Assembly: GCA_018920185.1 (NCBI GenBank)
Contig: JAHLMT010000003.1
Span: 2,055-66,054, forward strand
Reading direction: 5' to 3'
Source: Candidatus Aenigmatarchaeota archaeon
Lineage (GTDB): Archaea > Aenigmatarchaeota > Aenigmatarchaeia > CG10238-14 > SCSR01
Length of the DNA: 64,000 nucleotides
Part shown: in pieces, positions 1-64,000 of the stretch
How the letters are laid out: every line of letters starts with the position of its first letter
Position numbering within the stretch: position 1 is the stretch's first letter
The notes under the pieces: model-generated
What the model saw: only the letters and a program-made list of their open reading frames with translations
Database searches by the model: none
What the model was told of the DNA's origin: nothing
Made by a program: the position numbers and the translations under genes

Positions 1-258
1 AACGGGAGGAAATGTAAGTCATTAAAATTGCGAGGATAGTAATAACTCCTGTTAAATTCAGGTTACCATCCATAGGAAATACTTGTGACGATGGGTGAGA
101 TTGAGCTAGAGCCAGCGGTGATAACAAATAAAACCAAATAAGCGGTGAACAGATAAGGAAGAAGTTCAAAAGCTTCAATTTTTTCTTCAAATCTTTAACT
201 AGAAAGCAAAGCTTTGCATTCCCTTGATCTGATAAAAATTTTATTAAACTTGAGTTAG

Positions 259-474
259 TCATCGTTTCAAACCCCTTTTTTCTTTAAGGAGGCATATTTT
301 GGCTCTTCCTACTTCTTGACATTGGATATACCCAGCTTCCTGTAGAGCAAAAACATATCTCGAAGCAGTGTGCCGATGTAAATTTAGACTCTTTGCGATT
401 TCTAGAATAGCTAGTCCATTCGGATGTTTACTAAGGAGTTTGATAATGTTCTCTTTAATATTATTACCTTCCAT
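259..474 (-). CDS. small winged-helix DNA-binding protein (ArsR/MarR-like)
   Basis: 71-aa ORF. LAILEIAKSLNLHRHTASRYVFALQEAGYI reads as helix-turn-helix plus recognition helix, followed by a basic wing. Family assigned by eye only. Confidence 0.55.
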   Translation of the reverse strand: MEGNNIKENIIKLLSKHPNGLAILEIAKSLNLHRHTASRYVFALQEAGYIQCQEVGRAKICLLKEKRGLKR

Positions 475-1112
475 AATGTAGGCCTACGTTTACCAATGAA
501 CAACAAAGACTATCTAAGATTAACTAAGATAGTCAATGTCATACATGGATATACAAAGGAGTACTATGTCGATATTCATTATGTTTTCTGAAATTGCAAA
601 AACTGAAATTAGAAAATTTTTAGAATAAAATGTTTACATGAGAAATTTAAAATGAATCGACAGGAAAAAAGAAGAATTAAGTCGTTTTTAATTGTTTCAT
701 AACTGTAGAAAGATTGAAAATAAAATTCGATGTAAATTTTATCGACTGGGAACGAAACAAGAATGAAACTTCAAATAACAAACTCTTAAGCACAAGAATT
801 TCAGGTAAATTACTGATAGTATGAGATTTGTATGTAGGTATACTAATTTTCAAAATTCACTTCTTTCAAAAAATTCTTTGGAGATAATGAAGTTAATTGA
901 GGGGGTAGCCTGAATTCGATGTCCCCGACAGAAAATCGACTTGAAATGACAGATTTTAAATGGTTTTAGCTTCCGGGAAAACCTTTCTACATCTATCAGC
1001 TTCTCATCTTAATCAAAATCTAAAATTATATTATCGTTTAAAGCAATAGTTTTGCTTCTTCTTTTATGGGTACTTTAGACCGTAATCATCCTTCTATAAA
1101 CTATTTTTATAC

Positions 1113-1706
1113 CTAAAACTTGCACGCAGTCAGGTTCTCGAAAAACTGTATCGATTGTACACCCGGATATCCTTTACCTTGGTAAATTACAGCTGGCACT
1201 TGTGTTATATTCGCTGCCACACATTGCTGAGCTAACTCACCGTCACAACTAAGGTATAGCTTTGTGGCGTAAGACCCACCTAAGAGATTGAATTGTATCA
1301 GTGTAGCAGTTTGATTTGATATACCAGCTATTCTTACATCCTTCGCCGCAAGACAGTCGACAAAATTTCTAATCCTGTTTAACTGTGCTATAGATTGCTC
1401 AACCAAAATCATGTTTTCACTCATAAGCTTGCCATCTTGGGTAATATAGGCTTCCCTGTAAGTTACTCCTCCTGCAACATCTACAGCTTTAAAAAGAACT
1501 TTATACATCCCGCTAACCTGGTCGAGTTTAACCACACTAACGTCTATCCCAGGATTTATGAGCTCATACAGTTTTTCAACTTGTGAAGAAACATCGGGAG
1601 CGAATAAGCTTGTTAAACTTATTGGAGAAAATGTGTCAAAGATAATTCCTAATACAATACCGACAAGAAAAATTCCTAAAATTCCTATCATTCGTTTTGT
1701 AGACAT
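1113..1706 (-). CDS. membrane-anchored protein with thioredoxin-fold-like C-terminal domain lacking CxxC
   Basis: 197-aa ORF with N-terminal TM helix (ILGIFLVGIVLGIIF). The C-terminus FVDCL..YLSCDGELAQQC..ITQVPAV..GKGYPGVQS..LTAC follows the pattern of VKOR-associated Trx-like domains. The expected WCxxC position reads NQTAT. Confidence 0.4.
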   Translation of the reverse strand: MSTKRMIGILGIFLVGIVLGIIFDTFSPISLTSLFAPDVSSQVEKLYELINPGIDVSVVKLDQVSGMYKVLFKAVDVAGGVTYREAYITQDGKLMSENMILVEQSIAQLNRIRNFVDCLAAKDVRIAGISNQTATLIQFNLLGGSYATKLYLSCDGELAQQCVAANITQVPAVIYQGKGYPGVQSIQFFENLTACKF

Positions 1707-1769
1707 CTCATCAATTGTTTGTCAATATAAGTTTATAAGCTTATTTCATTGAAGGACAATTTAAATTTT

Positions 1770-2675
1770 ATGAGAAATCTGATAGGTTTATCTGTTTTTC
1801 TATTTTTAACCCTACTATTTGTTGCCGGGTCGGATGCAATTCCTACCTGTACATTTAAGACAACCTGCGCCACGGGTGAGACTTGTTTGTTTGAAGTGTT
1901 TCAGGAGAACAATACTCATGTGGGTAGCTGCGACTCGCCTTACACGATAAAAGTTTGTTGTACAGAAATAACTTCCGCGGCTATCCGAACATCCTGTGTT
2001 GCAGGTGAGGGTGGTGTGATTTCTATGTATCAAACATACGATTCACATGCAGGAAGCAAAGATTATTACAGTAACGTAGTTTGCGCTAAGACAGCAAATA
2101 ACCCAGTTCTTACAATTATGAGGCCGACTTGTTTAGCAAGAGAAAAATGTGTCGTTTCTGTATATCAGGAGAACAACACACATGTAGGTCATTGTGACTA
2201 TTACAACACCAAGGTATGTATACAAGAAGATTTCAACGTGACAATAACTATGATATTGAATGTTACTGAGCCGAATTGGAATGAAAGTGTCATGTTGTCG
2301 GGTGTGGCAACAAGAGCTGATGGGAGTGCTATCGATACTTCGGGTGACCCAGCAGATGTGGAAGTATATCTAAACGACACATCTCCGCCAAGAAAGATTT
2401 GCACGACAGATACAAACTCTACTGGTGGATACACTTGCAATTTTACAGCACCGTTAGCCCTTGGATCTTACGAGTTAAATGTTACTGTAGACGATCCTAC
2501 AACTGGTAAAACATCGTCAAATACAACTATGTTTACTATAAAACAAAAACTTGGTGAAGCTCCAACTATAGAAAAGACGGCAAAAGACATAGCATGCTTT
2601 GAGGAGCCAAGAGTAGTTCAGAACCCAGATGGAACAATAGAAATTGCAATTGTTAGAATTTGTGTCTGGAAGTAA
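1770..2675 (+). CDS. secreted cysteine-rich triple-repeat protein with C-terminal Ig-like region
   Basis: The ORF track starts at a TTG at 1749; the ATG at 1770 gives MRNLIGLSVFLFLTLLFVAGSDA, a Sec-type signal peptide. Three ~35-49 aa repeats share C..C...V(Y/F)QENNTHVG.CD...KVC. A beta-rich, N-x-S/T-rich tail follows. Confidence 0.6.
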   Translation: MRNLIGLSVFLFLTLLFVAGSDAIPTCTFKTTCATGETCLFEVFQENNTHVGSCDSPYTIKVCCTEITSAAIRTSCVAGEGGVISMYQTYDSHAGSKDYYSNVVCAKTANNPVLTIMRPTCLAREKCVVSVYQENNTHVGHCDYYNTKVCIQEDFNVTITMILNVTEPNWNESVMLSGVATRADGSAIDTSGDPADVEVYLNDTSPPRKICTTDTNSTGGYTCNFTAPLALGSYELNVTVDDPTTGKTSSNTTMFTIKQKLGEAPTIEKTAKDIACFEEPRVVQNPDGTIEIAIVRICVWK

Positions 2676-2701
2676 TTTATTCAAAATAACAAATAAATTA
2701 T

Positions 2702-4486
2702 ATGAAAATCTCACTAGCTATCTTTGTTTTTTCGATTTTTATTTTTTCTAATCTAGCTTCAGCTACCCCGTTTCTACACGATCCAAATCCAGAAAATAAT
2801 TCTTTCATTCCCGGTGGTATCAGAACTTTTTCTATTAATATCACAAGTGAGAACTTGAATTCTAGCTCTGTTCGTTTGTATATAATCTCTTTAAATGCAT
2901 ATCAACAGGGTGAAAATTGGGATGTTCATTCTCTTACTTGTGTGAACACTTCAAACGAATGGAAATGTAGTAAAAGTATTTCATTTGCAATAGCAGGCTC
3001 TGACACAATTGAGTTGTTTTATTTTGAGGCAAATGACACCGATGACACGAAAGGAAATAATGGAACTGTCTCCAATCCTTTACGCTTTACATTAGACAGA
3101 AATCCACCTACCATAGCTTTCGTTAATCCAATAAACAACAGCTATGTAAGTGGCAATGTAACAATAAGAGTAACTGTTACTGATACCTCATCTGGTGTAA
3201 ACAACAATACAGTTCAATATTCGACGGATGCATCAACTTGGAATAGCTTAAGAAATGTTAGTGTGGATTCATTCGAAGCTATCTGGGACACGACCACATT
3301 TGCAAATAATCAGAGTGTTGTTTTATATGCGAGAGCCTCTGATAATGTTGGGAATAATTTTACTTCATGGATTAATGTAACAGTTGATAACGAAATACCA
3401 AGATTAGATATTTTATCTAATTTAACTGGAATACTGGGCGGAAATGTGCAGTTAGAAGTAAATGTAAGCGACGGTTATTCTGGGGTTGATCTGGACAGTG
3501 TTAGATATTCTGTTGATGGTTTAAGTGGTGCATTGGGATGTACAGGAAGCAATTATAGTGCAACATGTAGTGCTGTGATTAACACCGTTAATCTGCAGGA
3601 TGGAAATCACACACTTAGTGTTACAGTAACAGATAGAGCTGGAAACCAGAATTCGTCTTCTATTCAAATTAGAACAAGTAATACCAGACCGGCAATTTCT
3701 ATACTCGAACCTGCAAATAATGCTTTTATTAAAGGGATTGTTTTAGTTAAAACAAGCGTTGTAAATGCTGTTGGACTAGTGACATCTGTAGAATTGTCGT
3801 TTGATGGAATAACAAACAACATGACATGCAACCTGAACTTCACCAGCTGCAATTATTCAATAAACACAAGCTCTCTTGCAGATGGTGGACATACAATAAA
3901 AGTAAAAGCTGTGAACGTCCAGAACTTGGATATTACATCTGGCATTGTAGTTACAATTGACAACACAAATCCTGTAATTACAATAACACATCCTGTTTCA
4001 TCGGTGAAAGACGATTTTGAAATAAAAGCTGATGTAATTGACGGCAATCTTAATCAGAAAAAAGTTACTTTTACACTTTCTTCTTTTGCTGGTAATTTAT
4101 CTTGTACACCACAAACACCTTCTAGATTTATTTGTTCTACTTTCTTCGATTCTAAAAAGTTAAACGATGGGGTGTATAAGCTTACTGTATCAGCTGAAGA
4201 TAAGGCCGGTAATGTGGCAACAGAATCGAAAGAAATAACAATAGCTAATCTCGCTCAAATTGTGGAACAACCTACTGGAGGGCAGATGCCAATCACTGAA
4301 CAAAATGAAACAGAAAAAAGAGAAATTAGCGGGAGGGGACAAAAAGGTTTTCTTGGCATATCTCTTCCGTTTAAAAGTGAAAATATAGTTTTAGGTGTTG
4401 TTGTAATAGCTGTTTTTATGATTGTATTAATTTTAGCTATTGTCGTTAATCAAAAACTAAAGAAATCTATTATTAGAGAGGGATAA
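2702..4486 (+). CDS. surface protein with four or more Ig-like repeats and C-terminal TM anchor
   Basis: 594-aa ORF with signal peptide MKISLAIFVFSIFIFSNLASA. It has repeated ~95-aa units starting N(P/T)P.I..(V/L).P.NN..(V/I).G and containing D.(S/Y)SGV. The C-terminal hydrophobic helix VVVIAVFMIVLILAIVV is followed by basic residues. Confidence 0.7.
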   Translation: MKISLAIFVFSIFIFSNLASATPFLHDPNPENNSFIPGGIRTFSINITSENLNSSSVRLYIISLNAYQQGENWDVHSLTCVNTSNEWKCSKSISFAIAGSDTIELFYFEANDTDDTKGNNGTVSNPLRFTLDRNPPTIAFVNPINNSYVSGNVTIRVTVTDTSSGVNNNTVQYSTDASTWNSLRNVSVDSFEAIWDTTTFANNQSVVLYARASDNVGNNFTSWINVTVDNEIPRLDILSNLTGILGGNVQLEVNVSDGYSGVDLDSVRYSVDGLSGALGCTGSNYSATCSAVINTVNLQDGNHTLSVTVTDRAGNQNSSSIQIRTSNTRPAISILEPANNAFIKGIVLVKTSVVNAVGLVTSVELSFDGITNNMTCNLNFTSCNYSINTSSLADGGHTIKVKAVNVQNLDITSGIVVTIDNTNPVITITHPVSSVKDDFEIKADVIDGNLNQKKVTFTLSSFAGNLSCTPQTPSRFICSTFFDSKKLNDGVYKLTVSAEDKAGNVATESKEITIANLAQIVEQPTGGQMPITEQNETEKREISGRGQKGFLGISLPFKSENIVLGVVVIAVFMIVLILAIVVNQKLKKSIIREG

Positions 4487-4495
4487 TATAAAAAT

Positions 4496-5782
4496 ATGGA
4501 TGTTACCTTTATTGTTTCGGTCTCAATTTTCATACTTTTTATCTCACTTATACTCACGGCCACTATAAATTATTTTACACGAACACCAGAATCAACAACT
4601 GTTCTTGAGTTAAGAGACAAGGTAAAAAATTTATTTGATATTTTCTTCGGTACTAAAGGCATTATAACTGGCGAAAGGGCTACAACAGATTTGTACAGAA
4701 TACCACTTATGTTAGAAGAAAAAAATGGAACTAATAGAACAAATGAAATTGTATCACTTGCTCTAGATTTCGACGAGAGTTGTAAAAAAATTTCTTGGAA
4801 TAATACTGTTCGAGTTTATGACCAGCAATTTGTAGAGTTGCCATCAAGAATTTCTTATCAAGAATTTTGTACAAGCCAGTGGCTTAACAGATCGCTAATA
4901 ACTTTTGTTGTCAACATATCTGCAAACGAGAAGAAAAGAGTTTATGTCTATTCGATAAATAATTCTAACACCACTGCACCGAATCATAGCCTTGATATAA
5001 AAGGTTATTGGGCATTCGACGAAGGAAGTGGAACATTAACAAAAGATTTTTCTGGCAATCAAAATAATGGGACACTGACTAATTTTGATTTTAATGCTTC
5101 ATCAGGATGGTTTAATGGAACAGATTGCAAATATGGAAGCTGTCTGAAGTTTGACGGTGTGAATGATTATGTCAGCGTTTCGAATCCTGTGAATATCCCT
5201 ATCGGAAACTCGCCTTATACAATAGCTTTATGGTTCAAAGCAGATTCAAACGGGGTAAGAGGACTTGTTGGGTGGGGAAATTTTGGAGCTTGGAATCAGG
5301 TAAATGCATTAAGGTTATGGGGGGATAGCTGTCCTAACTTGGGATTTAGACATTATTGGTGGAGTAACGATTTAGATGTCTGTACAAACTATCCTGCTGT
5401 TGGTGGGTGGTCTCATGTCGCTGCTACATTTGATGGTACTACAAGAAGAATTTATTTAAATGGCACGCAAATAGCATCTGATACACCAACTGGACATAAT
5501 GTACCAAATGCTAATAACTTTCGCATAGGATCTACAAATTTAGGTGAATATTTTAATGGAACTATAGACGATGTTAGAATATACGACAGAGCTTTAACAG
5601 CAGATGAGATTAAATCTTTGGCAAATGCTACTCCTCCGACAATTAAAACATTTCCAATCGAGACTATCACAGCAATATCAGCGGAGAAAGTGCAAGAGTT
5701 GACTGGAAGGAATTATCAGGATATTAAAACAATCTTGGGTGGCGACTTTGATTTTAGAATTGAAATAAGGGAAAAACAATGA
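4496..5782 (+). CDS. N-terminally anchored LamG (concanavalin A-like lectin) domain protein
   Basis: 428 aa with an N-terminal hydrophobic helix. Laminin_G_3-type motifs are present: GYWAFDEGSGT..D.SGN.NNGTL, CLKFDGVNDYV, YTIALWFKA, WSHVAATFDG, IYLNG, FNGTIDDVRIYDRALTADEI. Confidence 0.7.
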   Translation: MDVTFIVSVSIFILFISLILTATINYFTRTPESTTVLELRDKVKNLFDIFFGTKGIITGERATTDLYRIPLMLEEKNGTNRTNEIVSLALDFDESCKKISWNNTVRVYDQQFVELPSRISYQEFCTSQWLNRSLITFVVNISANEKKRVYVYSINNSNTTAPNHSLDIKGYWAFDEGSGTLTKDFSGNQNNGTLTNFDFNASSGWFNGTDCKYGSCLKFDGVNDYVSVSNPVNIPIGNSPYTIALWFKADSNGVRGLVGWGNFGAWNQVNALRLWGDSCPNLGFRHYWWSNDLDVCTNYPAVGGWSHVAATFDGTTRRIYLNGTQIASDTPTGHNVPNANNFRIGSTNLGEYFNGTIDDVRIYDRALTADEIKSLANATPPTIKTFPIETITAISAEKVQELTGRNYQDIKTILGGDFDFRIEIREKQ

Positions 5783-6177
5783 AAGGAACTTACTATATGA
5801 TAGAAGCTGTAGTGGCTATATTTTTGGTTGTGAGCATATTTTTGCTTTTATTCTTGACACCAACGAAAAATCCAGAAATAGAAAGAGCTAATATTAAAAA
5901 TGACATCTATAAAGCTTTAGAAATTTTAAACTCAAAAGGTTCTTTAAGAAATCAGACATTAAACAACGATGCAGCTGCAATCAAAAGCGATTTAGAGAGA
6001 TTTCTTCCGATTAATATCCAGTTGAATGTTGCCATTTACAATAGAACTTTTAACAACTTGACAGCTGAACTTACTGAACAATTCACTGACATCATAGGAG
6101 TTAGCTATTATATTGCTGGTGATATTGGAAATTACACACCAAGAGAAATTCGAGTTCATGCATGGGGATTTGAATGA
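5779..6177 (+). CDS. pilin-like protein (class III signal peptide-like N-terminus)
   Basis: 132 aa starting MKG|TYYMIEAVVAIFLVVSIFLLLF. It has a 4-nt overlap with the upstream and downstream genes. Confidence 0.5.
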   Translation: MKGTYYMIEAVVAIFLVVSIFLLLFLTPTKNPEIERANIKNDIYKALEILNSKGSLRNQTLNNDAAAIKSDLERFLPINIQLNVAIYNRTFNNLTAELTEQFTDIIGVSYYIAGDIGNYTPREIRVHAWGFE

Positions 6178-6791
6178 AAGGACAAGTTTTTTTGTTGACA
6201 GCTGGTATAATTATAGCTTTACTTGTTGCATTAAAGGGTTTCGCAGTTGTACAACAAATTTCATCTGAAAGGGAGATTTTGGATATAGCTCTAGAAGATT
6301 TGTTTTTTAAAAATATAGAAACAGAAGTAGAGAGAATAATCGGATTTCTAGCAAATACCCCGAACACTATCTCTGACAATTCGATAGATTTTCTTAATTT
6401 TACTAGAACAGGAAGTGACGGGCATTCATTAGATTTCCGGGCACTATTTGTTGGTACATTATCAAATACAACAAAACAAACGATGAACATAACTGTTTTC
6501 CAATTTTTACGTGAAAATACTCTTAATGTCACAATAAGGCTGGATACAACTCCCGTTCAAACAAATTCAACTTTTCTTGACGATGGTGGTATATGGATTA
6601 ACAATTTCACCTTCACTCCTGGGCAAAAATATAATCTTACTGTATCTCTACCTGATAAAAATTATGAGGAAAATATAACTGTGGAAACAAAAAGTAACAA
6701 AGATACCTATACGGGATTTTTCGATTTAAAGTTAATTAGCATACGGGCAGAACACAGAAGCAAAGTACAGCAAACTATAAAGATAAGTTGA
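6174..6791 (+). CDS. pilin-like protein (class III signal peptide-like N-terminus)
   Basis: 205 aa starting MKG|QVFLLTAGIIIALLVAL. It is translationally coupled to the preceding gene and has an N-glycosylation-sequon-rich beta-type body. Confidence 0.5.
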   Translation: MKGQVFLLTAGIIIALLVALKGFAVVQQISSEREILDIALEDLFFKNIETEVERIIGFLANTPNTISDNSIDFLNFTRTGSDGHSLDFRALFVGTLSNTTKQTMNITVFQFLRENTLNVTIRLDTTPVQTNSTFLDDGGIWINNFTFTPGQKYNLTVSLPDKNYEENITVETKSNKDTYTGFFDLKLISIRAEHRSKVQQTIKIS

Positions 6792-6825
6792 ATGTTTTAT
6801 TTGAAGAAAATCTAAATTAAAATTC

Positions 6826-8337
6826 ATGAGAGGTATCTCACCGCTTGTATCGATGGTGCTGGTTATAGCTTTTGGTTTTACTGTGATGACAATTGTACTG
6901 ACTGTGGTGAACCCTTTGTTGGATAGGGCAAAGGATTCTGGGATAGTTAATGAAGCAACGCAGAACATGCAGTTGCTCGATGCTGCAATAAAAGCCGTTG
7001 CATCTGAAGCAAAAGGATCAAAAAGAACTATTTCTATAAAAATTACAGATGGTGTTTTAAGAACCGATTCTGAAAAAGATTGGGTGTATTTGGACTTTGA
7101 ACCTAGAACAAAAACTGTTTTGGACGGGTTTGTAGGTGATATAAAAATAGAAAGCAGACCTGTGTTTTTAGAATACTTCAACAGATATAAAGATGGTGAT
7201 AATGCAAATGACACTTGGACTGCTGTTAATGGAACGTGGAGTATATCTGGTGGTAGATTTCTTGGAAGAGGTGGAATAGCTTATCATAATGTTGGAAATC
7301 AAGCGGGATTTGACTTAGCTGCAACAGTAGTTCGCTCGTCAGCACCTGATGGACAAGTGTATGTCGTTCCAGGTGATCCTAGGAATTTGGTTTTGTACAT
7401 ACCGTTTGACGGAAATGTGAACACAAGCGAAACAATAGCTTATGACTATTCTGCGTATAAGAATAATGGAACTTTATATAATGGTAGTGTGATTTGTGCT
7501 GGGGGCAATTGCCCTACTTGGGTTGATGGAAAGTTTGGAAAAGCTCTACGGTTTGACGGTGTGGGTGATTATGTAAATTTGGGGACTTCATCAATCCTGG
7601 GTCCTGCCAATGAAATCAGTGTTGCAGCGTGGGTCAAAACTCCAAGCACCATATCGGTCTTAAATAATTACAATCAAATAGTCGCGAGGGGCACTACCGA
7701 TGTTGACGGATACAACTTATATTATTATCACCTCTCTGCAAAATTCGCTTTCATTCTTAAAGTTAATAACACAGGTTGGGGGACTGACTGGGCAATTGGC
7801 ACAACAACACCTCAACCAGACACTTGGTATCATTTGGTTGGAGTGAGGCGCTCTAATGGCTATGTTGAAATTTGGGTCAATGGAGTGATGGAGAGCCAAG
7901 ACACGACAGTTAATTCTGGAGAAATAAATTATTCTACATCTCCTGTAGCGTACATAGGCAGAAAACCTTCGGGAAATTTTTGGAACGGCACGATAGATGA
8001 AGTAATGGTTTTCAACCGTGCCTTATCACCAGATGAAATCAAATTCTTATACGAATCTAGTGTTAAAAAAATAACAACAGCAGGAGAAATTCCAACAATC
8101 TCACCATCTATTACAGGAACTGTGAACACAACTATAGTGTTAGCTTCCCCTGGTTCAAGTTATTTTGATAATGTCAAGCTAAAGTCAGGACCTGCAAAAA
8201 TAAGATTCGTCGCTCCTTACCAAAACATAGACATAGTAAATCAAACGAGATTCGGACCTGGCGATCATAATATTGTTATTAGACATTATGGAACTAATAC
8301 AACAAGCAACAAACCAATGATTGGATTAGAAGAATAA
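6826..8337 (+). CDS. archaeal type IV pilin N-terminus fused to LamG domain (putative adhesive pilin)
   Basis: 503 aa. MRGISPLVSMVLVIAFGFTVMTIVLTV matches the archaeal pilin/archaellin N-terminal pattern (RG-ISPL). LamG motifs are present: ALRFDGVGDYVNLG, EISVAAWVK, WYHLVGVRR, IWVNG, WNGTIDEVMVFNRALSPDEI. Confidence 0.7.
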   Translation: MRGISPLVSMVLVIAFGFTVMTIVLTVVNPLLDRAKDSGIVNEATQNMQLLDAAIKAVASEAKGSKRTISIKITDGVLRTDSEKDWVYLDFEPRTKTVLDGFVGDIKIESRPVFLEYFNRYKDGDNANDTWTAVNGTWSISGGRFLGRGGIAYHNVGNQAGFDLAATVVRSSAPDGQVYVVPGDPRNLVLYIPFDGNVNTSETIAYDYSAYKNNGTLYNGSVICAGGNCPTWVDGKFGKALRFDGVGDYVNLGTSSILGPANEISVAAWVKTPSTISVLNNYNQIVARGTTDVDGYNLYYYHLSAKFAFILKVNNTGWGTDWAIGTTTPQPDTWYHLVGVRRSNGYVEIWVNGVMESQDTTVNSGEINYSTSPVAYIGRKPSGNFWNGTIDEVMVFNRALSPDEIKFLYESSVKKITTAGEIPTISPSITGTVNTTIVLASPGSSYFDNVKLKSGPAKIRFVAPYQNIDIVNQTRFGPGDHNIVIRHYGTNTTSNKPMIGLEE

Positions 8338-8369
8338 GAATATCTTTAATAAAAGCTAAATTTAATATA

Positions 8370-8861
8370 ATGTTAGATTTGTTAAGAAAACAAAAGGAAG
8401 AAAAGATAGTAGAAGTTACTCCGCGGGATGTTCTTTTTGTTGGTTCAGCTATTGAAATTTTGCGTGAGATGAAAGAAAAGGTTGATAGAATTGATTTCCG
8501 TTTACGTGAGCTGGAAAGAAAATTTGATGAGAGAGTATCTGAAAAGGTTCTGAGCGAATCTAAATTTGTACAAGAAATTTCGGGAAGTGAAGAGATAGTC
8601 AACAGAATTGTTGCAGAAGTAAAGAAAGTTGCCCGACCACTGATACCACATAAAGAAAAGATAACCATTGTTGAATCAAAAAGAATCGAACAAATAATTT
8701 CTTTACTGCAAGATCACAGAATGTTATCTTCTTCTCAATTGGCGCAAATGATGGGATTGTCGAGAACAAGATGTAATGAATATTTTAAACAAATGGAAAA
8801 TCTTGGAATTGTTAAAGGAAATGATGTTGGAAAAGAACGATTTTATCAACTTGTAGAATAA
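8370..8861 (+). CDS. coiled-coil protein with C-terminal winged-helix domain (possible locus regulator)
   Basis: 163 aa with a charged helical N-terminal half. The C-terminus LSSSQLAQMMGLSRTRCNEYFKQMENLGIVKG..KERFY is HTH plus wing like. Confidence 0.5.
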   Translation: MLDLLRKQKEEKIVEVTPRDVLFVGSAIEILREMKEKVDRIDFRLRELERKFDERVSEKVLSESKFVQEISGSEEIVNRIVAEVKKVARPLIPHKEKITIVESKRIEQIISLLQDHRMLSSSQLAQMMGLSRTRCNEYFKQMENLGIVKGNDVGKERFYQLVE

Positions 8862-9059
8862 AATTTATTTATGTCAACCATTTCCACTTTTATCGCTTCT
8901 GTTGATGTTGATGATTACAATTGCTTGATGTGAATCTTACATTTCAGAAACATTTACCAGCAAAGGTAATTGAATCTGTTAGTGATATGTAACAATAAGG
9001 AATTCTTGTACAATCAACAGCTACTCTGACTATTTAAAAAAATAAAAAAGAAAAACAAG

Positions 9060-9338
9060 CTATTTCTCAACTAAAGCTTCGTAGCCCACTAGAACTGTTC
9101 CTACTACTGCGAATATCAGCCCGACAACTTCGAAGAGTGAGGCTATTCCACCCCAAATTACAGAACCGAGAAAACCTGCAAGTGTTGTAGCTGCTGATAA
9201 TGTTCCTGCAAATAGGAAGAACACTCCTCCTACTGCGAGCCAGTTCCATCCTTTTCCTTTTTGTTTGGCAAAGGATGCGAGGGCTACTACAACTAGAACA
9301 GCTACCCCGACGTCGAGTAGAGTCGACTCAAATACCAT
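9060..9338 (-). CDS. small membrane protein (about 3 TM)
   Basis: 92-aa ORF made almost entirely of Gly/Ala/Val/Leu-rich hydrophobic helices. No family recognised. Confidence 0.45.
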   Translation of the reverse strand: MVFESTLLDVGVAVLVVVALASFAKQKGKGWNWLAVGGVFFLFAGTLSAATTLAGFLGSVIWGGIASLFEVVGLIFAVVGTVLVGYEALVEK

Positions 9339-9642
9339 ACTTCACCTTATTGAACTTGGTAATTCAACTTTTAAAGCTAATGGTATGTGTAAAAAGAACT
9401 GTTAGAAAGTAGTAAATCTCTAAAAAAGAAAATTAAAAAAAAAGAAAAATTTTCAAATATCTTCTGGTTCTTCTCCCCAAAAAGCATCTTCATCGTCAGA
9501 AAACTCTTCATCAGAATATTCGTCTTCGTCCCATTCACTTTCCATTAGGATTTCACCTGTTATATCTCTTGTGCATAGCAAGTATTTAAATGTTTCTGAT
9601 TTTTCGAGAATTTTATTTTTATAGAAATTCAAATCAATTTAA

Positions 9643-10803
9643 ATGGGAATCAAGCTTGCTGATAGAATAAAAGTTATAGGAACATCAAAAATAGAGGAAA
9701 GTTTACGAATTTTAGAACAGCATCCTGAAATAGTTTCTCTTGGAGCAGGTGAACCAGACTTTCCAGCACCACCGAATGTAATAAAATCTGCTGAAAAATT
9801 TCTTGAAAGAGGTTACACTCACTATTCACCATTACAAGGGAGACATGAATTAAGAGAAGAACTTGTAAAAAAATTGAAAAAGGACAATAAAATCGATGTA
9901 ACTCCAGAAGAGATAATTATCACGTGTGGTTCTAAAGAAGCAATCTTGCTTTCTGTTATGACATTAGTAAATCCGAAAGAAGAAGTTATAATTCCCGACC
10001 CAGGTTATATTGCTTACCGTCCGATAGTTGAAATGTTCAATAGCGTTGCCAAATCTTTACCTTTAAACGAAGACGACCAATTTGAAGTTCATCCTGAGAT
10101 ATTGGAGAAATTGATAACCAATAAAACAAAGCTTCTAATTTTAAACACCCCGTCAAATCCAACTGGTGGGGTACTGACAAGGAAAGTCTTGGAAGAAATT
10201 GCCGATATTGTTGTCGATAAAAATTTAATGGTTTTGTGTGACGAGGCTTATGAGAAATTAATTTACGATAACGCAAAACACGTTAGCATGGCGAGTTTAA
10301 ATGGGATGAAAGATTATGTTGTAACTACACAGACATTTTCAAAAACTTATGCAATGTGTGGATTCAGAGTTGGTTATGCTGTTGCCAATGAAAAGATTAT
10401 TAAAGAAATGAAAGAATTCAAGATATGCACTACATTAGCTGCACCTACATTCGCTCAATTGGCTGCCGTTGAAGCTTTGAAAAATTCTGCAGATTATGTC
10501 AAGAAAATGGTTAGGGAATATGACAGGCGCAGAAAGATGTTAATTAAAAGGTTGAACGAAATTCCGAATATCAGTTGTACAAAGCCTAAAGGGGCATTTT
10601 ATGCTTTCCCAAATATCAAAAGAATTAAAATGTCGTCTGAAAAGTTTTCTGATTTTCTGTTAAAGAAGGCAAAAGTTGTTGTTATTCCGGGGATTGAATT
10701 TGGGAAATACGGTGAAGGGTATATCCGTTTGAGTTATGCTACAGCTTACGAAAAAATTGCTGAGGCATTAGATAGAATAGAAAAGGTTGTAAGTAAACTT
10801 TAA
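9643..10803 (+). CDS. class I/II PLP-dependent aminotransferase (aspartate aminotransferase-like)
   Basis: 386 aa with motifs LGAGEPDF, NTPSNPTG, CDEAY and SKTYAMCGFRVGY (PLP lysine context). Confidence 0.85.
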   Translation: MGIKLADRIKVIGTSKIEESLRILEQHPEIVSLGAGEPDFPAPPNVIKSAEKFLERGYTHYSPLQGRHELREELVKKLKKDNKIDVTPEEIIITCGSKEAILLSVMTLVNPKEEVIIPDPGYIAYRPIVEMFNSVAKSLPLNEDDQFEVHPEILEKLITNKTKLLILNTPSNPTGGVLTRKVLEEIADIVVDKNLMVLCDEAYEKLIYDNAKHVSMASLNGMKDYVVTTQTFSKTYAMCGFRVGYAVANEKIIKEMKEFKICTTLAAPTFAQLAAVEALKNSADYVKKMVREYDRRRKMLIKRLNEIPNISCTKPKGAFYAFPNIKRIKMSSEKFSDFLLKKAKVVVIPGIEFGKYGEGYIRLSYATAYEKIAEALDRIEKVVSKL

Positions 10804-10826
10804 ATTATGTTACCTTATTATTTAAA

Positions 10827-11115
10827 GGGAGGTGTAGGTCGGGGCAGGTAGGCTCTGCCTATATCGAGAAAAAGTCTATATGCTCGAGCCGAAAGCCCTT
10901 GGAAGATACAAGTTCATAACTTGGTCTGCGTGCTTAACTGAGAAGTTATGTCTCTCAGAGTGGTACGTATAATAAACTCGGACAGGTCCGGAAGGAAAGA
11001 ATAAATCCCTTAAGCATCCGTAAGTTATATGTACCATGTTTGAGAGTAACATAACAGAGAAAAGCATGCAGGTAAACCATTTTACGGACTTGTATCGACC
11101 TTGGGAATACCTCCT
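10827..11115 (+). ncRNA. signal recognition particle RNA (archaeal 7S-type)
   Basis: Contains CAGGTCCGGAAGGAA, the conserved helix-8 motif of SRP RNAs. The 5' GGAGGTGTAGGTCG can pair with the 3' CGACCTTGGGAATACCTCC to close a ~290-nt molecule. A TATA-like TTTAAATT lies ~25 nt upstream. End coordinates are approximate. Confidence 0.7.
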
Positions 11116-11132
11116 ATCTTTATGGTGAATGA

Positions 11133-11873
11133 ATGAGAAAGGAACTCGTTGTTGCATCTAGTGTCATCGTGTTATTCTTCATATTGCTAGCCATATCTTC
11201 ATCTATAAAAGAACCAGAAATAATTCCTACATCCGACAAACAAACTGCTTCACAACAATCTTTTGTGCCCAATACAGTTATGATAAATCTTCCAGCTGTT
11301 GACAGTCAGGGGAATGGTGTTGTTGCTAAGTTAAAAGTACAGGCTATTTCGGGAGAAGGAAGGGTGCTAACAAACATAGATAATATTTTGTTTTGGGTTG
11401 ATACACAATATTCGATTAGAGTTGCAGAAACGGTGGCTAAAAACATAACTGGTGCTGATCTATCCAAGGTTGATTTGATATACACAATAGAAGCTGATGC
11501 GTCTGTAATTGAAGGTGGATCAGCAGGAGCTGCACTAACTATAGCAACAATAGCCGTGTTAAAGAACAAAACCCTACCTTCTGATGTGATGATTACTGGA
11601 ACTATTAACCCTGACGGTACTATCGGACCTGTTGGGGGTATATTTGCAAAAGCAAAAGCATCGAAAGATGTTGGTGCAAAGCTATTTCTAGTTCCCGAAG
11701 GTCAGGGTTCACAAATAAACTACATACCAGAGAGGACATGTGAACAAATAGGGCCCGTGACATTTTGTACGACAAAATACAAGCCTCAGAAATTGGATAT
11801 ATCCAAAGATATTGGAATAGAAGTTAAAGAAGTCTCGAATATTAATGATGCTTTAAAGTATTTTATTGACTAA
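11133..11873 (+). CDS. membrane-anchored Lon-like (S16) serine protease domain protein
   Basis: 246 aa with an N-terminal TM. GGSAGAALTIATIAVL and ITGTINPDGTIGPVGGIFAKAKA match the Lon proteolytic domain Ser-Lys dyad contexts. Confidence 0.7.
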   Translation: MRKELVVASSVIVLFFILLAISSSIKEPEIIPTSDKQTASQQSFVPNTVMINLPAVDSQGNGVVAKLKVQAISGEGRVLTNIDNILFWVDTQYSIRVAETVAKNITGADLSKVDLIYTIEADASVIEGGSAGAALTIATIAVLKNKTLPSDVMITGTINPDGTIGPVGGIFAKAKASKDVGAKLFLVPEGQGSQINYIPERTCEQIGPVTFCTTKYKPQKLDISKDIGIEVKEVSNINDALKYFID

Positions 11874-11882
11874 TGTAATTTT

Positions 11883-12461
11883 ATGGAAACCTTCACCAAA
11901 GAAGAAATCAGAGATATAATCGTTTCTGTTATTGCGCTGATAATAATTTTTTCATGGAAACCGTTTCCAAGATTTGGATTGAATCTTGACCTAATACCTT
12001 ATTTCATTGTTATTATCCTAGTTGCTTTCTTGTTGCATGAGATGGCACACAAGTGGATGGCAAGAAAGTTTAATATGGCTGCCCACTACAAGATGTGGCC
12101 GCAGGGAATTTTATTTGGTTTGATTTTTATGATTCTTGGATTGAAATTTGTTGCACCGGGTGCTGTTGTTGTTTATCCGTATAGATTTGCCAGATGGGGG
12201 TTCAGAAGACCTTACCCTGAAATAGCAAGTGGTGAAATGGGATTGATTGCTTTAGCCGGACCTGTCACAAATCTATTTTCGGCATTGCTATTTTCGCTAT
12301 TTGACAGTTTTTTATTTAACCAACTAAAGTTTATCAACGCCTGGCTGGCATTTTTCAATTTATTGCCGGTGCCGCCTTTAGACGGAAGTAAAGTTTTAAT
12401 ATGGAAACCTTGGATATGGGGGATGTGTATAGCAGTCGCATTAATACTTGTATTTATTTAA
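11883..12461 (+). CDS. M50 family (site-2 protease-like) membrane metalloprotease
   Basis: 192 aa, polytopic. HEMAHKW (HExxH) lies in a TM helix and NLLPVPPLDGSK is the second conserved motif. Confidence 0.7.
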   Translation: METFTKEEIRDIIVSVIALIIIFSWKPFPRFGLNLDLIPYFIVIILVAFLLHEMAHKWMARKFNMAAHYKMWPQGILFGLIFMILGLKFVAPGAVVVYPYRFARWGFRRPYPEIASGEMGLIALAGPVTNLFSALLFSLFDSFLFNQLKFINAWLAFFNLLPVPPLDGSKVLIWKPWIWGMCIAVALILVFI

Positions 12462-12475
12462 TTGTATAAGATTTC

Positions 12476-13732
12476 ATGGAATACATAGCCGATTTTCACT
12501 TGCATTCTAAATATTCACGAGCGACTAGCAGAGATTTGAGCTTGGAGACTCTGTCTGAAGGTGCAAAGATAAAAGGGTTGAATCTTTTATCAGCCCCGGA
12601 TTTCACACATCCTATTTGGTTGAAAGAGCTGAGGTCAAAGTTGATAGAAGAACATGAAGGTATTTTTAATTTTAATGGGATTAATTTCATCTTAACAACC
12701 GAGATCGCGACAATAGAGACTTTTCAAGGGAAAACAAGACATGTGCACCACAATATTCATGCACCATCATTTGATGTCGTAGATCAAATTAATGAAGCAC
12801 TAGGGAAATTTGGTGATCTGAAAGCTGATGGGAGGCCAATGCTTACCGTCTCTCCTGCAGAGATTGTTGAAATTTTGATGCAGATAAGTAAAGATATTTT
12901 GATATATCCCAACCACGCATGGACACCGTGGAGAAGTGTTTTTGGCTCGATTAATGGATACAATTCATTAGAAGAGTGCTATCAAGATCAGTCCAAACAT
13001 ATTTTTGCATTGGAAACTGGTTTATCGTCGGATCCTCCGATGAATTGGATGTGGTCAAAACTTGATGAGATAACTTTATTGTCGAATAGTGATGCCCATT
13101 CAGCGAATCCTTGGAGATTAGGAAGGGAAGCGAATGTATTTGAGCTTGATGAACTGACTTATAATGAAATAAATGATGCTATAAAGAAAAAGGATAAGAA
13201 AAAATTTTTATTCACCATAGAAGTTCCACCAGAATACGGGAAGTATCACATAACAGGTCACAGGCGTTGCAATGTGAGCATGCACCCGAAAGATGCTATA
13301 AGAATTAACAACAGATGTCCACGATGTAGGAAAAAGATGACCATAGGTGTTTTACAAAGGGTGGAAGAACTAGCAGATAGGGAAAGGGGATTTGTTCCAA
13401 AAAACGCTATACCTTTTAAGACTTTGCTTCCATTGTATGAAATAATCTCTTTTGTTGCAGGTACTGGTGAACTTTATTCTAAAAAAGTTGTCGAAGAACA
13501 AAACAAGCTGATAAATAAGTTTGGTAGCGAATTGAATGTTTTGCTAAATGTCAGTAGGGAAGAATTAGTAAAAGTTACAAACGAGAAAATTGCTGAAGCG
13601 ATAATAAAGGTTAGAGAAGGAAAGGTTAGATTCAACCCTGGTTACGACGGTTTTTATGGAATTCCTATATTTGACGACAACATCCAGACCAAGGAAAGTT
13701 TTGTTGAGCAGAAAAGTTTAACCGATTTTTAA
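12476..13732 (+). CDS. endoQ: endonuclease Q (PHP domain plus zinc finger)
   Basis: 418 aa. DFHLHSKYSRATS (PHP metal site), NSDAHSANPWRLGREANVFEL and the C..C....CPRC zinc finger followed by GVLQRVEEL resemble Pyrococcus EndoQ as I recall it. Confidence 0.75.
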   Translation: MEYIADFHLHSKYSRATSRDLSLETLSEGAKIKGLNLLSAPDFTHPIWLKELRSKLIEEHEGIFNFNGINFILTTEIATIETFQGKTRHVHHNIHAPSFDVVDQINEALGKFGDLKADGRPMLTVSPAEIVEILMQISKDILIYPNHAWTPWRSVFGSINGYNSLEECYQDQSKHIFALETGLSSDPPMNWMWSKLDEITLLSNSDAHSANPWRLGREANVFELDELTYNEINDAIKKKDKKKFLFTIEVPPEYGKYHITGHRRCNVSMHPKDAIRINNRCPRCRKKMTIGVLQRVEELADRERGFVPKNAIPFKTLLPLYEIISFVAGTGELYSKKVVEEQNKLINKFGSELNVLLNVSREELVKVTNEKIAEAIIKVREGKVRFNPGYDGFYGIPIFDDNIQTKESFVEQKSLTDF

Positions 13733-14362
13733 AAGTTTGTCCAGCTGTTTTAAGTAAGAGTTGGTATAAGGTGCGTAAAGATAGTATAAAGCTATGAAGA
13801 TCAAAACTCTGAACAACATCCCCATAGCTATAGCTGCGGCTACTCGACGCAATTCTGTTCTGTAAAATCCTGAAATGAGAACTGCAATTGTAGGTAACGA
13901 TATTGGAAGAGGTATTGGTATGATGTAGCTGAAGAAAATGATAGGAACAATAAAACGTTCTAAAAATGGAACTGTAGTGAATGGTTTTTTGAATATTTTA
14001 TCCAGCACGCGTTGACCAGAGAAACGACCGATTAGATAGTAAATTAATCCAAATGATAAGTAAACCAGAATTGTTATGAAAATTATTCCGAATACATTCG
14101 TTCCTTTCGAGAAGGCGAAAATTATATACGCTTCTGCTGGAGGGCTTGGTAATATTGGAATGTTTGCAAAAACAAGAAAAATTAACAAACCTATTAAAGT
14201 TCCCGATAAGAAGTTGTTCTTGACATAAGTGAACAAAGGGATTGACCAAGGTATATTTTGTTTTAAGAAATTAATCACAGGTTGTTGGACAAGGTTTTGT
14301 TGGAATAAAAAAGCAAGAGCTACAATTATAAGCAAAATTGCCAAAATTTTTTTAATGCTCAC
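13718..14362 (-). CDS. polytopic membrane protein (possibly DedA/VTT-like)
   Basis: 214 aa with 5-6 hydrophobic helices. The YYLIGRFSGQRVLDKIF segment resembles the VTT-domain loop; this is a weak call. Confidence 0.35.
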   Translation of the reverse strand: MSIKKILAILLIIVALAFLFQQNLVQQPVINFLKQNIPWSIPLFTYVKNNFLSGTLIGLLIFLVFANIPILPSPPAEAYIIFAFSKGTNVFGIIFITILVYLSFGLIYYLIGRFSGQRVLDKIFKKPFTTVPFLERFIVPIIFFSYIIPIPLPISLPTIAVLISGFYRTELRRVAAAIAMGMLFRVLIFIALYYLYAPYTNSYLKQLDKLLKIG

Positions 14363-14397
14363 ACTATTAAATTAAAATTGTGAAAATAAGAACAATT

Positions 14398-14479
14398 GGG
14401 TCTGTAGTCTAACGGTAAATTCGTTAAAGGACGGCGCTTTCACGTGGCGCAAATCACGGTTCAAATCCGTGCGGACCCA
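14398..14479 (+). tRNA. tRNA-Val (CAC) with enlarged 18-nt D-loop
   Basis: Acceptor GGGTCTG/CGGACCC, anticodon stem GCGCT/GGCGC, loop TTCACGT, T-arm CACGG-TTCAAAT-CCGTG, discriminator A, no encoded CCA. At 82 nt it is about 9 nt too long, and the excess lies in the D-loop. Confidence 0.7.
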
Positions 14480-14492
14480 TTAGAGCAATTTA

Positions 14493-15401
14493 TTATATTA
14501 CTTTAAGAACTGTTACTCTTGTAGTGCTATCAACAAAATAAGCGTAATCTATCTTTACGTTCAGTGCTACATCTTTAAAGTTAGTAAAATCTCCGACAGC
14601 CACATCACAAGAAATGACTTTACTTTTGCCTCCTACAAGTCTTTGGTCAGTAAGAGTTACTGTGCCACTCTCATCAGCTGAGATACCAGCGCAGTTACCA
14701 TTCCTTCCTACGCCAGTTATGGTTATTGTTTTAATAACATCTAGATCCTCAGAAATTATCACTTTCTCAGGAGGAATGTCTTTAACTACTCTACCAGGTC
14801 CTATATTCTGTATTTCAAACTGTACTCTCCCAGTTGTTGATGTGCCTGGGATAGTTGATGTCCTTGCAGATGCTGTCACTAACAGTGGTCCAGCTGTAAC
14901 ACTGAAACTCTGAATACCTTTTGGTGTATTCGGAGCTGTTCTAAGAAAATCTGCCTTTACAAATCTTAATAACGTATCAGCTATTGTTGAATAGCCGTAT
15001 ACTACTCTAACTGAAGCATCATATGACACGTCTGTCTTTTTAGCTGCTGAGGACGGGAATGTGGCGGTAAAGTCTATAGAAACATCTTCACCACTTAATC
15101 CTGTTGAGGGATCGGCTGGTGCTAATGCTGGTACGCCTTTAACATCGCCATTGTTGGGGAGCATCCACTCATTAGACAAACCAAACAATATTGCTTTACC
15201 AGTTGAGGACTTCATTCCGCCAACATTTTTTAGGTTCACTGTAAAAGTCACGGTTGAACCTGGATCGATAGACTGGACATCAGGTGCAAAACTAGTTATT
15301 ATTACTCCTGCACCAGCAGGGGTTTCAGGTGCTCTGGCACATCCCGCTAAAAATACAATAGAAACTACAGAAAACAACATCAATTCTTTGTTAATCTTCA
15401 T
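14493..15401 (-). CDS. lipoprotein, paralog family member 1
   Basis: 302 aa with lipobox-like FLAGC after a signal helix. It shares ordered blocks with the 16449 ORF: IITSFAPDV/IVDFSPDL, TVNLKNVGG/IVENVGEG, VVYGYST/LYYGYQT, FEIQNIGPG/IEIKNIGTG, IDYAYFVDSTTRVTVLK/IDYSYFVEKTSSITVLK. Confidence 0.65.
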   Translation of the reverse strand: MKINKELMLFSVVSIVFLAGCARAPETPAGAGVIITSFAPDVQSIDPGSTVTFTVNLKNVGGMKSSTGKAILFGLSNEWMLPNNGDVKGVPALAPADPSTGLSGEDVSIDFTATFPSSAAKKTDVSYDASVRVVYGYSTIADTLLRFVKADFLRTAPNTPKGIQSFSVTAGPLLVTASARTSTIPGTSTTGRVQFEIQNIGPGRVVKDIPPEKVIISEDLDVIKTITITGVGRNGNCAGISADESGTVTLTDQRLVGGKSKVISCDVAVGDFTNFKDVALNVKIDYAYFVDSTTRVTVLKVI

Positions 15402-15565
15402 TTTCTCTATTAATATTTTAGTGAAAAAAGTATATAAATCTGCTGAAAATGATTTTCTGAATAAACCATCGTAATGAGTAGATATAGCATTCTCTTATTA
15501 CCTCAAAAGAATTTTTTTACGGGTGGGTTGCAAAGATAATAATCTTTAAAACTAAATTTATTTTT

Positions 15566-16474
15566 ATGAGACAATTTTTCATTATAATTTCAATTATTTT
15601 CGTAATTTTTCTTGCCGGTTGTGTTCAAAAACCAACAAAACCTGAAATTCAATTTAAAAATGACGTTGTTACAATTGAGAATTTAATTGTTGATACGACT
15701 GCTCCTTATTCAGAGAATAAAGTTAACATAGAATTTGATATACAAAGTAATGCAGATAGGGTTATACCTCAAATAACAGTAAATTTTTTTGATATACCTG
15801 GTTTTTCTGAGCCATCTCTGGATTGTGGATTAAATAATGCCAAAATAGACGATAGAATATGCAGATACAATCAATTGGAAAGTTTAGACAGCATACATGT
15901 TAGAATGACATTAAAAGCCAATAAAGTAGAATCTCCTACTCCATTTGTTGTTAGTTTTTCTGTAGAATATTCATATAATGGTATGAGGGAGGCTGTAATA
16001 CCTGTAATAAATCCTTTAATAAGAAAAGAACCTAGTTTCAAATTTTCACAAAGTGAACCAACTGTAGGACCTATTCTTTTTGAGATTCAACCGTTATTGG
16101 AAAGGGAGAAAATTGTGGGCGATAAAACAATAAAAGAGTACTGGGCTATTAAAGACCAAGAATTTACAACTAAGTTTGTTTTAAAAGATGTGGGGACTAT
16201 TAAAAATGTCTTACCAATTAACATTCCTAATGGACTAGTTGGGTTGTCGGATCTTATAAATTTAGAGAAAGGTGAAATATGTGACTTTTCAGGAACATCA
16301 AGCATGGGCATACCAAGTACTAAACCAGTAAATAAAACATTCGACACTTTAATTTGTACTTTCAAACCCAAATCAAATCAGGATGAATTTACAGGAATTA
16401 TAAAAATCAATTACACGTATACATATGAGTTTATAAGGAGCGTGAATTTTGTTGTCCAACCTTCGCTTAAATAA
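15566..16474 (+). CDS. lipoprotein, paralog family member 2 (divergent)
   Basis: 302 aa with IFLAGC lipobox. It has the same block order in diverged form (FSVEYSYNG, LFEIQPL, terminal INYTYTYEFIRSVNFVV). Confidence 0.6.
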   Translation: MRQFFIIISIIFVIFLAGCVQKPTKPEIQFKNDVVTIENLIVDTTAPYSENKVNIEFDIQSNADRVIPQITVNFFDIPGFSEPSLDCGLNNAKIDDRICRYNQLESLDSIHVRMTLKANKVESPTPFVVSFSVEYSYNGMREAVIPVINPLIRKEPSFKFSQSEPTVGPILFEIQPLLEREKIVGDKTIKEYWAIKDQEFTTKFVLKDVGTIKNVLPINIPNGLVGLSDLINLEKGEICDFSGTSSMGIPSTKPVNKTFDTLICTFKPKSNQDEFTGIIKINYTYTYEFIRSVNFVVQPSLK

Positions 16475-17621
16475 AATTTTGATTTTTTATCTACTGGTAG
16501 TTGTTATCTTCTTAGCAGGATGTGCAAAAAAAGCAACTATTACAACCAATAACGGTCTTTCGATAGTTGATTTTTCTCCAGATTTAAGTATAGTTGGAAG
16601 TAATATACCTGTGACAATTTCTTTAATCGTTGAAAATGTAGGAGAAGGTATTGCACATATTGTCGAAGCGGAATTAATTGGTTTAGATGATTGGACGTTA
16701 AACGATGATAGAGGGCAGTTAGTAGCTTCCACTTTAGCTGCAGCAGATCTAACAAACAATATTAAAGGGGAACAGGCTGTAAAAGAATGGAAACTTGTTT
16801 CTCCCTCAAAAATGGTTAATCAAAAATACGATTTTAGTGTTAAACTTTACTATGGATATCAAACTCGTTCTACTATTTTAATAAGAGCAGTGGGCTTAGA
16901 ATATTTCAAGAGTTTATCAAAAGAAGAACAATCGAAAATCCAGCAGGGAATAGTTTCTGTTTCAAATACAAAAGGTCCTTTAGAGATTTCTGTCAAAACT
17001 CAGCAAACATTTTTAACTCAATCTTCTCAATTGCCTATAGAAATAGAAATCAAGAATATCGGTACAGGTAGAGCATTTTTTGGGGGTACAAAACCAACAA
17101 AAGAAAATTTAGATATCGTTTCGATTACTACTACAGGAGTTAGATGTACAAAAAATGAAGTAAAATTAACAAATGGAAAATTGGGAAAACTTGTTTGTTA
17201 CTTAGATACCAGTAGAGTTACTACGCTTCAAACATTTTCTATCGATGTCACAATAGATTATAGTTACTTTGTTGAGAAAACCTCTTCTATAACAGTTTTG
17301 AAAAGTGTTGCACCTATTGCTCCTGCAGCATCACCACCGCCAACACCAACACCAACACCACCGCCAACAAATCCATCCCCTACTGCAGAATGTGATCAAA
17401 AGGTCAGAGATGCCATGGGAAATAAATTGGAGTGTAGAAGTGTTTCTGGTGTTCCTGTGAAAATATGCTGTTTCCAAGGTCAGAGTGATGAGGATTGTAG
17501 ATCTGTTTTTGATAGTAGGAGAGGAGGAGATCCTAATGTAGGAGAGGCGAATTATTGTACAGAAAAAATTAAGGGGGGTAAAGATTATTGTATTAATGGA
17601 GAAGGAGAGTGCAAAGCTTAA
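16449..17621 (+). CDS. lipoprotein, paralog family member 3, with Pro/Thr linker and Cys-rich C-terminal module
   Basis: 390 aa in the track, from a non-ATG start; the real start is uncertain within the first ~30 nt. IFLAGC lipobox, family blocks as above, then PPPTPTPTPPPTNPSPT and an ~75-aa tail with 9 Cys. Confidence 0.65.
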   Translation: MLSNLRLNKILIFYLLVVVIFLAGCAKKATITTNNGLSIVDFSPDLSIVGSNIPVTISLIVENVGEGIAHIVEAELIGLDDWTLNDDRGQLVASTLAAADLTNNIKGEQAVKEWKLVSPSKMVNQKYDFSVKLYYGYQTRSTILIRAVGLEYFKSLSKEEQSKIQQGIVSVSNTKGPLEISVKTQQTFLTQSSQLPIEIEIKNIGTGRAFFGGTKPTKENLDIVSITTTGVRCTKNEVKLTNGKLGKLVCYLDTSRVTTLQTFSIDVTIDYSYFVEKTSSITVLKSVAPIAPAASPPPTPTPTPPPTNPSPTAECDQKVRDAMGNKLECRSVSGVPVKICCFQGQSDEDCRSVFDSRRGGDPNVGEANYCTEKIKGGKDYCINGEGECKA

Positions 17622-17623
17622 TC

Positions 17624-18619
17624 CTAGTATGGGACCCCTTTTTCTGGATGAGGTGTTGGAGTGGGAGTAGGTACAGGGCCGATGGTGCGTTCTTGTCTTC
17701 TTTCAGGTTGTGCAATGACATCTACATCTTCTCCTTTCACACCAACTATACCATCGTAATCAACTAAAATAGTTTTACCATCGTTAGCAACTTGTGCAAC
17801 AATCCCTATTACTCGTGTTGACCTACCTTTGTAAGGTCGTGGATAATCACGTTGTTTTACTTCTTTCGGTATTAGCTTAATTACAGAAGCTCCTCTTTCC
17901 AAATCACCCAAGCTATTAACAAATTCGTCCATTCTTTTTTCAGCATTCTCCCTCTGATTTTCAAATGGTAAAAATGGCACTTCAATTCGGTACAATCTTT
18001 CTGCACATTGTCTTACAAACTCGTCATTGAAGGTTATAGTCGGGAAAGATCTGCCAATAGGTCCCACTTCACTAAATCCTTCGCCTTCTTTTGGAATAAT
18101 AAAGTGTGGCTGTCCTTTGTTACAACTATATTTTTCTTCTCTATCACCAATTTTAATTATAGCATCTGCTTTTTTCGGTCTATAAGCATAAAGAGTGACA
18201 CTTCCCTCTCTAAATTTAGGCTGAGAACCTGTACGATCAAAAGACTTGTCTACCAATAGTTTATATACTACAAGATTTTGATCGAAAGGAATAGGATTAT
18301 TTCTATCAATTGGAAGCAGCATCTCTTCAATTGTTGGAGTAGGTGTTGGAGTTAGAGTCATTACAGGTGTTGGAGTAGGTGTTGGAGTTAGAGTCATTAC
18401 AGGTGTTGGAGTAGGTGTTGGAGTTAGAGTCATTATTGGAGGTGGAGTTGGTGGAATTGAAGATGCTCTTCTAGTTAAAAAATAAGTAGCGGCAGTTAAA
18501 CCACCTGCAATGAGTGCGCCTGCTAATACATAAAGAGCATTGTTTTTGATCCAACCCCAAAATCTATCAACAAATCCTACTAAAGGCCTCACTCTAGGGC
18601 CACCATAACCAAATTCCAT
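17624..18619 (-). CDS. membrane-anchored protein with (VMTLTPTPTPTP)x3 linker and unknown globular domain
   Basis: 331 aa with a TM helix (ALYVLAGALIAGGLTAATYF), a tandem PT-rich repeat, then ~230 aa with no family recognised and a C-terminal PTPTPTP. Confidence 0.6.
   Translation of the reverse strand: MEFGYGGPRVRPLVGFVDRFWGWIKNNALYVLAGALIAGGLTAATYFLTRRASSIPPTPPPIMTLTPTPTPTPVMTLTPTPTPTPVMTLTPTPTPTIEEMLLPIDRNNPIPFDQNLVVYKLLVDKSFDRTGSQPKFREGSVTLYAYRPKKADAIIKIGDREEKYSCNKGQPHFIIPKEGEGFSEVGPIGRSFPTITFNDEFVRQCAERLYRIEVPFLPFENQRENAEKRMDEFVNSLGDLERGASVIKLIPKEVKQRDYPRPYKGRSTRVIGIVAQVANDGKTILVDYDGIVGVKGEDVDVIAQPERRQERTIGPVPTPTPTPHPEKGVPY
18333..18440. repeat. 36-bp tandem repeat, about 3 copies (coding)
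   Basis: gttggagtaggtgttggagttagagtcattacaggt occurs at 18333-18368 and 18369-18404 identically. The third copy diverges in its last 7 nt. It is in frame within the 17624..18619 ORF. Confidence 0.9.
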
Positions 18620-18688
18620 GATTACACCTTGGTATATATGGAATAGTAGAGTATTTAAAGATTTAGCTACTTTTGAGTGGTTATTGAT

Positions 18689-20074
18689 TTATCTTTTAGA
18701 CAGAAGGTTTTTAAACAATCTACTATAGTTGCTTGACATTCTTCCAAGAGAATATTTCTCTATTACAAGTCTTCTTGCCTGTTCAACTTTTTCTTTTTGA
18801 TATCCGTAGTTAGATAATACATAATGTAAAGTTGCTGCAAGTTCATCTGCTCCCCCACGATATCCCATACAAATTCCTTCTTCTACAAAACAATGTAAAT
18901 TATCACAATCCCTAACGATTGTAATCGTCCCTATACTCGTGGCTTCTATTGGAACCAAGCCGAACGGTTCATTTTTAGAAGGATAAACACAGACATCTAA
19001 AGCCCTATAAACTGTATGAAGAGCAGGATCCTTTGGTGCTAGTTGAGTTAATGATATAAAAACTTTATTAGCAGATCTTCCAGCATTGCTCTTAATCTTA
19101 TTGTAAATTTCATTTGAGCCAGGACCTACAAAAACTAATGCAACATCCCGCATGCCATATTTTTGCGAAAGAATATCAAATGCTTTAGCTAACTCCAAAA
19201 CACCTTTATATTCTACAATTCTACCAATATATCCTATTAATCTTTTATTCGGAAAATATCTAGATCTCCATTCAAGAGAATTTCTATCGATAATATCTTT
19301 ATTTTGGTCATAAGTTAAATAGAAATCTGTACCATTTGGAATTACTACGCCTTTTTTAATAAATTCGGAAGGGAATCTTTTATTAGCTTCGTTCTGCATG
19401 AAATTAGAATTAAAAACTATTACATCAGAAAATGACATTATTTCTCTTTGGAGAGCTGTCATATACATTCCAATTCTCATCATCGAAATAAAATCTTTAT
19501 TTACACTACATTTAAGGGATAATCTATGAATTAAGTCTTTTATCCTATCATTTGCCTCTTCTTCTTTCAAGTGTAAAGAACACATTGGTAAAAATTTGCT
19601 TAAAAAGTCTTCTTCAACTTCTCTTGGTAATTCTGAAAAACCTAATAGTGTTCGAACTTTTGGTTCTCTAACAAAATCTAAAAAAGCAAGTGAATGTACT
19701 GTATAAACTACGGGGAAACCAGCTTCGTGTAAATCTCTTAATTTTCTTACGAAATCCTGATCAATTGAATATGTATTTATGTGTAACAATTGCGATTCTT
19801 CTGGTAGTTTTGATAGCAATTGGATAACATCTTTTTTAAACAATGGTTTTTCTTCTTCTCTTAATGCTACCATTTTTTTAACTTCTCTTTCTTGCGGATA
19901 TCCGTGTCTTACAGAAAAAATATAATCGTACCACATGCCATATAAGTCAAAAACAAATTCTGGATAAAGAGAAGCTTGTAAATCTCTTACTATAGTCTCT
20001 ACACCAGTTGGTATAATTTCTCCTCTTTCGTTAATCACAATCGGATATACAGAACCAATTGTAATCATATTCAC
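18689..20074 (-). CDS. GT-B fold glycosyltransferase (GT4-like)
   Basis: 461 aa. The C-terminal half has VCVYPSKNEPFGLVPIEA, the E-x7-E region typical of group 1 glycosyltransferases. Confidence 0.75.
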   Translation of the reverse strand: MNMITIGSVYPIVINERGEIIPTGVETIVRDLQASLYPEFVFDLYGMWYDYIFSVRHGYPQEREVKKMVALREEEKPLFKKDVIQLLSKLPEESQLLHINTYSIDQDFVRKLRDLHEAGFPVVYTVHSLAFLDFVREPKVRTLLGFSELPREVEEDFLSKFLPMCSLHLKEEEANDRIKDLIHRLSLKCSVNKDFISMMRIGMYMTALQREIMSFSDVIVFNSNFMQNEANKRFPSEFIKKGVVIPNGTDFYLTYDQNKDIIDRNSLEWRSRYFPNKRLIGYIGRIVEYKGVLELAKAFDILSQKYGMRDVALVFVGPGSNEIYNKIKSNAGRSANKVFISLTQLAPKDPALHTVYRALDVCVYPSKNEPFGLVPIEATSIGTITIVRDCDNLHCFVEEGICMGYRGGADELAATLHYVLSNYGYQKEKVEQARRLVIEKYSLGRMSSNYSRLFKNLLSKR

Positions 20075-20266
20075 TACCTTGAGATAGTGGGGATATTAAG
20101 TTTTAAATAGATTTTGGTCGCTGGTGACAACTATATTACTATCAACAAAGCTTTTTGAACCAATGGTATTGTTCCTTAAGTATACACTTCGCGCAACCTG
20201 CAAAGAAAATAATAACCTGTTAATTAACGACAATACTTTAAATTTGTTCCTAAAACTATTATTTCT

Positions 20267-21043
20267 ATGAGCGTTTCAGATTTCATAAGGCAGTATTATA
20301 TAGATCCGATAGTTTTTGGTGAAGGTTATAATTTCGTAAACACATTAACTTACGCTATTCTAGTTGTTATCGTGACCTGGCTGACATTCAAATTTTTAGA
20401 AAAAATGAAAGTTAAAATCGACAGAAATTTCGCCACTTCAATCTTGATATTGGCTGTATTCGGAACTATGGTAAGACTATTAGAAGAAGCTGGTATATCA
20501 TCTTCTTTCCTTTTGGTCACACCGATGATTTGGATAGAGACTTTTGCATTTATTTTTGCCTTATTTCTAGTTTCAAAATTTATAGAAAAGAAATTTAAAA
20601 TTCCTTACCACAAGACGCTATCAGCTACAGGATTATTTCTAATGGTTATCCCGCTAACCTTGGTTTTAAGCAGATTAAACCAATTCACAGGAATGCTGAT
20701 TTCATTAGCATTGTTAGTACCGTTTGCAATAGGTTTTTATCTCATCAAATGGAGGATAGAAAACAAGCTTGTTAGTATGGCTCACATATTTGACGCTACT
20801 GCAACATTCACCGCAGTTCAATTTTTCGGGTTTACCGAATTGCATGTTGTTCCTAGACTTCTGATAGGGACATTTAATCCTGTAGTCTTCATCGTAGTAA
20901 AAATTCTGGTTGTTGTTGGGTCATTGGTTTTAATTGACAAATATTCTGATGATAAAAGATTCAATAACTTTCTTAAACTGATAATAGCCATTATAGGATT
21001 GGCACCGGCTATAAGAGATTTCTTCCTTTTGGGTCTCAGCTAA
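20267..21043 (+). CDS. polytopic membrane protein (possibly archaeal DUF63 family)
   Basis: 258 aa with ~7 TM. The N-terminus YYIDPIVFGEGYNFVNTLTYAI resembles what I recall of DUF63 proteins; unverified. Confidence 0.4.
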   Translation: MSVSDFIRQYYIDPIVFGEGYNFVNTLTYAILVVIVTWLTFKFLEKMKVKIDRNFATSILILAVFGTMVRLLEEAGISSSFLLVTPMIWIETFAFIFALFLVSKFIEKKFKIPYHKTLSATGLFLMVIPLTLVLSRLNQFTGMLISLALLVPFAIGFYLIKWRIENKLVSMAHIFDATATFTAVQFFGFTELHVVPRLLIGTFNPVVFIVVKILVVVGSLVLIDKYSDDKRFNNFLKLIIAIIGLAPAIRDFFLLGLS

Positions 21044-22172
21044 AGTATACAACAAGAAATACATCATCTAGAGTTAAAGAAGCTTCTTTTTCGAAAGAGA
21101 ATGAAATTTTGTTTTGGTTGCTGAGTGATAGTTTGTTGCCGAAGGTGTCTCTGTCTATTGTTTGATTAAACGCCAACAAAGGAGGTCTGTCAGCAAAAAC
21201 TAATTGGTTGTTGATTTTGATAAAAAGTTCCTGCATAGGTGTTGAATATTCTTTAACTCTTGCCTGAAGGACAAAGTGATGGAAGTTTTGGATTTCATTC
21301 GGCATTAGTTCGAACTCTTTCTCCCTTTCGGATATATCTCTGAAGTTTATCACAAGATTCAGCTTTTCTATCTTGTAGAAAGCCTTAGACCAAAACTGGA
21401 AAACTGAAGGTCCTGTTGTTCTGACGCTTATTATGTTTGTAGTGTTTAATAAAGATTTGTCAAGTGGGATGACAACTTTTCCTACATCTGTTTTCTTGTT
21501 ATAAAGTTCTTGTCCGTTGAATTCGACTATCAAATTGCCTCTTTTGTTCGTGTCCACAATGAAAAGTTCAAGATGTGCACCAGTTAGTATTGCTAGTTTT
21601 TCTGCAGGAAAAACTACAGAGAAGGCTTCCTTAGATTCTGAAAATACGCCTTTTGTTATTTCGAGATTTTCTTTAGAAGCCAATGTCTCAGAACCTTTCA
21701 CATACTTTACCTCAACATCACCTATGGAAATTACTCTGGATTCTAACGGAACTATTGATACATTTGACACAGTTATTGATAGAGAAAGAGTTGAACTGCC
21801 TCCTGTACTCTCGGCTTTAATCCCACCAGTATAAGTTCTCAGGACAGCAGTTGTTGGCACTTGGATTTTTACCCTCACTGTGGTCATATTTTCGACGTCA
21901 AATTTATTCTTGTCAAAAGTTATCCAATCTTTTATCTCCCCGAAACTACTTAAAGTTAAATTAGATATCTTTCCTCCGTCTGCGCTTCTTACTGTAATAG
22001 CAAATGAATGTGTATCGCCTTTTGCAAGAGTTAATGATAGGGATTTTGGTTCTATGACAGGCGCTGAAGTCGTAGCTGTAAAAATTATTGTCATTATTAG
22101 TACAAAACCGACAGCTGCAAGAATTATCCACGCGAATTCGTCAAATATTTTCTGTTGACCTTTTTGTGACAT
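21036..22172 (-). CDS. N-terminally anchored extracellular beta-rich protein
   Basis: 378 aa with a single TM (WIILAAVGFVLIMTIIF), then a beta-strand-like alternating pattern. No family recognised. Confidence 0.5.
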   Translation of the reverse strand: MSQKGQQKIFDEFAWIILAAVGFVLIMTIIFTATTSAPVIEPKSLSLTLAKGDTHSFAITVRSADGGKISNLTLSSFGEIKDWITFDKNKFDVENMTTVRVKIQVPTTAVLRTYTGGIKAESTGGSSTLSLSITVSNVSIVPLESRVISIGDVEVKYVKGSETLASKENLEITKGVFSESKEAFSVVFPAEKLAILTGAHLELFIVDTNKRGNLIVEFNGQELYNKKTDVGKVVIPLDKSLLNTTNIISVRTTGPSVFQFWSKAFYKIEKLNLVINFRDISEREKEFELMPNEIQNFHHFVLQARVKEYSTPMQELFIKINNQLVFADRPPLLAFNQTIDRDTFGNKLSLSNQNKISFSFEKEASLTLDDVFLVVYFS

Positions 22173-22209
22173 ATATTCTATTTTTTATTTGGAAAGCAAA
22201 CAATAAAAA

Positions 22210-22407
22210 TCACATACGCTCCGATTGTTTTTTTAGTTTAGTTATATAACCAGCGATGACATTAGTCAGCTTGTGGGAAGTCAATTCAAAGTTTTCTTTA
22301 AGAAATTGCTTGTTCTTGTGAAAATCTGTAGTGAACTTATCTTTGTATTTTTCGAAGAGCTCTCGGCTGATATTTTTAACATAGGAAGTTTTAATTCGTC
22401 CCATCAC
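22210..22407 (-). CDS. rps17e: ribosomal protein eS17
   Basis: 65 aa. MGRIKTSYVKNISRELFEKYKDKFTTDFHKNK matches the archaeal S17e N-terminus. Confidence 0.85.
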   Translation of the reverse strand: MMGRIKTSYVKNISRELFEKYKDKFTTDFHKNKQFLKENFELTSHKLTNVIAGYITKLKKQSERM

Positions 22408-22413
22408 ACCAGC

Positions 22414-22983
22414 TCAAGGCGTTAGCCGAGAAATTTCATAATATGTTACATCGTTCTCTCGATCGACTACAGCCCACCACATAGTCGCCCGAATATTATG
22501 TGCTAATCTCACCGCTCTAGATAATTCAGGTAAAGAAAATGCAGATTCTTCTGCAACAGCATGAACAACAGCTTTTGTGTGTTCATGTGGAGCTTTTGGA
22601 CCTCGTTTGAGCTTAACTCCACGTTCGTATAATCGAAAGTGTGCACCGAATTTATAACCGGTTTTGACTAAATAACCTCTTTCCCTCAAATCTCTAAAAA
22701 CTATGTATTGTGGGTGAAACTCGTTTACCCTTTCACTACCTATTTTCATCAACTCTTCAAAAGTTAGTTTTTTGCTTTTCCCCTCTTCTTTGACAATAAC
22801 TCTTAATTTTCCTTTTTCAACTAAATAAGCTGCCTCAACCAGATCTAATTCAAGCCTGTTAGGTTCTTCTTCTGGCAGTGGTTTACCGTAACCAGATTCG
22901 TCATAAAGAGTAATACTATCCTTATCCCAAATTATTACACGTTCTTCTATCAGTTCGCCTTCCCATATTTTTTCAATTGTCAT
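22414..22983 (-). CDS. endA: tRNA-splicing endonuclease
   Basis: 189 aa. The catalytic domain pattern YLVKTGYKFGAHFRLYERG....HEHTKAVVHAV is present. The size fits a single-subunit (alpha4-like) enzyme. Confidence 0.85.
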   Translation of the reverse strand: MTIEKIWEGELIEERVIIWDKDSITLYDESGYGKPLPEEEPNRLELDLVEAAYLVEKGKLRVIVKEEGKSKKLTFEELMKIGSERVNEFHPQYIVFRDLRERGYLVKTGYKFGAHFRLYERGVKLKRGPKAPHEHTKAVVHAVAEESAFSLPELSRAVRLAHNIRATMWWAVVDRENDVTYYEISRLTP

Positions 22984-23019
22984 AGTATCAAGTATTGTTA
23001 TGCAATTTTAAAAAATTAG

Positions 23020-23131
23020 TGGGACAGGAGAGATTTGAACTCTCGACACACCGATGAAGAAATTTGATTTTTCTCTTCAGGCGGTTGCTCTCCCGGGCTG
23101 AGCATACAGTAACCTCAGTTATTACTGTCCC
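23020..23131 (-). tRNA. tRNA-Phe (GAA) with two insertions (putative introns)
   Basis: On the minus strand: GGGACAG-TA-[19 nt]-GCTC-AGCCCGGGA-GAGC-A-ACCGC-CTGAAG-[19 nt]-A-TCGGT-GTGTC-GAGAG-TTCAAAT-CTCTC-CTGTCCC-A. It is 112 nt long, or 74 nt after removing 23104-23122 and 23056-23074. There is one C31:U39 mismatch. Confidence 0.65.
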
Positions 23132-23174
23132 AGCCGTCTGTCCCTTCATTAAAAATTTTATCTTTAATTTAAAT

Positions 23175-23864
23175 CTATTTCTTTCTATTTAACCTGTATT
23201 TTAACCCTTCTCTTAGGATATACAACAAAATACCGAGAACTATTCTAATGCCGCGAATAATCTCACTTTTTTTATGGTAATTAACTCTTACAGGCACCTG
23301 ATCTATTTTAAGGTTATTTTTAATCGCGCCGATTAGGATTGAATTATCAACTATATAACCACCGAGGATGTGATCTTTTATTTTTTCAACAGCATTTCGA
23401 CTAAATCCTATCAAACCGCAATTAGTATCTTTCAATTTTGTGTTGAAAAGTATGTTAAATGTTTTCTGCCATACGAAATTGCCAAGTCTATGTCTAAAAG
23501 GAACTTTTCTCCAATCTCTATATCCTATAGCAATGTCTGAATTATTGTTTTCTAGTGATTTGAAAATAGCTAAACTCTCTTCCGGGTGGTATTGCATATC
23601 AGCGTCTATCACTACAAGATGCGTAAAATCTGGATGATTTCTAAGGAGATAGTCAATTCCTGTTTTAATAGCTTCGCCTTTTCCTTTATTTGTTTCATGT
23701 CTTATAGCAATTGCACCATTATTCTTGCATATGTTAAAAGTGTTATCTGTAGAGCCGTCATCAATAATAATAGGTTTAATACCAAGCTTGTTTACTTCTT
23801 TAATCACATCTCCTATGTTCTTTTCCTCATTGTAAGCTGGGATTATACAAAATTTGTTACTCAT
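23175..23864 (-). CDS. GT2 glycosyltransferase (dolichyl-phosphate sugar synthase-like)
   Basis: 229 aa with IIPAYNEEKNI, IIDDGSTDNT, VVIDADMQYHPEE and a C-terminal TM helix. Confidence 0.8.
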   Translation of the reverse strand: MSNKFCIIPAYNEEKNIGDVIKEVNKLGIKPIIIDDGSTDNTFNICKNNGAIAIRHETNKGKGEAIKTGIDYLLRNHPDFTHLVVIDADMQYHPEESLAIFKSLENNNSDIAIGYRDWRKVPFRHRLGNFVWQKTFNILFNTKLKDTNCGLIGFSRNAVEKIKDHILGGYIVDNSILIGAIKNNLKIDQVPVRVNYHKKSEIIRGIRIVLGILLYILREGLKYRLNRKK

Positions 23865-24001
23865 AACCTTTCAACAGTTTATTAGCTTTTTATTCTTATT
23901 GCAATAGTTCAATCGATTTTTATACATTTTCCCATTAATACCATGAATGTGTAAATAAAGATATTTAAATGCAATTTCGAATTCTATTTGAATGATGGAA
24001 G

Positions 24002-24310
24002 ATGGTTAAAGAAGAGAAACTAACTCAAGAGGAAATTGAGATATCCAGAATTAGAATACCTCGTAATAATGAAGTTTTAGGTACAGTTGAGATGATGTTG
24101 GGCGGGGATAAATTAAGTGTTAAATGCAATGATGGAAATACAAGAATTTGTCGTATACCGGGAAGGTTGAGGAAAAAAGTTTGGATAAGAGTTGGTGATC
24201 TTGTTTTAGTTGAGCCTTGGATCACACAATCTAATGAAAGGGGCGACGTTGTTTTCAAATACACACCAACTCAAGCTAACTGGCTTAAAAGAAAGAATCT
24301 TATAAAATAA
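24002..24310 (+). CDS. eif1a: translation initiation factor aIF-1A
   Basis: 102 aa. The S1-like core EVLGTVEMMLGGDKLSVKCNDGNTRICRIPGRLRKKVWIRVGDLVLVEPW is characteristic. Confidence 0.9.
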   Translation: MVKEEKLTQEEIEISRIRIPRNNEVLGTVEMMLGGDKLSVKCNDGNTRICRIPGRLRKKVWIRVGDLVLVEPWITQSNERGDVVFKYTPTQANWLKRKNLIK

Positions 24311-24344
24311 GCTTTTTAAGGTAAGAAAACTAAATTAAATTAAA

Positions 24345-24530
24345 ATGATGTTTAAAAATTTACTTAGGGCATTTCTTGATGGTGTGATAGCCGGGATATT
24401 ATATAATTTTCTTGGTGGGTTTATAGCTGGATTTTTACCACCGTTGCCACTCGGCTTATCTGGTGCTGTGATTTTGGGTATTTTTGTTTTAATAGTTGAT
24501 TACATTCTACAAAATTTTGCGAGACTTTAA
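24345..24530 (+). CDS. small membrane protein (2 TM)
   Basis: 61-aa hydrophobic, Gly-rich ORF. No family recognised. Confidence 0.4.
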   Translation: MMFKNLLRAFLDGVIAGILYNFLGGFIAGFLPPLPLGLSGAVILGIFVLIVDYILQNFARL

Positions 24531-24556
24531 AATCATTTTCTAAACAAATAATTAAT

Positions 24557-25051
24557 GTGATAGATCACATTTCAATACCAGAAGAAAGAATAAATCTGCT
24601 AAAAAGAACGAAAGGATGGGAAGAGCAGTTAAAAGATTTTCTAGACGTGAAAGTTTCCATCGGGGAGGATATAACTATTGAAGGTGAGGCTCTTCAAGTT
24701 ATCAGAGCAAAAGAAATATTGAAAGCTTTCGGCAGAGGGTTTAGCTTCAAGGACAGTCTTGATTTATTGGATGAAGAGTGTTTTTTAGAGATTATAGATG
24801 TGAGTGAATTCACAGGGAAATCAAGAAACAGGCAAGTGGTATTAAAAGGTAGGGTAATTGGTGAAGAAGGAAGAACAAAAAAGATGATAGAGAAATGTGC
24901 GAATGTCAAGATTGTTATTTACGGTAAAACTGTTTCGATAATAGGAAAACCCCAAAATATTAAAATTGCTAGGAATGCAGTTGAGATGATTTTATCTGGA
25001 AGTAAGCATAATAGTGTTTACAGATTTTTGCAGGAGAATAAAGTGATGTGA
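24557..25051 (+). CDS. KH-domain RNA-binding protein (Dim2/Pno1-like)
   Basis: 164 aa with a GTG start. VIGEEGRTKKMIE (GxxG KH loop) is present. Its position downstream of aIF-1A matches the conserved archaeal eIF1A/KH neighbourhood. Confidence 0.7.
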   Translation: MIDHISIPEERINLLKRTKGWEEQLKDFLDVKVSIGEDITIEGEALQVIRAKEILKAFGRGFSFKDSLDLLDEECFLEIIDVSEFTGKSRNRQVVLKGRVIGEEGRTKKMIEKCANVKIVIYGKTVSIIGKPQNIKIARNAVEMILSGSKHNSVYRFLQENKVM

Positions 25052-26655
25052 TGACTGAACAGACTGTTATTGCAGAGGAACTTGCTAAACAATTAAGAGC
25101 TGTAAGTGTAGCTGAATTTTTTGAGAAGAATAGACATTTACTTGGTTATGAAAATCCTACAAAGGCATTAATAACTATAGTGAAGGAATTCACTGATAAC
25201 GCGCTTGATGCCGCGGAAGAAGCAAGAATTTTACCAGATATTAAAGTTGTCGTTAAAGAAGTAGCACCTGATAGGTTTAAAGTAAGAGTTGAGGATAATG
25301 GCCCTGGTATAGTTGAAGAAAAACTGCCATTAGCATTCGGTAAACTTTTATATGGTTCTAAATTCCACCGACTTAAAATGAGCAGAGGAACTCAAGGTCT
25401 TGGTGCATCAGGCGGGATATTGTATGCGCAACTAACTACTGGGAGACCTGCGAAAATCATATCAAGCACGGGAAAGGAAATTCACGAAATTGAACTGATG
25501 ATCGATGTTAGCAAGAACGAGCCAAAGATTATATCACATAAAGAGGAAAAGAATCCCAACAAATGGCATGGAATAAAAATTGAAGTGGAAGCTGAAGGGA
25601 GGTATATAGAAGGAAAACAATCGATTCTTGAATATCTGAAACAAACTGCTATGTCAAACCCTTATGCTAAAATTGTTTATGATGGACCAAATGGTAAGGT
25701 TGAGTTTGAGAGAGCTGTGAAAGAATTGCCACCATTGCCTAAAGAAATAAAACCTCACCCCTATGGTGTTGAGATTGGATTGTTAAGAAGAATGTTAGAA
25801 ATAACAAACGCGAGAAATTTAATCGGATTTTTAACAGGAGATTTTTCACGTGTAGGAAGAAGTAGTGCACTACAAATTTGTAAATTAGCTAAGTTGGACT
25901 GTAACAAGAAACCAAACGAATTAACACATGGGGAAATAGAGTTATTGCACAAAGCCATGCAAATGGTAAAATTAATCGGGCCACCAACCGATTGTTTATC
26001 GCCTTTAGGTGAGAAACTTTTGGAAGAAGGATTGAAAAAAGAAACCAAGGCTGAATTTGTTGTTGCAGTAACAAGATCTCCCACCGTTTATCGAGGAAAC
26101 CCCTTTTTGGTTGAAGTATGTTTAGGGTTTGGGGGAGAATTACCACAAGACCAGACGGCACAATTGTTTAGATTTGCGAATAAAGTTCCACTGTTATATC
26201 ATGCGGGCGATTGTGCAACTACAGAAGCAGTAATAGAAACCGATTGGCGACGTTACGGATTTAGTCAGTCATCCGGACAACTACCACAAGGGCAGCTAGC
26301 TATACTTATTCATTTTGCATCTGTATGGGTACCTTATACATCAGAAGGTAAGCAAGCAATCGCCAGCTATCCGGAAATAGTTAAAGAAATAAAGCTTGCT
26401 TTACAAGAAGCTGGGAGAAAACTTGCAACTTATGTAAGACATAAGAATATAGAAAGAGAGAGAGCTTTAAGACAGAATTTATTCGAGAGATATTTGCCAG
26501 AGGTATCTGCAGCATTATCTGAAATATCGGAAACTCCGAGAAACTCTATAGAAATCAATTTGAAAAAAATATTGAATAAAGGTAAGGTTATAGAAAGTGT
26601 AAAAGAAGAGGGAATTGAAGATGGTGAAGAAAACAGAAATGAATCCGAAGAGTAA
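25048..26655 (+). CDS. top6B: DNA topoisomerase VI subunit B
   Basis: 535 aa with SVAEFFEKNRHLLGY, the Bergerat ATPase motifs EFTDNALDA and DNGPGI, and SRGTQGLGAS. Confidence 0.92.
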   Translation: MMTEQTVIAEELAKQLRAVSVAEFFEKNRHLLGYENPTKALITIVKEFTDNALDAAEEARILPDIKVVVKEVAPDRFKVRVEDNGPGIVEEKLPLAFGKLLYGSKFHRLKMSRGTQGLGASGGILYAQLTTGRPAKIISSTGKEIHEIELMIDVSKNEPKIISHKEEKNPNKWHGIKIEVEAEGRYIEGKQSILEYLKQTAMSNPYAKIVYDGPNGKVEFERAVKELPPLPKEIKPHPYGVEIGLLRRMLEITNARNLIGFLTGDFSRVGRSSALQICKLAKLDCNKKPNELTHGEIELLHKAMQMVKLIGPPTDCLSPLGEKLLEEGLKKETKAEFVVAVTRSPTVYRGNPFLVEVCLGFGGELPQDQTAQLFRFANKVPLLYHAGDCATTEAVIETDWRRYGFSQSSGQLPQGQLAILIHFASVWVPYTSEGKQAIASYPEIVKEIKLALQEAGRKLATYVRHKNIERERALRQNLFERYLPEVSAALSEISETPRNSIEINLKKILNKGKVIESVKEEGIEDGEENRNESEE

Positions 26656-27724
26656 ATTGAGAGAAATTGGATTGAATTTGGTAAATTATATTAAAAAGGG
26701 GGAGAATCCATTTTTGGATATACCTATTCGTGCCCTATCAAATGTAATTTTTGATCCTCACACAAATCTGATAAAAATGGGTGATAAAACTGCAAAGAGA
26801 TACCTATTCAATGTAGCGCATATAAGAAAATTTGTTCAAACAATTGACGCAGCTGCGATTTCTAAAAGATTATTGGAAGAAAATAAACACGTATCACTTA
26901 GGCAGGTATATTATATGATGAAAGGTACTTTGTCTGGTTCCGGAGTCGAAGTTGTGAGCGATGGTGACGAGGGTCAGACCGAATCGAATAAAGCTGTTGA
27001 AGATTTGGAATTGATAACTGGTCTGACAAGAGAACAACTAAATATAAATGCGAAAAAATTGGGCTCAGTTGCTGGAAAGGTTATTATCGAGGATGGAGGG
27101 GATACTATTGATTGGTCTAAACAAGGAAGTGGAGGTTGGTCAGTACCTTCAAATGTAGAGAATATAAAATTCAAGAAAGTTAATGCAAAGTTTGTATTGT
27201 ATATGGAAAAGGATGCGATTTGGGAGAGATTGAATGAAGATAAAGTTTGGAATAAACTTGATTGTGTTATAATCGCTTCGCAAGGACAAGCAACAAGAGG
27301 TATTAGAAGGCTTTTACAGAGGATGAGCGATGAGTTGAGACTGCCTATTTATGTTCTTGCGGATTTTGATCCTTGGGGCTTCTACATTTACTCTGTACTG
27401 AAATTCGGTTCAATTGCATTGTCGCATATTTCTGATAGATTGGCTATACCAAAAGCGCATTACTTAGGGTTAACTGCGGATGATGTAGAGAAATATGAAT
27501 TGACTAAGTATGTGATAAAATTCAAAGATGTTGATATAAAAAGGTTGAAAGAGGTCTCAGAATATGAGTGGTTTAAGAATAGAAAAGAGTGGCAAAGACA
27601 ATTTCAGTTGATGAATAAAATTAAAGGAAAGGTAGAACTTGATGCGTTGGTGACTAAAGGTGTAAGTTTTATTTCTGAGAAATATATACCAGAGAAAATT
27701 AAAAGTGTGGATGTTCTAAATTAA
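26615..27724 (+). CDS. top6A: DNA topoisomerase VI subunit A (Spo11 family)
   Basis: 369 aa with LRQVYYM (catalytic Tyr region), YMEKDAIWERL and the Toprim motif YVLADFDPWG. The start overlaps top6B; alternative ATGs lie at 26621 and 26636. Confidence 0.92.
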   Translation: MKMVKKTEMNPKSKLREIGLNLVNYIKKGENPFLDIPIRALSNVIFDPHTNLIKMGDKTAKRYLFNVAHIRKFVQTIDAAAISKRLLEENKHVSLRQVYYMMKGTLSGSGVEVVSDGDEGQTESNKAVEDLELITGLTREQLNINAKKLGSVAGKVIIEDGGDTIDWSKQGSGGWSVPSNVENIKFKKVNAKFVLYMEKDAIWERLNEDKVWNKLDCVIIASQGQATRGIRRLLQRMSDELRLPIYVLADFDPWGFYIYSVLKFGSIALSHISDRLAIPKAHYLGLTADDVEKYELTKYVIKFKDVDIKRLKEVSEYEWFKNRKEWQRQFQLMNKIKGKVELDALVTKGVSFISEKYIPEKIKSVDVLN

Positions 27725-27729
27725 ATGGT

Positions 27730-27802
<73 letters not shown>

Positions 27803-27911
27803 CTTTTTCTTTAAAAGAAAATTTCCTTGGATATACAAAGTCCTAACCTTATTTTGGCCTTAATAATTGGTTAGACACAGCCTATATAGTTACTTTGATA
27901 ATATAGATCTG

Positions 27912-28544
27912 ATGAAGTTGAATAAATTTTCAAAAGTAATTTTTGTTTTGTCGATACTAAAAGGTATTTTTGTGGTGTCTTTAATTCTGTCTTTATTTTT
28001 ATGGAGTGTTCCTATACTTTCTTTTAATTCTGACATCTGGCTAATCTTTCAAGAAAGAAGTGGTGTGATTTTAGATTTTGAAAATGCCAGAAATTACAAC
28101 GAGTTGATAGTGGAATTTTTCAAAACTGGTTTGAATTTGGAGTTTCTTAATGAAAAAGAATTAAGCCACATGAAAGACGTCAAGACAGTTATAACAATAG
28201 CAAATGTTTTATTCATTTTTTCTTTTATTTCTTTAATTTCAGGATTTTCATACTTTTCAAAATCTCAGAGAAAATTTTTGTTAAAGGCTTTGAGAAAAAC
28301 ATCACTTTTCGTTTTTGTAATAACTCTGATTTTTTCTGTAATAATACTAACAAATTTCCATTCTTCATTTATGATATTTCACAAAATAATTTTTATCAGA
28401 AATTTTGTCTTTCCTGCAGATAGTTTGTTAAAGATACTTTATCCAGATGAATTTTTCTACGGATTAAGTGCACTTTATTTGTTGTCGGTGTTAATTGTTA
28501 GTTTTATAGTTGCTGTAATCTCACATAGATTAAAGCTTAAGTAA
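27912..28544 (+). CDS. integral membrane protein (possibly DUF1461/TIGR01906-like)
   Basis: The track ORF starts at 27867 on a non-ATG codon; the ATG at 27912 gives MKLNKFSKVIFVLSIL. It has four hydrophobic helices. EKELSHMKDVK resembles a motif I associate with that family; this is a weak call. Confidence 0.35.
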   Translation: MKLNKFSKVIFVLSILKGIFVVSLILSLFLWSVPILSFNSDIWLIFQERSGVILDFENARNYNELIVEFFKTGLNLEFLNEKELSHMKDVKTVITIANVLFIFSFISLISGFSYFSKSQRKFLLKALRKTSLFVFVITLIFSVIILTNFHSSFMIFHKIIFIRNFVFPADSLLKILYPDEFFYGLSALYLLSVLIVSFIVAVISHRLKLK

Positions 28545-28568
28545 GTTAATTTTTATTTTTAACAAAAG

Positions 28569-28694
28569 GGGGTTGTTGTCTAACCAGGTAGGACACTGTG
28601 TGGCCTAATAACAGGCTCCAGTATTTTATGGAGCATTGACAAAAAGATGATAAGAAGATACCTGTTGGTCAGGGTTCAAATCCCTGCAACCCCA
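28569..28694 (+). tRNA. tRNA-Trp (CCA) with two insertions (putative introns)
   Basis: GGGGTTG-TT-GTCT-AACCAGGTA-GGAC-A-[15 nt 28596-28610]-ACAGG-CTCCAG-[38 nt 28622-28659]-A-CCTGT-TGGT-CAGGG-TTCAAAT-CCCTG-CAACCCC-A. It is 126 nt long, or 73 nt after removal. Confidence 0.65.
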
Positions 28695-28695
28695 T

Positions 28696-29037
28696 TCAGA
28701 TAGAATAGCATAATAAATATAAGACAAAAACCAGAACATTTAATCCTACTATAATCTTTGCATTAGAACTGACGAACATTAATACAAAACCTAAAATTGT
28801 TAAACTTAATGTGGTGCCTGCCGAAAATGCAGCACCAGCTACACCCACAATTATCATTAGAATCGCGCCAACTTTACCAAGATATTTAGTGTAAAGATAA
28901 ATGATAACTGATGAAACTAACATTGTAATTAAGACAGCCTGTATACCTTCACCACCAAAGAAAAGTTTAGTGAAAAATGTAAAAACAGTCACATAGATTT
29001 TAGATAGAAAAGAGAACAAAGGTATGCAAAAACCCAT
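28696..29037 (-). CDS. small membrane protein (about 4 TM)
   Basis: 113-aa hydrophobic ORF. No family recognised. Confidence 0.45.
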   Translation of the reverse strand: MGFCIPLFSFLSKIYVTVFTFFTKLFFGGEGIQAVLITMLVSSVIIYLYTKYLGKVGAILMIIVGVAGAAFSAGTTLSLTILGFVLMFVSSNAKIIVGLNVLVFVLYLLCYSI

Positions 29038-29057
29038 AATAATTATTTAGTTTCTTT

Positions 29058-29717
29058 TTATTTACATTTCCAACCATATCTTCCTGTCAACGGAACAAAT
29101 ATCACACCTAAAATTTCTTTTTTTATTAGTTTTCCGGTTTTTGTTTTCTTAACTTTGATTAGCTGTTGTTCACCATAAGGAGAACCTATCACTATCAGAA
29201 GAGTACCATTTGGTTTCAATTGCTCTATTATAGGTTGGGGTATATCTGGTGAAGCTGCACTCACAACAATTTTATCATAAGGTGCATATTTTGGATATCC
29301 AAGCGAACCGTCACCGTGAATTAAAATAACATCTTTGTAACCAGATTTTTCTAAATTCTTTTTCGCAAATTCATAGGTTTCTTTATTGATTTCAACTCCA
29401 ACAACTTTTCCTTTTTCACCAACAATTTCTCGAACATATGCTAATAGAATTCCGGAACCTGCGCCGATTTCTAAAAATTTTTCACCGGGTTTTAATTTTA
29501 ATTCTGATAATGTGATTGCATGGATATGCGGTGCACTAATTGTCTGATCACCAGGAATTGGTAGTGGTGTATCAAAATAAGCTTCCTCCAAATATTTTTC
29601 TGGGACGAATAACTCTCGGGGAACTTTTAACATAGCTTTTTTGACTTTTGATGACTTTATGTAACCAGAAGTTTCTAGAGTTTTAATCAATTTCACTCTT
29701 TTATCAAGAAGGTTCAT
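29058..29717 (-). CDS. pcm: protein-L-isoaspartate O-methyltransferase
   Basis: 219 aa with ISAPHIHA and the SAM motif FLEIGAGSGILLAY, plus YDKIVVSAA. Confidence 0.9.
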   Translation of the reverse strand: MNLLDKRVKLIKTLETSGYIKSSKVKKAMLKVPRELFVPEKYLEEAYFDTPLPIPGDQTISAPHIHAITLSELKLKPGEKFLEIGAGSGILLAYVREIVGEKGKVVGVEINKETYEFAKKNLEKSGYKDVILIHGDGSLGYPKYAPYDKIVVSAASPDIPQPIIEQLKPNGTLLIVIGSPYGEQQLIKVKKTKTGKLIKKEILGVIFVPLTGRYGWKCK

Positions 29718-29778
29718 TCAAATTATGTTTGGTGTTCTGTATTAAAACCTTCTGAAAGAAATAGAAAGAAGAGGAAAG

Positions 29779-30072
29779 CTATTTTGTTATTGTAATGTTT
29801 ATTGTAGAAACATTAATTTTCTGTCCGTTTTCAAGCTGTCTTTCCTCTGTACCAATTTCTACGTTGGAAATCTTAGCGTCTTGGACGAATTTTCTTCGAA
29901 CAATCTCAGCAACGTCGACTGCTTTTGATATAGCTCGTCCACGTGCTTTGATGAAGACTTCTTTTTGTCCGTTAGATAGCTGGGTTATTACACCCAACAC
30001 ATAGGACATACTAGGCTTTCGTCCAATGAAAACCACGTTTTCTGGTAGTTTTTCTTGTGCTTGTTCAGCCAT
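29779..30072 (-). CDS. albA: DNA/RNA-binding protein Alba
   Basis: 97 aa. NVVFIGRKPSMSYVLGVITQL..EVFIKARGRAISKAVDVAEIVRRKF is the typical Alba core. Confidence 0.9.
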   Translation of the reverse strand: MAEQAQEKLPENVVFIGRKPSMSYVLGVITQLSNGQKEVFIKARGRAISKAVDVAEIVRRKFVQDAKISNVEIGTEERQLENGQKINVSTINITITK

Positions 30073-30592
30073 TGTCCAACCTCCTTTTAATTTTGATATT
30101 CTGATAATTGGATATAGAAGATTAGGTTTTTAAAGGTTTACTCATTTGTTTCAGTATTTTGGAAGTCTGAATCTTTCTATAGATAATGTATTCTTAACCA
30201 TATCCTTCACAGGTATTATGAATTCTGAATAGTATGGTACGTAAATATCCTATTGATATGCCCTCCATTTCAGATTGGTTGGACGAGCATCTTAAATTCA
30301 GGATAACACCACTTGTTTTCATAATTTCATAACAACTCTGGTTTTTTTTTCTTAACCCACTTTCAATTAGTTGTTTTGCTTCTGATTTTTTAATAATTCT
30401 TTCAATAACTGCTTTCAAAATCACAGTAGTTCAGTAAGTTTCTATGTTAAATGTTTTCAGCAATTTTTGGCCGATTGTATCGCCGATTAGTAAGGATGAT
30501 TTAATTTTAGTTAAGATTTTATAGCGTTCTTGTTGTAAGAGGCGTTACTTTTTCTATTAGTTAATTAAAAATCAAATTATAAAGAGTGAAAT

Positions 30593-33511
30593 ATGAACGA
30601 GAATATCGAAAAGTTAGAATTATTAAAACAAATTATAGAGGCGATTAAAAATAAAAATTACGAAGAATTTTCTAGTTTGTACAGAGAATACATACTTAAT
30701 CATGATCTTCATTTGTCTCTTAAAACAAAGATAGAAATGCTCAATGAACTTTTATCCAATCTTGCATATAAAGATTATTTGGAACGAGTAAACCAAGAGA
30801 TATTAAAAGGAATGGAAAGGACAGAGAAGCAAGGTTCTCCCGCACCTCCACAGGTATCTCAACCACTTAAGATAGAATCACCAACATCTTCTCCGATACC
30901 AACTGCTAGACCTGCACTTCCTATACAGAAATCAACTGTATCTGGAAGACAGACGTCAATACCTGGGAAGGATACCCAAGCTAAAAAGAGTGTTCAACAA
31001 TCAAGAGCAGGCGAAAAGAACCCTGTAGTATATCCCACCCAAAAACCAACAGGAAAAAAGATACCGTCTACCACAAACAGCAGGTTAGACTTTAACGGAA
31101 AATTCGTAGGATGGGTGCAAGATGGTGACACCGAAGGGTTCCCAGGAATAGGAGGAGCGTATGTTGAAGCCAGATCTCTCACTGCAGACTTTGTCAGAGG
31201 TACAAGAACAGATAATAACGGCTATTTTGAACTCGAGGTACTTCCGGGGATATATAGTATTTCTGCTAAAGCGGAAGGTTTTGTAAAACATACAAAAATG
31301 GGTATACAAGTCAGTGAAGTGGCACCTGCTGGAGTACATTTTCTTTTACACAGAATTAAAAGAGTACCACGTGCTACACAACCAACTGCATCACCCACTA
31401 CCCAAGCACAACCAATTCCTCCTAGAAGTGCGTCACAGATTGGGAGAGAACCTCCTCCACCACCAGATGCTAGATATGGAGGTGAACTACCTGAAATTAG
31501 AATTACGGCAAGTCCTAATCCAGTAGTGGGAGGTCAATCGACAATTATATCTTGGGAGTCTAGAAATGCTACTCGTGTAAGAATTTCTATTCAACCACCT
31601 TTAGAAGGAGTTGGAGGATGGCTTGTATCTCATTCCGGAAGTAGACGAACGGCACCTTTATCAGTTGACACAACATTTACTGCGACAGCAATAGGGCCTG
31701 GAGGAGAAGCTACAGCTGAAGTAACTGTTTATGTCAGAGAAAAGACAGAAAGTGGAAAAGAGGAAGAAAGGAGAAGAGAACGGGAGAAACAACTCTTCGG
31801 TAAAGTAAAAGAGAGGCTCGGAATTGGGAAAGAGAGAAAGGTACATGAAACGAGATGGTTTCAATGGTTGCAAGATCACATAATCACCCTTATATTTAGT
31901 ATCGTTTTCTTTCTTTTACTCAAGTTTTGGTTGTATCCTCTAATTGTAAATAAGATTCCATTTATTGGTGGGGCACTTGGCAGAGGGGTTATATTTTCAT
32001 GGGGCATACCATTGCTTGTTTCAACTCTTTTCTTTTATACTATAAAAGACAAAGGTTGGTGGGGAACTATAAAAACTCTAATACCATGGGGTATTGGATT
32101 GCTTTTATTTTTGATTCTCTTCGGAACACACATACAATGGACTAACTTTAACTATTGGTTAGATAGATTAGACGCTCTTAAATTCATCGGTGTACCACAA
32201 GAATCTATCGATGATATTAAAAATAACATTAAAAGTGCCCTAGGCTTCCTGCAGTTCAAAGCTGTCGAGCCAAAAAAACCAGAAGCTAAGAAAATTGGTG
32301 GATTTGAAGCTATTGAGCTGAAATTTGGCAGTAAATATAACAACTTTGTTCCGCCACAGTTATTTGCAAGGACGAACTACACTCTACCTGTTACTGTGAA
32401 AAATCCCAACAAAATCGACACAAAGCTTGAGGTTGAAAATTTTGTTATCGAAGAGGTGTTTCTAAATAATAGAGGTAATAGGGTAATTTGTGGTGTTACA
32501 GATAAAGATGGGGAAGAGACTGATAAAATAGAGTTGGGTAAAATATCTCCAGAAGAGGAAAGATTAGTAACAATAAATTTTGGTAATAAAACAAAGTGTG
32601 CTAAGGATTCGAAGAGTCCTCTATCTCCTGTTAAATTTAGAATAGTATTTAAAGGTACTCCTGATAAAAATCCAGAGGTAAACAATAAAAAATGCGTGGA
32701 GCAGTGTGATCCAATAGTAGATAAAACTAATAAGACGTATGGATTATCACCGGGTAATATGCTTGACGAATCAGGAACTGTTTATATCTCATCGAGTAGA
32801 GAATGTGAGTGCAAAGTCAAAAGAATACATAACATCATGGATGAGCTGTGTTTCTTTGATAACGACAAGGCTCAGGTAACACTGCGCTCTACTTATGAGT
32901 TTAAAGTCCAAGGCAAAGGAGAATTAATCATAGTCAAAACCGAAGCTGATAGGAAGTTGGCACCTCCACCGACAATAACAAGTAGCGCCGGTCCTTTGAC
33001 TGTGACGACGTATTTTGTTTCAGATGTTCACATCCCAGGAAAATCAAAAACTAGCACTATGTTCATAGAGATATCAAATAAGGGCAATGGAGGTGCAACA
33101 ATCACAGATTTTAAAGTTAATGGCGTCGATCTCAGATCAGAAGGCCCCTTGACCTTACAAGATAATCTAGTGAAAATCTCTCAGTGCCAACCTAGTATTA
33201 TTAATTTTATTGAAGACGCTTTCACTTTATCTTGTTCTGTGAGTGTTGATGATAGTGAGGTGAACAGTAAAGTTACGGGTGCATATCTCACAGTTCCTGT
33301 GATAGTTGATATTAACTATTCATATTCACAAACGCATTCGACTACTATTAATGTGGAAAAAGCTGTCATACCCGAAGGTGTAGAAGATTATGATAAAATA
33401 ATAGAATTGGATGGGCGATTCAAACATTTACCATACTACTGTCCGAATGAGAAATCCCAAATAGCTGGAACACCTGCACTGAAGATATACGATATACAAT
33501 CCTCAAGCTAA
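30593..33511 (+). CDS. large multidomain membrane protein (CarboxypepD_reg-like and Ig-like N-terminal domains, ~4 TM, C-terminal lipoprotein-family domain)
   Basis: 972 aa with no N-terminal signal peptide and a Pro/Ser/Thr/Gln-rich low-complexity region. GAYVEARS..TDNNGYFELEVLPGIYSISAKAEGF is carboxypeptidase-regulatory-like. A hydrophobic cluster lies around aa 430-520. The C-terminal ~430 aa share blocks with the 14493/16449 lipoproteins (LPVTVKNPNK, FIEISNKGNGG, DINYSYSQTHSTTINVEK). Confidence 0.65.
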   Translation: MNENIEKLELLKQIIEAIKNKNYEEFSSLYREYILNHDLHLSLKTKIEMLNELLSNLAYKDYLERVNQEILKGMERTEKQGSPAPPQVSQPLKIESPTSSPIPTARPALPIQKSTVSGRQTSIPGKDTQAKKSVQQSRAGEKNPVVYPTQKPTGKKIPSTTNSRLDFNGKFVGWVQDGDTEGFPGIGGAYVEARSLTADFVRGTRTDNNGYFELEVLPGIYSISAKAEGFVKHTKMGIQVSEVAPAGVHFLLHRIKRVPRATQPTASPTTQAQPIPPRSASQIGREPPPPPDARYGGELPEIRITASPNPVVGGQSTIISWESRNATRVRISIQPPLEGVGGWLVSHSGSRRTAPLSVDTTFTATAIGPGGEATAEVTVYVREKTESGKEEERRREREKQLFGKVKERLGIGKERKVHETRWFQWLQDHIITLIFSIVFFLLLKFWLYPLIVNKIPFIGGALGRGVIFSWGIPLLVSTLFFYTIKDKGWWGTIKTLIPWGIGLLLFLILFGTHIQWTNFNYWLDRLDALKFIGVPQESIDDIKNNIKSALGFLQFKAVEPKKPEAKKIGGFEAIELKFGSKYNNFVPPQLFARTNYTLPVTVKNPNKIDTKLEVENFVIEEVFLNNRGNRVICGVTDKDGEETDKIELGKISPEEERLVTINFGNKTKCAKDSKSPLSPVKFRIVFKGTPDKNPEVNNKKCVEQCDPIVDKTNKTYGLSPGNMLDESGTVYISSSRECECKVKRIHNIMDELCFFDNDKAQVTLRSTYEFKVQGKGELIIVKTEADRKLAPPPTITSSAGPLTVTTYFVSDVHIPGKSKTSTMFIEISNKGNGGATITDFKVNGVDLRSEGPLTLQDNLVKISQCQPSIINFIEDAFTLSCSVSVDDSEVNSKVTGAYLTVPVIVDINYSYSQTHSTTINVEKAVIPEGVEDYDKIIELDGRFKHLPYYCPNEKSQIAGTPALKIYDIQSSS

Positions 33512-33648
33512 GATTATTCAACAACTGATTTCTTTCAAAAGGAGTTCATATCTGCTGAACTGGAAGTTGGAGAAATTGATGAAAACCTGCTTGAAGGCTT
33601 GCTTTACTATCGTCCGCCTGAATTAGAGATTTATCAGATTCCATCATC

Positions 33649-34683
33649 TTAACTCTGCACATTAACCTTAAAAATTCCCAGATCACTTACAGCTATGAGA
33701 GTGCCACTACTAATTTGATCACATGACGACGAAAAGGCTGAAACACCCCATCTGTAATTGCCGTTATCTAAAACTCTCATATAGTTTCTTGGACCGCCCC
33801 ATGTATTACTAATTGGAAGCTGTGTGTTTGGTGTTACCATATCGACATAAAATATACCGCTTTCAGATCTCACGCCTACATAATAGCAACTGGCTCCTTG
33901 TACAGATTCCCACACTAGTGTTGGGTTATTCACAGAAACTGTAGAATATAATGAAGGTCGTATGAGGTTCATACGACCCCAATTTCTAACTTTAACTACA
34001 GAAATTGCATTTGTTATTTGTGGTCCTGAACAGTCTGCATCTGTATATGCTGCAACATTAATTTGATACCAAGTGTCTGGAGTTAAATCTCGTGAAACAG
34101 TATATGTAGTTCCAGAAGTGGAATCTTGAAGAACAGGTCTGATAACAAACCAGTTATTATCTAGTTGAGATATACCTATTTTGTAACAATTTGCATTCTC
34201 TAACCTTGACCAAATGACTGTGGGTCTTCTCGAAACTTCTCCTAAATGATAGGGATATATTATCCTTAGTTCGGAAGAAGGTGGTACGAATGTCTCACAT
34301 CCTCTTAATCCACAAGAAAGAACGCAACGAGAATTTAATGGTTTTTGAACCTTCAGCCATAAACCCAGACCAGCGTGATCTCTCGTGAATCTTTCTATGT
34401 CAACACCCCCACGTTTAGTAAGATCTGTACCAAGTACGGCTTTCCATGCTCCGTTAACATACAGCCAACCATGAGAAATCCATCCTCCATCCCCACCCCC
34501 ACAATTTTGCGCCATCTCAGCTATAGTTCTACCTATCATAGGTTCTGTAACAGAAATCAAGTTCCAATCGTCTCTTAGTTCGATAGTTGTATCCTCTACA
34601 GGTCTCTGGGAGGTCTGAGACGATACTAGAGAGAAGAAAACAGATACAATAATTACACCTATAATAAAAAATGTTAATCTCAT
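33649..34683 (-). CDS. secreted protein with repeated Fn3-like modules
   Basis: 344 aa with signal peptide MRLTFFIIGVIIVSVFFSLVSS. An internal repeat is visible: PTVIWSRLENANCYKIGIS / PTLVWESVQGASCYYVGVRS. It is the last gene of the pilus-like operon. Confidence 0.55.
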   Translation of the reverse strand: MRLTFFIIGVIIVSVFFSLVSSQTSQRPVEDTTIELRDDWNLISVTEPMIGRTIAEMAQNCGGGDGGWISHGWLYVNGAWKAVLGTDLTKRGGVDIERFTRDHAGLGLWLKVQKPLNSRCVLSCGLRGCETFVPPSSELRIIYPYHLGEVSRRPTVIWSRLENANCYKIGISQLDNNWFVIRPVLQDSTSGTTYTVSRDLTPDTWYQINVAAYTDADCSGPQITNAISVVKVRNWGRMNLIRPSLYSTVSVNNPTLVWESVQGASCYYVGVRSESGIFYVDMVTPNTQLPISNTWGGPRNYMRVLDNGNYRWGVSAFSSSCDQISSGTLIAVSDLGIFKVNVQS

Positions 34684-34714
34684 ATTTTTATTTTAGAAAT
34701 AGTGTTATTTAATA

Positions 34715-36022
34715 TTATGAGGTAGAAAATTGAGGTGGTGGTAGTAACTCAGAAAACAGAGGTGGTGGCTGTTTATTTGCTGAATAAAACCGAAGTTCAA
34801 GATTTCTCATGTTTACGGATCTTTCGTTTTCGTCGTATATAGGATATCTCTCTTTACTTGATATTTTGACGAATGCAGTAACTGTTGCATCGTAATTGTA
34901 ACTGCAGACGGTGTTTTGATAGATATCGAAATATCGACCACATAACCAACTGGTACATTCGGCTGCCCGTCTAGAGCATTCTCCAATAATTCTACCATCT
35001 TCAATTCGAGGGCTTACACATACATTCTCATTTCTTATGTATGTCCAGCTTCCACACGGAGGTGGTAGCGGATCCCAAGGACAGCCGTAACTTGAACATA
35101 CTGAAAAGGCACATCCACAAGAAGTGGTTCCCGTCCGAGTTCCACTACATGATCCGCTTAAATATCCTACATAACTATTTACATCAATTTCGAGTCTCGC
35201 ATCACTATTGTCAAATTCTCTTGATTCTATTTGGGAAAACACTCTATCTCTAAAAATATCTTCAATTTGGTTACCGCATCTTTGTTCGAGTATACTAATC
35301 ACAGATTGTGGGGTATGTGGGAAATTCCACTCACATACATCGCCTATGTTTATCTGTTTGCAATCTTTTTCTACACCGTTTATATCTACATTATTCATTG
35401 ACGAATCTGCTTCTACTACAGAAACTTGCATGACATCAGAATTTACGAATTTTTCTTTGGCTATGTTTAAAATTTTTCCGAGTTTTATGGATGTATTTTC
35501 TCGTATGTTTCCGCTATCTGAAATTTCTGCTAATTCGCTTCTAAAGGTGATTTTATCCTGGGTGGTGAAGGAGGTGTTTATATAGTTTTCTGAGACATTA
35601 GCTTGTACAGTTCCTGAAATAGGAATGTGAAATCTGTCATCTAACTTAAAATCAAGTGAATCTATATAGGAATTTAGCTTATCGGAAATTTTTTCATTTA
35701 ATAAATTATAGAAATTTCCTGGGAAACATACAACATTCCCTACACGCCAGAATGGTATGTTGTCTATTTTGGCTGGATCGCAATTACCAGAATAACCACC
35801 GTATTTTGAAATCTCATAAGCTGCCTGATATACAGAATAATCAACTGCCTTGTGCAGAGCTCTTTTGAGAAATTCTATTTGATTGATTGTATTTATTACC
35901 GTCCTCTCTTTCACGCTTCTTACAACAGTTTCTGATTGATAGGCTATGCTGAAAGAAAAAACACCGATTACAGTTAAAATGCTTGCAGCCGCTATTAGAG
36001 CTGTATTAACTTGTGATTTCAT
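34715..36022 (-). CDS. pilin-like N-terminus protein with Cys-rich C-terminal region
   Basis: 435 aa starting MKS|QVNTALIAAASILTVIGVFSF. The C-terminal third has many Cys (CGCAFSVCSSYGCPWDPLPPPCGSW...). It has a 4-nt overlap with the upstream gene. Confidence 0.5.
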   Translation of the reverse strand: MKSQVNTALIAAASILTVIGVFSFSIAYQSETVVRSVKERTVINTINQIEFLKRALHKAVDYSVYQAAYEISKYGGYSGNCDPAKIDNIPFWRVGNVVCFPGNFYNLLNEKISDKLNSYIDSLDFKLDDRFHIPISGTVQANVSENYINTSFTTQDKITFRSELAEISDSGNIRENTSIKLGKILNIAKEKFVNSDVMQVSVVEADSSMNNVDINGVEKDCKQINIGDVCEWNFPHTPQSVISILEQRCGNQIEDIFRDRVFSQIESREFDNSDARLEIDVNSYVGYLSGSCSGTRTGTTSCGCAFSVCSSYGCPWDPLPPPCGSWTYIRNENVCVSPRIEDGRIIGECSRRAAECTSWLCGRYFDIYQNTVCSYNYDATVTAFVKISSKERYPIYDENERSVNMRNLELRFYSANKQPPPLFSELLPPPQFSTS

Positions 36023-36492
36023 TTCTTACCTACCTTTATTATTTCAACCAAATTACCTTCTCTGTAAGGCAAGACTATTAATGCATTTGTACCGACTTCA
36101 AGCGAATTGCAGTCTCCAAGCAAAATTCTTCTTGTGTCGAAAGATGGTGGAGTTACAGGTCTTCCTGTAAAAACAAAATAGCCTGTGTGGAATCCAGATT
36201 CTCGAATTATAGCCAAGCAATACTGTCCATATATGTGATTTCTCAAAATCGCTTCTATGTTGTCCAAAGGAGTTGATTGTGTACGAATTGTGAAGTTTTT
36301 GCCTATATCTTCATAAAATGCATCATTTGAAAGAATAGAAAGAAGGACATACTGTAAGTTTTGGAAGTCGTATGTAAAAGCAGTTTCTTTATCAATTGTA
36401 GTTTTAATTACAGAGGGTGGGACGACTAGACTTAACATTATAGTTAAAGTTCCTACAAAACCTACCAGTGGCAGTTCTGCTATTGATTTCAT
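36019..36492 (-). CDS. pilin-like protein
   Basis: 157 aa starting MKS|IAELPLVGFVGTLTIMLSLVV, with 4-nt overlaps on both sides. Confidence 0.5.
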   Translation of the reverse strand: MKSIAELPLVGFVGTLTIMLSLVVPPSVIKTTIDKETAFTYDFQNLQYVLLSILSNDAFYEDIGKNFTIRTQSTPLDNIEAILRNHIYGQYCLAIIRESGFHTGYFVFTGRPVTPPSFDTRRILLGDCNSLEVGTNALIVLPYREGNLVEIIKVGKK

Positions 36493-37022
36493 TCCACCAC
36501 GAAAACCGTTAGATTACCTACACGGATATCCGTGTCGGAGTACCTTATTGAAACTGGCAGACCTCTGTCGAGAATGGAAGAAATTCTATTTGGTACACAT
36601 GCTCTTATTTGTTCAGTGTTAACTGCTGATGCGATACAGTTAATAAAATTTCTGATAACTTCGCTTTGGGAATCCCGAGAAATAAATGTGTAGCTCACTC
36701 GGGTGAGTTCATCCGTGATATTAATTCTTGCATATGAGTTTGGATAGAAAACCCTTAAATAAGGGTTAGAGGCGGATTTACTTTGTAATTTGATTGCGTC
36801 TAATACCCCACGATAATATGTGTTGCCATCGAAATAAATCAACTCTGGGTCAGACATCACAGCACTCGCTAAATTTAAGGCTTTCTGTTCAATTTCATTT
36901 TCTTCCACGGTCGGTGTAATTTTCGTCACTTGACCAGGAAGAATGAGAGCTAGAGACATGAGCAACACCCCAGATGTAAGTAGGGTGAAAATTTGTTCTG
37001 TTGCAAGAATCACAGCTTTCAT
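36489..37022 (-). CDS. pilin-like protein
   Basis: 177 aa starting MKA|VILATEQIFTLLTSGVLLMSLALIL. It directly abuts the upstream gene. Confidence 0.5.
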   Translation of the reverse strand: MKAVILATEQIFTLLTSGVLLMSLALILPGQVTKITPTVEENEIEQKALNLASAVMSDPELIYFDGNTYYRGVLDAIKLQSKSASNPYLRVFYPNSYARINITDELTRVSYTFISRDSQSEVIRNFINCIASAVNTEQIRACVPNRISSILDRGLPVSIRYSDTDIRVGNLTVFVVE

Positions 37023-37400
37023 TCAACCGACCTCTATAAAAGGTCTACCATTTTCAAACACTTTTCTTATCGTTAATGTGTCGACATTTTCTCTTGAAAA
37101 ATCTCGTAGGTTACTTAGAGTTTTGTAGGAAGCTGTATCTTTCATAGTAACTGTTATTAAAGCTGCGTCGGCTGTCACATTTGCATTTTCTGGAAGTTTG
37201 TAGACGAGTCTAATTTCTGATGGTGCGCTGTTTGATAAAGCTATTAAACTTGCTAATTCTTTTGCTTTAGCTAAAGCCGACTCTTTTTCCATAACTACTT
37301 TTATATCATCTATCATCCCAGGTAATTGTACAAACAGAAGAGAAGAGATAGCAATTATGCCGACAATTGTGATTGCATCTGTAACTATTGCAGCTTTCAT
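37023..37400 (-). CDS. pilin-like protein
   Basis: 125 aa starting MKA|AIVTDAITIVGIIAISSLLF. Confidence 0.5.
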   Translation of the reverse strand: MKAAIVTDAITIVGIIAISSLLFVQLPGMIDDIKVVMEKESALAKAKELASLIALSNSAPSEIRLVYKLPENANVTADAALITVTMKDTASYKTLSNLRDFSRENVDTLTIRKVFENGRPFIEVG

Positions 37401-37429
37401 TAAATTATAATAACTTCTGATTAAATTAA

Positions 37430-37693
37430 TTATTTACAATCTTCTTTAGTATTGGGTTTTGTTATACCAAATTGTTCACAATCTGTTGGTTCTTTTTTGT
37501 CCCAGTCGAATGGTGGAGGTCTGTTGTTTAACAAGCTGCTACAGTAACTGGTTTTTTTAGCTGCACATGATGCTTCAGATGTACCAAATTTAGTTGTGTC
37601 TATCCAACCCCAGAAGATTGCAACTATGAAGAAAAGAGAGATGGCTATTACAGCTATTAGAAAAACTGCTTGGACTGCGATAGATTTGAGCAT
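37430..37693 (-). CDS. small Cys-containing pilin-like protein
   Basis: 87 aa starting MLKSIAVQAVFLIAVIAISLFFIVAIFWGW, followed by a 4-Cys head. Confidence 0.5.
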   Translation of the reverse strand: MLKSIAVQAVFLIAVIAISLFFIVAIFWGWIDTTKFGTSEASCAAKKTSYCSSLLNNRPPPFDWDKKEPTDCEQFGITKPNTKEDCK

Positions 37694-37742
37694 ATAATGA
37701 ATTAGAAATTATAGAAATTAAACTCTGCTATTCTAGTAGCCC

Positions 37743-38117
37743 TTAACCCGCACTGCCGCCACCGCCACCACCACCTGCCGGTGGTGTTGACACTGACCCT
37801 ATTGTTGAACACCAATTTCTGAAGCTCCATTTTGAGGCGGGTTCGTCGGGGAGAGCACGATCACTTCCAGTTATCTGTTTTAAACATACGTTGTTATCTT
37901 CATTCTTAAAAACGCCATTAGGTGGCGGTATATTTGTATTGTATCCTGCTGATGTCCATTTGTTACATGCTTCTAGAAAATCCGTTCTGCACTGTTCAGA
38001 GGATACGCCCCCACCAAATTTAATACCAGAAACAAAGAGCCAGTAACCCAGAAGGCCAATAACACCAACACCAAGAAAAATAGCTATAATATAAGGAACT
38101 GCTATCCCTTTTTTCAT
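37743..38117 (-). CDS. type IV pilin-like protein, IPIPYIIAL family, glycine-tailed
   Basis: The track start at 38126 is GTG; the ATG at 38117 gives MKKG|IAVPYIIAIFLGVGVIGLLGYW. It has a 5-Cys head and ends PPAGGGGGGGSAG. Confidence 0.6.
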   Translation of the reverse strand: MKKGIAVPYIIAIFLGVGVIGLLGYWLFVSGIKFGGGVSSEQCRTDFLEACNKWTSAGYNTNIPPPNGVFKNEDNNVCLKQITGSDRALPDEPASKWSFRNWCSTIGSVSTPPAGGGGGGGSAG

Positions 38118-38739
38118 CGTTTTCACTTAACTTTATATTTGTTTTGATGAGTATTTAAATATTTTATTTTAATTGGAATTTATTGCGGTACTTTTAATAC
38201 ATCGAATTTACATACCATTCTTTAACCAAATCGTAGCTCACGACTATTATAAAACTATCTCTATCGGAATCATATTTAATCCGATTTCTTTAACAAAATT
38301 CCAGCAGTCAACTACCTCACTAGTAACTGTTCTACTAATAACAAGGGTAGTTGCGTGAAATTGTATGAAATGTGTATAGACCTATATTTGTTTGTTACTA
38401 GCATCTGTTAACTACGGAGATATCACCTAGAAAGTGGCATAAAAATAAATAGTCTGCACAGGAGTTGGTGCAGTTAAATCTCAATCTCATAGAAACTTTA
38501 CTGAGATGTCTAGCTTCTACTTTTTGCTCTTTGTAGGATATCTGTTCGTGCTTCTCTATTTACGATTTTCATCGTTACAAGTTCTGTCACTGAAATTGTT
38601 CCAGATTAAAATTCTCCACCAGATTCTACTTCGCACGAAGACCTTATTAATTGTTTTGGTGAGAGCTCTGCCATTTTCCATCTTTTGTTTACAGACCTCA
38701 TTTACAACCATAGAAAAAGGACCAGACTTTAACATCTCC

Positions 38740-39744
38740 TCACCCTCCACCTCCACCCCCAGATGGTGGTTGGCAGGTTCCTCTCCATACAAAAAACTCT
38801 CCACCAGGGTCTCTTTCGCATCTACAATCAGTTAATCCTGGTACTTGAGAATGCTCAGGTGGTGGGGCTATATCTGCTTTTTTGGGAGTACATGTATACC
38901 AAACTCCATCACCACCACAAACAAGACCATATTTTACCCTACTTCCATAAAATGCTCTACGCGGAATCTCTTTATAAGCTAATAGATTACATGCATTTCG
39001 GTCTCTTGCTTCATCAAAACATCTATCAGATATTTTCACATCATCACCAAACATAAAGTTATTAATAACTAGTCCACGTGGATTCCTTTCCTCGTCGCAA
39101 GCTGGATAGTCATGCCGGTAAGGAGTCGTGGCGCATCTTGCTAAATTTACAATTCCGTAAGTATCATGACACTCGACATCACTATCACCGTCTCTAACAC
39201 CACACCTAGGATTTGTAGGATCGCCGCCTGTGATTATCTGTCTTGGACTACAACCCCTACTCGTTATTTTATTTTGTAAGCACTCAGATAGGAATTGACA
39301 ATTTCCGTTTTGAATTAAAGTACCAGGACTGATATAATAAACTTGAGATTCGTCTATGTCGGGCATTTCGTCGTCAGCAAGAATGATACAGTTGTTTTGA
39401 ATTAAAATATTTCTTGTTGGATCTGTTTCTATCATAAAATAAGCAGTATAATAATTTGGAGCTCCACATCCGATCAGGTTTGTATCAGCATCTGTCCAAT
39501 GTTTTTTAATTCCTTCTCGAGATACGAGATGGAAAGCATGCACATCATGCTCACTAGAACCTACTTTCATTTTAACATGAATCGCTTTACCACTTTCCGG
39601 CACCCCAAACCCACCAAACTTCTCTTGCAACCACTCGAAAATATCAATTCCAAAAGCTTTCATCAGAAAAGACATGCCAACAATGATGACAGCTATCATT
39701 AGAAAAAGCTTCATCACGCCTTCGATGGCCATGGATTTGGACAT
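38740..39744 (-). CDS. pilin-like N-terminus, large Cys-rich protein, glycine-tailed
   Basis: 334 aa starting MSKSMAIEGVMKLFLMIAVIIVGMSFL. It has about 16 Cys and ends QPPSGGGGGG. Confidence 0.55.
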   Translation of the reverse strand: MSKSMAIEGVMKLFLMIAVIIVGMSFLMKAFGIDIFEWLQEKFGGFGVPESGKAIHVKMKVGSSEHDVHAFHLVSREGIKKHWTDADTNLIGCGAPNYYTAYFMIETDPTRNILIQNNCIILADDEMPDIDESQVYYISPGTLIQNGNCQFLSECLQNKITSRGCSPRQIITGGDPTNPRCGVRDGDSDVECHDTYGIVNLARCATTPYRHDYPACDEERNPRGLVINNFMFGDDVKISDRCFDEARDRNACNLLAYKEIPRRAFYGSRVKYGLVCGGDGVWYTCTPKKADIAPPPEHSQVPGLTDCRCERDPGGEFFVWRGTCQPPSGGGGGG

Positions 39745-39777
39745 TAATAATAATTTAGCTGGAGAGAAGTAAATAAA

Positions 39778-39954
39778 TTAACAATTTGGTAAAAGTGGTA
39801 CTACATTTTTAATAAAACATTCCAACCCTCTCAATAACAATCCGCCGAAAAATGCAGCTATCTTATCCTGGAAATACCAGATAAGAATCAAAGCAGTGAT
39901 AGCAAACACCAAAGCTATAACAATTCTTAATGTCTCGCCGAATGTGCCTTTCAT
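39778..39954 (-). CDS. mini pilin-like ORF (58 aa, below ORF-track cutoff)
   Basis: My own translation: MKGTFGETLRIVIALVFAITALILIWYFQDKIAAFFGGLLLRGLECFIKNVVPLLPNC. Its ATG immediately follows the TGA of the upstream mini-ORF. Confidence 0.4.
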   Translation of the reverse strand: MKGTFGETLRIVIALVFAITALILIWYFQDKIAAFFGGLLLRGLECFIKNVVPLLPNC

Positions 39955-40068
39955 TCATCCACCCTGAAATTTTTGTGTTAGTTGATATGCAGATAAAAGA
40001 ATCAACAAAGTTATCGCTAACATAATTATAAACCACATGATGAATGCACTAATCCCTCCTTTCTTCAT
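39955..40068 (-). CDS. mini pilin-like ORF (37 aa, below ORF-track cutoff)
   Basis: My own translation: MKKGGISAFIMWFIIMLAITLLILLSAYQLTQKFQGG. It starts 16 nt after the platform gene stop. Confidence 0.3.
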   Translation of the reverse strand: MKKGGISAFIMWFIIMLAITLLILLSAYQLTQKFQGG

Positions 40069-40084
40069 AATTTTATTTTGACTT

Positions 40085-42046
40085 TCATACTATTAACTTC
40101 TCTATAGATACCACAGAAGTGAACAAGTAATATGTGAACAAAAGCGTGGCGAAATATACAATGCAACTGTACATCAGAACTTTAGAAATCATCAGTCTTT
40201 TTAACAAATTCTCGTCACCATTTGTGATTGTGCTCAATGTTATGGCGATAATCGTCACTATTTCAATAAGGTATATCCCAACAATCAGCTGGAAGCCGTG
40301 AATTGGTATAATCGCGCTCAAGTTAGTTATTGAAGACAAAACTCCAGTTCCGATGTCACCAGCTGGGCCTAATGATGAACCTATGTTAGAATAAATTGAA
40401 TGTATCGCCTCGCCCAATGAAATTAAAAGTCTTGTCATTATAGCTGCTATAGTTACCACAACACCAGCACTTAACGGAGCAAGGATGACACTTTGTATGT
40501 TCATCGTCGACGTCACTTCTTCAAGCAAGTTTTTCAATTCTTCATCCACTTCATGCATATCCTTCAGATATTTTGAAATTATAACCATTGCTTTTGATGC
40601 GCTTTGCATTCCTCTCTTTGAAGTTTCTACTATCACATGCATCGTAGATTCTACTATAGACGATGGGAAATAATTGATTGCACCATACCTTTTATCAAAA
40701 ATGGAATTTTCAAATGTCATGCCGAATGTTTCTATGTTATATAAAATTTTGTCGAAGAATTTTGATATTCCTAAATTTTTGATATCATTTTTTATTCTTC
40801 TCAATGCAGTTTCTAGAGGAATCCCGCGGAGGATCATGTTACCTAATTGAAACAATGCTTCTGCAAATTCGTTCTCTATATCAAAGATTTCTTTTCTTAT
40901 TTTCAGCTTTCTTTTTACAGAGAGGTAGCTGTATGTTATGATACCTAGGGATATACCTAAGGTAATTAACATTGAATGGATGAGCAGACTGAAGCTGAAC
41001 ACACTTTTTTCGCCTATAATGTTGAATAGCCCGAATGCAATTAATGGTAGAGAAACTAGCAATGGTATAGTGTACGGTTTCTCGTAAAATTTAACTACAA
41101 AAAAATCTGGGTGTTTGCTTAAATCTGGTTGGTGGAAACTGTAGGGTCTTTTTTCCAGATAATTGTTCATGAAAAGATAAACTATCAAAGGAAGAAAGAA
41201 ATCATAGCCTAAAGCTAGAGCAACAGGTTGAATTAACTCTGGGAGAAACAGACTAACTATAGGGAAGAAAACTAATCCAATTATCGGTAGTAAGATTCCT
41301 AAAGCATTCAGAATTGTAACAGGTTCTTTCAATTGGCGGGAGTATATTCTCATTCTTTCTTTTGTACCATCTAGCATGACAGAAACAGCTTCGTCGAGAA
41401 ACCTCTCTCTTTTTGTCTGTGATTCTACACTAGAATTTTTTATCAGATAGAGTGATTCTGTGAATTCTTTATTTTCTCTCTCCCATTTTTTAATAAAGTA
41501 ATCTAAAGCATCTTCGATTCTGTCGTATTTTCTTGTGTAAACCCCCCATAAAAGCTCTCTCAAATCTATTGCAAGCGCCCCTTTTAGATTTCTTGCAGCA
41601 AATCTGACAGCATTCTCTAGATTCGGTGATAAGTGCATGGAAATGCTCATGTAGATTGTTGCAAGGACCATTTCAGACGAAGCATTAATTCTAAAAACAG
41701 TCGAGTAGTGGGAAGGGTAGTTGAAGAGAAAGTAGAATGCTATACTAGCTAAAATAAGAGAAAATATTACAGATGAGAAAGAAAGGGAATCAAAGATTAC
41801 AAGGAATGTTATAGAAACCAAAAGGATTAATAAAGTCGATAGAATTGCTAGAGAAAACGCTCCTTTTGGTGTAGCTTTCAAGTGGGAGAATTCAATTGCT
41901 TCCCGATAATTTTTTTCTAAACCTTTTGGTATTGGAAATATAGAAAATTTTTCAGCTACATTACATAACTTTTCATAAAGGGTGAGTTTTTTGGCTAATT
42001 TCTCTTCTCTTAGGAATTCTTCATATTCGCGAGAGATTATCGGCAT
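40085..42046 (-). CDS. polytopic membrane platform protein (FlaJ/TadC/T2SS-F-like)
   Basis: 653 aa with two blocks of TM helices separated by soluble helical domains. It sits in an operon with the secretion ATPase. The family is inferred from architecture and context. Confidence 0.6.
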   Translation of the reverse strand: MPIISREYEEFLREEKLAKKLTLYEKLCNVAEKFSIFPIPKGLEKNYREAIEFSHLKATPKGAFSLAILSTLLILLVSITFLVIFDSLSFSSVIFSLILASIAFYFLFNYPSHYSTVFRINASSEMVLATIYMSISMHLSPNLENAVRFAARNLKGALAIDLRELLWGVYTRKYDRIEDALDYFIKKWERENKEFTESLYLIKNSSVESQTKRERFLDEAVSVMLDGTKERMRIYSRQLKEPVTILNALGILLPIIGLVFFPIVSLFLPELIQPVALALGYDFFLPLIVYLFMNNYLEKRPYSFHQPDLSKHPDFFVVKFYEKPYTIPLLVSLPLIAFGLFNIIGEKSVFSFSLLIHSMLITLGISLGIITYSYLSVKRKLKIRKEIFDIENEFAEALFQLGNMILRGIPLETALRRIKNDIKNLGISKFFDKILYNIETFGMTFENSIFDKRYGAINYFPSSIVESTMHVIVETSKRGMQSASKAMVIISKYLKDMHEVDEELKNLLEEVTSTMNIQSVILAPLSAGVVVTIAAIMTRLLISLGEAIHSIYSNIGSSLGPAGDIGTGVLSSITNLSAIIPIHGFQLIVGIYLIEIVTIIAITLSTITNGDENLLKRLMISKVLMYSCIVYFATLLFTYYLFTSVVSIEKLIV

Positions 42047-42072
42047 TATTAAATTTTAATTTTTAAGAAGAA

Positions 42073-42375
42073 TTAAGATTGAGGGCATGGACTATTCGGG
42101 ATGGGTTTCCAACCTGGTATTATAGTTTGGCAGAAATTTCTGCAGTTTTGGGTATTTAATTCTCTGGCGCTACCGCATTTTGTTCTCTGCTTCTCCCAAT
42201 TTTCTATAGTTTGAGCTCCACAAAATTCTACTTTTCTTGCTGTACATTCTGCTTCTGATCCAACACTGCCTCCCCTTCCTCCAGTTGAAATAAACCAATA
42301 GGCTAAAACTACAACTACTATTACACCTAGTATCAGAGCTATAATATGCGGAATGGGGATTGTAGCTTTTCTCAT
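42073..42375 (-). CDS. type IV pilin-like protein, IPIPYIIAL family
   Basis: 100 aa starting MRKA|TIPIPHIIALILGVIVVVVLAYW, with a 7-Cys head. Confidence 0.6.
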   Translation of the reverse strand: MRKATIPIPHIIALILGVIVVVVLAYWFISTGGRGGSVGSEAECTARKVEFCGAQTIENWEKQRTKCGSARELNTQNCRNFCQTIIPGWKPIPNSPCPQS

Positions 42376-42387
42376 AATAATTAACCA

Positions 42388-42753
42388 TTACACTGGGCAA
42401 CAAAGAACTTGATTACTCCGACAACCTGCAAGTCCTCCTCCTATGTTTTCATATCCACTACTACATGGTGGTGATTGCCCTTGTGGGATATCTCTGCATT
42501 CACATCCTAAAATGGTTTTACATCTCTCTTGGTCTGGTCTCTCACAATTGCCAAGTGGCACAAGTGGTTGGACACTGAAACGCGTTAGTTTCCACTGTGA
42601 ACAATACAGATGTTGCCTTGTATCACATTGAGTTGTCTGACCCGTACCGATGGTCTTGGAACTTTGATACGATATCCAATAACCAAGAAGGGCAATCAAT
42701 ATAACGCCAAAAATTAAAGCAATTATATACGGGATTGGTATGGCACCTTTCAT
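42388..42753 (-). CDS. type IV pilin-like protein, IPIPYIIAL family
   Basis: The track ORF extends to 42807 on a non-ATG start and would overlap the ATPase gene. The internal ATG at 42753 gives MKG|AIPIPYIIALIFGVILIALLGYW. It has an 11-Cys head ending VLCCPV. Confidence 0.6.
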   Translation of the reverse strand: MKGAIPIPYIIALIFGVILIALLGYWISYQSSKTIGTGQTTQCDTRQHLYCSQWKLTRFSVQPLVPLGNCERPDQERCKTILGCECRDIPQGQSPPCSSGYENIGGGLAGCRSNQVLCCPV

Positions 42754-42773
42754 AAATATTACTTTGATTTTCT

Positions 42774-45011
42774 TTAACTTATTCTTTTCTTTAACCACTC
42801 CAACCATTTGTCATATATCATGTCTGAATCCAGTGCGCCTACTTCCTGGCGAACCTGCTCTGATATAAGATGGAACATAGAATTTGACTCAACTACATTC
42901 TCTGCTTCAAGTATATGATCCTTTCCAGATTTGACTGCCAAGTCAACCAGCGTTTGCTTTACTCTCGCACGTAACATAATATTGTCCCATACAGCATCCC
43001 ATTGTCCTCTCCATTCTCTAACTCTTTTGGCTATTTCATTCAACACTTGCGACTCGCCATCAATCAAAGTATCAGTTGGTTTAAGCTTGTCTTCCTTCGC
43101 AGAATATTCCATCAAATTAACAAATCCTCCTTCATCTAATGGATCGCTTTTCCACAGTTTTCTTACTTCTGTTAGTTCTGTCACTCTTCTGAATCTGTGT
43201 AAGCCGTCGGGAGATTTCAACTGATTGCAAACTGTGATTAAATCTAAAGCTTTGAAGCTTGTTGGTGGAACGCCCAAATCATGGACAACTCTGTCATACA
43301 CACCATAAGCTGACTCACCATGAATGGTACCGGCAACTACATTAGCCAAAGCGCCTACTCTCATCGCCTCATATAGAGCTAAGCTTTCTACAGATCTCAC
43401 TTCACCTATGATTAAAACAGAATCGCCTAATCTTAATGCAGTCCTTAATGCTTCATCCGCAGGTAATTCTGTCTCTACTCTTGTAATTACAGAACGAGAT
43501 TTCATTCTTTCTATGTTGTAACCCAATTGTCTTAGTGATGTAACAGGAAGTTCTAGAGTATCTTCAACTGTAAGAATGCGAAACTTAGGCATTATTTCTA
43601 GCATTAACGCACCCAACAGAGATGTTTTCCCCGATCCCCGACCACCAGCAACTAGTAAAGCTCTTCCACCATCGACGATAAAACTCATCAACCCGGCATA
43701 CAGAGAATCAAACATTTTATACTTGATTAAAAGTGGGAATGTCCATGGCTTTTCTCTATGTCTTCTAAAAGCAAATGCCAACCCTTCTGGTGATAATGTT
43801 CTTGTGATAGCTGCTACTCTTGCCCTACCGCCGGGAACTAATAATTCTGTATCTAAAACTGGATTTGACTCGTCCAATGGACGGCCAGAATACAATCTAA
43901 ATCTTGTTGCCCATGATTCTGCGTCTTCAATTGTTGGAATTAGGTTTGTTTCACATTCTTCAAAATCTGAATGGTTTATGTAGATGGGACTGGAACCTAT
44001 AGGTGCATTAATAAATATATCCTGAATTTTTTCATCGGATAGCAAGAGTTCCAGAATGCCGAAACCAGCTGTGTATCTGGATAAGATTATAGCCAATTCT
44101 TCTATTTCTTGAGCTGTCAGGTTTACATTCATGGTTCGTGAGATATCACGAATTAAATCTCTTCCCAAATTTTTGAAAAGTTCTCTTGATTTTTCTGGTT
44201 CGATTGTCTCTGCCTCTGTAGGACGGTGAGCTACAAGATACCTTCTAGCCGAATCTAGTATTGTATACTTTTCATCGCTTAGCACGAATTCCTTTGGAAT
44301 TATATGATAAAGGTATCGTACTTTTGTTGGGAGTTTGTATATCTCAACATCAGCTCCGGGAAGAGAATATTTTTCTACTAGTTTTGCCCCTTTCGGAATT
44401 GTCAACATGAATCTTGTTAACATGAAATTTGGACGAACTGTTGGTGAAAACAACTCGCGATATATATCTCTACTACCAATTTGATAATTTTGCAGAATTG
44501 GTAAAGCCTTTTGAATTAATGTGCATCCTTCAAGAATGTTCTTAATTGGAATCAAGGCATTGTCTAAATAATGCGTGAAACATATCTTCTGTTCGAATGG
44601 TGCTGTACCTTCCAATACTTTGTTTGCATTAACCATCTTAACTATTCGCAGATAAGCACCTATTGGATCTTTTCTTAAAACTTCAAAAATTAGAAATTGT
44701 AAATCTGCGAGCCTTTTTGGAAAAAGTTTTTCGCATTGTGGAGGACCTAAATTTTTCAGACTAATAATCTTATCGATGTTCAGAATTCGGTTGTAAGCTT
44801 CAGCAATTTCACGCAGCATTTTTGTTTGTTCTGCATCATACTCATTCTCACGAGCTTCGATTAAAACAACTCGATTGGCGTCACGAGCTTTTAAAAGGGT
44901 ATCAATAACAATAGCCATGGTAGCTTCTGAATCTTCTATACTCGGGGCTATAGCCCAATTCATGCAATTGATTCTCAGAACACCGTCGACGACTTCATAT
45001 TCTATGGCCAT
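42774..45011 (-). CDS. type II/IV secretion system ATPase (FlaI/PilB/VirB11 superfamily) with long N-terminal extension
   Basis: 745 aa with Walker A LVAGGRGSGKTSLLGAL and Walker B region VLIIGEVRS, followed by the conserved GTIHG segment. About 330 aa precede the ATPase core. Confidence 0.9.
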   Translation of the reverse strand: MAIEYEVVDGVLRINCMNWAIAPSIEDSEATMAIVIDTLLKARDANRVVLIEARENEYDAEQTKMLREIAEAYNRILNIDKIISLKNLGPPQCEKLFPKRLADLQFLIFEVLRKDPIGAYLRIVKMVNANKVLEGTAPFEQKICFTHYLDNALIPIKNILEGCTLIQKALPILQNYQIGSRDIYRELFSPTVRPNFMLTRFMLTIPKGAKLVEKYSLPGADVEIYKLPTKVRYLYHIIPKEFVLSDEKYTILDSARRYLVAHRPTEAETIEPEKSRELFKNLGRDLIRDISRTMNVNLTAQEIEELAIILSRYTAGFGILELLLSDEKIQDIFINAPIGSSPIYINHSDFEECETNLIPTIEDAESWATRFRLYSGRPLDESNPVLDTELLVPGGRARVAAITRTLSPEGLAFAFRRHREKPWTFPLLIKYKMFDSLYAGLMSFIVDGGRALLVAGGRGSGKTSLLGALMLEIMPKFRILTVEDTLELPVTSLRQLGYNIERMKSRSVITRVETELPADEALRTALRLGDSVLIIGEVRSVESLALYEAMRVGALANVVAGTIHGESAYGVYDRVVHDLGVPPTSFKALDLITVCNQLKSPDGLHRFRRVTELTEVRKLWKSDPLDEGGFVNLMEYSAKEDKLKPTDTLIDGESQVLNEIAKRVREWRGQWDAVWDNIMLRARVKQTLVDLAVKSGKDHILEAENVVESNSMFHLISEQVRQEVGALDSDMIYDKWLEWLKKRIS

Positions 45012-45053
45012 TCCATCTATTATTTATTTGAATGGTTAAACAAATCTTTTATA
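45012..45053. promoter_or_regulatory. 42-bp divergent promoter region
   Basis: TATTTATTT (45021-45029) lies 25-33 nt upstream of the + strand ATG. The reverse complement of TCTTTTATA (45045-45053) lies 34-42 nt upstream of the ATPase ATG. Both are TATA-box-like, which implies leaderless or very short leaders. Confidence 0.4.
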
Positions 45054-45479
45054 ATGGCTCTACCAGCTTTACCATCATTACCTTTTGAAAAACACGAGGG
45101 GGACATAACCAAATTAACTGCAGAGCTTGTTAAAAGGGTAAATGACGATAATAGAAGAATAAGAATCATAGAACAGAGGATCGACAGATTGGAAAATTCG
45201 ATAGAATCAATACAGGAAAATACACTTACTCAGTTAAATGACCTGAAACTTGCACTTGAAAAAATTAATAACAAAATTGTTTCTGTGTCTGAAAAATTGG
45301 CTAACCTAGAAAGCGAGATTCTCAGACTTAACAAAGAACTATCTAAAACCGCTACAAAAAGAGAATTGAAACAAATGGAAACTTTTATTGATTTAATAAA
45401 CCCTATTACAGCAAAGTTTGTCACTAAAGATGAAGTAGAAAAAATGATTGAGACTGTGTCGAAAAACAAAAAAGCTTAG
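45054..45479 (+). CDS. coiled-coil protein (MALP N-terminus)
   Basis: 141 aa with heptad-like charged/hydrophobic periodicity through most of the length. No family recognised. Confidence 0.5.
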   Translation: MALPALPSLPFEKHEGDITKLTAELVKRVNDDNRRIRIIEQRIDRLENSIESIQENTLTQLNDLKLALEKINNKIVSVSEKLANLESEILRLNKELSKTATKRELKQMETFIDLINPITAKFVTKDEVEKMIETVSKNKKA

Positions 45480-45518
45480 ATTTATAGTAATTAAAAGGAA
45501 ATTAAATATAGTGAAATA

Positions 45519-46181
45519 ATGGCTTTACCCTTTTTAAAGAATCCTCTAACTAAAGGCAAGGGCACGATACCCGTTGAACGTGTGAGAGATTTAACAAGTA
45601 AAGGATTTTCTGAAGTTGAAGTTATCGATATCTTGAGGAAGGAGGGATACTCTCCGGGAGAAATTGATACAGCATTGACACAAGCTTTAAAATTTGCTGC
45701 AACTGCACCACAAACAGAACCAACAGAACCAGCAAAATATCCAAATGAACCAACTCTACCAACATTGGAAGAAATTGTACCCGAACCTCAACAACAAACA
45801 CCACAGATACCCGAGACTTCTCTACCTCAGGAATACTACCAAAGTTATCAGCAGAACTATCCTACAGAAGAGTACGTTGATTATGTTGTACAAGCAAGAA
45901 TGGGCGAAATAAATCAGAAAATAACTGAATTCTCTGTGAGAGCTCAGGAAATTGAGAGAAGGATAAATGAGATAAATGACAGGATAAATGAAATAATGAG
46001 CTTAAGAAATGCTGAACAAACACAGATTCTAAGCAAGATAGAGACATTCAAAGAAAGTGTTGGTGAGATAGAAACTAGAATCGGGAGCTTAGAAAAGGCA
46101 TTTAAAGAAACTCTACCTGCATTAATAGAATCTGTCAGGGCTTTAACCGATTTGGTTCAAAGACTGAAAAGAGAAGTTTAA
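45519..46181 (+). CDS. coiled-coil protein with small helical N-domain and Pro/Gln/Glu-rich linker (MALP N-terminus)
   Basis: 220 aa. It has an N-terminal ~60-aa helical module (GFSEVEVIDILRKEGYSPGEIDTAL), a PQTEPTEP linker and a C-terminal coiled coil. Confidence 0.5.
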   Translation: MALPFLKNPLTKGKGTIPVERVRDLTSKGFSEVEVIDILRKEGYSPGEIDTALTQALKFAATAPQTEPTEPAKYPNEPTLPTLEEIVPEPQQQTPQIPETSLPQEYYQSYQQNYPTEEYVDYVVQARMGEINQKITEFSVRAQEIERRINEINDRINEIMSLRNAEQTQILSKIETFKESVGEIETRIGSLEKAFKETLPALIESVRALTDLVQRLKREV

Positions 46182-46214
46182 GTTTTATACCCACCAACTA
46201 TATATTAGATACTC

Positions 46215-46691
46215 ATGGCATTTCCTATAGAGAATTTTCTTTCGCCTAATCTAACAAATATGTTGATAACTTTTGTAATTCCTTTTCTGATAATTTTTAC
46301 TGTGCTTTTAGCTGCTCTAAAAAGAACACGAATTTTAGGGGACAATCTCTTCATTTATGTTATAATTTCTCTGGGGTTGACAACAATGATTTATGCTATT
46401 AATCCTAACAATATTTTCGGGTTTCTTACATCTTATTTGTTTCAAATCGGAGTTATTGGAAGTATTATTGCCTTGATAGGTATAATTGCTGTATTTTTCT
46501 TTACCATAATCAGGAAAGGTGTTGAAACTGCTTCTAAAGCCGGGGGAATGAAATTAGAATCTATACTTAAAGAAGAGAGAAGACTCGAACAAAGAATTAT
46601 GAAAGAAGGCGATTTAAACAGACGATTACAACTACTACAACAACTAGAAGATCTCCAAAGAAAAGAAAGAGCTTTGAGATATAGAAAATAA
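46215..46691 (+). CDS. membrane protein, FLLPFIL-motif family, with C-terminal coiled coil
   Basis: 158 aa. ITFVIPFLIIFTVLLAALKRTRILGDN is shared with the next three genes. It has ~3 TM and a charged helical tail. Confidence 0.5.
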   Translation: MAFPIENFLSPNLTNMLITFVIPFLIIFTVLLAALKRTRILGDNLFIYVIISLGLTTMIYAINPNNIFGFLTSYLFQIGVIGSIIALIGIIAVFFFTIIRKGVETASKAGGMKLESILKEERRLEQRIMKEGDLNRRLQLLQQLEDLQRKERALRYRK

Positions 46692-46767
46692 ACATTTTTG
46701 CATCAGGTGGAAAGCATTAGCTAACGAAACCTTAAATTTTTACTAAACCAAATTATCAAAAGGTAAA

Positions 46768-47307
46768 ATGGCTAATATTTTCCAGATTGCTGTCGAGAGG
46801 TTAGTTGAAGTAGGTTTCTATAATTTTCTATTACCATTCATATTATTCACAGCTATTCTCTATGCCGTCCTAAGGAAGACTCAGATTTTGGGTGATTCCC
46901 CAATAATTCATGGTATCGTCTCAGTTGCAGTAGGTTTGTTTGTTTTTGGCATGCCTGTACTTGTTGGTGCAGACATATCTGGTGGTTTGTCTGCATTTTT
47001 AACACAAGGTGTTATAGGGATGCTTGTTGTAATATTCGGATTCTTGATTGCAAGTTTCTTCTATCCTAACATATCAGAGAAATTACCTGAAATTTTTAGG
47101 GGTGGTGGGCCAGCCACCTGGCTTATTTGGGCTGTTGTTGGATTTGCTGCTGCTTTTGGTTTGTTTGCATTTGTACAAAAGCCTATTGCAAAAGCATTAA
47201 CTGCAGCAAAAGTTCCTGGCGAGTTGATAGCAATAACAATAGTTCTCATGATAATCTTTGCAGTATTTTTAATAGTTGCGATGGCTGGGGGTAAGGAGGT
47301 AAAGTAA
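46768..47307 (+). CDS. membrane protein, FLLPFIL-motif family
   Basis: 179 aa with YNFLLPFILFTAILYAVLRKTQILGDS and ~5 TM. Confidence 0.55.
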   Translation: MANIFQIAVERLVEVGFYNFLLPFILFTAILYAVLRKTQILGDSPIIHGIVSVAVGLFVFGMPVLVGADISGGLSAFLTQGVIGMLVVIFGFLIASFFYPNISEKLPEIFRGGGPATWLIWAVVGFAAAFGLFAFVQKPIAKALTAAKVPGELIAITIVLMIIFAVFLIVAMAGGKEVK

Positions 47308-47846
47308 TGCCAACATTTTTTGAGACAGCTATACTAAAGCTTCAGTCGTTAGGGTTCTTCAAGTTCTTGTTACCATTCATTTTAACAGCTGCAATAATTT
47401 ATGGAGGTTTGAGAAGAGCGCAGTTATTTGGGGAACCTGAGAAAAATGTTGCTGTGAATGCTATTGTAGCTTTTGTCATCAGCTTGTTTGTATGGGCTGC
47501 ACCGATAATTCTTGGGATAGATATAGAATCAAAACTTTCAGCATTCTTTATCCAAGGGTTTAGCGTCTCGTTGATTGTTTTGATAGCATTGCTTTTAGCT
47601 GGAATGTTCTTTCCACCAGATCTGGCAAAGAATTTGGGTGAGAGGATGAAAACACCCGTCTTTTGGGGAGGAGTTGTTATAGTTGCTTTAATTATTGGTG
47701 GTGTGATTCTTATCTCTAGCGGGCTGGGGTCAGTCTTGTTTCCGAGAGGAATAGGCATTAAACTTTCGTCAGATTTTGTTATGTCTGTGGTGGCTCTGAT
47801 AGCTCTAGTTGCGATTGTAGCTGTCGTTGTTCGAGTGGCTAAGTGA
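47307..47846 (+). CDS. membrane protein, FLLPFIL-motif family
   Basis: 179 aa, the same length as its neighbour. FKFLLPFILTAAIIYGGLRRAQLFGEP is present. Its start overlaps the upstream stop (TAATG). Confidence 0.55.
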   Translation: MPTFFETAILKLQSLGFFKFLLPFILTAAIIYGGLRRAQLFGEPEKNVAVNAIVAFVISLFVWAAPIILGIDIESKLSAFFIQGFSVSLIVLIALLLAGMFFPPDLAKNLGERMKTPVFWGGVVIVALIIGGVILISSGLGSVLFPRGIGIKLSSDFVMSVVALIALVAIVAVVVRVAK

Positions 47847-47887
47847 TATATTTAAATCTTTAGAAAAGAAATTATAATCAGTTGAAA

Positions 47888-48535
47888 ATGAGGACTGGAT
47901 TGATTTCGAAAGTTGGTTTGAGTTTTCTTGTTAGTTTGCTGACACTTTCAGGTATTGTTTTTGCTCAAGGAATGCAGGATCTTATCAGTACTTTAAAGGA
48001 AATTGGGGTTTTCCAGTTTTATCTTCCTTTCTTACTCACTTTCTCTATTCTATATGCTCTGTTCTTAAAGGCAAAGGTATTTGGCGAGAACAAAGGTCTT
48101 GTTACCATAATTGCATTGGCTGCATCTGCTTTCATTATGATTTATACACCTGTGGGTATAACATTTAGTCAATTTCTGACTAATTTTGTAGGAAATACTG
48201 TTGTTGTAATTTTCACAATTGTTATGGTTTTATTATTTGCTAATTTGTTAACAGAAGGTGGTATCGATATTTCAAAAATATTTGGGGAAAAAAATAAACC
48301 AAATATCGGAACCATAGCAATAGCTGGATTGTTGCTGTTGTTAGTCGTTTTTGGTGTATTCATTGCCAGTGGTGGGTCGACGATATTTCCAGGAATTAAA
48401 TTAGGTGCTAAGCCTCTTTTTGAAGCTATAGGTGGGGTGAGTACAACTACTCTAGCTATAATTGTTCTAATATTTGGTACTGCACTAATTGTTTGGTTGT
48501 TTGCCAAAGGACAACCTGCTGCTCAGAAAGCATAA
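47888..48535 (+). CDS. membrane protein, FLLPFIL-motif family, with extra N-terminal signal/TM segment
   Basis: The track start at 47882 is TTG; the ATG at 47888 gives MRTGLISKVGLSFLVSLLTLSGIVFAQG, followed by FQFYLPFLLTFSILYALFLKAKVFGEN. Confidence 0.55.
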   Translation: MRTGLISKVGLSFLVSLLTLSGIVFAQGMQDLISTLKEIGVFQFYLPFLLTFSILYALFLKAKVFGENKGLVTIIALAASAFIMIYTPVGITFSQFLTNFVGNTVVVIFTIVMVLLFANLLTEGGIDISKIFGEKNKPNIGTIAIAGLLLLLVVFGVFIASGGSTIFPGIKLGAKPLFEAIGGVSTTTLAIIVLIFGTALIVWLFAKGQPAAQKA

Positions 48536-48579
48536 TATCTACACATAACTTTATAAAATGAGATCTACTACAAATTATT

Positions 48580-49548
48580 ATGTCTACTATGGTCAGTAGG
48601 GGAGATTACAAGTTAGATGGCATCCTAGGTCCTACAGTTGAGTATAAAGTTGCTGATGTTGGATTTGCTAAAGTGATTACACCACTCAAAGATACATTAG
48701 ATGATTCTATTGTTTCTTTAGCGGAAGCTGCCCATGAGGACAGTATAAAAGTTTATGATAGATATGGATTAGGATCATTAAGTACTTATCTTGAGCGTGG
48801 GTTGAAAAGAAAGGCGAGAGAATTTGTGAGAAAAAAAGCGCAAGGTGGGAGATATACGCTCGGATCAGTTACTATTCCAAAAGGTGAGAGACCAGTATTC
48901 TTAGAGCCAATAGACCCTCTCGGATATTCCTTGATATTTTCCCCGGATACTTCTAGATCAAATGTGTGCCACATAGATATCGGGAGGGTATATAAACCTG
49001 CCGGATATTACATCCCACATGGCTATGGTCACCCACTAGAAGGTGTGGCTGTAATTGATGCCACAAAATATCTGCCCCATGAGGAAGAAAGACAAATCGA
49101 TATGATAGAAAGAAGTATCAGAGAACAAATTAAGTTTTATAGAATGTTTGGAGAATTGTTTGAAATTGATGTTAGAGTGCCCGTTGATTTACGAGAGCGT
49201 ATTAGAAATAGGTTAAGAGAAAATTATTGTTTGGATGATTTGGCTGTTGGTGTACACGAAGCTATAGGTCATTATGAACAAGATGCAAGAGGAATGTTGA
49301 ACCCTAGGACTGCAGCGTTATTAGGCACTATTCCCATATATGACAGGAATCTTGTTGAAGCACAAAATGTTAAGCAAACGGCTGAAGTCATAGGTTATGA
49401 GGTTGGTTACAGTAACTTGATGCCTTTCTATAATGAGTTTGTAACAAGAACTGGATTGGAGCCTAATGATTTACTTGTTATTGATCCAGAAATAAGAGCG
49501 ATGAGAGAAGCACAATATAGAGAATTTATTAAAAGCAAGATGAATTAA
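48580..49548 (+). CDS. hypothetical soluble protein with HExxH motif
   Basis: 322 aa with no TM. VGVHEAIGHYE is the only recognisable motif; a possible metallopeptidase, unverified. Confidence 0.4.
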   Translation: MSTMVSRGDYKLDGILGPTVEYKVADVGFAKVITPLKDTLDDSIVSLAEAAHEDSIKVYDRYGLGSLSTYLERGLKRKAREFVRKKAQGGRYTLGSVTIPKGERPVFLEPIDPLGYSLIFSPDTSRSNVCHIDIGRVYKPAGYYIPHGYGHPLEGVAVIDATKYLPHEEERQIDMIERSIREQIKFYRMFGELFEIDVRVPVDLRERIRNRLRENYCLDDLAVGVHEAIGHYEQDARGMLNPRTAALLGTIPIYDRNLVEAQNVKQTAEVIGYEVGYSNLMPFYNEFVTRTGLEPNDLLVIDPEIRAMREAQYREFIKSKMN

Positions 49549-50294
49549 GCAGCTTTGTTTTTTTCTAAGTATTCTTTTTCAGTGAAATGAAGCTTTCCTG
49601 GAATAATTATTACAGCTGGTATATCCAGGATGTCGGTTTTAATTAAACCATCAACACTATTGTAAGCTATTTTAGAGCTATCAGAACCTGCCTTAGTAAA
49701 AACCACGATTTTATTTTCTTTGGTGACAACATTTCCTTTTAACAGAATTTCTAATCCTTGTTTAACTGTCATGAATTTGTTTTCTTCAGCTATCACATCT
49801 AGTAAGCATAAGGTGTGCAACTCTCTTTTTTTGTTTTCTCTAATAACATTAAAAACAGATTCAGGTAATTTACCTTTAGTTTTTTCTGGGAATGGAATTG
49901 TGACATAAGGGCCGAATTTCTGAGCATGTAAACCTGTTTCAGCAATAGCAGATAAAATAGAAGCGTTGTGTATAACTTTTGATTTTATTCCGAGTTTTTT
50001 TGCTTCCATCAGCAGTGAAGAATGCGTTGTTTGAATCAAAGGATCTCCTTGGACAAAAATTATTACTTTCTTGTTTTTAGCTTCTTCTAGAATTTTATTA
50101 GAATTTTCTTCCAGATCTTTCCTTTTTAGTTCGGTTATTTCTCTGCCAAGTATCTTTTCTAGGTTCTTTAAATTACCGTACCATTTGCTTGTGTAAAGCT
50201 CGATGTAAATTCTATCAGAATTTTTCGCTTCTTCTACAGCACGTAAAGAAATGTCATTTTCGTTAAATAACCCTAATCCTATTAAAGTGAGCAT
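49545..50294 (-). CDS. dph5: diphthine synthase
   Basis: 249 aa. MLTLIGLGL..DISLRAVEEAK..D.IYIELYTS and GDPL..TTH are typical of the tetrapyrrole-methylase-fold DphB/Dph5. Confidence 0.9.
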   Translation of the reverse strand: MLTLIGLGLFNENDISLRAVEEAKNSDRIYIELYTSKWYGNLKNLEKILGREITELKRKDLEENSNKILEEAKNKKVIIFVQGDPLIQTTHSSLLMEAKKLGIKSKVIHNASILSAIAETGLHAQKFGPYVTIPFPEKTKGKLPESVFNVIRENKKRELHTLCLLDVIAEENKFMTVKQGLEILLKGNVVTKENKIVVFTKAGSDSSKIAYNSVDGLIKTDILDIPAVIIIPGKLHFTEKEYLEKNKAA

Positions 50295-50323
50295 AAAGAA
50301 AATTTAACCGATAAAAATAAAGC

Positions 50324-50779
50324 TTACCACCAGCCTCTTGTACGACCGTAATTGTGAACTATATTGTATCCATTTACAGCGATTTGTCGCATGCAATTAC
50401 CAATTCTTCCATAAACACCATTCCTATGACCAAGGTAAAGTAAATAAGGAAGTGTAACTATAGAAGCTCCTACAATACTTCCATCTGCTAATCTCATAAG
50501 CCGGTATGTCTTGATAATGTGGCAGACTTACTATAGGTAAACGGTGAGTTAATATTTCGATTAATAGTTCTAAGGCTGTGAATAAATGCTGTTGGAATGC
50601 CACTTACTAACCCTACGGTTTCTACGGCGCCCATCCCCACCTCTAATTAAAGCTGTATTAAAACCGTTATGTAGGTTTAGTATTGTTTGAACCAGTAGAC
50701 CAGTAAAAAACTCCGCTAACAAAACTCCTGGCCTGAGCAATCTTCTTTCTAAATCATTAAATGGCTGATTTTGCTGCAT
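50324..50779 (-). pseudogene. possible degraded gene (three frame-shifted ORF pieces)
   Basis: The 69-aa ORF at 50570..50779 is followed on the same strand by two shorter reading-frame pieces in the other frames: ..GMGAVETVGLVSGIPTAFIHSL.. and MRLADGSIVGASIVTLPYLLYLGH... Together they fill an otherwise gene-free 500 bp. No family recognised. Confidence 0.25.
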
Positions 50780-50796
50780 TTTATCCTCCTGTCATA

Positions 50797-51249
50797 CTAT
50801 GATGACGATACTTTAGATTGTTGTCGCTTTTTATATTCTTCTTCAAGATCCTCAATTGTATCTAAGAACCATTTTATTAAACTTCTTTTTTCTTTTGTAG
50901 GATCTTGTGGGTACTTTGCCCAATCTTTTTTTCTTCTTCCTTTAAACCATCCATAATATAACAATCCAGCTACACCCAAGCCAAACAAACCTCCAAATAA
51001 AGCTCCTAGAGCTAAAGAGTTTAATGTGGCAAGTCCTGTACTAGTTGTTAAATATGGTAAAACCGATGTTGTATATCCACCAAAGGAAGCGGCGCCTAAC
51101 AGACCTCCTAAAGAAGAACCTGTCCTTAAAGGATGTTTTTTGATATTTTCATAAATGTTTTTAGGACTAAAATCAAGCTCCTCCCACAAGGGGTTTCTTT
51201 GATATAAAACTCCTTCTCGGTAGAGTGATTTAATAGCTTCTATAGACAT
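50797..51249 (-). CDS. hypothetical protein with central Gly-rich hydrophobic region
   Basis: 150 aa with GGLLGAASFGG...LALGALFGGLFGLGVAGLLYYGW and a charged C-terminus. Confidence 0.45.
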   Translation of the reverse strand: MSIEAIKSLYREGVLYQRNPLWEELDFSPKNIYENIKKHPLRTGSSLGGLLGAASFGGYTTSVLPYLTTSTGLATLNSLALGALFGGLFGLGVAGLLYYGWFKGRRKKDWAKYPQDPTKEKRSLIKWFLDTIEDLEEEYKKRQQSKVSSS

Positions 51250-51341
51250 ATTTACTACTAATAGGTAACATTATTTAAACATTTGTATACTACAGTATAT
51301 ACTTATGAGATTCTTATAATTGAGGAAGTAAAATAGTAGCT

Positions 51342-51710
51342 ATGCAAGAAGCTATAGTAAAATATATAATTTGGATTTTATTGGGTATTGTTGGTATTGT
51401 TATAACATTCTGGGTATTTGGTGCCGAATTACCACTCTATCTAATTCTTGCAGTTGGGGGTTTGATTGTGTATATCTATTCAGAAAATCCCAATTGGAAG
51501 TTTATAGGTGGGTTTATTGGAAGATTTTTCGCGACATTATTCATTGTTAGCTTGATTTATTATTTTGGGACAAAAACATTCTTTCCTGTCGATCCGTTTA
51601 ACTTTAAGTTTATGAAAATAGGTTTGCAATTCACTGTAGATTTCTTTAATTGGTTAGCTAACTTTATCGGAAAATTGGTTTTAAGTTTAATTGATAAGAT
51701 TATTCCATGA
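51342..51710 (+). CDS. small membrane protein (about 3-4 TM)
   Basis: 122-aa hydrophobic ORF with a 4-nt overlap with the trm5 start. Confidence 0.45.
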   Translation: MQEAIVKYIIWILLGIVGIVITFWVFGAELPLYLILAVGGLIVYIYSENPNWKFIGGFIGRFFATLFIVSLIYYFGTKTFFPVDPFNFKFMKIGLQFTVDFFNWLANFIGKLVLSLIDKIIP

Positions 51711-52558
51711 AACCACTTATGAGATTACTTGAAGGTAAATTAAACGATAAAGAGTTGGAGCTAGTTCCGAGAAGCTACGACATCATCGGTTCTAAAAACA
51801 AGGCTGTTGCTATAATCGAAATTCCCAAAGAAATAAAAAACAGAAAAGAACTTATTGCAGAAGCTGTAATGAAGCTGAACAAAAATGTGAAATCTGTTCT
51901 GAATAAAATTTCTGGTAGAAAAGGGACTTACAGACTAGAAGATTTGGAATTAATAGCTGGTGATAACAACACAGAAGTTATACATAAAGAACATGGTTAC
52001 TTGCTAAAGCTAGATCCACGAAAAGTTTTCTTCTCTCCAAGAGAAGCAACTGAAAGACAGAGAGTAGCATCGCAGGTGAGACCTGGTGAGAATGTTTTGG
52101 TGATGTTTAGCGGTATCGGACCGTATGCCATAGCTATTGCAAAAAAACAGCCAGAAATTGAGAAGGTATATTGTGTTGAGATTAATCCTGATGCACATGA
52201 GTATGCAGAAGAAAATGTGAGAATAAACAAATTAGCTCACAAAATAATGCTGATGAACGATAATGTTAAAAAAGTTTCGTCAAAATTAAAACTAAAATTC
52301 GACAGAATTGTCATGCCGATGGCAGTAGGCGGTGAGGAATTTTTGGATGTAGCATTCAAGCTAATTAAAGATGGTGGTATGATACATTTCTATTCAGTAG
52401 GGAAAGAAGATGATTTATTTATCGAAGCTGAAAAAACAGTTATACAAGTTGCTTTATCCAACAGGAAAAGAATTAAAATTGAGAATAGAGTTAAAGTACT
52501 TCCATTTGGGGTTAGAAAACATAAAATATGTTTAGATATACGTGCAGGGGTCCCGTAG
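51707..52558 (+). CDS. trm5: tRNA (guanine37-N1)-methyltransferase, Trm5/TYW2 family
   Basis: 283 aa with YDIIGS..AV, FSPREATERQRV, the SAM motif VLVMFSGIGPYAI, VEINPDA and DRIVMP. Confidence 0.8.
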   Translation: MKPLMRLLEGKLNDKELELVPRSYDIIGSKNKAVAIIEIPKEIKNRKELIAEAVMKLNKNVKSVLNKISGRKGTYRLEDLELIAGDNNTEVIHKEHGYLLKLDPRKVFFSPREATERQRVASQVRPGENVLVMFSGIGPYAIAIAKKQPEIEKVYCVEINPDAHEYAEENVRINKLAHKIMLMNDNVKKVSSKLKLKFDRIVMPMAVGGEEFLDVAFKLIKDGGMIHFYSVGKEDDLFIEAEKTVIQVALSNRKRIKIENRVKVLPFGVRKHKICLDIRAGVP

Positions 52559-52629
52559 TCTGGTCAATCGGGGTAGCTTCAGGGGCTACTGGCTTAGTGC
52601 CTTCGTGAGTTCAAATCTCACCCCCTGCA
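52544..52629 (+). tRNA. tRNA-Leu (CAG), class II
   Basis: 86 nt: GCAGGGG-TC-CCG-TAGTCTGGTCAAT-CGG-G-GTAGC-TTCAGGG-GCTAC-TGGCTTAGTGCCTTC-GTGAG-TTCAAAT-CTCAC-CCCCTGC-A. The long variable arm has a GGC/GCC stem. Confidence 0.85.
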
Positions 52630-52666
52630 TCCTGTTCTATTGTAGTGTGAAAAATGGAGCCTATCT
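52616..52666. repeat. 51-bp direct repeat copy 1 (att-like; includes last 14 nt of tRNA-Leu)
   Basis: tctcaccccctgcatcctgttctattgtagtgtgaaaaatggagcctatct is 50/51 identical to 53944-53994. Confidence 0.85.
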
Positions 52667-53943
52667 AAAAGCCAAATTAAGAATAGAGGAAAGTAGTGCA
52701 TTGGATGGTGATTTCGATCCTTAAAGAGAAAGGAATCTTAGCTAAAAGCGAATACTTGTGACCTTAAAATTAAAAGATTTGGAAGATTGTTAAGGAAGAA
52801 AATAGTAAGGTTGAGTTAAATGAGTAAGAAATTACCGATATTATGTTTAATCTGCAAGGCTTTTATTAATTTTGGAATCCAGATCTTGAGCTATAGAGAA
52901 TGCTGAGAAATTTTACAATTTGAGAAAAATAGAAATAATTCATGAGAATAAGAAATTAAAAGATTCAGTAAGCTATTCTAAGGCAGTGTAGATACCGATA
53001 CCAAACTATACTAACTAAATTAAAACAAAACTATTATCAATGAAAACTAAAAATAGTTCTATAAGATGATAAAATGGCTAGATTGATTGTAGCGATTGAC
53101 ACTTCTCATAACAAAAGATATTCTTGTGTTGTCTCTGGATTTGCAAATGATGCTGATAAATTACATAACGAAATTGATAAGATCTTAACAAAATATAATC
53201 AAAAAGGACCTTTTCACTGGAGAAAAATTCCAAGTAAAGTTAGAAGGGTGCTAGAAACGAAATTTACAAAATTATTAATTCCAGTAATTTGCATTTTACC
53301 GTTTTTGAGCACAAGAAACCATTTCCAGCTAATAGAATTGAATATTATTTAACTTTCGTTCCAAATTCAATTGCGAATACAATTGAGAGATGGCTTAAGA
53401 ATAAGTTTGGGACTGTTTTAATAAAAGTAGACAAGGATTATGAAGTTAAAGGAGTTGAGAAGGGAAGTGAAAAGTTTGTCAGAACTTTATTATTTCAAAT
53501 AGGATTTAGACTTGTTGGAACAAACATTCACATCAGAAAAAATCGAGACTTTACAGCAACTATAGGATTTCCAAATGGAAATGTGTTGGATTTTATCGCA
53601 AGTGTGTCTGATAGGAATCTGTCAAAAGAAATACAATTGGCTGATTTGGTCTTAGGCTATTATCTTTACGATAAAGTAGGACTAGAAAAGAATGTGAGAT
53701 TTATAAAAATATAAGGAATGAATAAAGGAACTCTCTCTTGCGAGAGAGAGCGAGCTTTCAAACCCGACCTTAGGTTACGTCCTTAAAGGACAGTTCCACA
53801 GGCGGTACAGCTCTAATAGATAAACAACTTCTACTAATATATAAAGGTTACTGATGGTATTGTTGCTGTTGATGAAATTGAAAGCTTAATATTTTATTCA
53901 TCTATACATCTACTAAGTTAAGCGCATTACAGTAGAGCTGGAT
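52667..53943. mobile_element. putative remnant of a tRNA-Leu-integrated element
   Basis: This ~1.28-kb segment is bounded by the 51-bp direct repeats. It holds ~400 bp with no ORF, a frameshifted DUF3800-like gene and a ctctctc-ttgc-gagagag hairpin. No integrase is present. Confidence 0.45.
53074..53714 (+). pseudogene. DUF3800-like gene split by a frameshift
   Basis: Two overlapping ORFs lie in different frames (53074..53352 and 53289..53714). N-terminal LIVAIDTSHN and C-terminal SKEIQLADLVLGYYLY resemble the DUF3800 D-x-S-G and Q-x-A-D motifs. The second frame is open from 53244. Confidence 0.45.
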
Positions 53944-53994
53944 TCTCACCTCCTGCATCCTGTTCTATTGTAGTGTGAAAAATGGAGCCTATCT
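53944..53994. repeat. 51-bp direct repeat copy 2 (att-like)
   Basis: tctcacctcctgcatcctgttctattgtagtgtgaaaaatggagcctatct has one mismatch to copy 1. The preceding sequence does not form the rest of a tRNA. Confidence 0.85.
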
Positions 53995-54091
53995 TCACTC
54001 ATTTTGGAATTCTTTTAACCTTGGAGAAAGTTTGAATTGATTTAGTTTAAGCATCCGAAATTTAAAAAACATTAAAACAAATAATGATGTT

Positions 54092-55246
54092 ATGGTAAGC
54101 TTTGAAATTACATCAATACTGCTGTTTATTATAATTGTAGGAAGTCTGTTATTAAAGGATAGAAAAAATATCACCTTTAAGTATGGTATCATTATCAGAA
54201 GGTGGACGAAAGGTTTGGAGCTTATAGACAAGCTTGTTAGACGATATCCTAAATTTGTGACATGGATAGGCAACATTGGTATAGCCGTCGGATTACTAGC
54301 TGGTCTGGTTGGGGTCGCGATTTTAATTTTTCTTACTGTAAGATTAGAACGAGCCTTTGGTTTAATTCTTCCTACTGCTGGTGGTTATCAGGTACCAGGT
54401 CCGGTATTTTCTATCCCATTTTGGTATTGGTTGCTTGCTATATTTATTATAGCTACGACTCATGAAACAATGCATGCAGTTTTCATTCGACTAGAAAAAG
54501 TTCCTGTGAAAAATTACGGCATACTAATGTTTTTACTTCTACCTATAGGTGCATTTGTCGATCCCGATAACAACCGAATAAAAAGATTGTCACTCATAAA
54601 AAAATTAAGAATATTTGCGGCCGGTAGCTTTGTAAACATCCTCACCAGCTTTGTGGCAATCGGACTACTAATTTCAAGTGCATTTGCCTTTACAATCGTC
54701 ACAGAATCGGTTGGTGTCGCAATTGATTCAGTTGCTGAAAATTCTCCTGCTGACAAAGCAAATCTTGAAGGAACTATTCTGCAAATTGATAACAAATCGA
54801 TTACAAATGTAATAGATTTTGTAAAGGCGTTGAACAATACAAAACCTGGTGACGAGATTGAAATTACTACAGATAAAGGAGAGTATAGATTAATCTTAGG
54901 GGAACATCCTGAAATTGAGAATAGGTCATATATTGGAGTGATGATAAGAAATTCCTATGAATATAATTTGTTTGGATTTAATGGTGTAGTACCTCTGATG
55001 TTTTTGAGAATATTTTTTACTGTAATGTCATTTCTTAACTGGTTGTTTTTGATAAGCATGGGTATTGGAATTGTTAATCTCTTACCCATCAAACCATTAG
55101 ACGGCGGATTGTTCTTTGGTGAGATATTTACAAAATTGTTCAAAGACAAAGGAAATTTTCTGATAAATCTCACGAGTATAGTTTTGATTGGCCTTCTTTT
55201 ATTTAATCTATTTGGCATACCATGGGTGAAAAATTTTATTGGATAA
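54092..55246 (+). CDS. M50 site-2 protease with PDZ domain
   Basis: 384 aa with HETMHAVF (HExxH), a PDZ-like segment SPADKANLEGTILQIDNKSI...KPGDEIEITT, and NLLPIKPLDGG. Confidence 0.8.
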   Translation: MVSFEITSILLFIIIVGSLLLKDRKNITFKYGIIIRRWTKGLELIDKLVRRYPKFVTWIGNIGIAVGLLAGLVGVAILIFLTVRLERAFGLILPTAGGYQVPGPVFSIPFWYWLLAIFIIATTHETMHAVFIRLEKVPVKNYGILMFLLLPIGAFVDPDNNRIKRLSLIKKLRIFAAGSFVNILTSFVAIGLLISSAFAFTIVTESVGVAIDSVAENSPADKANLEGTILQIDNKSITNVIDFVKALNNTKPGDEIEITTDKGEYRLILGEHPEIENRSYIGVMIRNSYEYNLFGFNGVVPLMFLRIFFTVMSFLNWLFLISMGIGIVNLLPIKPLDGGLFFGEIFTKLFKDKGNFLINLTSIVLIGLLLFNLFGIPWVKNFIG

Positions 55247-55790
55247 TTTCTGTTCTTCTAATTTCAAAATTTCTAATTGGATATATCTTTCTACCTTCTT
55301 TGAGGATTTTATTTTTAATCTCGTTAGATAACATTTTGTATAGAAATTCTTCAAGCGTGGATTCTTCCACTTCTTTCTTAGTTATGGACATCACAAAATT
55401 TCTTATTTTGGATGCTACACTACTTTTGGCTTTTTTAGGAACGATTATTAAGCTTTTGACACGGATTTTAACATTATCTCGAGTTGTCAGATCCTGTATA
55501 GAATCTAGTCTTTTGATTCTTCTCAAAACCATTCTAGCTATATAATCTTGTAAACACTCGGAACCGTAGAATTGTGTAAATGCTTTGTCGCTATCAACTG
55601 ATATTATTCTGAACTTGAGTTTGATATAATATTTGTTAATATCATTTGTCAAATCAACGGCGCTAATACTTAAAGTTTTGCCTATCAAGTTCTCTGGTGT
55701 ACTGGATAAAGTTTTGCCTATCTCTTTTTCACCAAAATATTTAGGAGCTAGAATTGTAAACCATTGCTTTCCTTTCAACTTTACAACCAT
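55236..55790 (-). CDS. rps3ae: ribosomal protein eS1 (S3Ae)
   Basis: 184 aa. KGKQWFTILAPKYFG is the typical S3Ae N-terminus. Confidence 0.85.
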   Translation of the reverse strand: MVVKLKGKQWFTILAPKYFGEKEIGKTLSSTPENLIGKTLSISAVDLTNDINKYYIKLKFRIISVDSDKAFTQFYGSECLQDYIARMVLRRIKRLDSIQDLTTRDNVKIRVKSLIIVPKKAKSSVASKIRNFVMSITKKEVEESTLEEFLYKMLSNEIKNKILKEGRKIYPIRNFEIRRTEIIQ

Positions 55791-55793
55791 AAC

Positions 55794-56255
55794 TCACCAT
55801 TTTTCTACAATCAGCCGAGCTTGTTCAGGGTCATAGCTCCATGTTTTAGGTAATCTTCCTGTTCTGACATAATATTTTGATAGACGCCTTATCTTCGATT
55901 CAAGATTTTCCAACCCACGTCGAGAATGTTTGTCCTTTTTATTAGCTTCTATATGCTTTCTCAATTTGACAGCTTTCTTCAATAAAAACATTAAATCTTC
56001 AGGAAAAGTTGGGTAAAGATTATTTTCTCTCATTATTTGTGATATTGACTTATGTGTGATGGCTGTGACATCTGGAATTCCATAAGAATCTCTTAGAATT
56101 GTACCTATCATTGCAGATGTGTATTTCTGTTTGGCTAAATTAATTATAAGCTTCTCGACATCTTCTTTTTTGTATTTTACCCATTTGGGTACAGTTTTAT
56201 ACGGAGGTCTATGACTGGACGATTTTCCTTTTTTCCTGGAATAAATTCTTGCCAT
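55794..56255 (-). CDS. rps15: ribosomal protein uS15 (S15P/S13e)
   Basis: 153 aa with [17 protein letters not shown] and the C-terminal [23 protein letters not shown]. Confidence 0.85.
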
Positions 56256-56297
56256 AATTTCACTATTGAATTGTTTTAAAACTTATATTTCTTAGCT

Positions 56298-56933
56298 TTA
56301 TAAAGAATCTTCCCTATTTACATACCGCCCTCTTTTTTCGATTTCTTTTAATTGATTAAATACAACATCAGCATTTTTATATTCTTCTTTATAACCAAGT
56401 ACTAAACTATTCCATGCATCATCGAAAATCTTAAAGTGAGTTGATTCGAGAGCTTCTTTCAATAGTTTCATATCCACAGCTTTGTTTTCTACTCTTTCTG
56501 TGAATTCTCCTAGACTAAAATCTATAAAATATATTTTATCATCTTTCAAAATCATGTTAGAAGTTGTGAGATCTCCATGAACAATGTTATTCGAGTGTAA
56601 CTTTCCTATCTGTTTTCCTAATTTAAAACAAATTGACTTTACATCATTTATAGAAATTGAATTCAAGTACTCTTTGAGTCTGTGTCCATTAATATATTCC
56701 ATTATTATTCTGTGGTTCTTTTCATCAACACTTAATATCTTTGGTGTGGGTATGTTTAATTTTCTAACTTCTGTAAGTAACTTTACTTCTTTTCTTGTTC
56801 GTGTTTTTCTTAATTTTTCGTCTAATTGTTTTATTCTATAATTTTTGGCAATTCTCTCTTTCACTATAACTTCTTGACCATCAAATACATCAAGATATAT
56901 CTTGCTTTCTGCACCTTGATACAGAATTTTCAT
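56298..56933 (-). CDS. bud32: Bud32/Kae1-associated kinase (KEOPS subunit)
   Basis: 211 aa with GAESKIY, VKERI.K.YR, HGDLTTSNMIL and IYFIDFSLG. Confidence 0.8.
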   Translation of the reverse strand: MKILYQGAESKIYLDVFDGQEVIVKERIAKNYRIKQLDEKLRKTRTRKEVKLLTEVRKLNIPTPKILSVDEKNHRIIMEYINGHRLKEYLNSISINDVKSICFKLGKQIGKLHSNNIVHGDLTTSNMILKDDKIYFIDFSLGEFTERVENKAVDMKLLKEALESTHFKIFDDAWNSLVLGYKEEYKNADVVFNQLKEIEKRGRYVNREDSL

Positions 56934-56965
56934 GAATTAAAAGGTTGTTAATAACTATTTAAATA

Positions 56966-57499
56966 ATGATGAGATTGGATTGGAAGATCTATGCTATCGG
57001 CTTAGGAGTCTTGATGTTGAGCATTATGGTTTTCTTTTTACAAAAAGTTTTCTTCTTTTTGGCGATAGTTTTAGCGACAATTTTATTAGCTGTTGTGCTT
57101 AGATTTTCATATCCAATAAAGTATCTTGGGGTGGAATTGATTACCCTATCAACAATGCTTGTAGGTGTTTCTTATGGTCCGATACTTGGTGGGATATACG
57201 CGTTCACCATGTTGTTAGTGCATTTAGTGGTAGGCGATTATTATATTGGACCTTATTTGATGTGGTTAATACCAGAATATGTAGTGTTAGGAATTTTATC
57301 TGGAATTCTTGGGACAAGTATAATAGGGCCGATAGGAGTATTTTTTATTGTTAGTATGAACTTGTTAAATTTATTTTTCACATTTGTTGGAGAGCCAGAG
57401 AGGTTTAGCAAAGAATTACCGTTTGCAATAGGAAATTCGGTAATAAACTCTGCTATATTGTTAAAGTTTCTTAGTTCGGTGGTCAATTTTATAGGTTAG
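56966..57499 (+). CDS. polytopic membrane protein
   Basis: 177 aa with ~5 TM. No family recognised. Confidence 0.4.
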
Positions 57500-58446
57500 T
57501 TATCTGAAATACCATTTTCTGTAATTCTAAAAACAGCTTCACCTTCAACAAGATCTGGTGCATCTATTATCTTGCAGATTCTTGTTCCTTCTTTTCCTCT
57601 CCTTAGGTAGAGGCGATATGTAGCCATGTGACCGAGTATATTTCCACCGACAGGACGCGTGGGATCGCCAAAAAGCATAGAAGGATCGGACATCACTTGA
57701 TTTGTAATATATACTGCAAGATTGAATGCATCTGCCAGTCGTTGCAATTGGTGAAGATGTCTATTTAATTTTTGTTGTCGACTTGCTAATTCACCTCTTC
57801 CAATAAAGTCGGCTCTGAAGTGTGAAGTTAGAGAATCTACAACTATCAGTTTGATTTTTTTCTCCTCGATCATGTCCGGTGCTTTTTCTACTAAAAGTAT
57901 TTGATGTTCTGTGTTAAATGCACGGGCTATGTAAATGTTTCTCAAAACTTTTTCAGGTTCTAGTTTTAATGATCGGGCAATTTGAACTATACGTTCTGGT
58001 CGGAATGTATTTTCTGTATCGATAAACAAACATGCCCCATCCAATCCACCCTTATCTTTCGGTAATTGAACTGTAACTGATAGTTGGAAAGCTAGTTGTG
58101 TTTTACCACTTCCATATTGTCCATAAGCTTCTGTAATAGCTTGGGTCTCTATTCCCCCTCCAAGAAGATTATCAAGATTTTTACTACCAGTTGTTATTTT
58201 AGAAACTGTGGTTCTTCTTTCTAAAATCTTATCCGCGGTTTCGTATCCTATGTCTAGTTTCTCTCTGATTGCATTTATTATTTTTGCTGCTGTAGCTTCT
58301 CCTATTTCTGCAATGTTTGCTAACTCGGTGGGTGAAGAAACTGCTATGACCATCGGATCGGCATAACCTATGCTTTTTAATTTTTCCAAAGTCTTATCAC
58401 CAATACCAGGTATGTCTTCCAACCTAATCTCTTTTTTAAAGGGCAT
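57496..58446 (-). CDS. radA: DNA repair and recombination protein RadA
   Basis: 316 aa with an N-terminal HhH ([15 protein letters not shown]), Walker [10 protein letters not shown] and Walker B LIVVDS. Confidence 0.92.
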
Positions 58447-59452
58447 TCATATTCACCACTGATTCTAATTCATTAACTAATCTCTTACTTTCTTCTAAAG
58501 GATTTATATCTTTAAAATCGTTTACAACCATTTCTAGCCTATCGAATAGTTTATTCTTTCTCACTTTTCCGGATAATATGAATTCTTTACCTAATAGTCT
58601 ATCAGCAAGCATTTGGTATCTTTCTCCCGGCTCTATCGAAGATAGTTCTCTCGATTTTATACCACAAATTTTTTCTGCAATCTCCCGAAATAGAACACAT
58701 CTTAAATCTCCTGTTCCATCGTCTATGATAAATGATAAAACTAATGCTTGGTTTGGAGTTACTTCTCCGTGTTCAAAGCATTTACTATTATCTAATCTGC
58801 CGTCACACAGAGGACATATGTCAAAAAGAAAGTTTCCTTTGAAAAGTTGGACGATAGTACCTTTTATTTCAAAATTGCCACCTGAGACTATGTTAACTAT
58901 ATCCGATCGTTCTGGAAAAACGTTAAGAAACATTTTTGACAATTCTTCTAAAGAAGGCAAGTTGGTGTATTCAACAGGAATTATTCTACCAAATCTTCCT
59001 AAAGAAATCTCAATATCGCCGAAGATATTTTCACGTGCTACACCATGACTAATCTGTACTATATCACCTAACGATATATTTTCTTCTAATAATTTAATCT
59101 GTTCATCCCATAAAGGAACCCTAACAAACCCTGTATTATCGCCTATATAAATATTAACAACTCTTCCTACAGTTCCGTCCAATTTAATAAACTCGTTAGT
59201 TTTAGATATTTTAAATACTCTACCAATAATGTTTACATTTCTCATTCCTGGGGTTATATTTTTGATAGGTGTTTTCTCGATTGTATTTTCTGGTAAATCT
59301 ATACCAAGTTCCTTTGCAACCAAGTAAATAGCACCTTCTTTTGTTATTAGATTATTCATTTCTGAATATCTCTTATCAACTAGATATAGTATATCATCTT
59401 TTTTAAGTCCGGATCTGTTTTGCAATTCTGCAAGAAGAAGGTCAAAATCCAT
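58436..59452 (-). CDS. replication protein A-like ssDNA-binding protein (OB folds plus zinc finger)
   Basis: 338 aa. OB-fold pattern [12 protein letters not shown]...[23 protein letters not shown] is present, plus a second OB interrupted by [12 protein letters not shown]. Confidence 0.75.
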
Positions 59453-59483
59453 GAATTGTTTATATAATTCAATTTAAAAATAG

Positions 59484-59693
59484 CTACTGTTTGTTTCTGG
59501 AAAGCCTAATGTCCTCGCCTATTAATGTTTTTCTACCAGCGTGCTTTGATAAAGTGACCGCTTCTTTTGCGACATTTATCAGTTTTTCTTCCATTATTGT
59601 GGCAAACTCTTTTAAAGCATCTTGCGAAACTCTTTTAGCTCCTACTTTTTTCAAAATACGTTCAAAAGGTCCTCTTGGTAAGAAATTTGCCAT
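59484..59693 (-). CDS. archaeal histone (HMf family)
   Basis: 69 aa with histone-fold pattern LPRGPFERILKKVGAKRVSQDALKEF...AKEAVTLSKHAGRKTLIGEDIRL. Confidence 0.8.
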   Translation of the reverse strand: MANFLPRGPFERILKKVGAKRVSQDALKEFATIMEEKLINVAKEAVTLSKHAGRKTLIGEDIRLSRNKQ

Positions 59694-59724
59694 AATTAAA
59701 GTTATATTAATTTTATATAAAGGT

Positions 59725-59952
59725 TTATCTAGAAAATAGTTCTCTTATAAGCCAGGTAAAAATCAAAGCAACGGTAGAAAGAAAACTAATTAATGCGCCA
59801 ATCATAGCTAAAATAACAGGAATGCCTTTAGTGTTAACTACAGTTAAACCAATGCCCAAAGAAAGCGTGATTGAACCAAGAAAAATAAATAATATACAAT
59901 AATTTTCGATTGTTGCAAGTCTATCTTTTTCTTTTAACTTTGTGAAAAGCAT
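59725..59952 (-). CDS. small membrane protein (2 TM)
   Basis: 75-aa ORF with two hydrophobic helices. Confidence 0.35.
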   Translation of the reverse strand: MLFTKLKEKDRLATIENYCILFIFLGSITLSLGIGLTVVNTKGIPVILAMIGALISFLSTVALIFTWLIRELFSR

Positions 59953-59961
59953 ATTATTCTA

Positions 59962-60612
59962 TTATTTAAATAAATTAATTTTTTTTGCAACATTTTCTAA
60001 TTCTTCCAAATCCTTAGCTGTATTAACAGTCATCCAAAATCCTTTGTGCTTGAAAGCTTTTAAATCTATTTTCGGGAAAGTCTCAGTTTCTATAGCGCCT
60101 TTATCGGGCAGGGGAATGTTTTTATTAAGTAATGCTACACCACACCATGCCCAATATGGTAATAATGGTTTTTGTTTAAAATTTATTACTTTATTACCTT
60201 TTGTCTCAACTATTCCAAAATTTGAATGAAATCTACTAAGAACAATAGTATTGCTACCCATTTTCTTTAGCTTATTTAAATCAACATCAGTTATATCATC
60301 TGCGTTCACAAGGAAAAAATTCTCATTTTCTATATACTTCAAAGCATGTTTCACTGCTCCACCTGTTCCTAAAGGTTCCTTCTCTACAGAATAGATAAAC
60401 ATATCTCCGTAATGTCTTTTGATGTTCTCCCACTTGTATCTACAAGCTAAAACAATCTTTTCTACACCATATTGTTTTAACCATTTCACATGATAATCAA
60501 GAAGTGGTTTACCATTAACTTTTAACATACACTTTGGAATATCTTTCGTTAATGGTAGCAATCTTTTTCCAGAGCCGCCGGTCAAGATAATAGCTTCCAT
60601 ATCAATTATCAC
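59962..60612 (-). CDS. sugar-phosphate nucleotidyltransferase
   Basis: 216 aa. AIILTGGSGKRLLPLTKDIPKCMLKVNGKPLL is the NTP_transferase G-x-G-x-R-L motif. Confidence 0.75.
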   Translation of the reverse strand: MIIDMEAIILTGGSGKRLLPLTKDIPKCMLKVNGKPLLDYHVKWLKQYGVEKIVLACRYKWENIKRHYGDMFIYSVEKEPLGTGGAVKHALKYIENENFFLVNADDITDVDLNKLKKMGSNTIVLSRFHSNFGIVETKGNKVINFKQKPLLPYWAWCGVALLNKNIPLPDKGAIETETFPKIDLKAFKHKGFWMTVNTAKDLEELENVAKKINLFK

Positions 60613-60637
60613 TTCCTATATGATTTAATTTGTAAAG

Positions 60638-62761
60638 CTACTCAATTTTAGCTTTATAAATTTTAACTTCGGGGTTAGAGTAAACTAATTCAAAATTATT
60701 TAAATCTCTGCCGTCAAAGAAAAACATTTTTGTAAACAAAGAATCTCTGACTTTTTGATCCATAAATAATATTAGACGAAAACTAGGGTCTATCCAAATC
60801 ATACCATCTATCAAGTTGGTAGTGTTAACGTGTGAGCGTTGTTCTACACCATTTAAATAATACACAACATCACTTATCAATGCATTTCTTATACCTTGAG
60901 ATGGTACATTAATAACAGCTAATATTTTTGTGTCATTTTGCACAAGAGTCACAGTCATGAATTCGTTTGAATAAACTGGTAAACCAGAACGATCAAAATT
61001 TGAAAATGGTATTTGAATGAAATTTCTACCTTCGCACAATTGTGACGGATTCCTATTTCCAGCTTTCCATCTTTCCATGTTGAAGTTACCAAAACAACTC
61101 ATCCAAAAATATTTTCCAATTAAATCACTTGTTGCTAGAACATAAACTTCAGTGACGTCTTTGCAAGCATCTTCTGGTACTATATTTCCAAACGTCCTTT
61201 TTACTTCATTACATTGTTCATTTGTTAGATGAGTATATTTTTTGAGTATTTGTATGGATTCTGACTCATTATTTGTAGAAAATATTCTACCCATATCTCT
61301 TATTCGTATGTTATGATTGTATGGTATACAAAGACCTGGTCCACAGTGCGCACCGTCAGCATGAACTTTTAATCCCGTATAACCAGTAATTATATGACCT
61401 GGATCCCACCATGTTGCAATCAAAGAATCTTTATCTGCGTTCTCCTTAAGCCAGTCTAAAGCATTGTACCAATTTTGACTAATTAAAGTTCCTGTAGAAG
61501 CGAGGCCTATCTTAATCGCATCTGTAATAAAAATTATAATAAAGACAAACAATACACCAGAAATACTTGCAATTAACATCTGGTTTTTATTTTTAAGAAA
61601 TTCAAAAAGTTTAGCTAGAAAATAAGCTGCTGATGTAGAAGCTGCTATCGAAAACAATAAGGAAAATCTAACTCCCTTCGATATTAGATAAAAACTAATT
61701 AATGTCCAGACAATAATGAAAATTTCAAGTAATGTAATTTTTTGTTTTTTATAAAACTTGTATAAAAACCAAAGAGGCGTACCAAAAAAGGTTAACATAG
61801 TTGGTAAAAGGCCCACACGGTTTGCTACTGATAAAAATCCTTCTTTAGTGAAAATGTTTATCTTTTGTAATTCAGCTACTGATATATTAACTATCAAAGG
61901 CTCTCCAGCTATCCCAGTAAATCCTAATCCGCCTAGTAAAGAATGAAACATAGTTAAAAATCCTAAGAAATACCCAACGATGTTGATAACTAGAAATACT
62001 ATAAGTAAAGGTAGTGCTATAGGTTTTGTTTCGTTGAATGCATATTTCCAATTGAATTTCAATCTTTTTTGATGTAAAATATCCTCAAAAATCTTGTAAA
62101 CAAAAAATGAAGGTAGAGTTACAAGTAAAAGAATCGATGGTAGCCATCCTGCACCCCAATTAAAAACAAAAATAAGATTCGTAACTATAGCAAGTAAATA
62201 AAAAGGAATGGCTTTCCACTTTTTATTCCAGTTTTCAATCAACAAAAAGTAGGATAAAAGAGACAGAAAGGTGTAAAACACAACTACAACATCTGTGTCG
62301 TTATATCCTGCCATACTGACTCCTATAAGTGTGGGAGTGAGCGTAGAAAATAAAGCTAAAGCAATTCCTGCAATATAGTTTCTGAAAATTAAGATACCGA
62401 AAAGGAATGTAACAAAAGCTGTTAAACCTATCATTATCAAAGGGGAAATTTTAGCTACATCTGTTAGTGTTATAGAAGGTGAGAAATTTTGAATACCCTT
62501 ATACAAAAGTGCAATTGTGTAAGGCCAACCCTGATTTAGCTGAACGGGACGGCCAGGTGGGTAATAAGTTAAAATATCCCACTCGGGTAGTTTATAATTA
62601 TTTTTAATAATATCTTGAGCGTACCTGTAAAAATACCAAGGATCAAAATCTAAAACAGTTGGTGAATTAATAGTACCTAATCTTACATAAATAGATAGAT
62701 AAACTGTAAAAATAAAAGCGCAAAAAACTGTAAAAAATATAAGGATTTTCTTAATATCCAT
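60638..62761 (-). CDS. aglB: oligosaccharyltransferase AglB (STT3 family)
   Basis: 707 aa with a 13-TM-like N-terminal half. ATWWDPGH is a WWDxG catalytic motif variant, followed by a soluble C-terminal domain. Confidence 0.85.
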   Translation of the reverse strand: MDIKKILIFFTVFCAFIFTVYLSIYVRLGTINSPTVLDFDPWYFYRYAQDIIKNNYKLPEWDILTYYPPGRPVQLNQGWPYTIALLYKGIQNFSPSITLTDVAKISPLIMIGLTAFVTFLFGILIFRNYIAGIALALFSTLTPTLIGVSMAGYNDTDVVVVFYTFLSLLSYFLLIENWNKKWKAIPFYLLAIVTNLIFVFNWGAGWLPSILLLVTLPSFFVYKIFEDILHQKRLKFNWKYAFNETKPIALPLLIVFLVINIVGYFLGFLTMFHSLLGGLGFTGIAGEPLIVNISVAELQKINIFTKEGFLSVANRVGLLPTMLTFFGTPLWFLYKFYKKQKITLLEIFIIVWTLISFYLISKGVRFSLLFSIAASTSAAYFLAKLFEFLKNKNQMLIASISGVLFVFIIIFITDAIKIGLASTGTLISQNWYNALDWLKENADKDSLIATWWDPGHIITGYTGLKVHADGAHCGPGLCIPYNHNIRIRDMGRIFSTNNESESIQILKKYTHLTNEQCNEVKRTFGNIVPEDACKDVTEVYVLATSDLIGKYFWMSCFGNFNMERWKAGNRNPSQLCEGRNFIQIPFSNFDRSGLPVYSNEFMTVTLVQNDTKILAVINVPSQGIRNALISDVVYYLNGVEQRSHVNTTNLIDGMIWIDPSFRLILFMDQKVRDSLFTKMFFFDGRDLNNFELVYSNPEVKIYKAKIE

Positions 62762-62804
62762 AGACGTCTTATAGAATTTATTAAATTAATTTTAAAAAGA
62801 TAAG

Positions 62805-63542
62805 CTATTTCTTATAAATTACTGTGAATGTTTGTGAAAAAAAATTTAAAAATGATTTGCATAATAATTCGTCAATTAAGTACAATACCTCATGAGTTTT
62901 GTTGAACATTGAATTCAAAAGAGGATTTAGTCGATTAACTTGAGCTGGTATTAAAAATTCTCTTTTAATATAAAACTCTTTGATATTACAGGAACTTAAT
63001 AAATTTTTTATTTCCCTTTCATCGTACTTTATTTTATGACTCCAAATTCCAAGTTTTTTTGCTAAAAATTCGTTCATCGAGTATTTGTTTGGAAGGTTAA
63101 AAATTACACCTTTACTATTCTCTTTTAAAACGCGTAAACTTTCTTTAAGAAATTTCTTACTATCTTTTATATGTTCTAAGACCCCAAAAGATACTACAAA
63201 ATCGAAAGTAGCATCTTCGAATTTAAGATCTAATGCGTCGCATATAATGTACTCTACGCCGTTGTAATTTGTGAATTTCTTCCAAAGCAAATTACTTTTT
63301 ATATCAACGCCAATAACTTTAGATTTTGGTTTTATGTGTTTAATCATGGCTGTTGTAAAACCCCATCCGCATCCGATGTCTAAAACTTTAGAATTTTCTG
63401 GAATAAGATTTTCAAGTTCATTAATTTGCTTTTCATATCTTAGCCAGCTAAGATTACTTGTAACATGAAATGATTTTTTGTAATTTTTACTATTTATGGA
63501 ATTAAGTACTATTTTCCGGATCTCTTCAAACATTGTAATCAT
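62805..63542 (-). CDS. class I SAM-dependent methyltransferase
   Basis: 245 aa with VLDIGCGWGFTT (motif I) and FDFVVSFGVLEH. Confidence 0.7.
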   Translation of the reverse strand: MITMFEEIRKIVLNSINSKNYKKSFHVTSNLSWLRYEKQINELENLIPENSKVLDIGCGWGFTTAMIKHIKPKSKVIGVDIKSNLLWKKFTNYNGVEYIICDALDLKFEDATFDFVVSFGVLEHIKDSKKFLKESLRVLKENSKGVIFNLPNKYSMNEFLAKKLGIWSHKIKYDEREIKNLLSSCNIKEFYIKREFLIPAQVNRLNPLLNSMFNKTHEVLYLIDELLCKSFLNFFSQTFTVIYKK

Positions 63543-63588
63543 TATAAAAAGGCAAGATTAATAAATTATAAAAAGGCAAGATTAATAA
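63541..63588. repeat. 24-bp perfect tandem duplication in divergent intergenic region
   Basis: attataaaaaggcaagattaataa occurs twice (63541-63564 and 63565-63588). Each copy has a TATA-like ttataaaaa. Confidence 0.85.
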
Positions 63589-63613
63589 AGTTTGTTTTCG
63601 ACTTTAAATTGGC

Positions 63614-64000
63614 ATGGTAGATAAAATGGGTGAAGTAAAAACCGCCGTAGTGCTTGTTGGTGGTGCAGGATTAAGAATGTATCCTCTAACAGAGAATAAA
63701 CCCAAATGCATGATAGAGATAGCGGGCAAACCAATTTTGTTTTGGGTGTTAAATTGGTTGAAATCCAATGGAATTAAAAATGTTGTTGTGGGCGTAGCTT
63801 ATAAAAAGGAAATTGTTGTAAACTATTTGAAAAACAACAATTTCGGTTTAAATATAGCTATTAGTGAACACAGCGTCGAAGGAGAGACTGGGGAAGGATT
63901 CAGACTTGCTATCGAGCGATATGTTAATGATGAAAATTTTATAGCTATGAATGGTGATGAGCTTACTAACATTAACCTGAGTAAAATGATAAAACATCAC
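63614..64000 (+). CDS. sugar-phosphate nucleotidyltransferase (partial, runs off window)
   Basis: My own translation from the ATG at 63614: MVDKMGEVKTAVVLVGGAGLRMYPLTENKPKCMIEIAGKPIL..., which is the NTP_transferase motif. The frame stays open to the window end. Confidence 0.75.
   Translation, partial: MVDKMGEVKTAVVLVGGAGLRMYPLTENKPKCMIEIAGKPILFWVLNWLKSNGIKNVVVGVAYKKEIVVNYLKNNNFGLNIAISEHSVEGETGEGFRLAIERYVNDENFIAMNGDELTNINLSKMIKHH

Follow-up and report, generated by a model that had tools for sequence, protein, structure and literature searches.

The locus at positions 28569-28694 raises the question of how an archaeon with a reduced DPANN genome encodes its tRNA-Trp. Standard tRNA finders miss the gene at this site, so that an automatic annotation would report an organism without tRNA-Trp. 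The window, i.e. the whole stretch of DNA that was analyzed, comprises 64,000 nucleotides (contig C3:2055-66054) of a genome with a size of 643 kb (approximately 0.64 Mb), which has a GC content of 34% and is 92.5% complete in 8 contigs. Neither ARAGORN (with and without the -i option) nor Rfam at its gathering threshold detected the gene, and the E-value mode of Rfam returned only a partial match of 18.3 bits without the acceptor stem. The sequence analyses described below indicate that the locus is, with high probability, a functional and independently transcribed tRNA-Trp(CCA) gene that is interrupted by two endonuclease-type introns. Resolving this gene completes the decoding set of the genome.

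A tRNA-Trp gene interrupted by two introns

The gene spans 126 nt on the plus strand (28569-28694) and reads GGGGTTG-TT-GTCT-AACCAGGTA-GGAC-A, then CTGTGTGGCCTAATA, ACAGG-CTCCAG, 38 nt and A-CCTGT-TGGT-CAGGG-TTCAAAT-CCCTG-CAACCCC-A. Exon 1 (28569-28594, tRNA positions 1-25) contains the acceptor 5' strand GGGGTTG, U8 and the D arm GTCT-AACCAGGTA-GGAC. Exon 2 (28610-28621, positions 26-37) supplies A26, the 5' strand of the anticodon stem (ACAGG) and the loop nucleotides CUCCAG, while exon 3 (28660-28694, positions 38-73) continues with A38, CCUGU, the variable region UGGU, the T arm CAGGG-UUCAAAU-CCCUG, the acceptor 3' strand CAACCCC and the discriminator A. The exons are separated by the 15-nt intron 1 at the non-canonical position 25/26 (28595-28609), which was located by ARAGORN, threading, folding and comparison with a relative of the same genus (G003), and by the 38-nt intron 2 at the canonical position 37/38 (28622-28659), which was located by ARAGORN and threading.

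Removal of both segments allowed ARAGORN to call a 73-nt tRNA-Trp(CCA), in which the acceptor stem has seven pairs, the D stem 4 bp (one G.U) and the anticodon and T stems 5 bp each. When the 15 nt alone were removed, the intron mode of the program called a tRNA-Trp with a 38-nt intron, and no tRNA was called by ARAGORN on the form that retains the 15 nt. A threading script was employed that enumerates all bulge-helix-bulge (BHB)-like deletions and then scores the remaining cloverleaf. Its top solution contained the same two introns, with a score of 34.5 versus 32-33 for the uninterrupted tRNAs of the genome, and a single-intron solution for the gene was not obtained from the script. All stems of the resulting tRNA are perfect and the conserved nucleotides U8, A14, G18G19, U33 and those of the T-loop are present. 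The first-pass annotation had proposed that a 73-nt tRNA-Trp(CCA) emerges from the 126-nt gene only after the removal of two segments, one of them a 38-nt intron at 28622-28659 following position 37. ARAGORN and threading agree with this proposal, and the 38-nt intron was found identically in the intron mode and by threading. Neither the ARAGORN calls nor the 39 tRNA hits of Rfam in the 92.5%-complete genome include a second tRNA with a CCA anticodon, which leaves 28569-28694 as the only tRNA-Trp gene found.

Upstream of the gene, a conserved block (window 28528-28568; TTAAAGCTTAAGTAA-N-TT..ATTTTTATTTTTAAC) ends approximately 5 nt before the 5' end of the tRNA. The same block is found in G001, G002 and G004-G008 (L133, L018, L005, L014, L132, L037 and L131), and the upstream sequence of G003 differs from this genus block. 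This block probably represents the BRE/TATA promoter from which the tRNA-Trp gene is transcribed.

Intron 1 at the junction of D arm and anticodon stem

Intron 1 has the sequence A CTGTGTGG CCTA AT (28595-28609). As an A residue is located on both sides, the segment can equally be written as 28595-28609 or as 28596-28610 and the spliced product is the same. The register was taken from the BHB rule: on both strands, 4 nt of central helix are followed by a bulge of 3 nt, with the cut between its second and third nucleotides, which agrees with a published review (PMC4090602). In the precursor, the exon strand UAGG (28589-28592, tRNA nucleotides 20-23) pairs with the intron strand CCUA (28604-28607). 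All four pairs (4/4) are Watson-Crick pairs, and this helix is contained in the MFE structures of the precursor as a whole and of its local region. The 5' bulge A24 C25|A (28593-28595) is followed by an intron-internal mini-hairpin CU-GUGU-GG (28596-28603), and CCUA is followed by the 3' bulge AU|A26 (28608-28610). The structure thus comprises a central helix of 4 bp and, on both strands, a bulge of 3 nt, and its register reproduces the exon junction.

The inner helix consists of only 2 bp in this genome (C-G and U.G, around the GUGU loop) and no exon-exon outer helix is found at the 3' site, so that the motif (score 4,2,0) deviates from a strict hBHBh' structure. The short inner helix and the absent outer helix assign intron 1 to the relaxed BHB type, and relaxed motifs are described as accepted substrates of broad-specificity enzymes in PMC4090602 and PMC3488258. 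In the MFE structure of the whole precursor, the register differs slightly, with a 1x1 internal loop plus CAC/GUG in place of the bulge of 3 nt. At this site, random or shuffled 15-mers yield a 4/4 central helix together with two or more pairs of an outer helix in only 0.6-0.9% of trials.

Distribution and drift of intron 1 among relatives

The strongest evidence for intron 1 is provided by the comparison with relatives of the same order, from which 26 tRNA-Trp genes (20 plus six more) were recovered. The insert is exactly absent in eight other members of the genus (G001, G002 and G004-G009). In most of the order, GGAC-A directly adjoins the anticodon stem; altogether 21 other Trp genes lack an insert at the intron 1 site, and the mature exons are collinear among the genes without it. 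G003, which belongs to the same genus, contains a 19-nt insert of different sequence at the same site (A CGATGGATATCG CCTA AA). Its local MFE structure is composed of UAGG, the 3-nt bulge ACA, CGAU-GGAU-AUCG and then CCUA. Thus, the central helix is the same as in the genome studied here (G000), while the inner helix is swapped for a different helix of 4 bp (CGAU/AUCG). ARAGORN identified a tRNA-Trp in G003 after removal of both introns, and the mature tRNA-Trp sequences of G000 and G003 are identical at 66/73 positions, whereas the introns have diverged.

Exact presence or absence of an insert, combined with sequence drift under maintained pairing, is the pattern predicted for a spliced intron. 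As UAGG/CCUA and an intron hairpin are kept in G003, the BHB rule sets the splice sites at 25/26, and intron 1 is, on this comparative reading, a BHB-type tRNA intron that is best placed at 25/26. The first-pass annotation had recognized the second intron and its product correctly, but its register (28596-28610, at 26/27) gives way to 28595-28609, where the BHB fits. The CTGT/ACAG pairing that it had noted does exist as complementarity in the sequence. In the G003 orthologue, UAGG/CCUA is maintained but CTGT/ACAG is not, and the latter was therefore dropped as a functional pairing. Of the 10 members of the genus in which a Trp gene was found, only G000 and G003 contain the insert, and judged by this distribution intron 1 is probably a recent, lineage-restricted gain. 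Extra Trp introns at other sites were found in three lineages, with G023 and G014 carrying them in the D-arm region and G051 an insert of unrelated sequence at 26/27. The G000/G003 pair offers a clean natural case of an intron at a non-canonical position that was probably gained recently and that retains its BHB pairings despite sequence drift, which is useful for studying intron origin and the substrate range of loop-bearing alpha4 EndA enzymes.

These data also bear on other readings of the gene. It is very unlikely that the 15-nt segment remains unspliced and persists after maturation of the tRNA, forming an additional loop at the junction of D arm and anticodon stem. The 3' splice site of intron 1 without an outer helix and the short inner helix would be compatible with such a loop. 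However, the hinge of the L-shape is located at position 26, the unspliced form is accepted by no gene finder and 21 orthologues exactly lack the insert; moreover, an insert whose sequence drifts from G000 to G003 under preserved BHB pairings behaves as a removed intron and not as a functional part of the tRNA. Even less probable is a decaying pseudogene, with tRNA-Trp being produced from an unassembled copy that could have escaped a 92.5%-complete assembly of 8 contigs. The perfect stems and the conserved nucleotides speak against decay, as do the intron elements conserved with 22 orthologues, the promoter-like upstream block conserved in genus members, the same two-intron design in G003 and the failure to find a second Trp gene. 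The least likely reading assumes one intron only, with the hairpin GCCU-AAUAAC-AGGC (28603-28616) serving as the actual D arm and the D-arm-like segment upstream of it lying outside of the tRNA: Rfam in E-value mode does align model positions 6-65 in this way, but its 18.3 bits fall below the 29-bit threshold, the alignment includes no acceptor 5' strand, the D loop lacks G18G19, the stem shares nucleotides with the perfect anticodon stem ACAGG/CCUGU, the implied anticodon stem has a mismatch and no sensible anticodon loop, and the insert-free orthologues keep the upstream D arm. The two-intron tRNA-Trp gene is the reading followed below.

Predicted splicing fold of the canonical intron

The 3' site of intron 2 is set by the anticodon stem (a helix of 5-7 bp), the bulge AU|A38 and a CUCC/GAAG central helix. 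The intron strand GAAG (28654-28657) pairs with C32-C35 (CUCC) and is followed by the 3' bulge AU|A. This helix includes a conserved C34.A mismatch; 3/4 pairs are formed in 20/21 Trp genes scored and 2/4 pairs in G003. An inner helix is missing, which leaves the 5' splice site in an open loop. The folds of intron 1 and intron 2 are therefore comparable in that each has one fully framed bulge site and one relaxed site. The pairing of CTCCA with TGGAG, previously noted as the BHB of a canonical intron, exists as complementarity; the BHB role itself belongs to CUCC/GAAG close to the 3' site. Placement of the canonical intron at 36/37 or 38/39 resulted in worse central helices upon inspection of the sequence by hand. 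A division of intron 2 into two adjacent introns around UGGAG was dropped, as the BHB was not improved. The tRNA-Met of this genome (C1:156735-156855) likewise has a C34.A mismatch in its central helix (CUCA/UAAG).

A putative methylation guide within intron 2

Intron 2 contains elements that resemble those of a box C/D guide. The hexamer UGGAGC (28629-28634) is antisense to G31-A36. One nucleotide further downstream lies a D'-like box UUGA (28636-28639), and nucleotide 28631, the fifth upstream of this box, pairs with C34. A C'-like box AAGAUGA (28644-28650) can form a kink-loop core of tandem G.A/A.G plus U.U together with UUGA. The layout UGGAG-N2-NUGA-N5-7-RAUGA is invariant in 23/23 parsed Trp introns, which have lengths of 25-46 nt and begin with a variable spacer and end with a short tail; the flanking spacers are variable. 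At the sequence level, all 23 introns therefore contain a kink-turn box pair of NUGA and RAUGA, 5-7 nt apart, in which D' precedes C' as in the internal box pair of C/D RNAs. Terminal boxes were searched in the intron and exons, and neither RUGAUGA upstream of the antisense nor CUGA downstream was found, so that one box pair is present instead of two. The target nucleotide is located opposite the fifth nucleotide as in guide RNAs, and the duplex has only 6 bp and is shorter than in usual guides.

A genome-wide scan for a kink-loop accompanied by a 6-nt antisense whose target site is located 5-38 nt upstream yielded 10 hits, versus 4-8 in shuffled genomes. The kink-loop motif alone is not rarer in the genome than in shuffled sequence. 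Seven of the 10 hits are located in anticodon loops (Leu UAA, Arg UCU, Met CAU, Gln UUG, Leu CAA, Trp CCA and Lys UUU). These seven hits involve seven different antisenses, and nucleotide 34 is always opposite the fifth nucleotide upstream of D'. The six tRNAs besides Trp carry the candidate guide in a 37/38 intron and map to C1:~31600, C1:135322-135414, C1:156735-156855, C2:29558-29635, C2:17923-18042 (minus strand) and C5:27680-27849 (minus strand).

Before splicing, intron 2 would thus probably act as a self-aimed half box C/D guide, in which UGGAGC and the D'/C' kink-loop direct the 2'-O-methylation of C34. The C34.A mismatch leaves the wobble base unpaired in the splicing fold, yet it is paired in the guide fold. 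We lean, with modest confidence, towards a half-size C/D guide that operates on its own precursor, with the same device being present in seven tRNAs and kept across the order. If true, the guide role gives these introns a function and explains their retention in a 0.64-Mb genome. A possible, though clearly less probable, explanation is that the UGGAGC/anticodon pairing and UGA...GAUGA do not constitute a guide but serve as a mask of the anticodon or as a scaffold for folding or L7Ae binding, which would aid splicing or protect the precursor. Such a role would be in line with a single kink-loop, an antisense of 6 bp and the lack of terminal C and D boxes. It would also agree with the fact that C32-C35 are needed for the guide duplex as well as for the central helix of the BHB, which are therefore mutually exclusive. 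A scaffold or mask does not account for the fixed spacing by which the fifth nucleotide upstream of D' faces nucleotide 34 in seven tRNAs with seven antisenses. In addition, fibrillarin, Nop5 and L7Ae are encoded in the genome, and four of the seven candidate tRNAs (Leu CAA, Leu UAA, Met and Trp) are found among the wobble-methylation targets of Pyrococcus C/D sRNAs reported in PMC7994747, both of which favor the half-size guide.

Introns in other tRNA genes

A census of tRNA introns in the genome, which the first-pass annotation had suggested, covered 32 full-length tRNA candidates. At least 22 of these are interrupted and 10 are uninterrupted. Approximately 11 contain one intron, and non-canonical single introns are located in the D arm of tRNA-Val(CAC) and tRNA-Val(UAC), near 27/28 in tRNA-Ile(GAU) and tRNA-Cys, in the variable region of tRNA-His and in the T arm of tRNA-Gly(UCC). 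Two introns were found in at least 8 of the 32 tRNAs, among them Met, Lys UUU, Lys CUU, Gly CCC, Gly GCC, Trp and Phe. These numbers are lower bounds, as the threading script mishandles some tRNAs, namely type II tRNAs (Ser, Leu), the G003 canonical intron (central helix 2/4) and four genes with wrong Rfam boundaries.

The double interruption of tRNA-Phe had been described before and was reproduced, as ARAGORN identified a 75-nt tRNA-Phe(GAA) after the two segments had been removed. This gene (window 23030-23141, minus strand) is located directly upstream of endA and was called only without 23056-23074 and 23104-23122. The oversized D loop of tRNA-Val(CAC) (window 14398-14479, plus strand) is best explained by an 11-nt intron, AAATTCGTTAA, which follows gene position 19 and has a central helix and an outer helix of 4 bp each. 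Rfam also reported a c-di-GMP-I riboswitch match (window 11641-11699, plus strand; 35.8 versus 35 bits, E = 0.0026) approximately 500 nt downstream of the SRP RNA, which is probably spurious.

Splicing enzymes and proposed splicing pathway

The only tRNA-splicing endonuclease gene found is endA (22414-22983, minus strand; 189 aa), located 5.6 kb upstream of the tRNA-Trp gene. The protein consists of an N-terminal and a catalytic domain and is most similar to the alpha4 enzyme of M. jannaschii and the alpha unit of M. kandleri. Its closest relatives are MAG proteins labelled Candidatus Aenigmatarchaeota. The search for a second (beta) subunit with Pfam PF01974 returned one candidate only, and phmmer against ORFs of at least 50 aa returned none below E = 0.3. 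In comparison to M. jannaschii EndA, a six-residue insert (VKLKRGPKAP) is located just before the catalytic His. VKLKRGPKAP aligns gap-free with the K/R-rich loop of N. equitans EndA and with residues 240-247 of ARMAN-2 EndA, whose loop is described in PMC3488258. This loop is termed L3 by Kaneta et al. 2018 (PMC5829648), and L3-bearing alpha4 enzymes are reported there for several DPANN lineages, where they go along with a marked increase in disrupted tRNA genes. EndA thus appears to be an alpha4-like enzyme with a basic L3-type loop, whose specificity would, going by PMC5829648, include relaxed motifs.

Residue 166 of EndA is an Ala where the canonical catalytic lysine would be expected (K156 of M. 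jannaschii; ...AHNIRAT... versus ...AHSVRKK...), while Tyr119 and His135 are kept. Ala occupies this position in 30/30 aligned Aenigmatarchaeota EndA orthologues (L040-L069). RAT is found in 28 of them and RAK, with a Lys one residue later, in the other two, and the basic loop GVKLKRGPKA is invariant. Long EndA homologues are encoded by G037, G040, G042, G043, G045, G048, G050 and G052, which belong to the same order (families f2, f5 and f7). Their open frames range from 246 to approximately 409 aa (7/8 with at least 363 aa), and G037, G050 and G052 also have the 190-aa type. The long homologues may be epsilon-like fused enzymes, in which case the architecture of the endonuclease would vary within the order.

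In the pathway that we infer from these sequences, the single EndA would cut each intron at a relaxed bulge-helix-bulge and the RtcB ligase, which is also encoded in the genome, would join the exons. For cleavage of intron 1, the precursor would have to pair U20-G23 of the D loop and D stem with CCUA of the intron; the 5' site would then lie within AC|A, a bulge of 3 nt that is flanked by a helix on either side, and the 3' site in AU|A, which would border on the central helix alone. In intron 2, the 3' site would be set by the anticodon stem, the bulge AU|A and CUCC/GAAG, with the 5' site in the open loop.

Comparison with known systems

Introns at 25/26, multi-intron genes, relaxed hBH/HBh' motifs and their link to the type of endonuclease are textbook knowledge for Crenarchaeota and Nanoarchaeota (PMC4090602), and according to PMC5829648, such disrupted tRNA genes extend to DPANN. 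The two-intron tRNA-Trp is an ordinary feature for such archaea, as multi-intron tRNAs and 25/26 introns have already been described. The surprise to a specialist is therefore small, and the mini-guide and an EndA without the canonical catalytic lysine are the parts worth an experiment.

One example from Thermoproteales is tRNA-Pro(UGG) of Pyrobaculum islandicum, for which introns at 25/26, 37/38 and 56/57 are on record (Sugahara 2007/2008, as reviewed in PMC4090602). The tRNA-Trp gene resembles these multi-intron tRNAs in the combination of a canonical intron with a short 25/26 intron, in the relaxed BHB and in its patchy, lineage-specific presence. In contrast to Thermoproteales, the organism is a DPANN member of the Aenigmatarchaeota with a mesophile-like GC content of 34%, a 0.64-Mb genome and an alpha4-like EndA instead of an (alpha-beta)2 enzyme. 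Another match is provided by the DPANN L3-loop alpha4 EndA and the ARMAN-2 epsilon2 EndA systems, as outlined in PMC5829648 and PMC3488258. As in these systems, a single-subunit-type EndA with a loop at the Nanoarchaeum/ARMAN-2 position coincides with many non-canonical and multiple introns. Unlike the EndA enzymes depicted in these sources, the EndA family found here carries Ala instead of the canonical catalytic Lys. The survey of Kaneta et al. gives counts per genome, and the Trp 25/26 intron and its G003 counterpart do not appear in the portions of PMC5829648 available to us.

The putative guide has its closest counterpart in the euryarchaeal pre-tRNA-Trp intron (Haloferax volcanii; Pyrococcus sR50), which is reported to be a box C/D guide for Cm34 and Um39 (Clouet-d'Orval 2001; PMC7994747, PMC11408192). 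Both share the tRNA, the intron position, an anticodon antisense with the C34 register and a kink-turn box pair. In comparison with the euryarchaeal guide as portrayed in these sources, the introns analyzed here are reduced to 25-46 nt with the D'/C' pair only and one 6-nt antisense, they contain neither terminal C and D boxes nor a U39 guide, and the device is also found in six other tRNAs. A 66-nt intron with a stable C/D-like RNA is reported for the elongator tRNA-Met of Nanoarchaeum equitans (Randau 2012, PMC3491384). This intron is longer and interrupts another tRNA, and the passages of PMC3491384 on it state no wobble target; like intron 2, it is a DPANN tRNA intron with box C/D-like elements.

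Follow-up and report, generated by a model that had tools for sequence, protein, structure and literature searches.

What kind of machine is encoded by a run of minus-strand genes that sets one secretion ATPase and one platform protein beside a long array of small N-anchored proteins? The gene cluster studied lies at positions 33649-45011 of a 64,000-nucleotide stretch of DNA, hereafter the window, from a Candidatus Aenigmatarchaeota archaeon (DPANN). A first-pass annotation had described it as a type IV pilus-like operon, and this description held: we found an ATPase of the T2SSE family (745 aa), a platform protein of T2SSF type (653 aa), 11 class III-like proteins and a terminal Sec-type protein of 344 aa. 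From the comparisons below we consider it probable (about 0.78) that these genes specify a type IV filament (pilus) machine other than an archaellum. All the listed genes were found at their noted coordinates on the minus strand, but the count of about 12 pilin-like genes came down to 11. From the ATPase onwards, with a slash after the K-[G/A/S] motif, the cluster reads:

42774-45011, minus strand: secretion ATPase, 745 aa; Pfam T2SSE 6e-18; Walker A GGRGSGKTS
42388-42753 (ORF to 42807), minus strand: small Cys-rich pilin-like protein, 121 aa; class III-like motif, MKG/AIPIPYIIALIFGVILIALLGYW
42073-42375, minus strand: small Cys-rich pilin-like protein, 100 aa; 6 Cys; class III-like start, MRKA/TIPIPHIIALILGV
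40085-42046, minus strand: platform protein (TadC/FlaJ/PilC type), 653 aa, one gene; T2SSF; about 9 TM
39955-40068, minus strand: mini-pilin 1, 37 aa; class III-like start, MKKG/GISAFIMWFIIMLAITLLILLSAYQLTQKFQGG
39778-39954, minus strand: mini-pilin 2, 58 aa; class III-like start, MKG/TFGETLRIVIALVFAITALILIWYF...; 2 C-terminal Cys
38740-39744, minus strand: N-anchored Cys-rich protein, 334 aa; 16 Cys; class III-like start, MSKS/MAIEGVMKLFLMIAVIIVG
38127-38739: non-coding gap, 613 bp, between the 334-aa and 124-aa genes
37743-38117, minus strand: Cys-rich pilin-like protein, 124 aa (127/124); class III-like start, MKKG/IAVPYIIAIFLGVGVIGLLGYW
37430-37693, minus strand: pilin-like protein, 87 aa; 4 Cys; class III-like start, MLKS/IAVQAVFLIAVIAISLFFIV
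37023-37400, minus strand: minor-pilin-like protein, 125 aa, MKA/AIVTDAITIVG; first of a coupled four-gene block
36489-37022, minus strand: minor-pilin-like protein, 177 aa, MKA/VILATEQIFTLL; family alignment
36019-36492, minus strand: minor-pilin-like protein, 157 aa; class III-like start, MKS/IAELPLVGFVG
34715-36022, minus strand: large pilin-like protein, 435 aa; 16 Cys; class III-like start, MKS/QVNTALIAAAS
33649-34683, minus strand: Sec-type exported protein, 344 aa; Sec-like N-terminus; 8 Cys; ends the cluster

The genes are as tightly packed as had been claimed, with spacers of 0-49 nt or 4-nt overlaps except at the gap, and the number of cysteines is even in every Cys-containing exported protein of the cluster. 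The gap, first given as 610 bp, measures 613 bp. A single operon had been proposed through to the 344-aa gene; instead, the gap probably divides two transcription units and probably holds an internal promoter for the distal block, as an A/T-rich TATA-like box about 40 nt 5' of the ATG at 38117 would suggest. The gap showed no similarity to any related locus and no Rfam match; it is kept in the sister strain (L084), where an aligned block across it (window 38026-38940) is about 94% identical.

The same layout, whose conservation in relatives had been left to be checked, recurs in 79 species-level loci of two DPANN phyla, Aenigmatarchaeota and Nanohaloarchaeota, with full-length ATPase orthologues in all 79 (51-89% identity across phyla). 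These relatives also extend the locus, since the conserved system runs upstream past the genes first noted. Two divergently encoded coiled-coil proteins and four membrane paralogues (45054-48535) are part of it; the convergent gene on the other flank is listed last:

45054-45479, plus strand: cytoplasmic coiled-coil protein, 141 aa, 42 bp from the divergent ATPase gene
45519-46181, plus strand: coiled-coil protein, 220 aa, with a homologue in 70/79 loci
46215-48535, plus strand: four paralogous membrane proteins (5-TM proteins), 158/179/179/217 aa, with 3-6 predicted TM segments
30593-33511, plus strand: membrane/surface protein, 972 aa, CarboxypepD_reg (Pfam 4.5e-9), convergent

The 141-aa protein, with generic coiled-coil matches only, is 100% identical in the sister strain and has a homologue in 65/79 loci, including 8/9 of the Nanohaloarchaeota. 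The 220-aa protein begins with a small conserved domain, continues as a linker rich in P/Q/E and ends in a coiled coil. The four paralogues share an N-terminal 'GFYxFLLPF' motif and have homologues in 23-44 of the 79 loci; they gave no Pfam, NCBIfam or PDB match.

Residues ~284-693 of the ATPase form a T2SSE/VirB11-type core and residues 1-283 a lineage-specific N-terminal domain, for which a search of 1.84e9 proteins returned only 283 clusters at 50% identity. The Walker A motif is intact; Walker B, Asp-box and His-box were assigned by eye from the sequence. The closest solved structure is the non-archaellar A. fulgidus GspE (2oap, 2.8e-27), followed by CpaF (2e-20) and FlaI (9e-20), and these matches cover residues 284-693 only. 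An archaellum, that is, a rotary swimming motor, could be read from the fact that FlaI is the top NCBIfam name for the ATPase (3.1e-35), that some orthologues are named 'flagellar protein FlaI' in the JGI annotation and that the 220-aa coiled-coil neighbour matches FlaC_arch (20.2 bits, under the 27.8 cut-off). Yet the FlaI equivalog score is 121.9 bits against a cut-off of 550, and GspE and CpaF match the ATPase as well as FlaI or better. Pfam and NCBIfam profiles for ArlF/G/H/C/D/E/X and archaellins found no match among its neighbours, in agreement with the earlier impression that no subunit resembles an archaellin or FlaF/G/H. Moreover, archaellum ATPases are of minimal form (10.64898/2026.04.22.720090), whereas this one carries 283 additional N-terminal residues. 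With such a FlaI score, no arl genes and no archaellins, the archaellum reading is effectively refuted.

The platform protein has 9 hydrophobic segments. Against a pilus machine, the window copy falls 2.6 bits short of the Pfam T2SSF threshold (1e-4, 22.6 bits; GA 25.2); the T2SSF-type assignment is supported through its orthologues, present in 66 loci, 15/28 of which match the family (best E 7e-11). The two mini-ORFs missing from the ORF track are real genes, as first proposed: in the examined loci of both phyla the position right after the platform gene is occupied, by homologous mini-ORFs in Aenigmatarchaeota and by small hydrophobic ORFs in Nanohaloarchaeota. Mini-pilin 1, identical in the sister strain, would once cleaved be scarcely more than one helix. 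Mini-pilin 2 is of Flp/EpdE-like size; its family is kept at this position across Aenigmatarchaeota, and it is annotated as a gene in the same-species MAG loci (L084, L087-L089).

All 11 subunits start with M-x(0-2)-K-[G/A/S] followed by a hydrophobic helix of about 20 residues, which is the archaeal class III (prepilin) signature. In about 76 related loci, [KR][GAS] directly precedes the N-terminal hydrophobic segment in 222/306 downstream proteins, versus 32/105 control genes taken from those same loci, so that chance is far from accounting for the pattern. K occupies position -2 in 95% of the motifs and G/A/S position -1 in 77/18/5%, with the Met mostly 1-2 residues upstream and a long hydrophobic helix after. 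The K-S sites of the window subunits are K-G or K-A in orthologues, including those of the 87-aa protein, found in 14 loci. The class III-like N-termini attributed to the small proteins are thus upheld.

Individual subunits are poorly known in databases. For ORF 42388-42807 the likeliest start is the internal MKG at 42753, which leaves 121 aa and is the NCBI gene call in one identical MAG locus. This protein is a paralogue of the 100-aa and 124-aa proteins and is 81% identical in the sister strain; every one of the 144 members of its family (5.8e9 proteins searched) is annotated as hypothetical. A search of the same size gave only 5 homologues of the 435-aa protein, a candidate for the tip subunit or an adhesin, in which a Cys-rich segment at ~295-355 is variable, and the 177-aa protein had no Pfam or PDB match. 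The 334-aa protein is hypervariable in its central domain, ends in poly-Gly and aligns with residues 1-274 of a 570-aa orthologue (L008) at 34% identity. The 124-aa protein, whose C-terminal domain is hypervariable, is a candidate major pilin. Its AF2 model (pLDDT 67.7) shows a helix at 8-31 and then a small helical head instead of the usual beta-sheet head; that of the 435-aa protein (pLDDT 57.6, low confidence) shows a helix at 5-72 and then a mixed alpha/beta region. Since confidence is low to moderate and Foldseek returned no significant match for either model, the pilin fold is supported for the N-terminal helix only.

These models count against a pilus, as does the absence of any match between the subunits and the pilin families of Pfam and NCBIfam. 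So does the lack of a prepilin peptidase, which the first-pass annotation had already remarked for the window: no Peptidase_A24 was found by a Pfam scan of ten polytopic or neighbouring ORFs, the GxGD motif is absent from twelve membrane or locus-flanking ORFs, Pfam-unmatched ones included, and none of the 79 relatives has such a gene within 10 kb of the ATPase. Subunit processing therefore stays a prediction. The same observations would suit ordinary N-anchored membrane proteins beside an ATPase and platform with another role, or a remnant, making no filament, and a pilin-less ATPase/platform remnant (subsystem 4D) is known in archaea (10.64898/2026.04.22.720090). We regard this as very improbable: evolution has maintained the K-[G/A/S] at its exact place before the helix, where it is strongly enriched, co-directional packing and translational coupling are conserved across the two phyla, and strong purifying selection acts on the core machinery, both between strains (99.6-100%) and between phyla (51-89%).

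Comparison with the sister strain separates a constant machinery from variable subunits. Identity is 99.6-100% for the ATPase, platform and coiled-coil proteins, but 40-84% for three subunits in which cassettes have been replaced. In the 124-aa protein residues 1-34 are identical and the remainder is replaced (39.7% overall); in the 334-aa protein (46.6%) residues ~54-275 are replaced and both ends kept; in the 435-aa protein (84%) one segment is replaced or deleted. Identical N-terminal helices with replaced exposed domains constitute a pilin-style variation. In relatives, N-terminal homologues of the 435-aa subunit carry SLT and Amidase_2 (759 aa, L061) or SLT and Peptidase_C39_2 (928 aa, L039), and a 720-aa protein (L010) is homologous to the 157-aa subunit at both ends with a GH5 cellulase domain inserted. 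Laminin_G_3, CARDB and GH2 modules also occur in subunits of related loci.

Enzyme modules behind class III-like N-termini, in proteins of the same family and position, could mean that the cluster builds a short pseudopilus for surface display or secretion, comparable to the Sulfolobus bindosome or T2SS, whose stalk would present or release enzymes or binding proteins with pilin-type N-termini, rather than a long adhesive pilus. The Sec-type protein at the end of the cluster would suit it, and archaeal TFF machines have been argued to be widely 'functionalised' by class III signal peptide proteins (10.64898/2026.04.22.720090). Nevertheless, this explanation seems unlikely. Pfam searches found no recognisable enzyme or binding domain in the window subunits, the BasE profile scores 62.5 bits against a cut-off of 1000, and a set of eleven subunits, which includes duplicated small pilins with near-identical helices, suits a polymer; tip display and a long filament are in any case mutually compatible.

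The genes for the 125-, 177-, 157- and 435-aa proteins abut or overlap by 4 nt at their stop and start codons and are translationally coupled, an arrangement that recurs in three relatives (L008, L030, L077). Preceded by an ATPase, a platform and a putative major pilin, the block recalls the order ComGA-GB-GC-GD-GE-GF-GG of competence-type pili. A DNA-uptake pilus with one major and four minor pilins, by which an organism of reduced biosynthesis would take in environmental DNA to salvage nucleotides, would agree with a weak NCBIfam match to ComGA (2.3e-11) and with the pilus-mediated DNA import proposed for DPANN (PMC9563170). It is nonetheless improbable, given that ComGA reaches 43 bits against a cut-off of 300, that no DNA-binding, ComEA/ComEC-like or nuclease gene was found in the cluster or its conserved flanks, and that the replacement of exposed domains between strains and the lytic and lectin modules of relatives point to cell-surface targets.

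On the type IV pilus reading, prepilins would insert in the membrane and be trimmed after K-[G/A/S] by an A24 peptidase of PibD/FlaK type whose gene would lie elsewhere. An ATPase hexamer on the platform would then extract them and stack their N-terminal helices into a filament. Its body would consist of the Cys-rich 'IPYIIAL' pilins of 121, 100 and 124 aa, of the helix-only mini-pilins of 37 and 58 aa, or of both. The 125-177-157-435 block, patterned like bacterial minor-pilin sets (GspH-K, ComGD-G), would supply a complex that initiates the filament or sits at its tip, the large variable subunit being outermost. The upstream coiled-coil proteins and membrane paralogues would be lineage-specific cytoplasmic and membrane accessories. 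Exposed domains that are strain-variable and presumably disulfide-stabilised would suit a small cell that attaches to a host or partner; we infer attachment as the function, and the variable surface subunits may set what the cell adheres to.

DPANN archaea were already known to carry such loci. Hamm et al. 2024 (Nat Commun, PMC11291902, Fig. 4) reported cluster-2 loci with a CpaF-like ATPase, a TadC-like platform and adjoining coiled-coil protein genes, as here, in Nanohaloarchaeota and Aenigmarchaeota among other phyla. For the loci of Ca. Nanohaloarchaeum antarcticus they also reported proteomic detection of several of the encoded proteins. Two Nanohaloarchaeota genomes, SG9 (L065) and Nanosalina VS9-1 (L075), show the same arrangement. 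Compared by description, ours probably corresponds to Locus 2 of Ca. Nha. antarcticus, because GroEL, GatE and Mpg-sized neighbours are not conspicuous in two Nanohaloarchaeota loci examined by inspection rather than by Pfam scan. That study annotated filament proteins in 'Locus 1' only, whereas we describe an array of 6-12 class III-like proteins, mini-pilins, 5-TM paralogues and strain-variable cassettes. Makarova, Wolf and Koonin 2019 (PMC6393860, Fig. 2A) noted that unannotated 'dark-matter' pilins adjoin DPANN FlaI/TadC genes, small signal-peptide proteins beside an ATPase and TadC being read as divergent pilins; their point was made in general terms and comes with neither this locus type nor counts, motif statistics or a comparison of strains. 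New here are the strain-variable cassettes, and also the SLT, amidase, C39 and GH5 modules that proteins homologous to the 435-aa and 157-aa subunits carry in relatives.

Among better known systems, the euryarchaeal 'system 2' or clade 2 pili (Haloferax PilB/PilC type; Makarova 2016 PMC4858521; Sivabalasarma & Albers 2026 preprint) share with this locus an ATPase N-terminal extension, one platform gene, several pilins, some of which have a clear class III motif and some not, accessory membrane proteins and large proteins resembling adhesins; GspE as best solved ATPase relative adds to the likeness. Unlike them, it has no detectable PilA-family (DUF361/Pilin_N) or arCOG02911-type pilin and no MinD-like gene, and coiled-coil and 5-TM accessories instead. 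The Epd pilus (system 1) is likewise a large cluster with many minor pilins. Epd and bacterial Tad/Flp pili have a major pilin without globular head, which the mini-pilins resemble in size, and CpaF matches the ATPase as well as FlaI does; but system 1 and Tad have two platform genes where this locus has one, and Epd has a dedicated peptidase in its cluster. The archaellum shares the ATPase and platform superfamilies and class III signal peptides on the subunits. The four coupled small-to-large genes resemble bacterial minor-pilin sets, and the relatives' pilin N-termini fused to SLT, amidase, C39, GH5 and lectin modules resemble the modular pilins PilB/PilC of Streptococcus sanguinis (PMC8179133, PMC9934059), likenesses of organisation only, without sequence or demonstrated structural homology.

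The cluster had been called oversized, which is true only in relative terms: the Epd cluster of M. maripaludis has 11 genes (bioRxiv 10.64898/2026.04.22.720090), and in the present lineage the pilin count per related locus has a median of 7 and a maximum of 12, 6-12 N-anchored subunits per locus being the rule. Concerning its end, the Sec-like N-terminus and position of the 344-aa protein agree with the first description, but its homologues are limited to same-species MAG loci (L084, at 93% identity, and L087-L089), with none in the 79 GTDB-species loci; fn3-like matches are weak and under the Pfam threshold, and its membership in the system is uncertain. Equally uncertain is that of the 972-aa protein, a conserved 3' neighbour in the close clade (L084, L087-L089; cut off in L008, L030 and L007). 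The window, described at first as stripped to essentials, contains a second pilin/adhesin cluster at 1749-8337.

All the genes that the first-pass annotation had placed in this cluster were found on the minus strand at 33649-45011, with intergenic distances of 0-49 nt or 4-nt overlaps everywhere except at one 613-bp gap. Those limits, however, missed the divergent conserved genes at 45054-48535, on the other side of the ATPase gene.

Genes of the pilus-like cluster and its divergent neighbours, in order from the ATPase (slash, predicted cleavage point)
42774-45011, minus: ATPase, 745 aa, Walker A GGRGSGKTS
42388-42807, minus: small pilin-like ORF, start probably MKG at 42753 (121 aa), MKG/AIPIPY
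42073-42375, minus: small pilin-like ORF, 100 aa, MRKA/TIPIPH
40085-42046, minus: polytopic platform, 653 aa, about nine TM segments
39955-40068, minus: mini-ORF, 37 aa, MKKG/GISAFI
39778-39954, minus: mini-ORF, 58 aa, MKG/TFGETL
38740-39744, minus: 334-aa protein, 16 Cys, MSKS/MAIEGV
38127-38739: gap, 613 bp
first after the gap, minus: 127-aa ORF (probably 124 aa), MKKG/IAVPYI
second, minus: 87 aa, MLKS/IAVQAV
third, minus: 125 aa, MKA/AIVTDA
fourth, minus: 177 aa, MKA/VILATE
fifth, minus: 157 aa, MKS/IAELPL
sixth, minus: 435 aa, MKS/QVNTAL
33649-34683, minus: 344-aa protein with a Sec-like N-terminus
45054-45479 and 45519-46181, plus: two coiled-coil proteins, homologues in 65 and 70 of 79 related loci
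46215-48535, plus: four membrane proteins, paralogues of each other (the 5-TM paralogues), with 3-6 TM segments predicted and a 'GFYxFLLPF' N-terminus, homologues in 23-44 of 79 related loci

The start of ORF 42388-42807 should most likely be moved to the MKG at 42753 and that of the 127-aa ORF to the MKKG at 38117, giving proteins of 121 and 124 aa. Orthologues support both positions, as do the genes called in identical MAG loci. About 40 nt upstream of 38117 lies an A/T-rich TATA-like element, which suggests that the cluster comprises at least two transcription units. The 125-, 177-, 157- and 435-aa ORFs form a translationally coupled block. That the 613-bp gap is the decayed C-terminal domain of a longer orthologue in the related locus L008 was rejected, as tblastn, blastn and tblastx gave no signal of such a domain. 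Only 42 bp separate the ATPase start from the divergent coiled-coil gene. The coiled-coil and 5-TM proteins have no match in Pfam, NCBIfam or PDB; they belong to the system, accompany the ATPase in both Aenigmatarchaeota and Nanohaloarchaeota, and their conservation is above that of any pilin, the two coiled-coil homologues being present in 8/9 and 9/9 of the Nanohaloarchaeota loci. Convergent to the other end of the cluster, a 972-aa protein at 30593-33511 (plus) carries a CarboxypepD_reg domain and three TM segments, and its C-terminal region is large. This neighbour occurs also in sister strains, is cut off in the related loci L008, L030 and L007, and may be a linked envelope protein.

The ATPase matches Pfam T2SSE (6e-18, 65 bits against a GA of 24.9). 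Only residues ~284-693 align with solved structures, best with the non-archaellar GspE of Archaeoglobus (2oap, 2.8e-27) and next with Caulobacter CpaF (2e-20) and Sulfolobus FlaI (9e-20). Nothing named matches residues 1-283, which form an extra domain. Among 1.84e9 representatives searched with HMMER this domain was found in only 283 clusters, at the N-terminus in all of them, and its carriers are either ~720-800 aa or 1260-1780 aa long, the longer class having the length of the intein-bearing orthologues. Intein/homing-endonuclease domains (PF14528, PF14890) are carried by the ~1265-aa ATPase orthologues P0059, P0097, P0100 and P0103; the window ATPase is free of an intein. Against Pfam T2SSF the window copy of the 653-aa protein scores 22.6 bits, just below the threshold of 25.2, and the family was detected in 15 of 28 orthologues (best 7e-11), on which grounds we accept the protein as a TadC/FlaJ-type platform encoded by a single gene. 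Profile searches against PDB sequences gave nothing significant for the platform, 177-aa, 435-aa and 5-TM families, GspF appearing only at E 0.17.

Eleven proteins of the cluster start with M-x(0-2)-K-[G/A/S] immediately before a hydrophobic stretch of ~20 residues. The first-pass annotation had counted about 12 pilin-like genes; class III-like N-termini were borne out, and the count came to 11. In the related loci 306 downstream proteins have a hydrophobic segment at the N-terminus, and in 222 of these [KR][GAS] stands right before the helix, against 32 of 105 for other genes of those loci taken as a control. Position -2 is K in 95% of the motifs and position -1 is G (77%), A (18%) or S (5%), with the Met mostly one or two residues upstream; the K-S positions of the window are K-G or K-A in orthologues. 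In PibD substrates position -2 is basic and position -1 is occupied by a small residue. Judged by sequence, the N-terminal pattern is that of an archaeal class III signal peptide, with cleavage predicted at the points marked in the list. None of the 11 subunits matched a pilin family in Pfam or NCBIfam, the Pfam families Pilin_N, DUF361 and Class_IIIsignal included, and in proteins encoded downstream in relatives, 144 small and 83 large ones, Pfam found almost nothing save occasional enzyme or lectin modules. The alternative that the small proteins are ordinary membrane proteins was rejected in view of the enriched K-[G/A/S] motif and the conserved layout. A class III signal peptidase of the Peptidase_A24 family was absent from the 64-kb window, as the first-pass annotation had stated, both by Pfam on polytopic ORFs and by a scan for the GxGD motif; the same scan found none within 10 kb of the ATPase in the 79 related loci.

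The exported proteins that contain Cys all have even numbers of it (10, 6, 2, 16, 4, 4, 2, 2, 16 and 8), and N-glycosylation sequons are not enriched, being absent from 7 of the 11 subunits, which suggests that the heads are stabilised by disulfides. The near absence of N-X-S/T sequons in the subunits contrasts with the presence in the window of genes for an STT3/AglB-type oligosaccharyltransferase of 707 aa (60638-62761, minus) and a GT4 glycosyltransferase (18689-20074, minus). In an AF2 model of the 124-aa protein from a 72-sequence alignment a small helical head follows the helix at 8-31 (pLDDT 67.7), and in that of the 435-aa protein, from only 5 sequences, a 68-residue helix at 5-72 leads into mixed alpha/beta structure (pLDDT 57.6). 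Foldseek found no match to PDB at E <0.1 for either of these two models. Two proteins end in poly-Gly tails after PP(S/A): the 334-aa protein in ...QPPSGGGGGG (38740-38760) and the 124-aa protein in ...TPPAGGGGGGGSAG (37743-37790). In a sister strain the tail of the former is kept (GGGGGE) and that of the latter is absent.

The window encodes an archaeal SRP RNA and has a G+C content of ~35%. Candidatus Aenigmatarchaeota MAGs contain proteins, named 'type II/IV secretion system ATPase', with the same or almost the same sequence as its ATPase. The same locus is present in several MAGs at NCBI, e.g. GCA_038998935.1, on the 218-kb contig JAWACJ010000002.1, and GCA_038996915.1. A scan of one genome per species recovered 79 loci with full-length ATPase orthologues (51-89% identity), all from Aenigmatarchaeota and Nanohaloarchaeota and including the complete genomes of SG9 and Nanosalina VS9-1. 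Gene order downstream of the ATPase is kept across both groups: zero to three small Cys-rich pilins, found only in the subclade of the window, are followed by the platform, by one or two mini-ORFs with a hydrophobic helix and mostly the class III-like motif, by a large N-anchored Cys-rich protein and by several class III-like proteins, the last of which is large (350-930 aa). Nearly every related locus has one platform-sized gene after the ATPase. In the 45 loci with enough flanking sequence there is a median of 6 class III-like and 7 N-anchored proteins per locus, with a maximum of 12 and 11 in the window, so that the high subunit count is a trait of the lineage. The overall reading of the cluster as a type IV pilus-like machine, put forward in the first-pass annotation, is supported by the ATPase, the platform, the class III-like N-termini and this conserved order. 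Small two-gene insertions break some of the related loci (L010:8807-9471, L077:16972-17942, L030:17032-17984), one being a toxin-antitoxin pair of PIN/MazE type that sits between the coiled-coil genes and the other a 185/137-aa pair within the pilin array; these operons tolerate insertions.

Two conserved type IV pilus-like loci have been described in cluster-2 DPANN, including Aenigmarchaeota and Nanohaloarchaeota, by Hamm et al. 2024 (PMC11291902). Those loci contain CpaF, TadC and coiled-coil proteins, filament proteins were annotated in Locus 1 only, and proteomics of Ca. Nha. antarcticus picked up several of the locus proteins (PMC11291902). The window locus fits this description, with a CpaF-like ATPase, TadC and adjoining coiled-coil genes that are here divergent from the ATPase, and matched by description it is probably their Locus 2. 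Unannotated proteins with signal peptides next to DPANN FlaI/TadC have been considered divergent pilins (Makarova et al. 2019, PMC6393860). What is new in the locus is its full extent, the motif statistics, the mini-pilins, the strain-variable cassettes and the enzyme-bearing homologues.

Could the locus instead encode an archaellum? The ATPase reaches 121.9 bits against the FlaI equivalog NF058587 (cut-off 550), and no Pfam or NCBIfam match to ArlH, ArlF, ArlG, ArlX, ArlCDE or archaellins was obtained in the neighbours, in agreement with the first impression that none was an archaellin or FlaF/G/H; a sub-threshold FlaC_arch match fell on a coiled-coil neighbour only. The archaellum was accordingly rejected. 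The ATPase also scores far under the NCBIfam cut-offs for TadA, ComGA and PilB. In the scheme of Makarova 2016 (PMC4858521) and Sivabalasarma & Albers 2026 (10.64898/2026.04.22.720090) the locus resembles system 2, the euryarchaeal Pil, in its long N-terminal ATPase (283-aa N-domain), single platform gene and many pilins (11). System 2 is further marked by a PilA-family major pilin, an arCOG02911 signature minor pilin and an ATPase of phylogenetic clade 2; of these, Pfam gave no Pilin_N, DUF361 or Class_IIIsignal hit on the pilin side. It differs from system 1 (Epd), which has two platform genes and the in-cluster peptidase EpdA whereas here there is one platform gene and no such peptidase, and from the Sulfolobales Aap, Ups and bindosome, the ATPase having only 62.5 bits against BasE NF053672 (cut-off 1000). 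Aap has the Fe-S protein AapX and Ups has UpsX, whereas no Fe-S or Ig-rich accessory was detected in the cluster. The operon had been regarded as exceptionally large, but the Epd cluster itself has 11 genes and the claim is only partly right.

A comparison with the sister strain L084 (GCA_038999305.1) separated conserved from variable parts. Gene order is the same, the gap and the 344-aa gene included, and most of the locus has a DNA identity of 98-99.6%, with two blocks at 93.9% and 96.5% and three unalignable stretches, all three inside genes. At the protein level the coiled-coil proteins are 100% identical, the platform 99.7%, the ATPase 99.6% and the 87-, 125-, 177- and 157-aa proteins 98-99%. 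Identity is 93% for the 344-aa protein, 84% for the 435-aa protein, in which a Cys-rich segment at ~295-355 is replaced or shortened, 81% for the 121-aa and 77% for the 58-aa protein. It falls to 46.6% in the 334-aa protein, with ~54-275 replaced and both ends kept, and to 39.7% in the 124-aa protein, in which residues 1-34 are identical and the head is replaced. Under diversifying pressure type IV pilins keep the N-terminal helix while the exposed head is replaced. This pattern of kept helices and replaced heads argues that the variable-head subunits are surface-exposed and would polymerise via their helices. Elsewhere in the window, a ~1.33-kb insertion at 52607-53994 is missing in L084. It lies at the 3' end of a tRNA-Leu (52543-52632, plus; detected by ARAGORN only and not in the Rfam gathering list) and has a 60-nt direct repeat on either side (52607-52666 and 53935-53994, 92% identical). 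Its two small ORFs, of 92 and 141 aa, gave no hit in Pfam, and it lacks an integrase; it resembles a small integrated element or what is left of one.

The first ~220-250 residues of the 435-aa protein, the candidate tip subunit, are homologous (E 1e-10 to 1e-15) to the large terminal subunits of two related loci. One of these, of 759 aa (L061:18331-20610), carries SLT and Amidase_2 (N-acetylmuramoyl-L-alanine amidase) domains and the other, of 928 aa (L039:12811-15597), SLT and Peptidase_C39_2; both have K-G class III-like N-termini. In a similar way the 157-aa protein matches both ends of a 720-aa protein (L010:19918-22080) that has a GH5 domain in between and likewise a K-G class III-like N-terminus, and Laminin_G_3, CARDB and GH2 modules also occur. 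These homologues can be called 'modular pilins' and show that pilin scaffolds of this locus type accept functional inserts. The window's own copies have variable Cys-rich segments only. An article about peptidoglycan hydrolases of archaea (PMC12352652) says nothing of pilin-type N-termini.

How the parts would work together can be proposed as follows. The prepilins would be cut by an A24 peptidase encoded elsewhere and polymerised into a filament by the ATPase and the platform. The coupled 125-177-157-435 block could form the complex that initiates the filament or sits at its tip, the large variable subunit being placed farthest out, and the filament body could consist of the 'IPYIIAL' Cys-rich pilins, the helix-only mini-pilins or both. 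The coiled-coil and 5-TM proteins would be cytoplasmic and membrane accessories, and the function would be contact with a partner or host cell. Beyond this, we offer, at a probability of roughly one in four, a reading in which the variable outer subunits (the 124-aa head, the 334-aa protein and the 435-aa candidate tip) are determinants of host specificity and host breaching. The pilus would be a modular device for tip display whose large terminal subunit can be swapped between strains and is in some Aenigmatarchaeota armed with murein-lytic (SLT plus amidase or C39) or glycoside-hydrolase (GH5) modules; the filament would then both adhere to the partner cell, which may be bacterial, and open its wall locally. 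The N-domain, the coiled-coil and the 5-TM proteins would, under the same tentative reading, define a new TFF subtype.

DPANN archaea depend on cell contact, and the molecules that make and specify it are mostly unknown. The locus yields a concrete list of the parts of a conserved machine that is a candidate for such contact in Aenigmatarchaeota and Nanohaloarchaeota. In it the ATPase, platform, coiled-coil proteins and N-terminal helices are frozen whereas three exposed domains are exchanged between near-identical strains. In annotation, some 16 proteins now labelled 'hypothetical' in each genome of this lineage can receive names as type IV filament components. If the variable and enzyme-bearing tips set the partner range, they could help as markers in predicting which hosts uncultured DPANN have, and would be targets for heterologous binding or lysis assays.

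A few other features of the window were recorded. A match to the c-di-GMP-I riboswitch at 11641-11699 (plus; 35.8 bits, gathering 35) lies inside the ORF 11133-11873 of an archaeon and is most likely a false positive. A tRNA at 14398-14479 (plus) was reported by Rfam only and missed by ARAGORN. A second surface or pilin-like cluster, with no ATPase or platform nearby, occupies 1749-8337 (plus). It encodes proteins of 308 and 594 aa with bacterial Ig-like domains (Big_7 1e-22), one of 428 aa with Laminin_G_3, one of 132 aa (MKG/TYYMIEAVV) with a weak, sub-threshold DUF7262 match, one of 205 aa (MKG/QVFLL) and one of 503 aa (MRG/ISPLVSMVLVIAF) with DUF7289 (1.4e-6) and Laminin_G_3 (3e-25). They can be recognised as pilins or adhesins of archaeal type, and either the same machine or a different one could take them as substrates.
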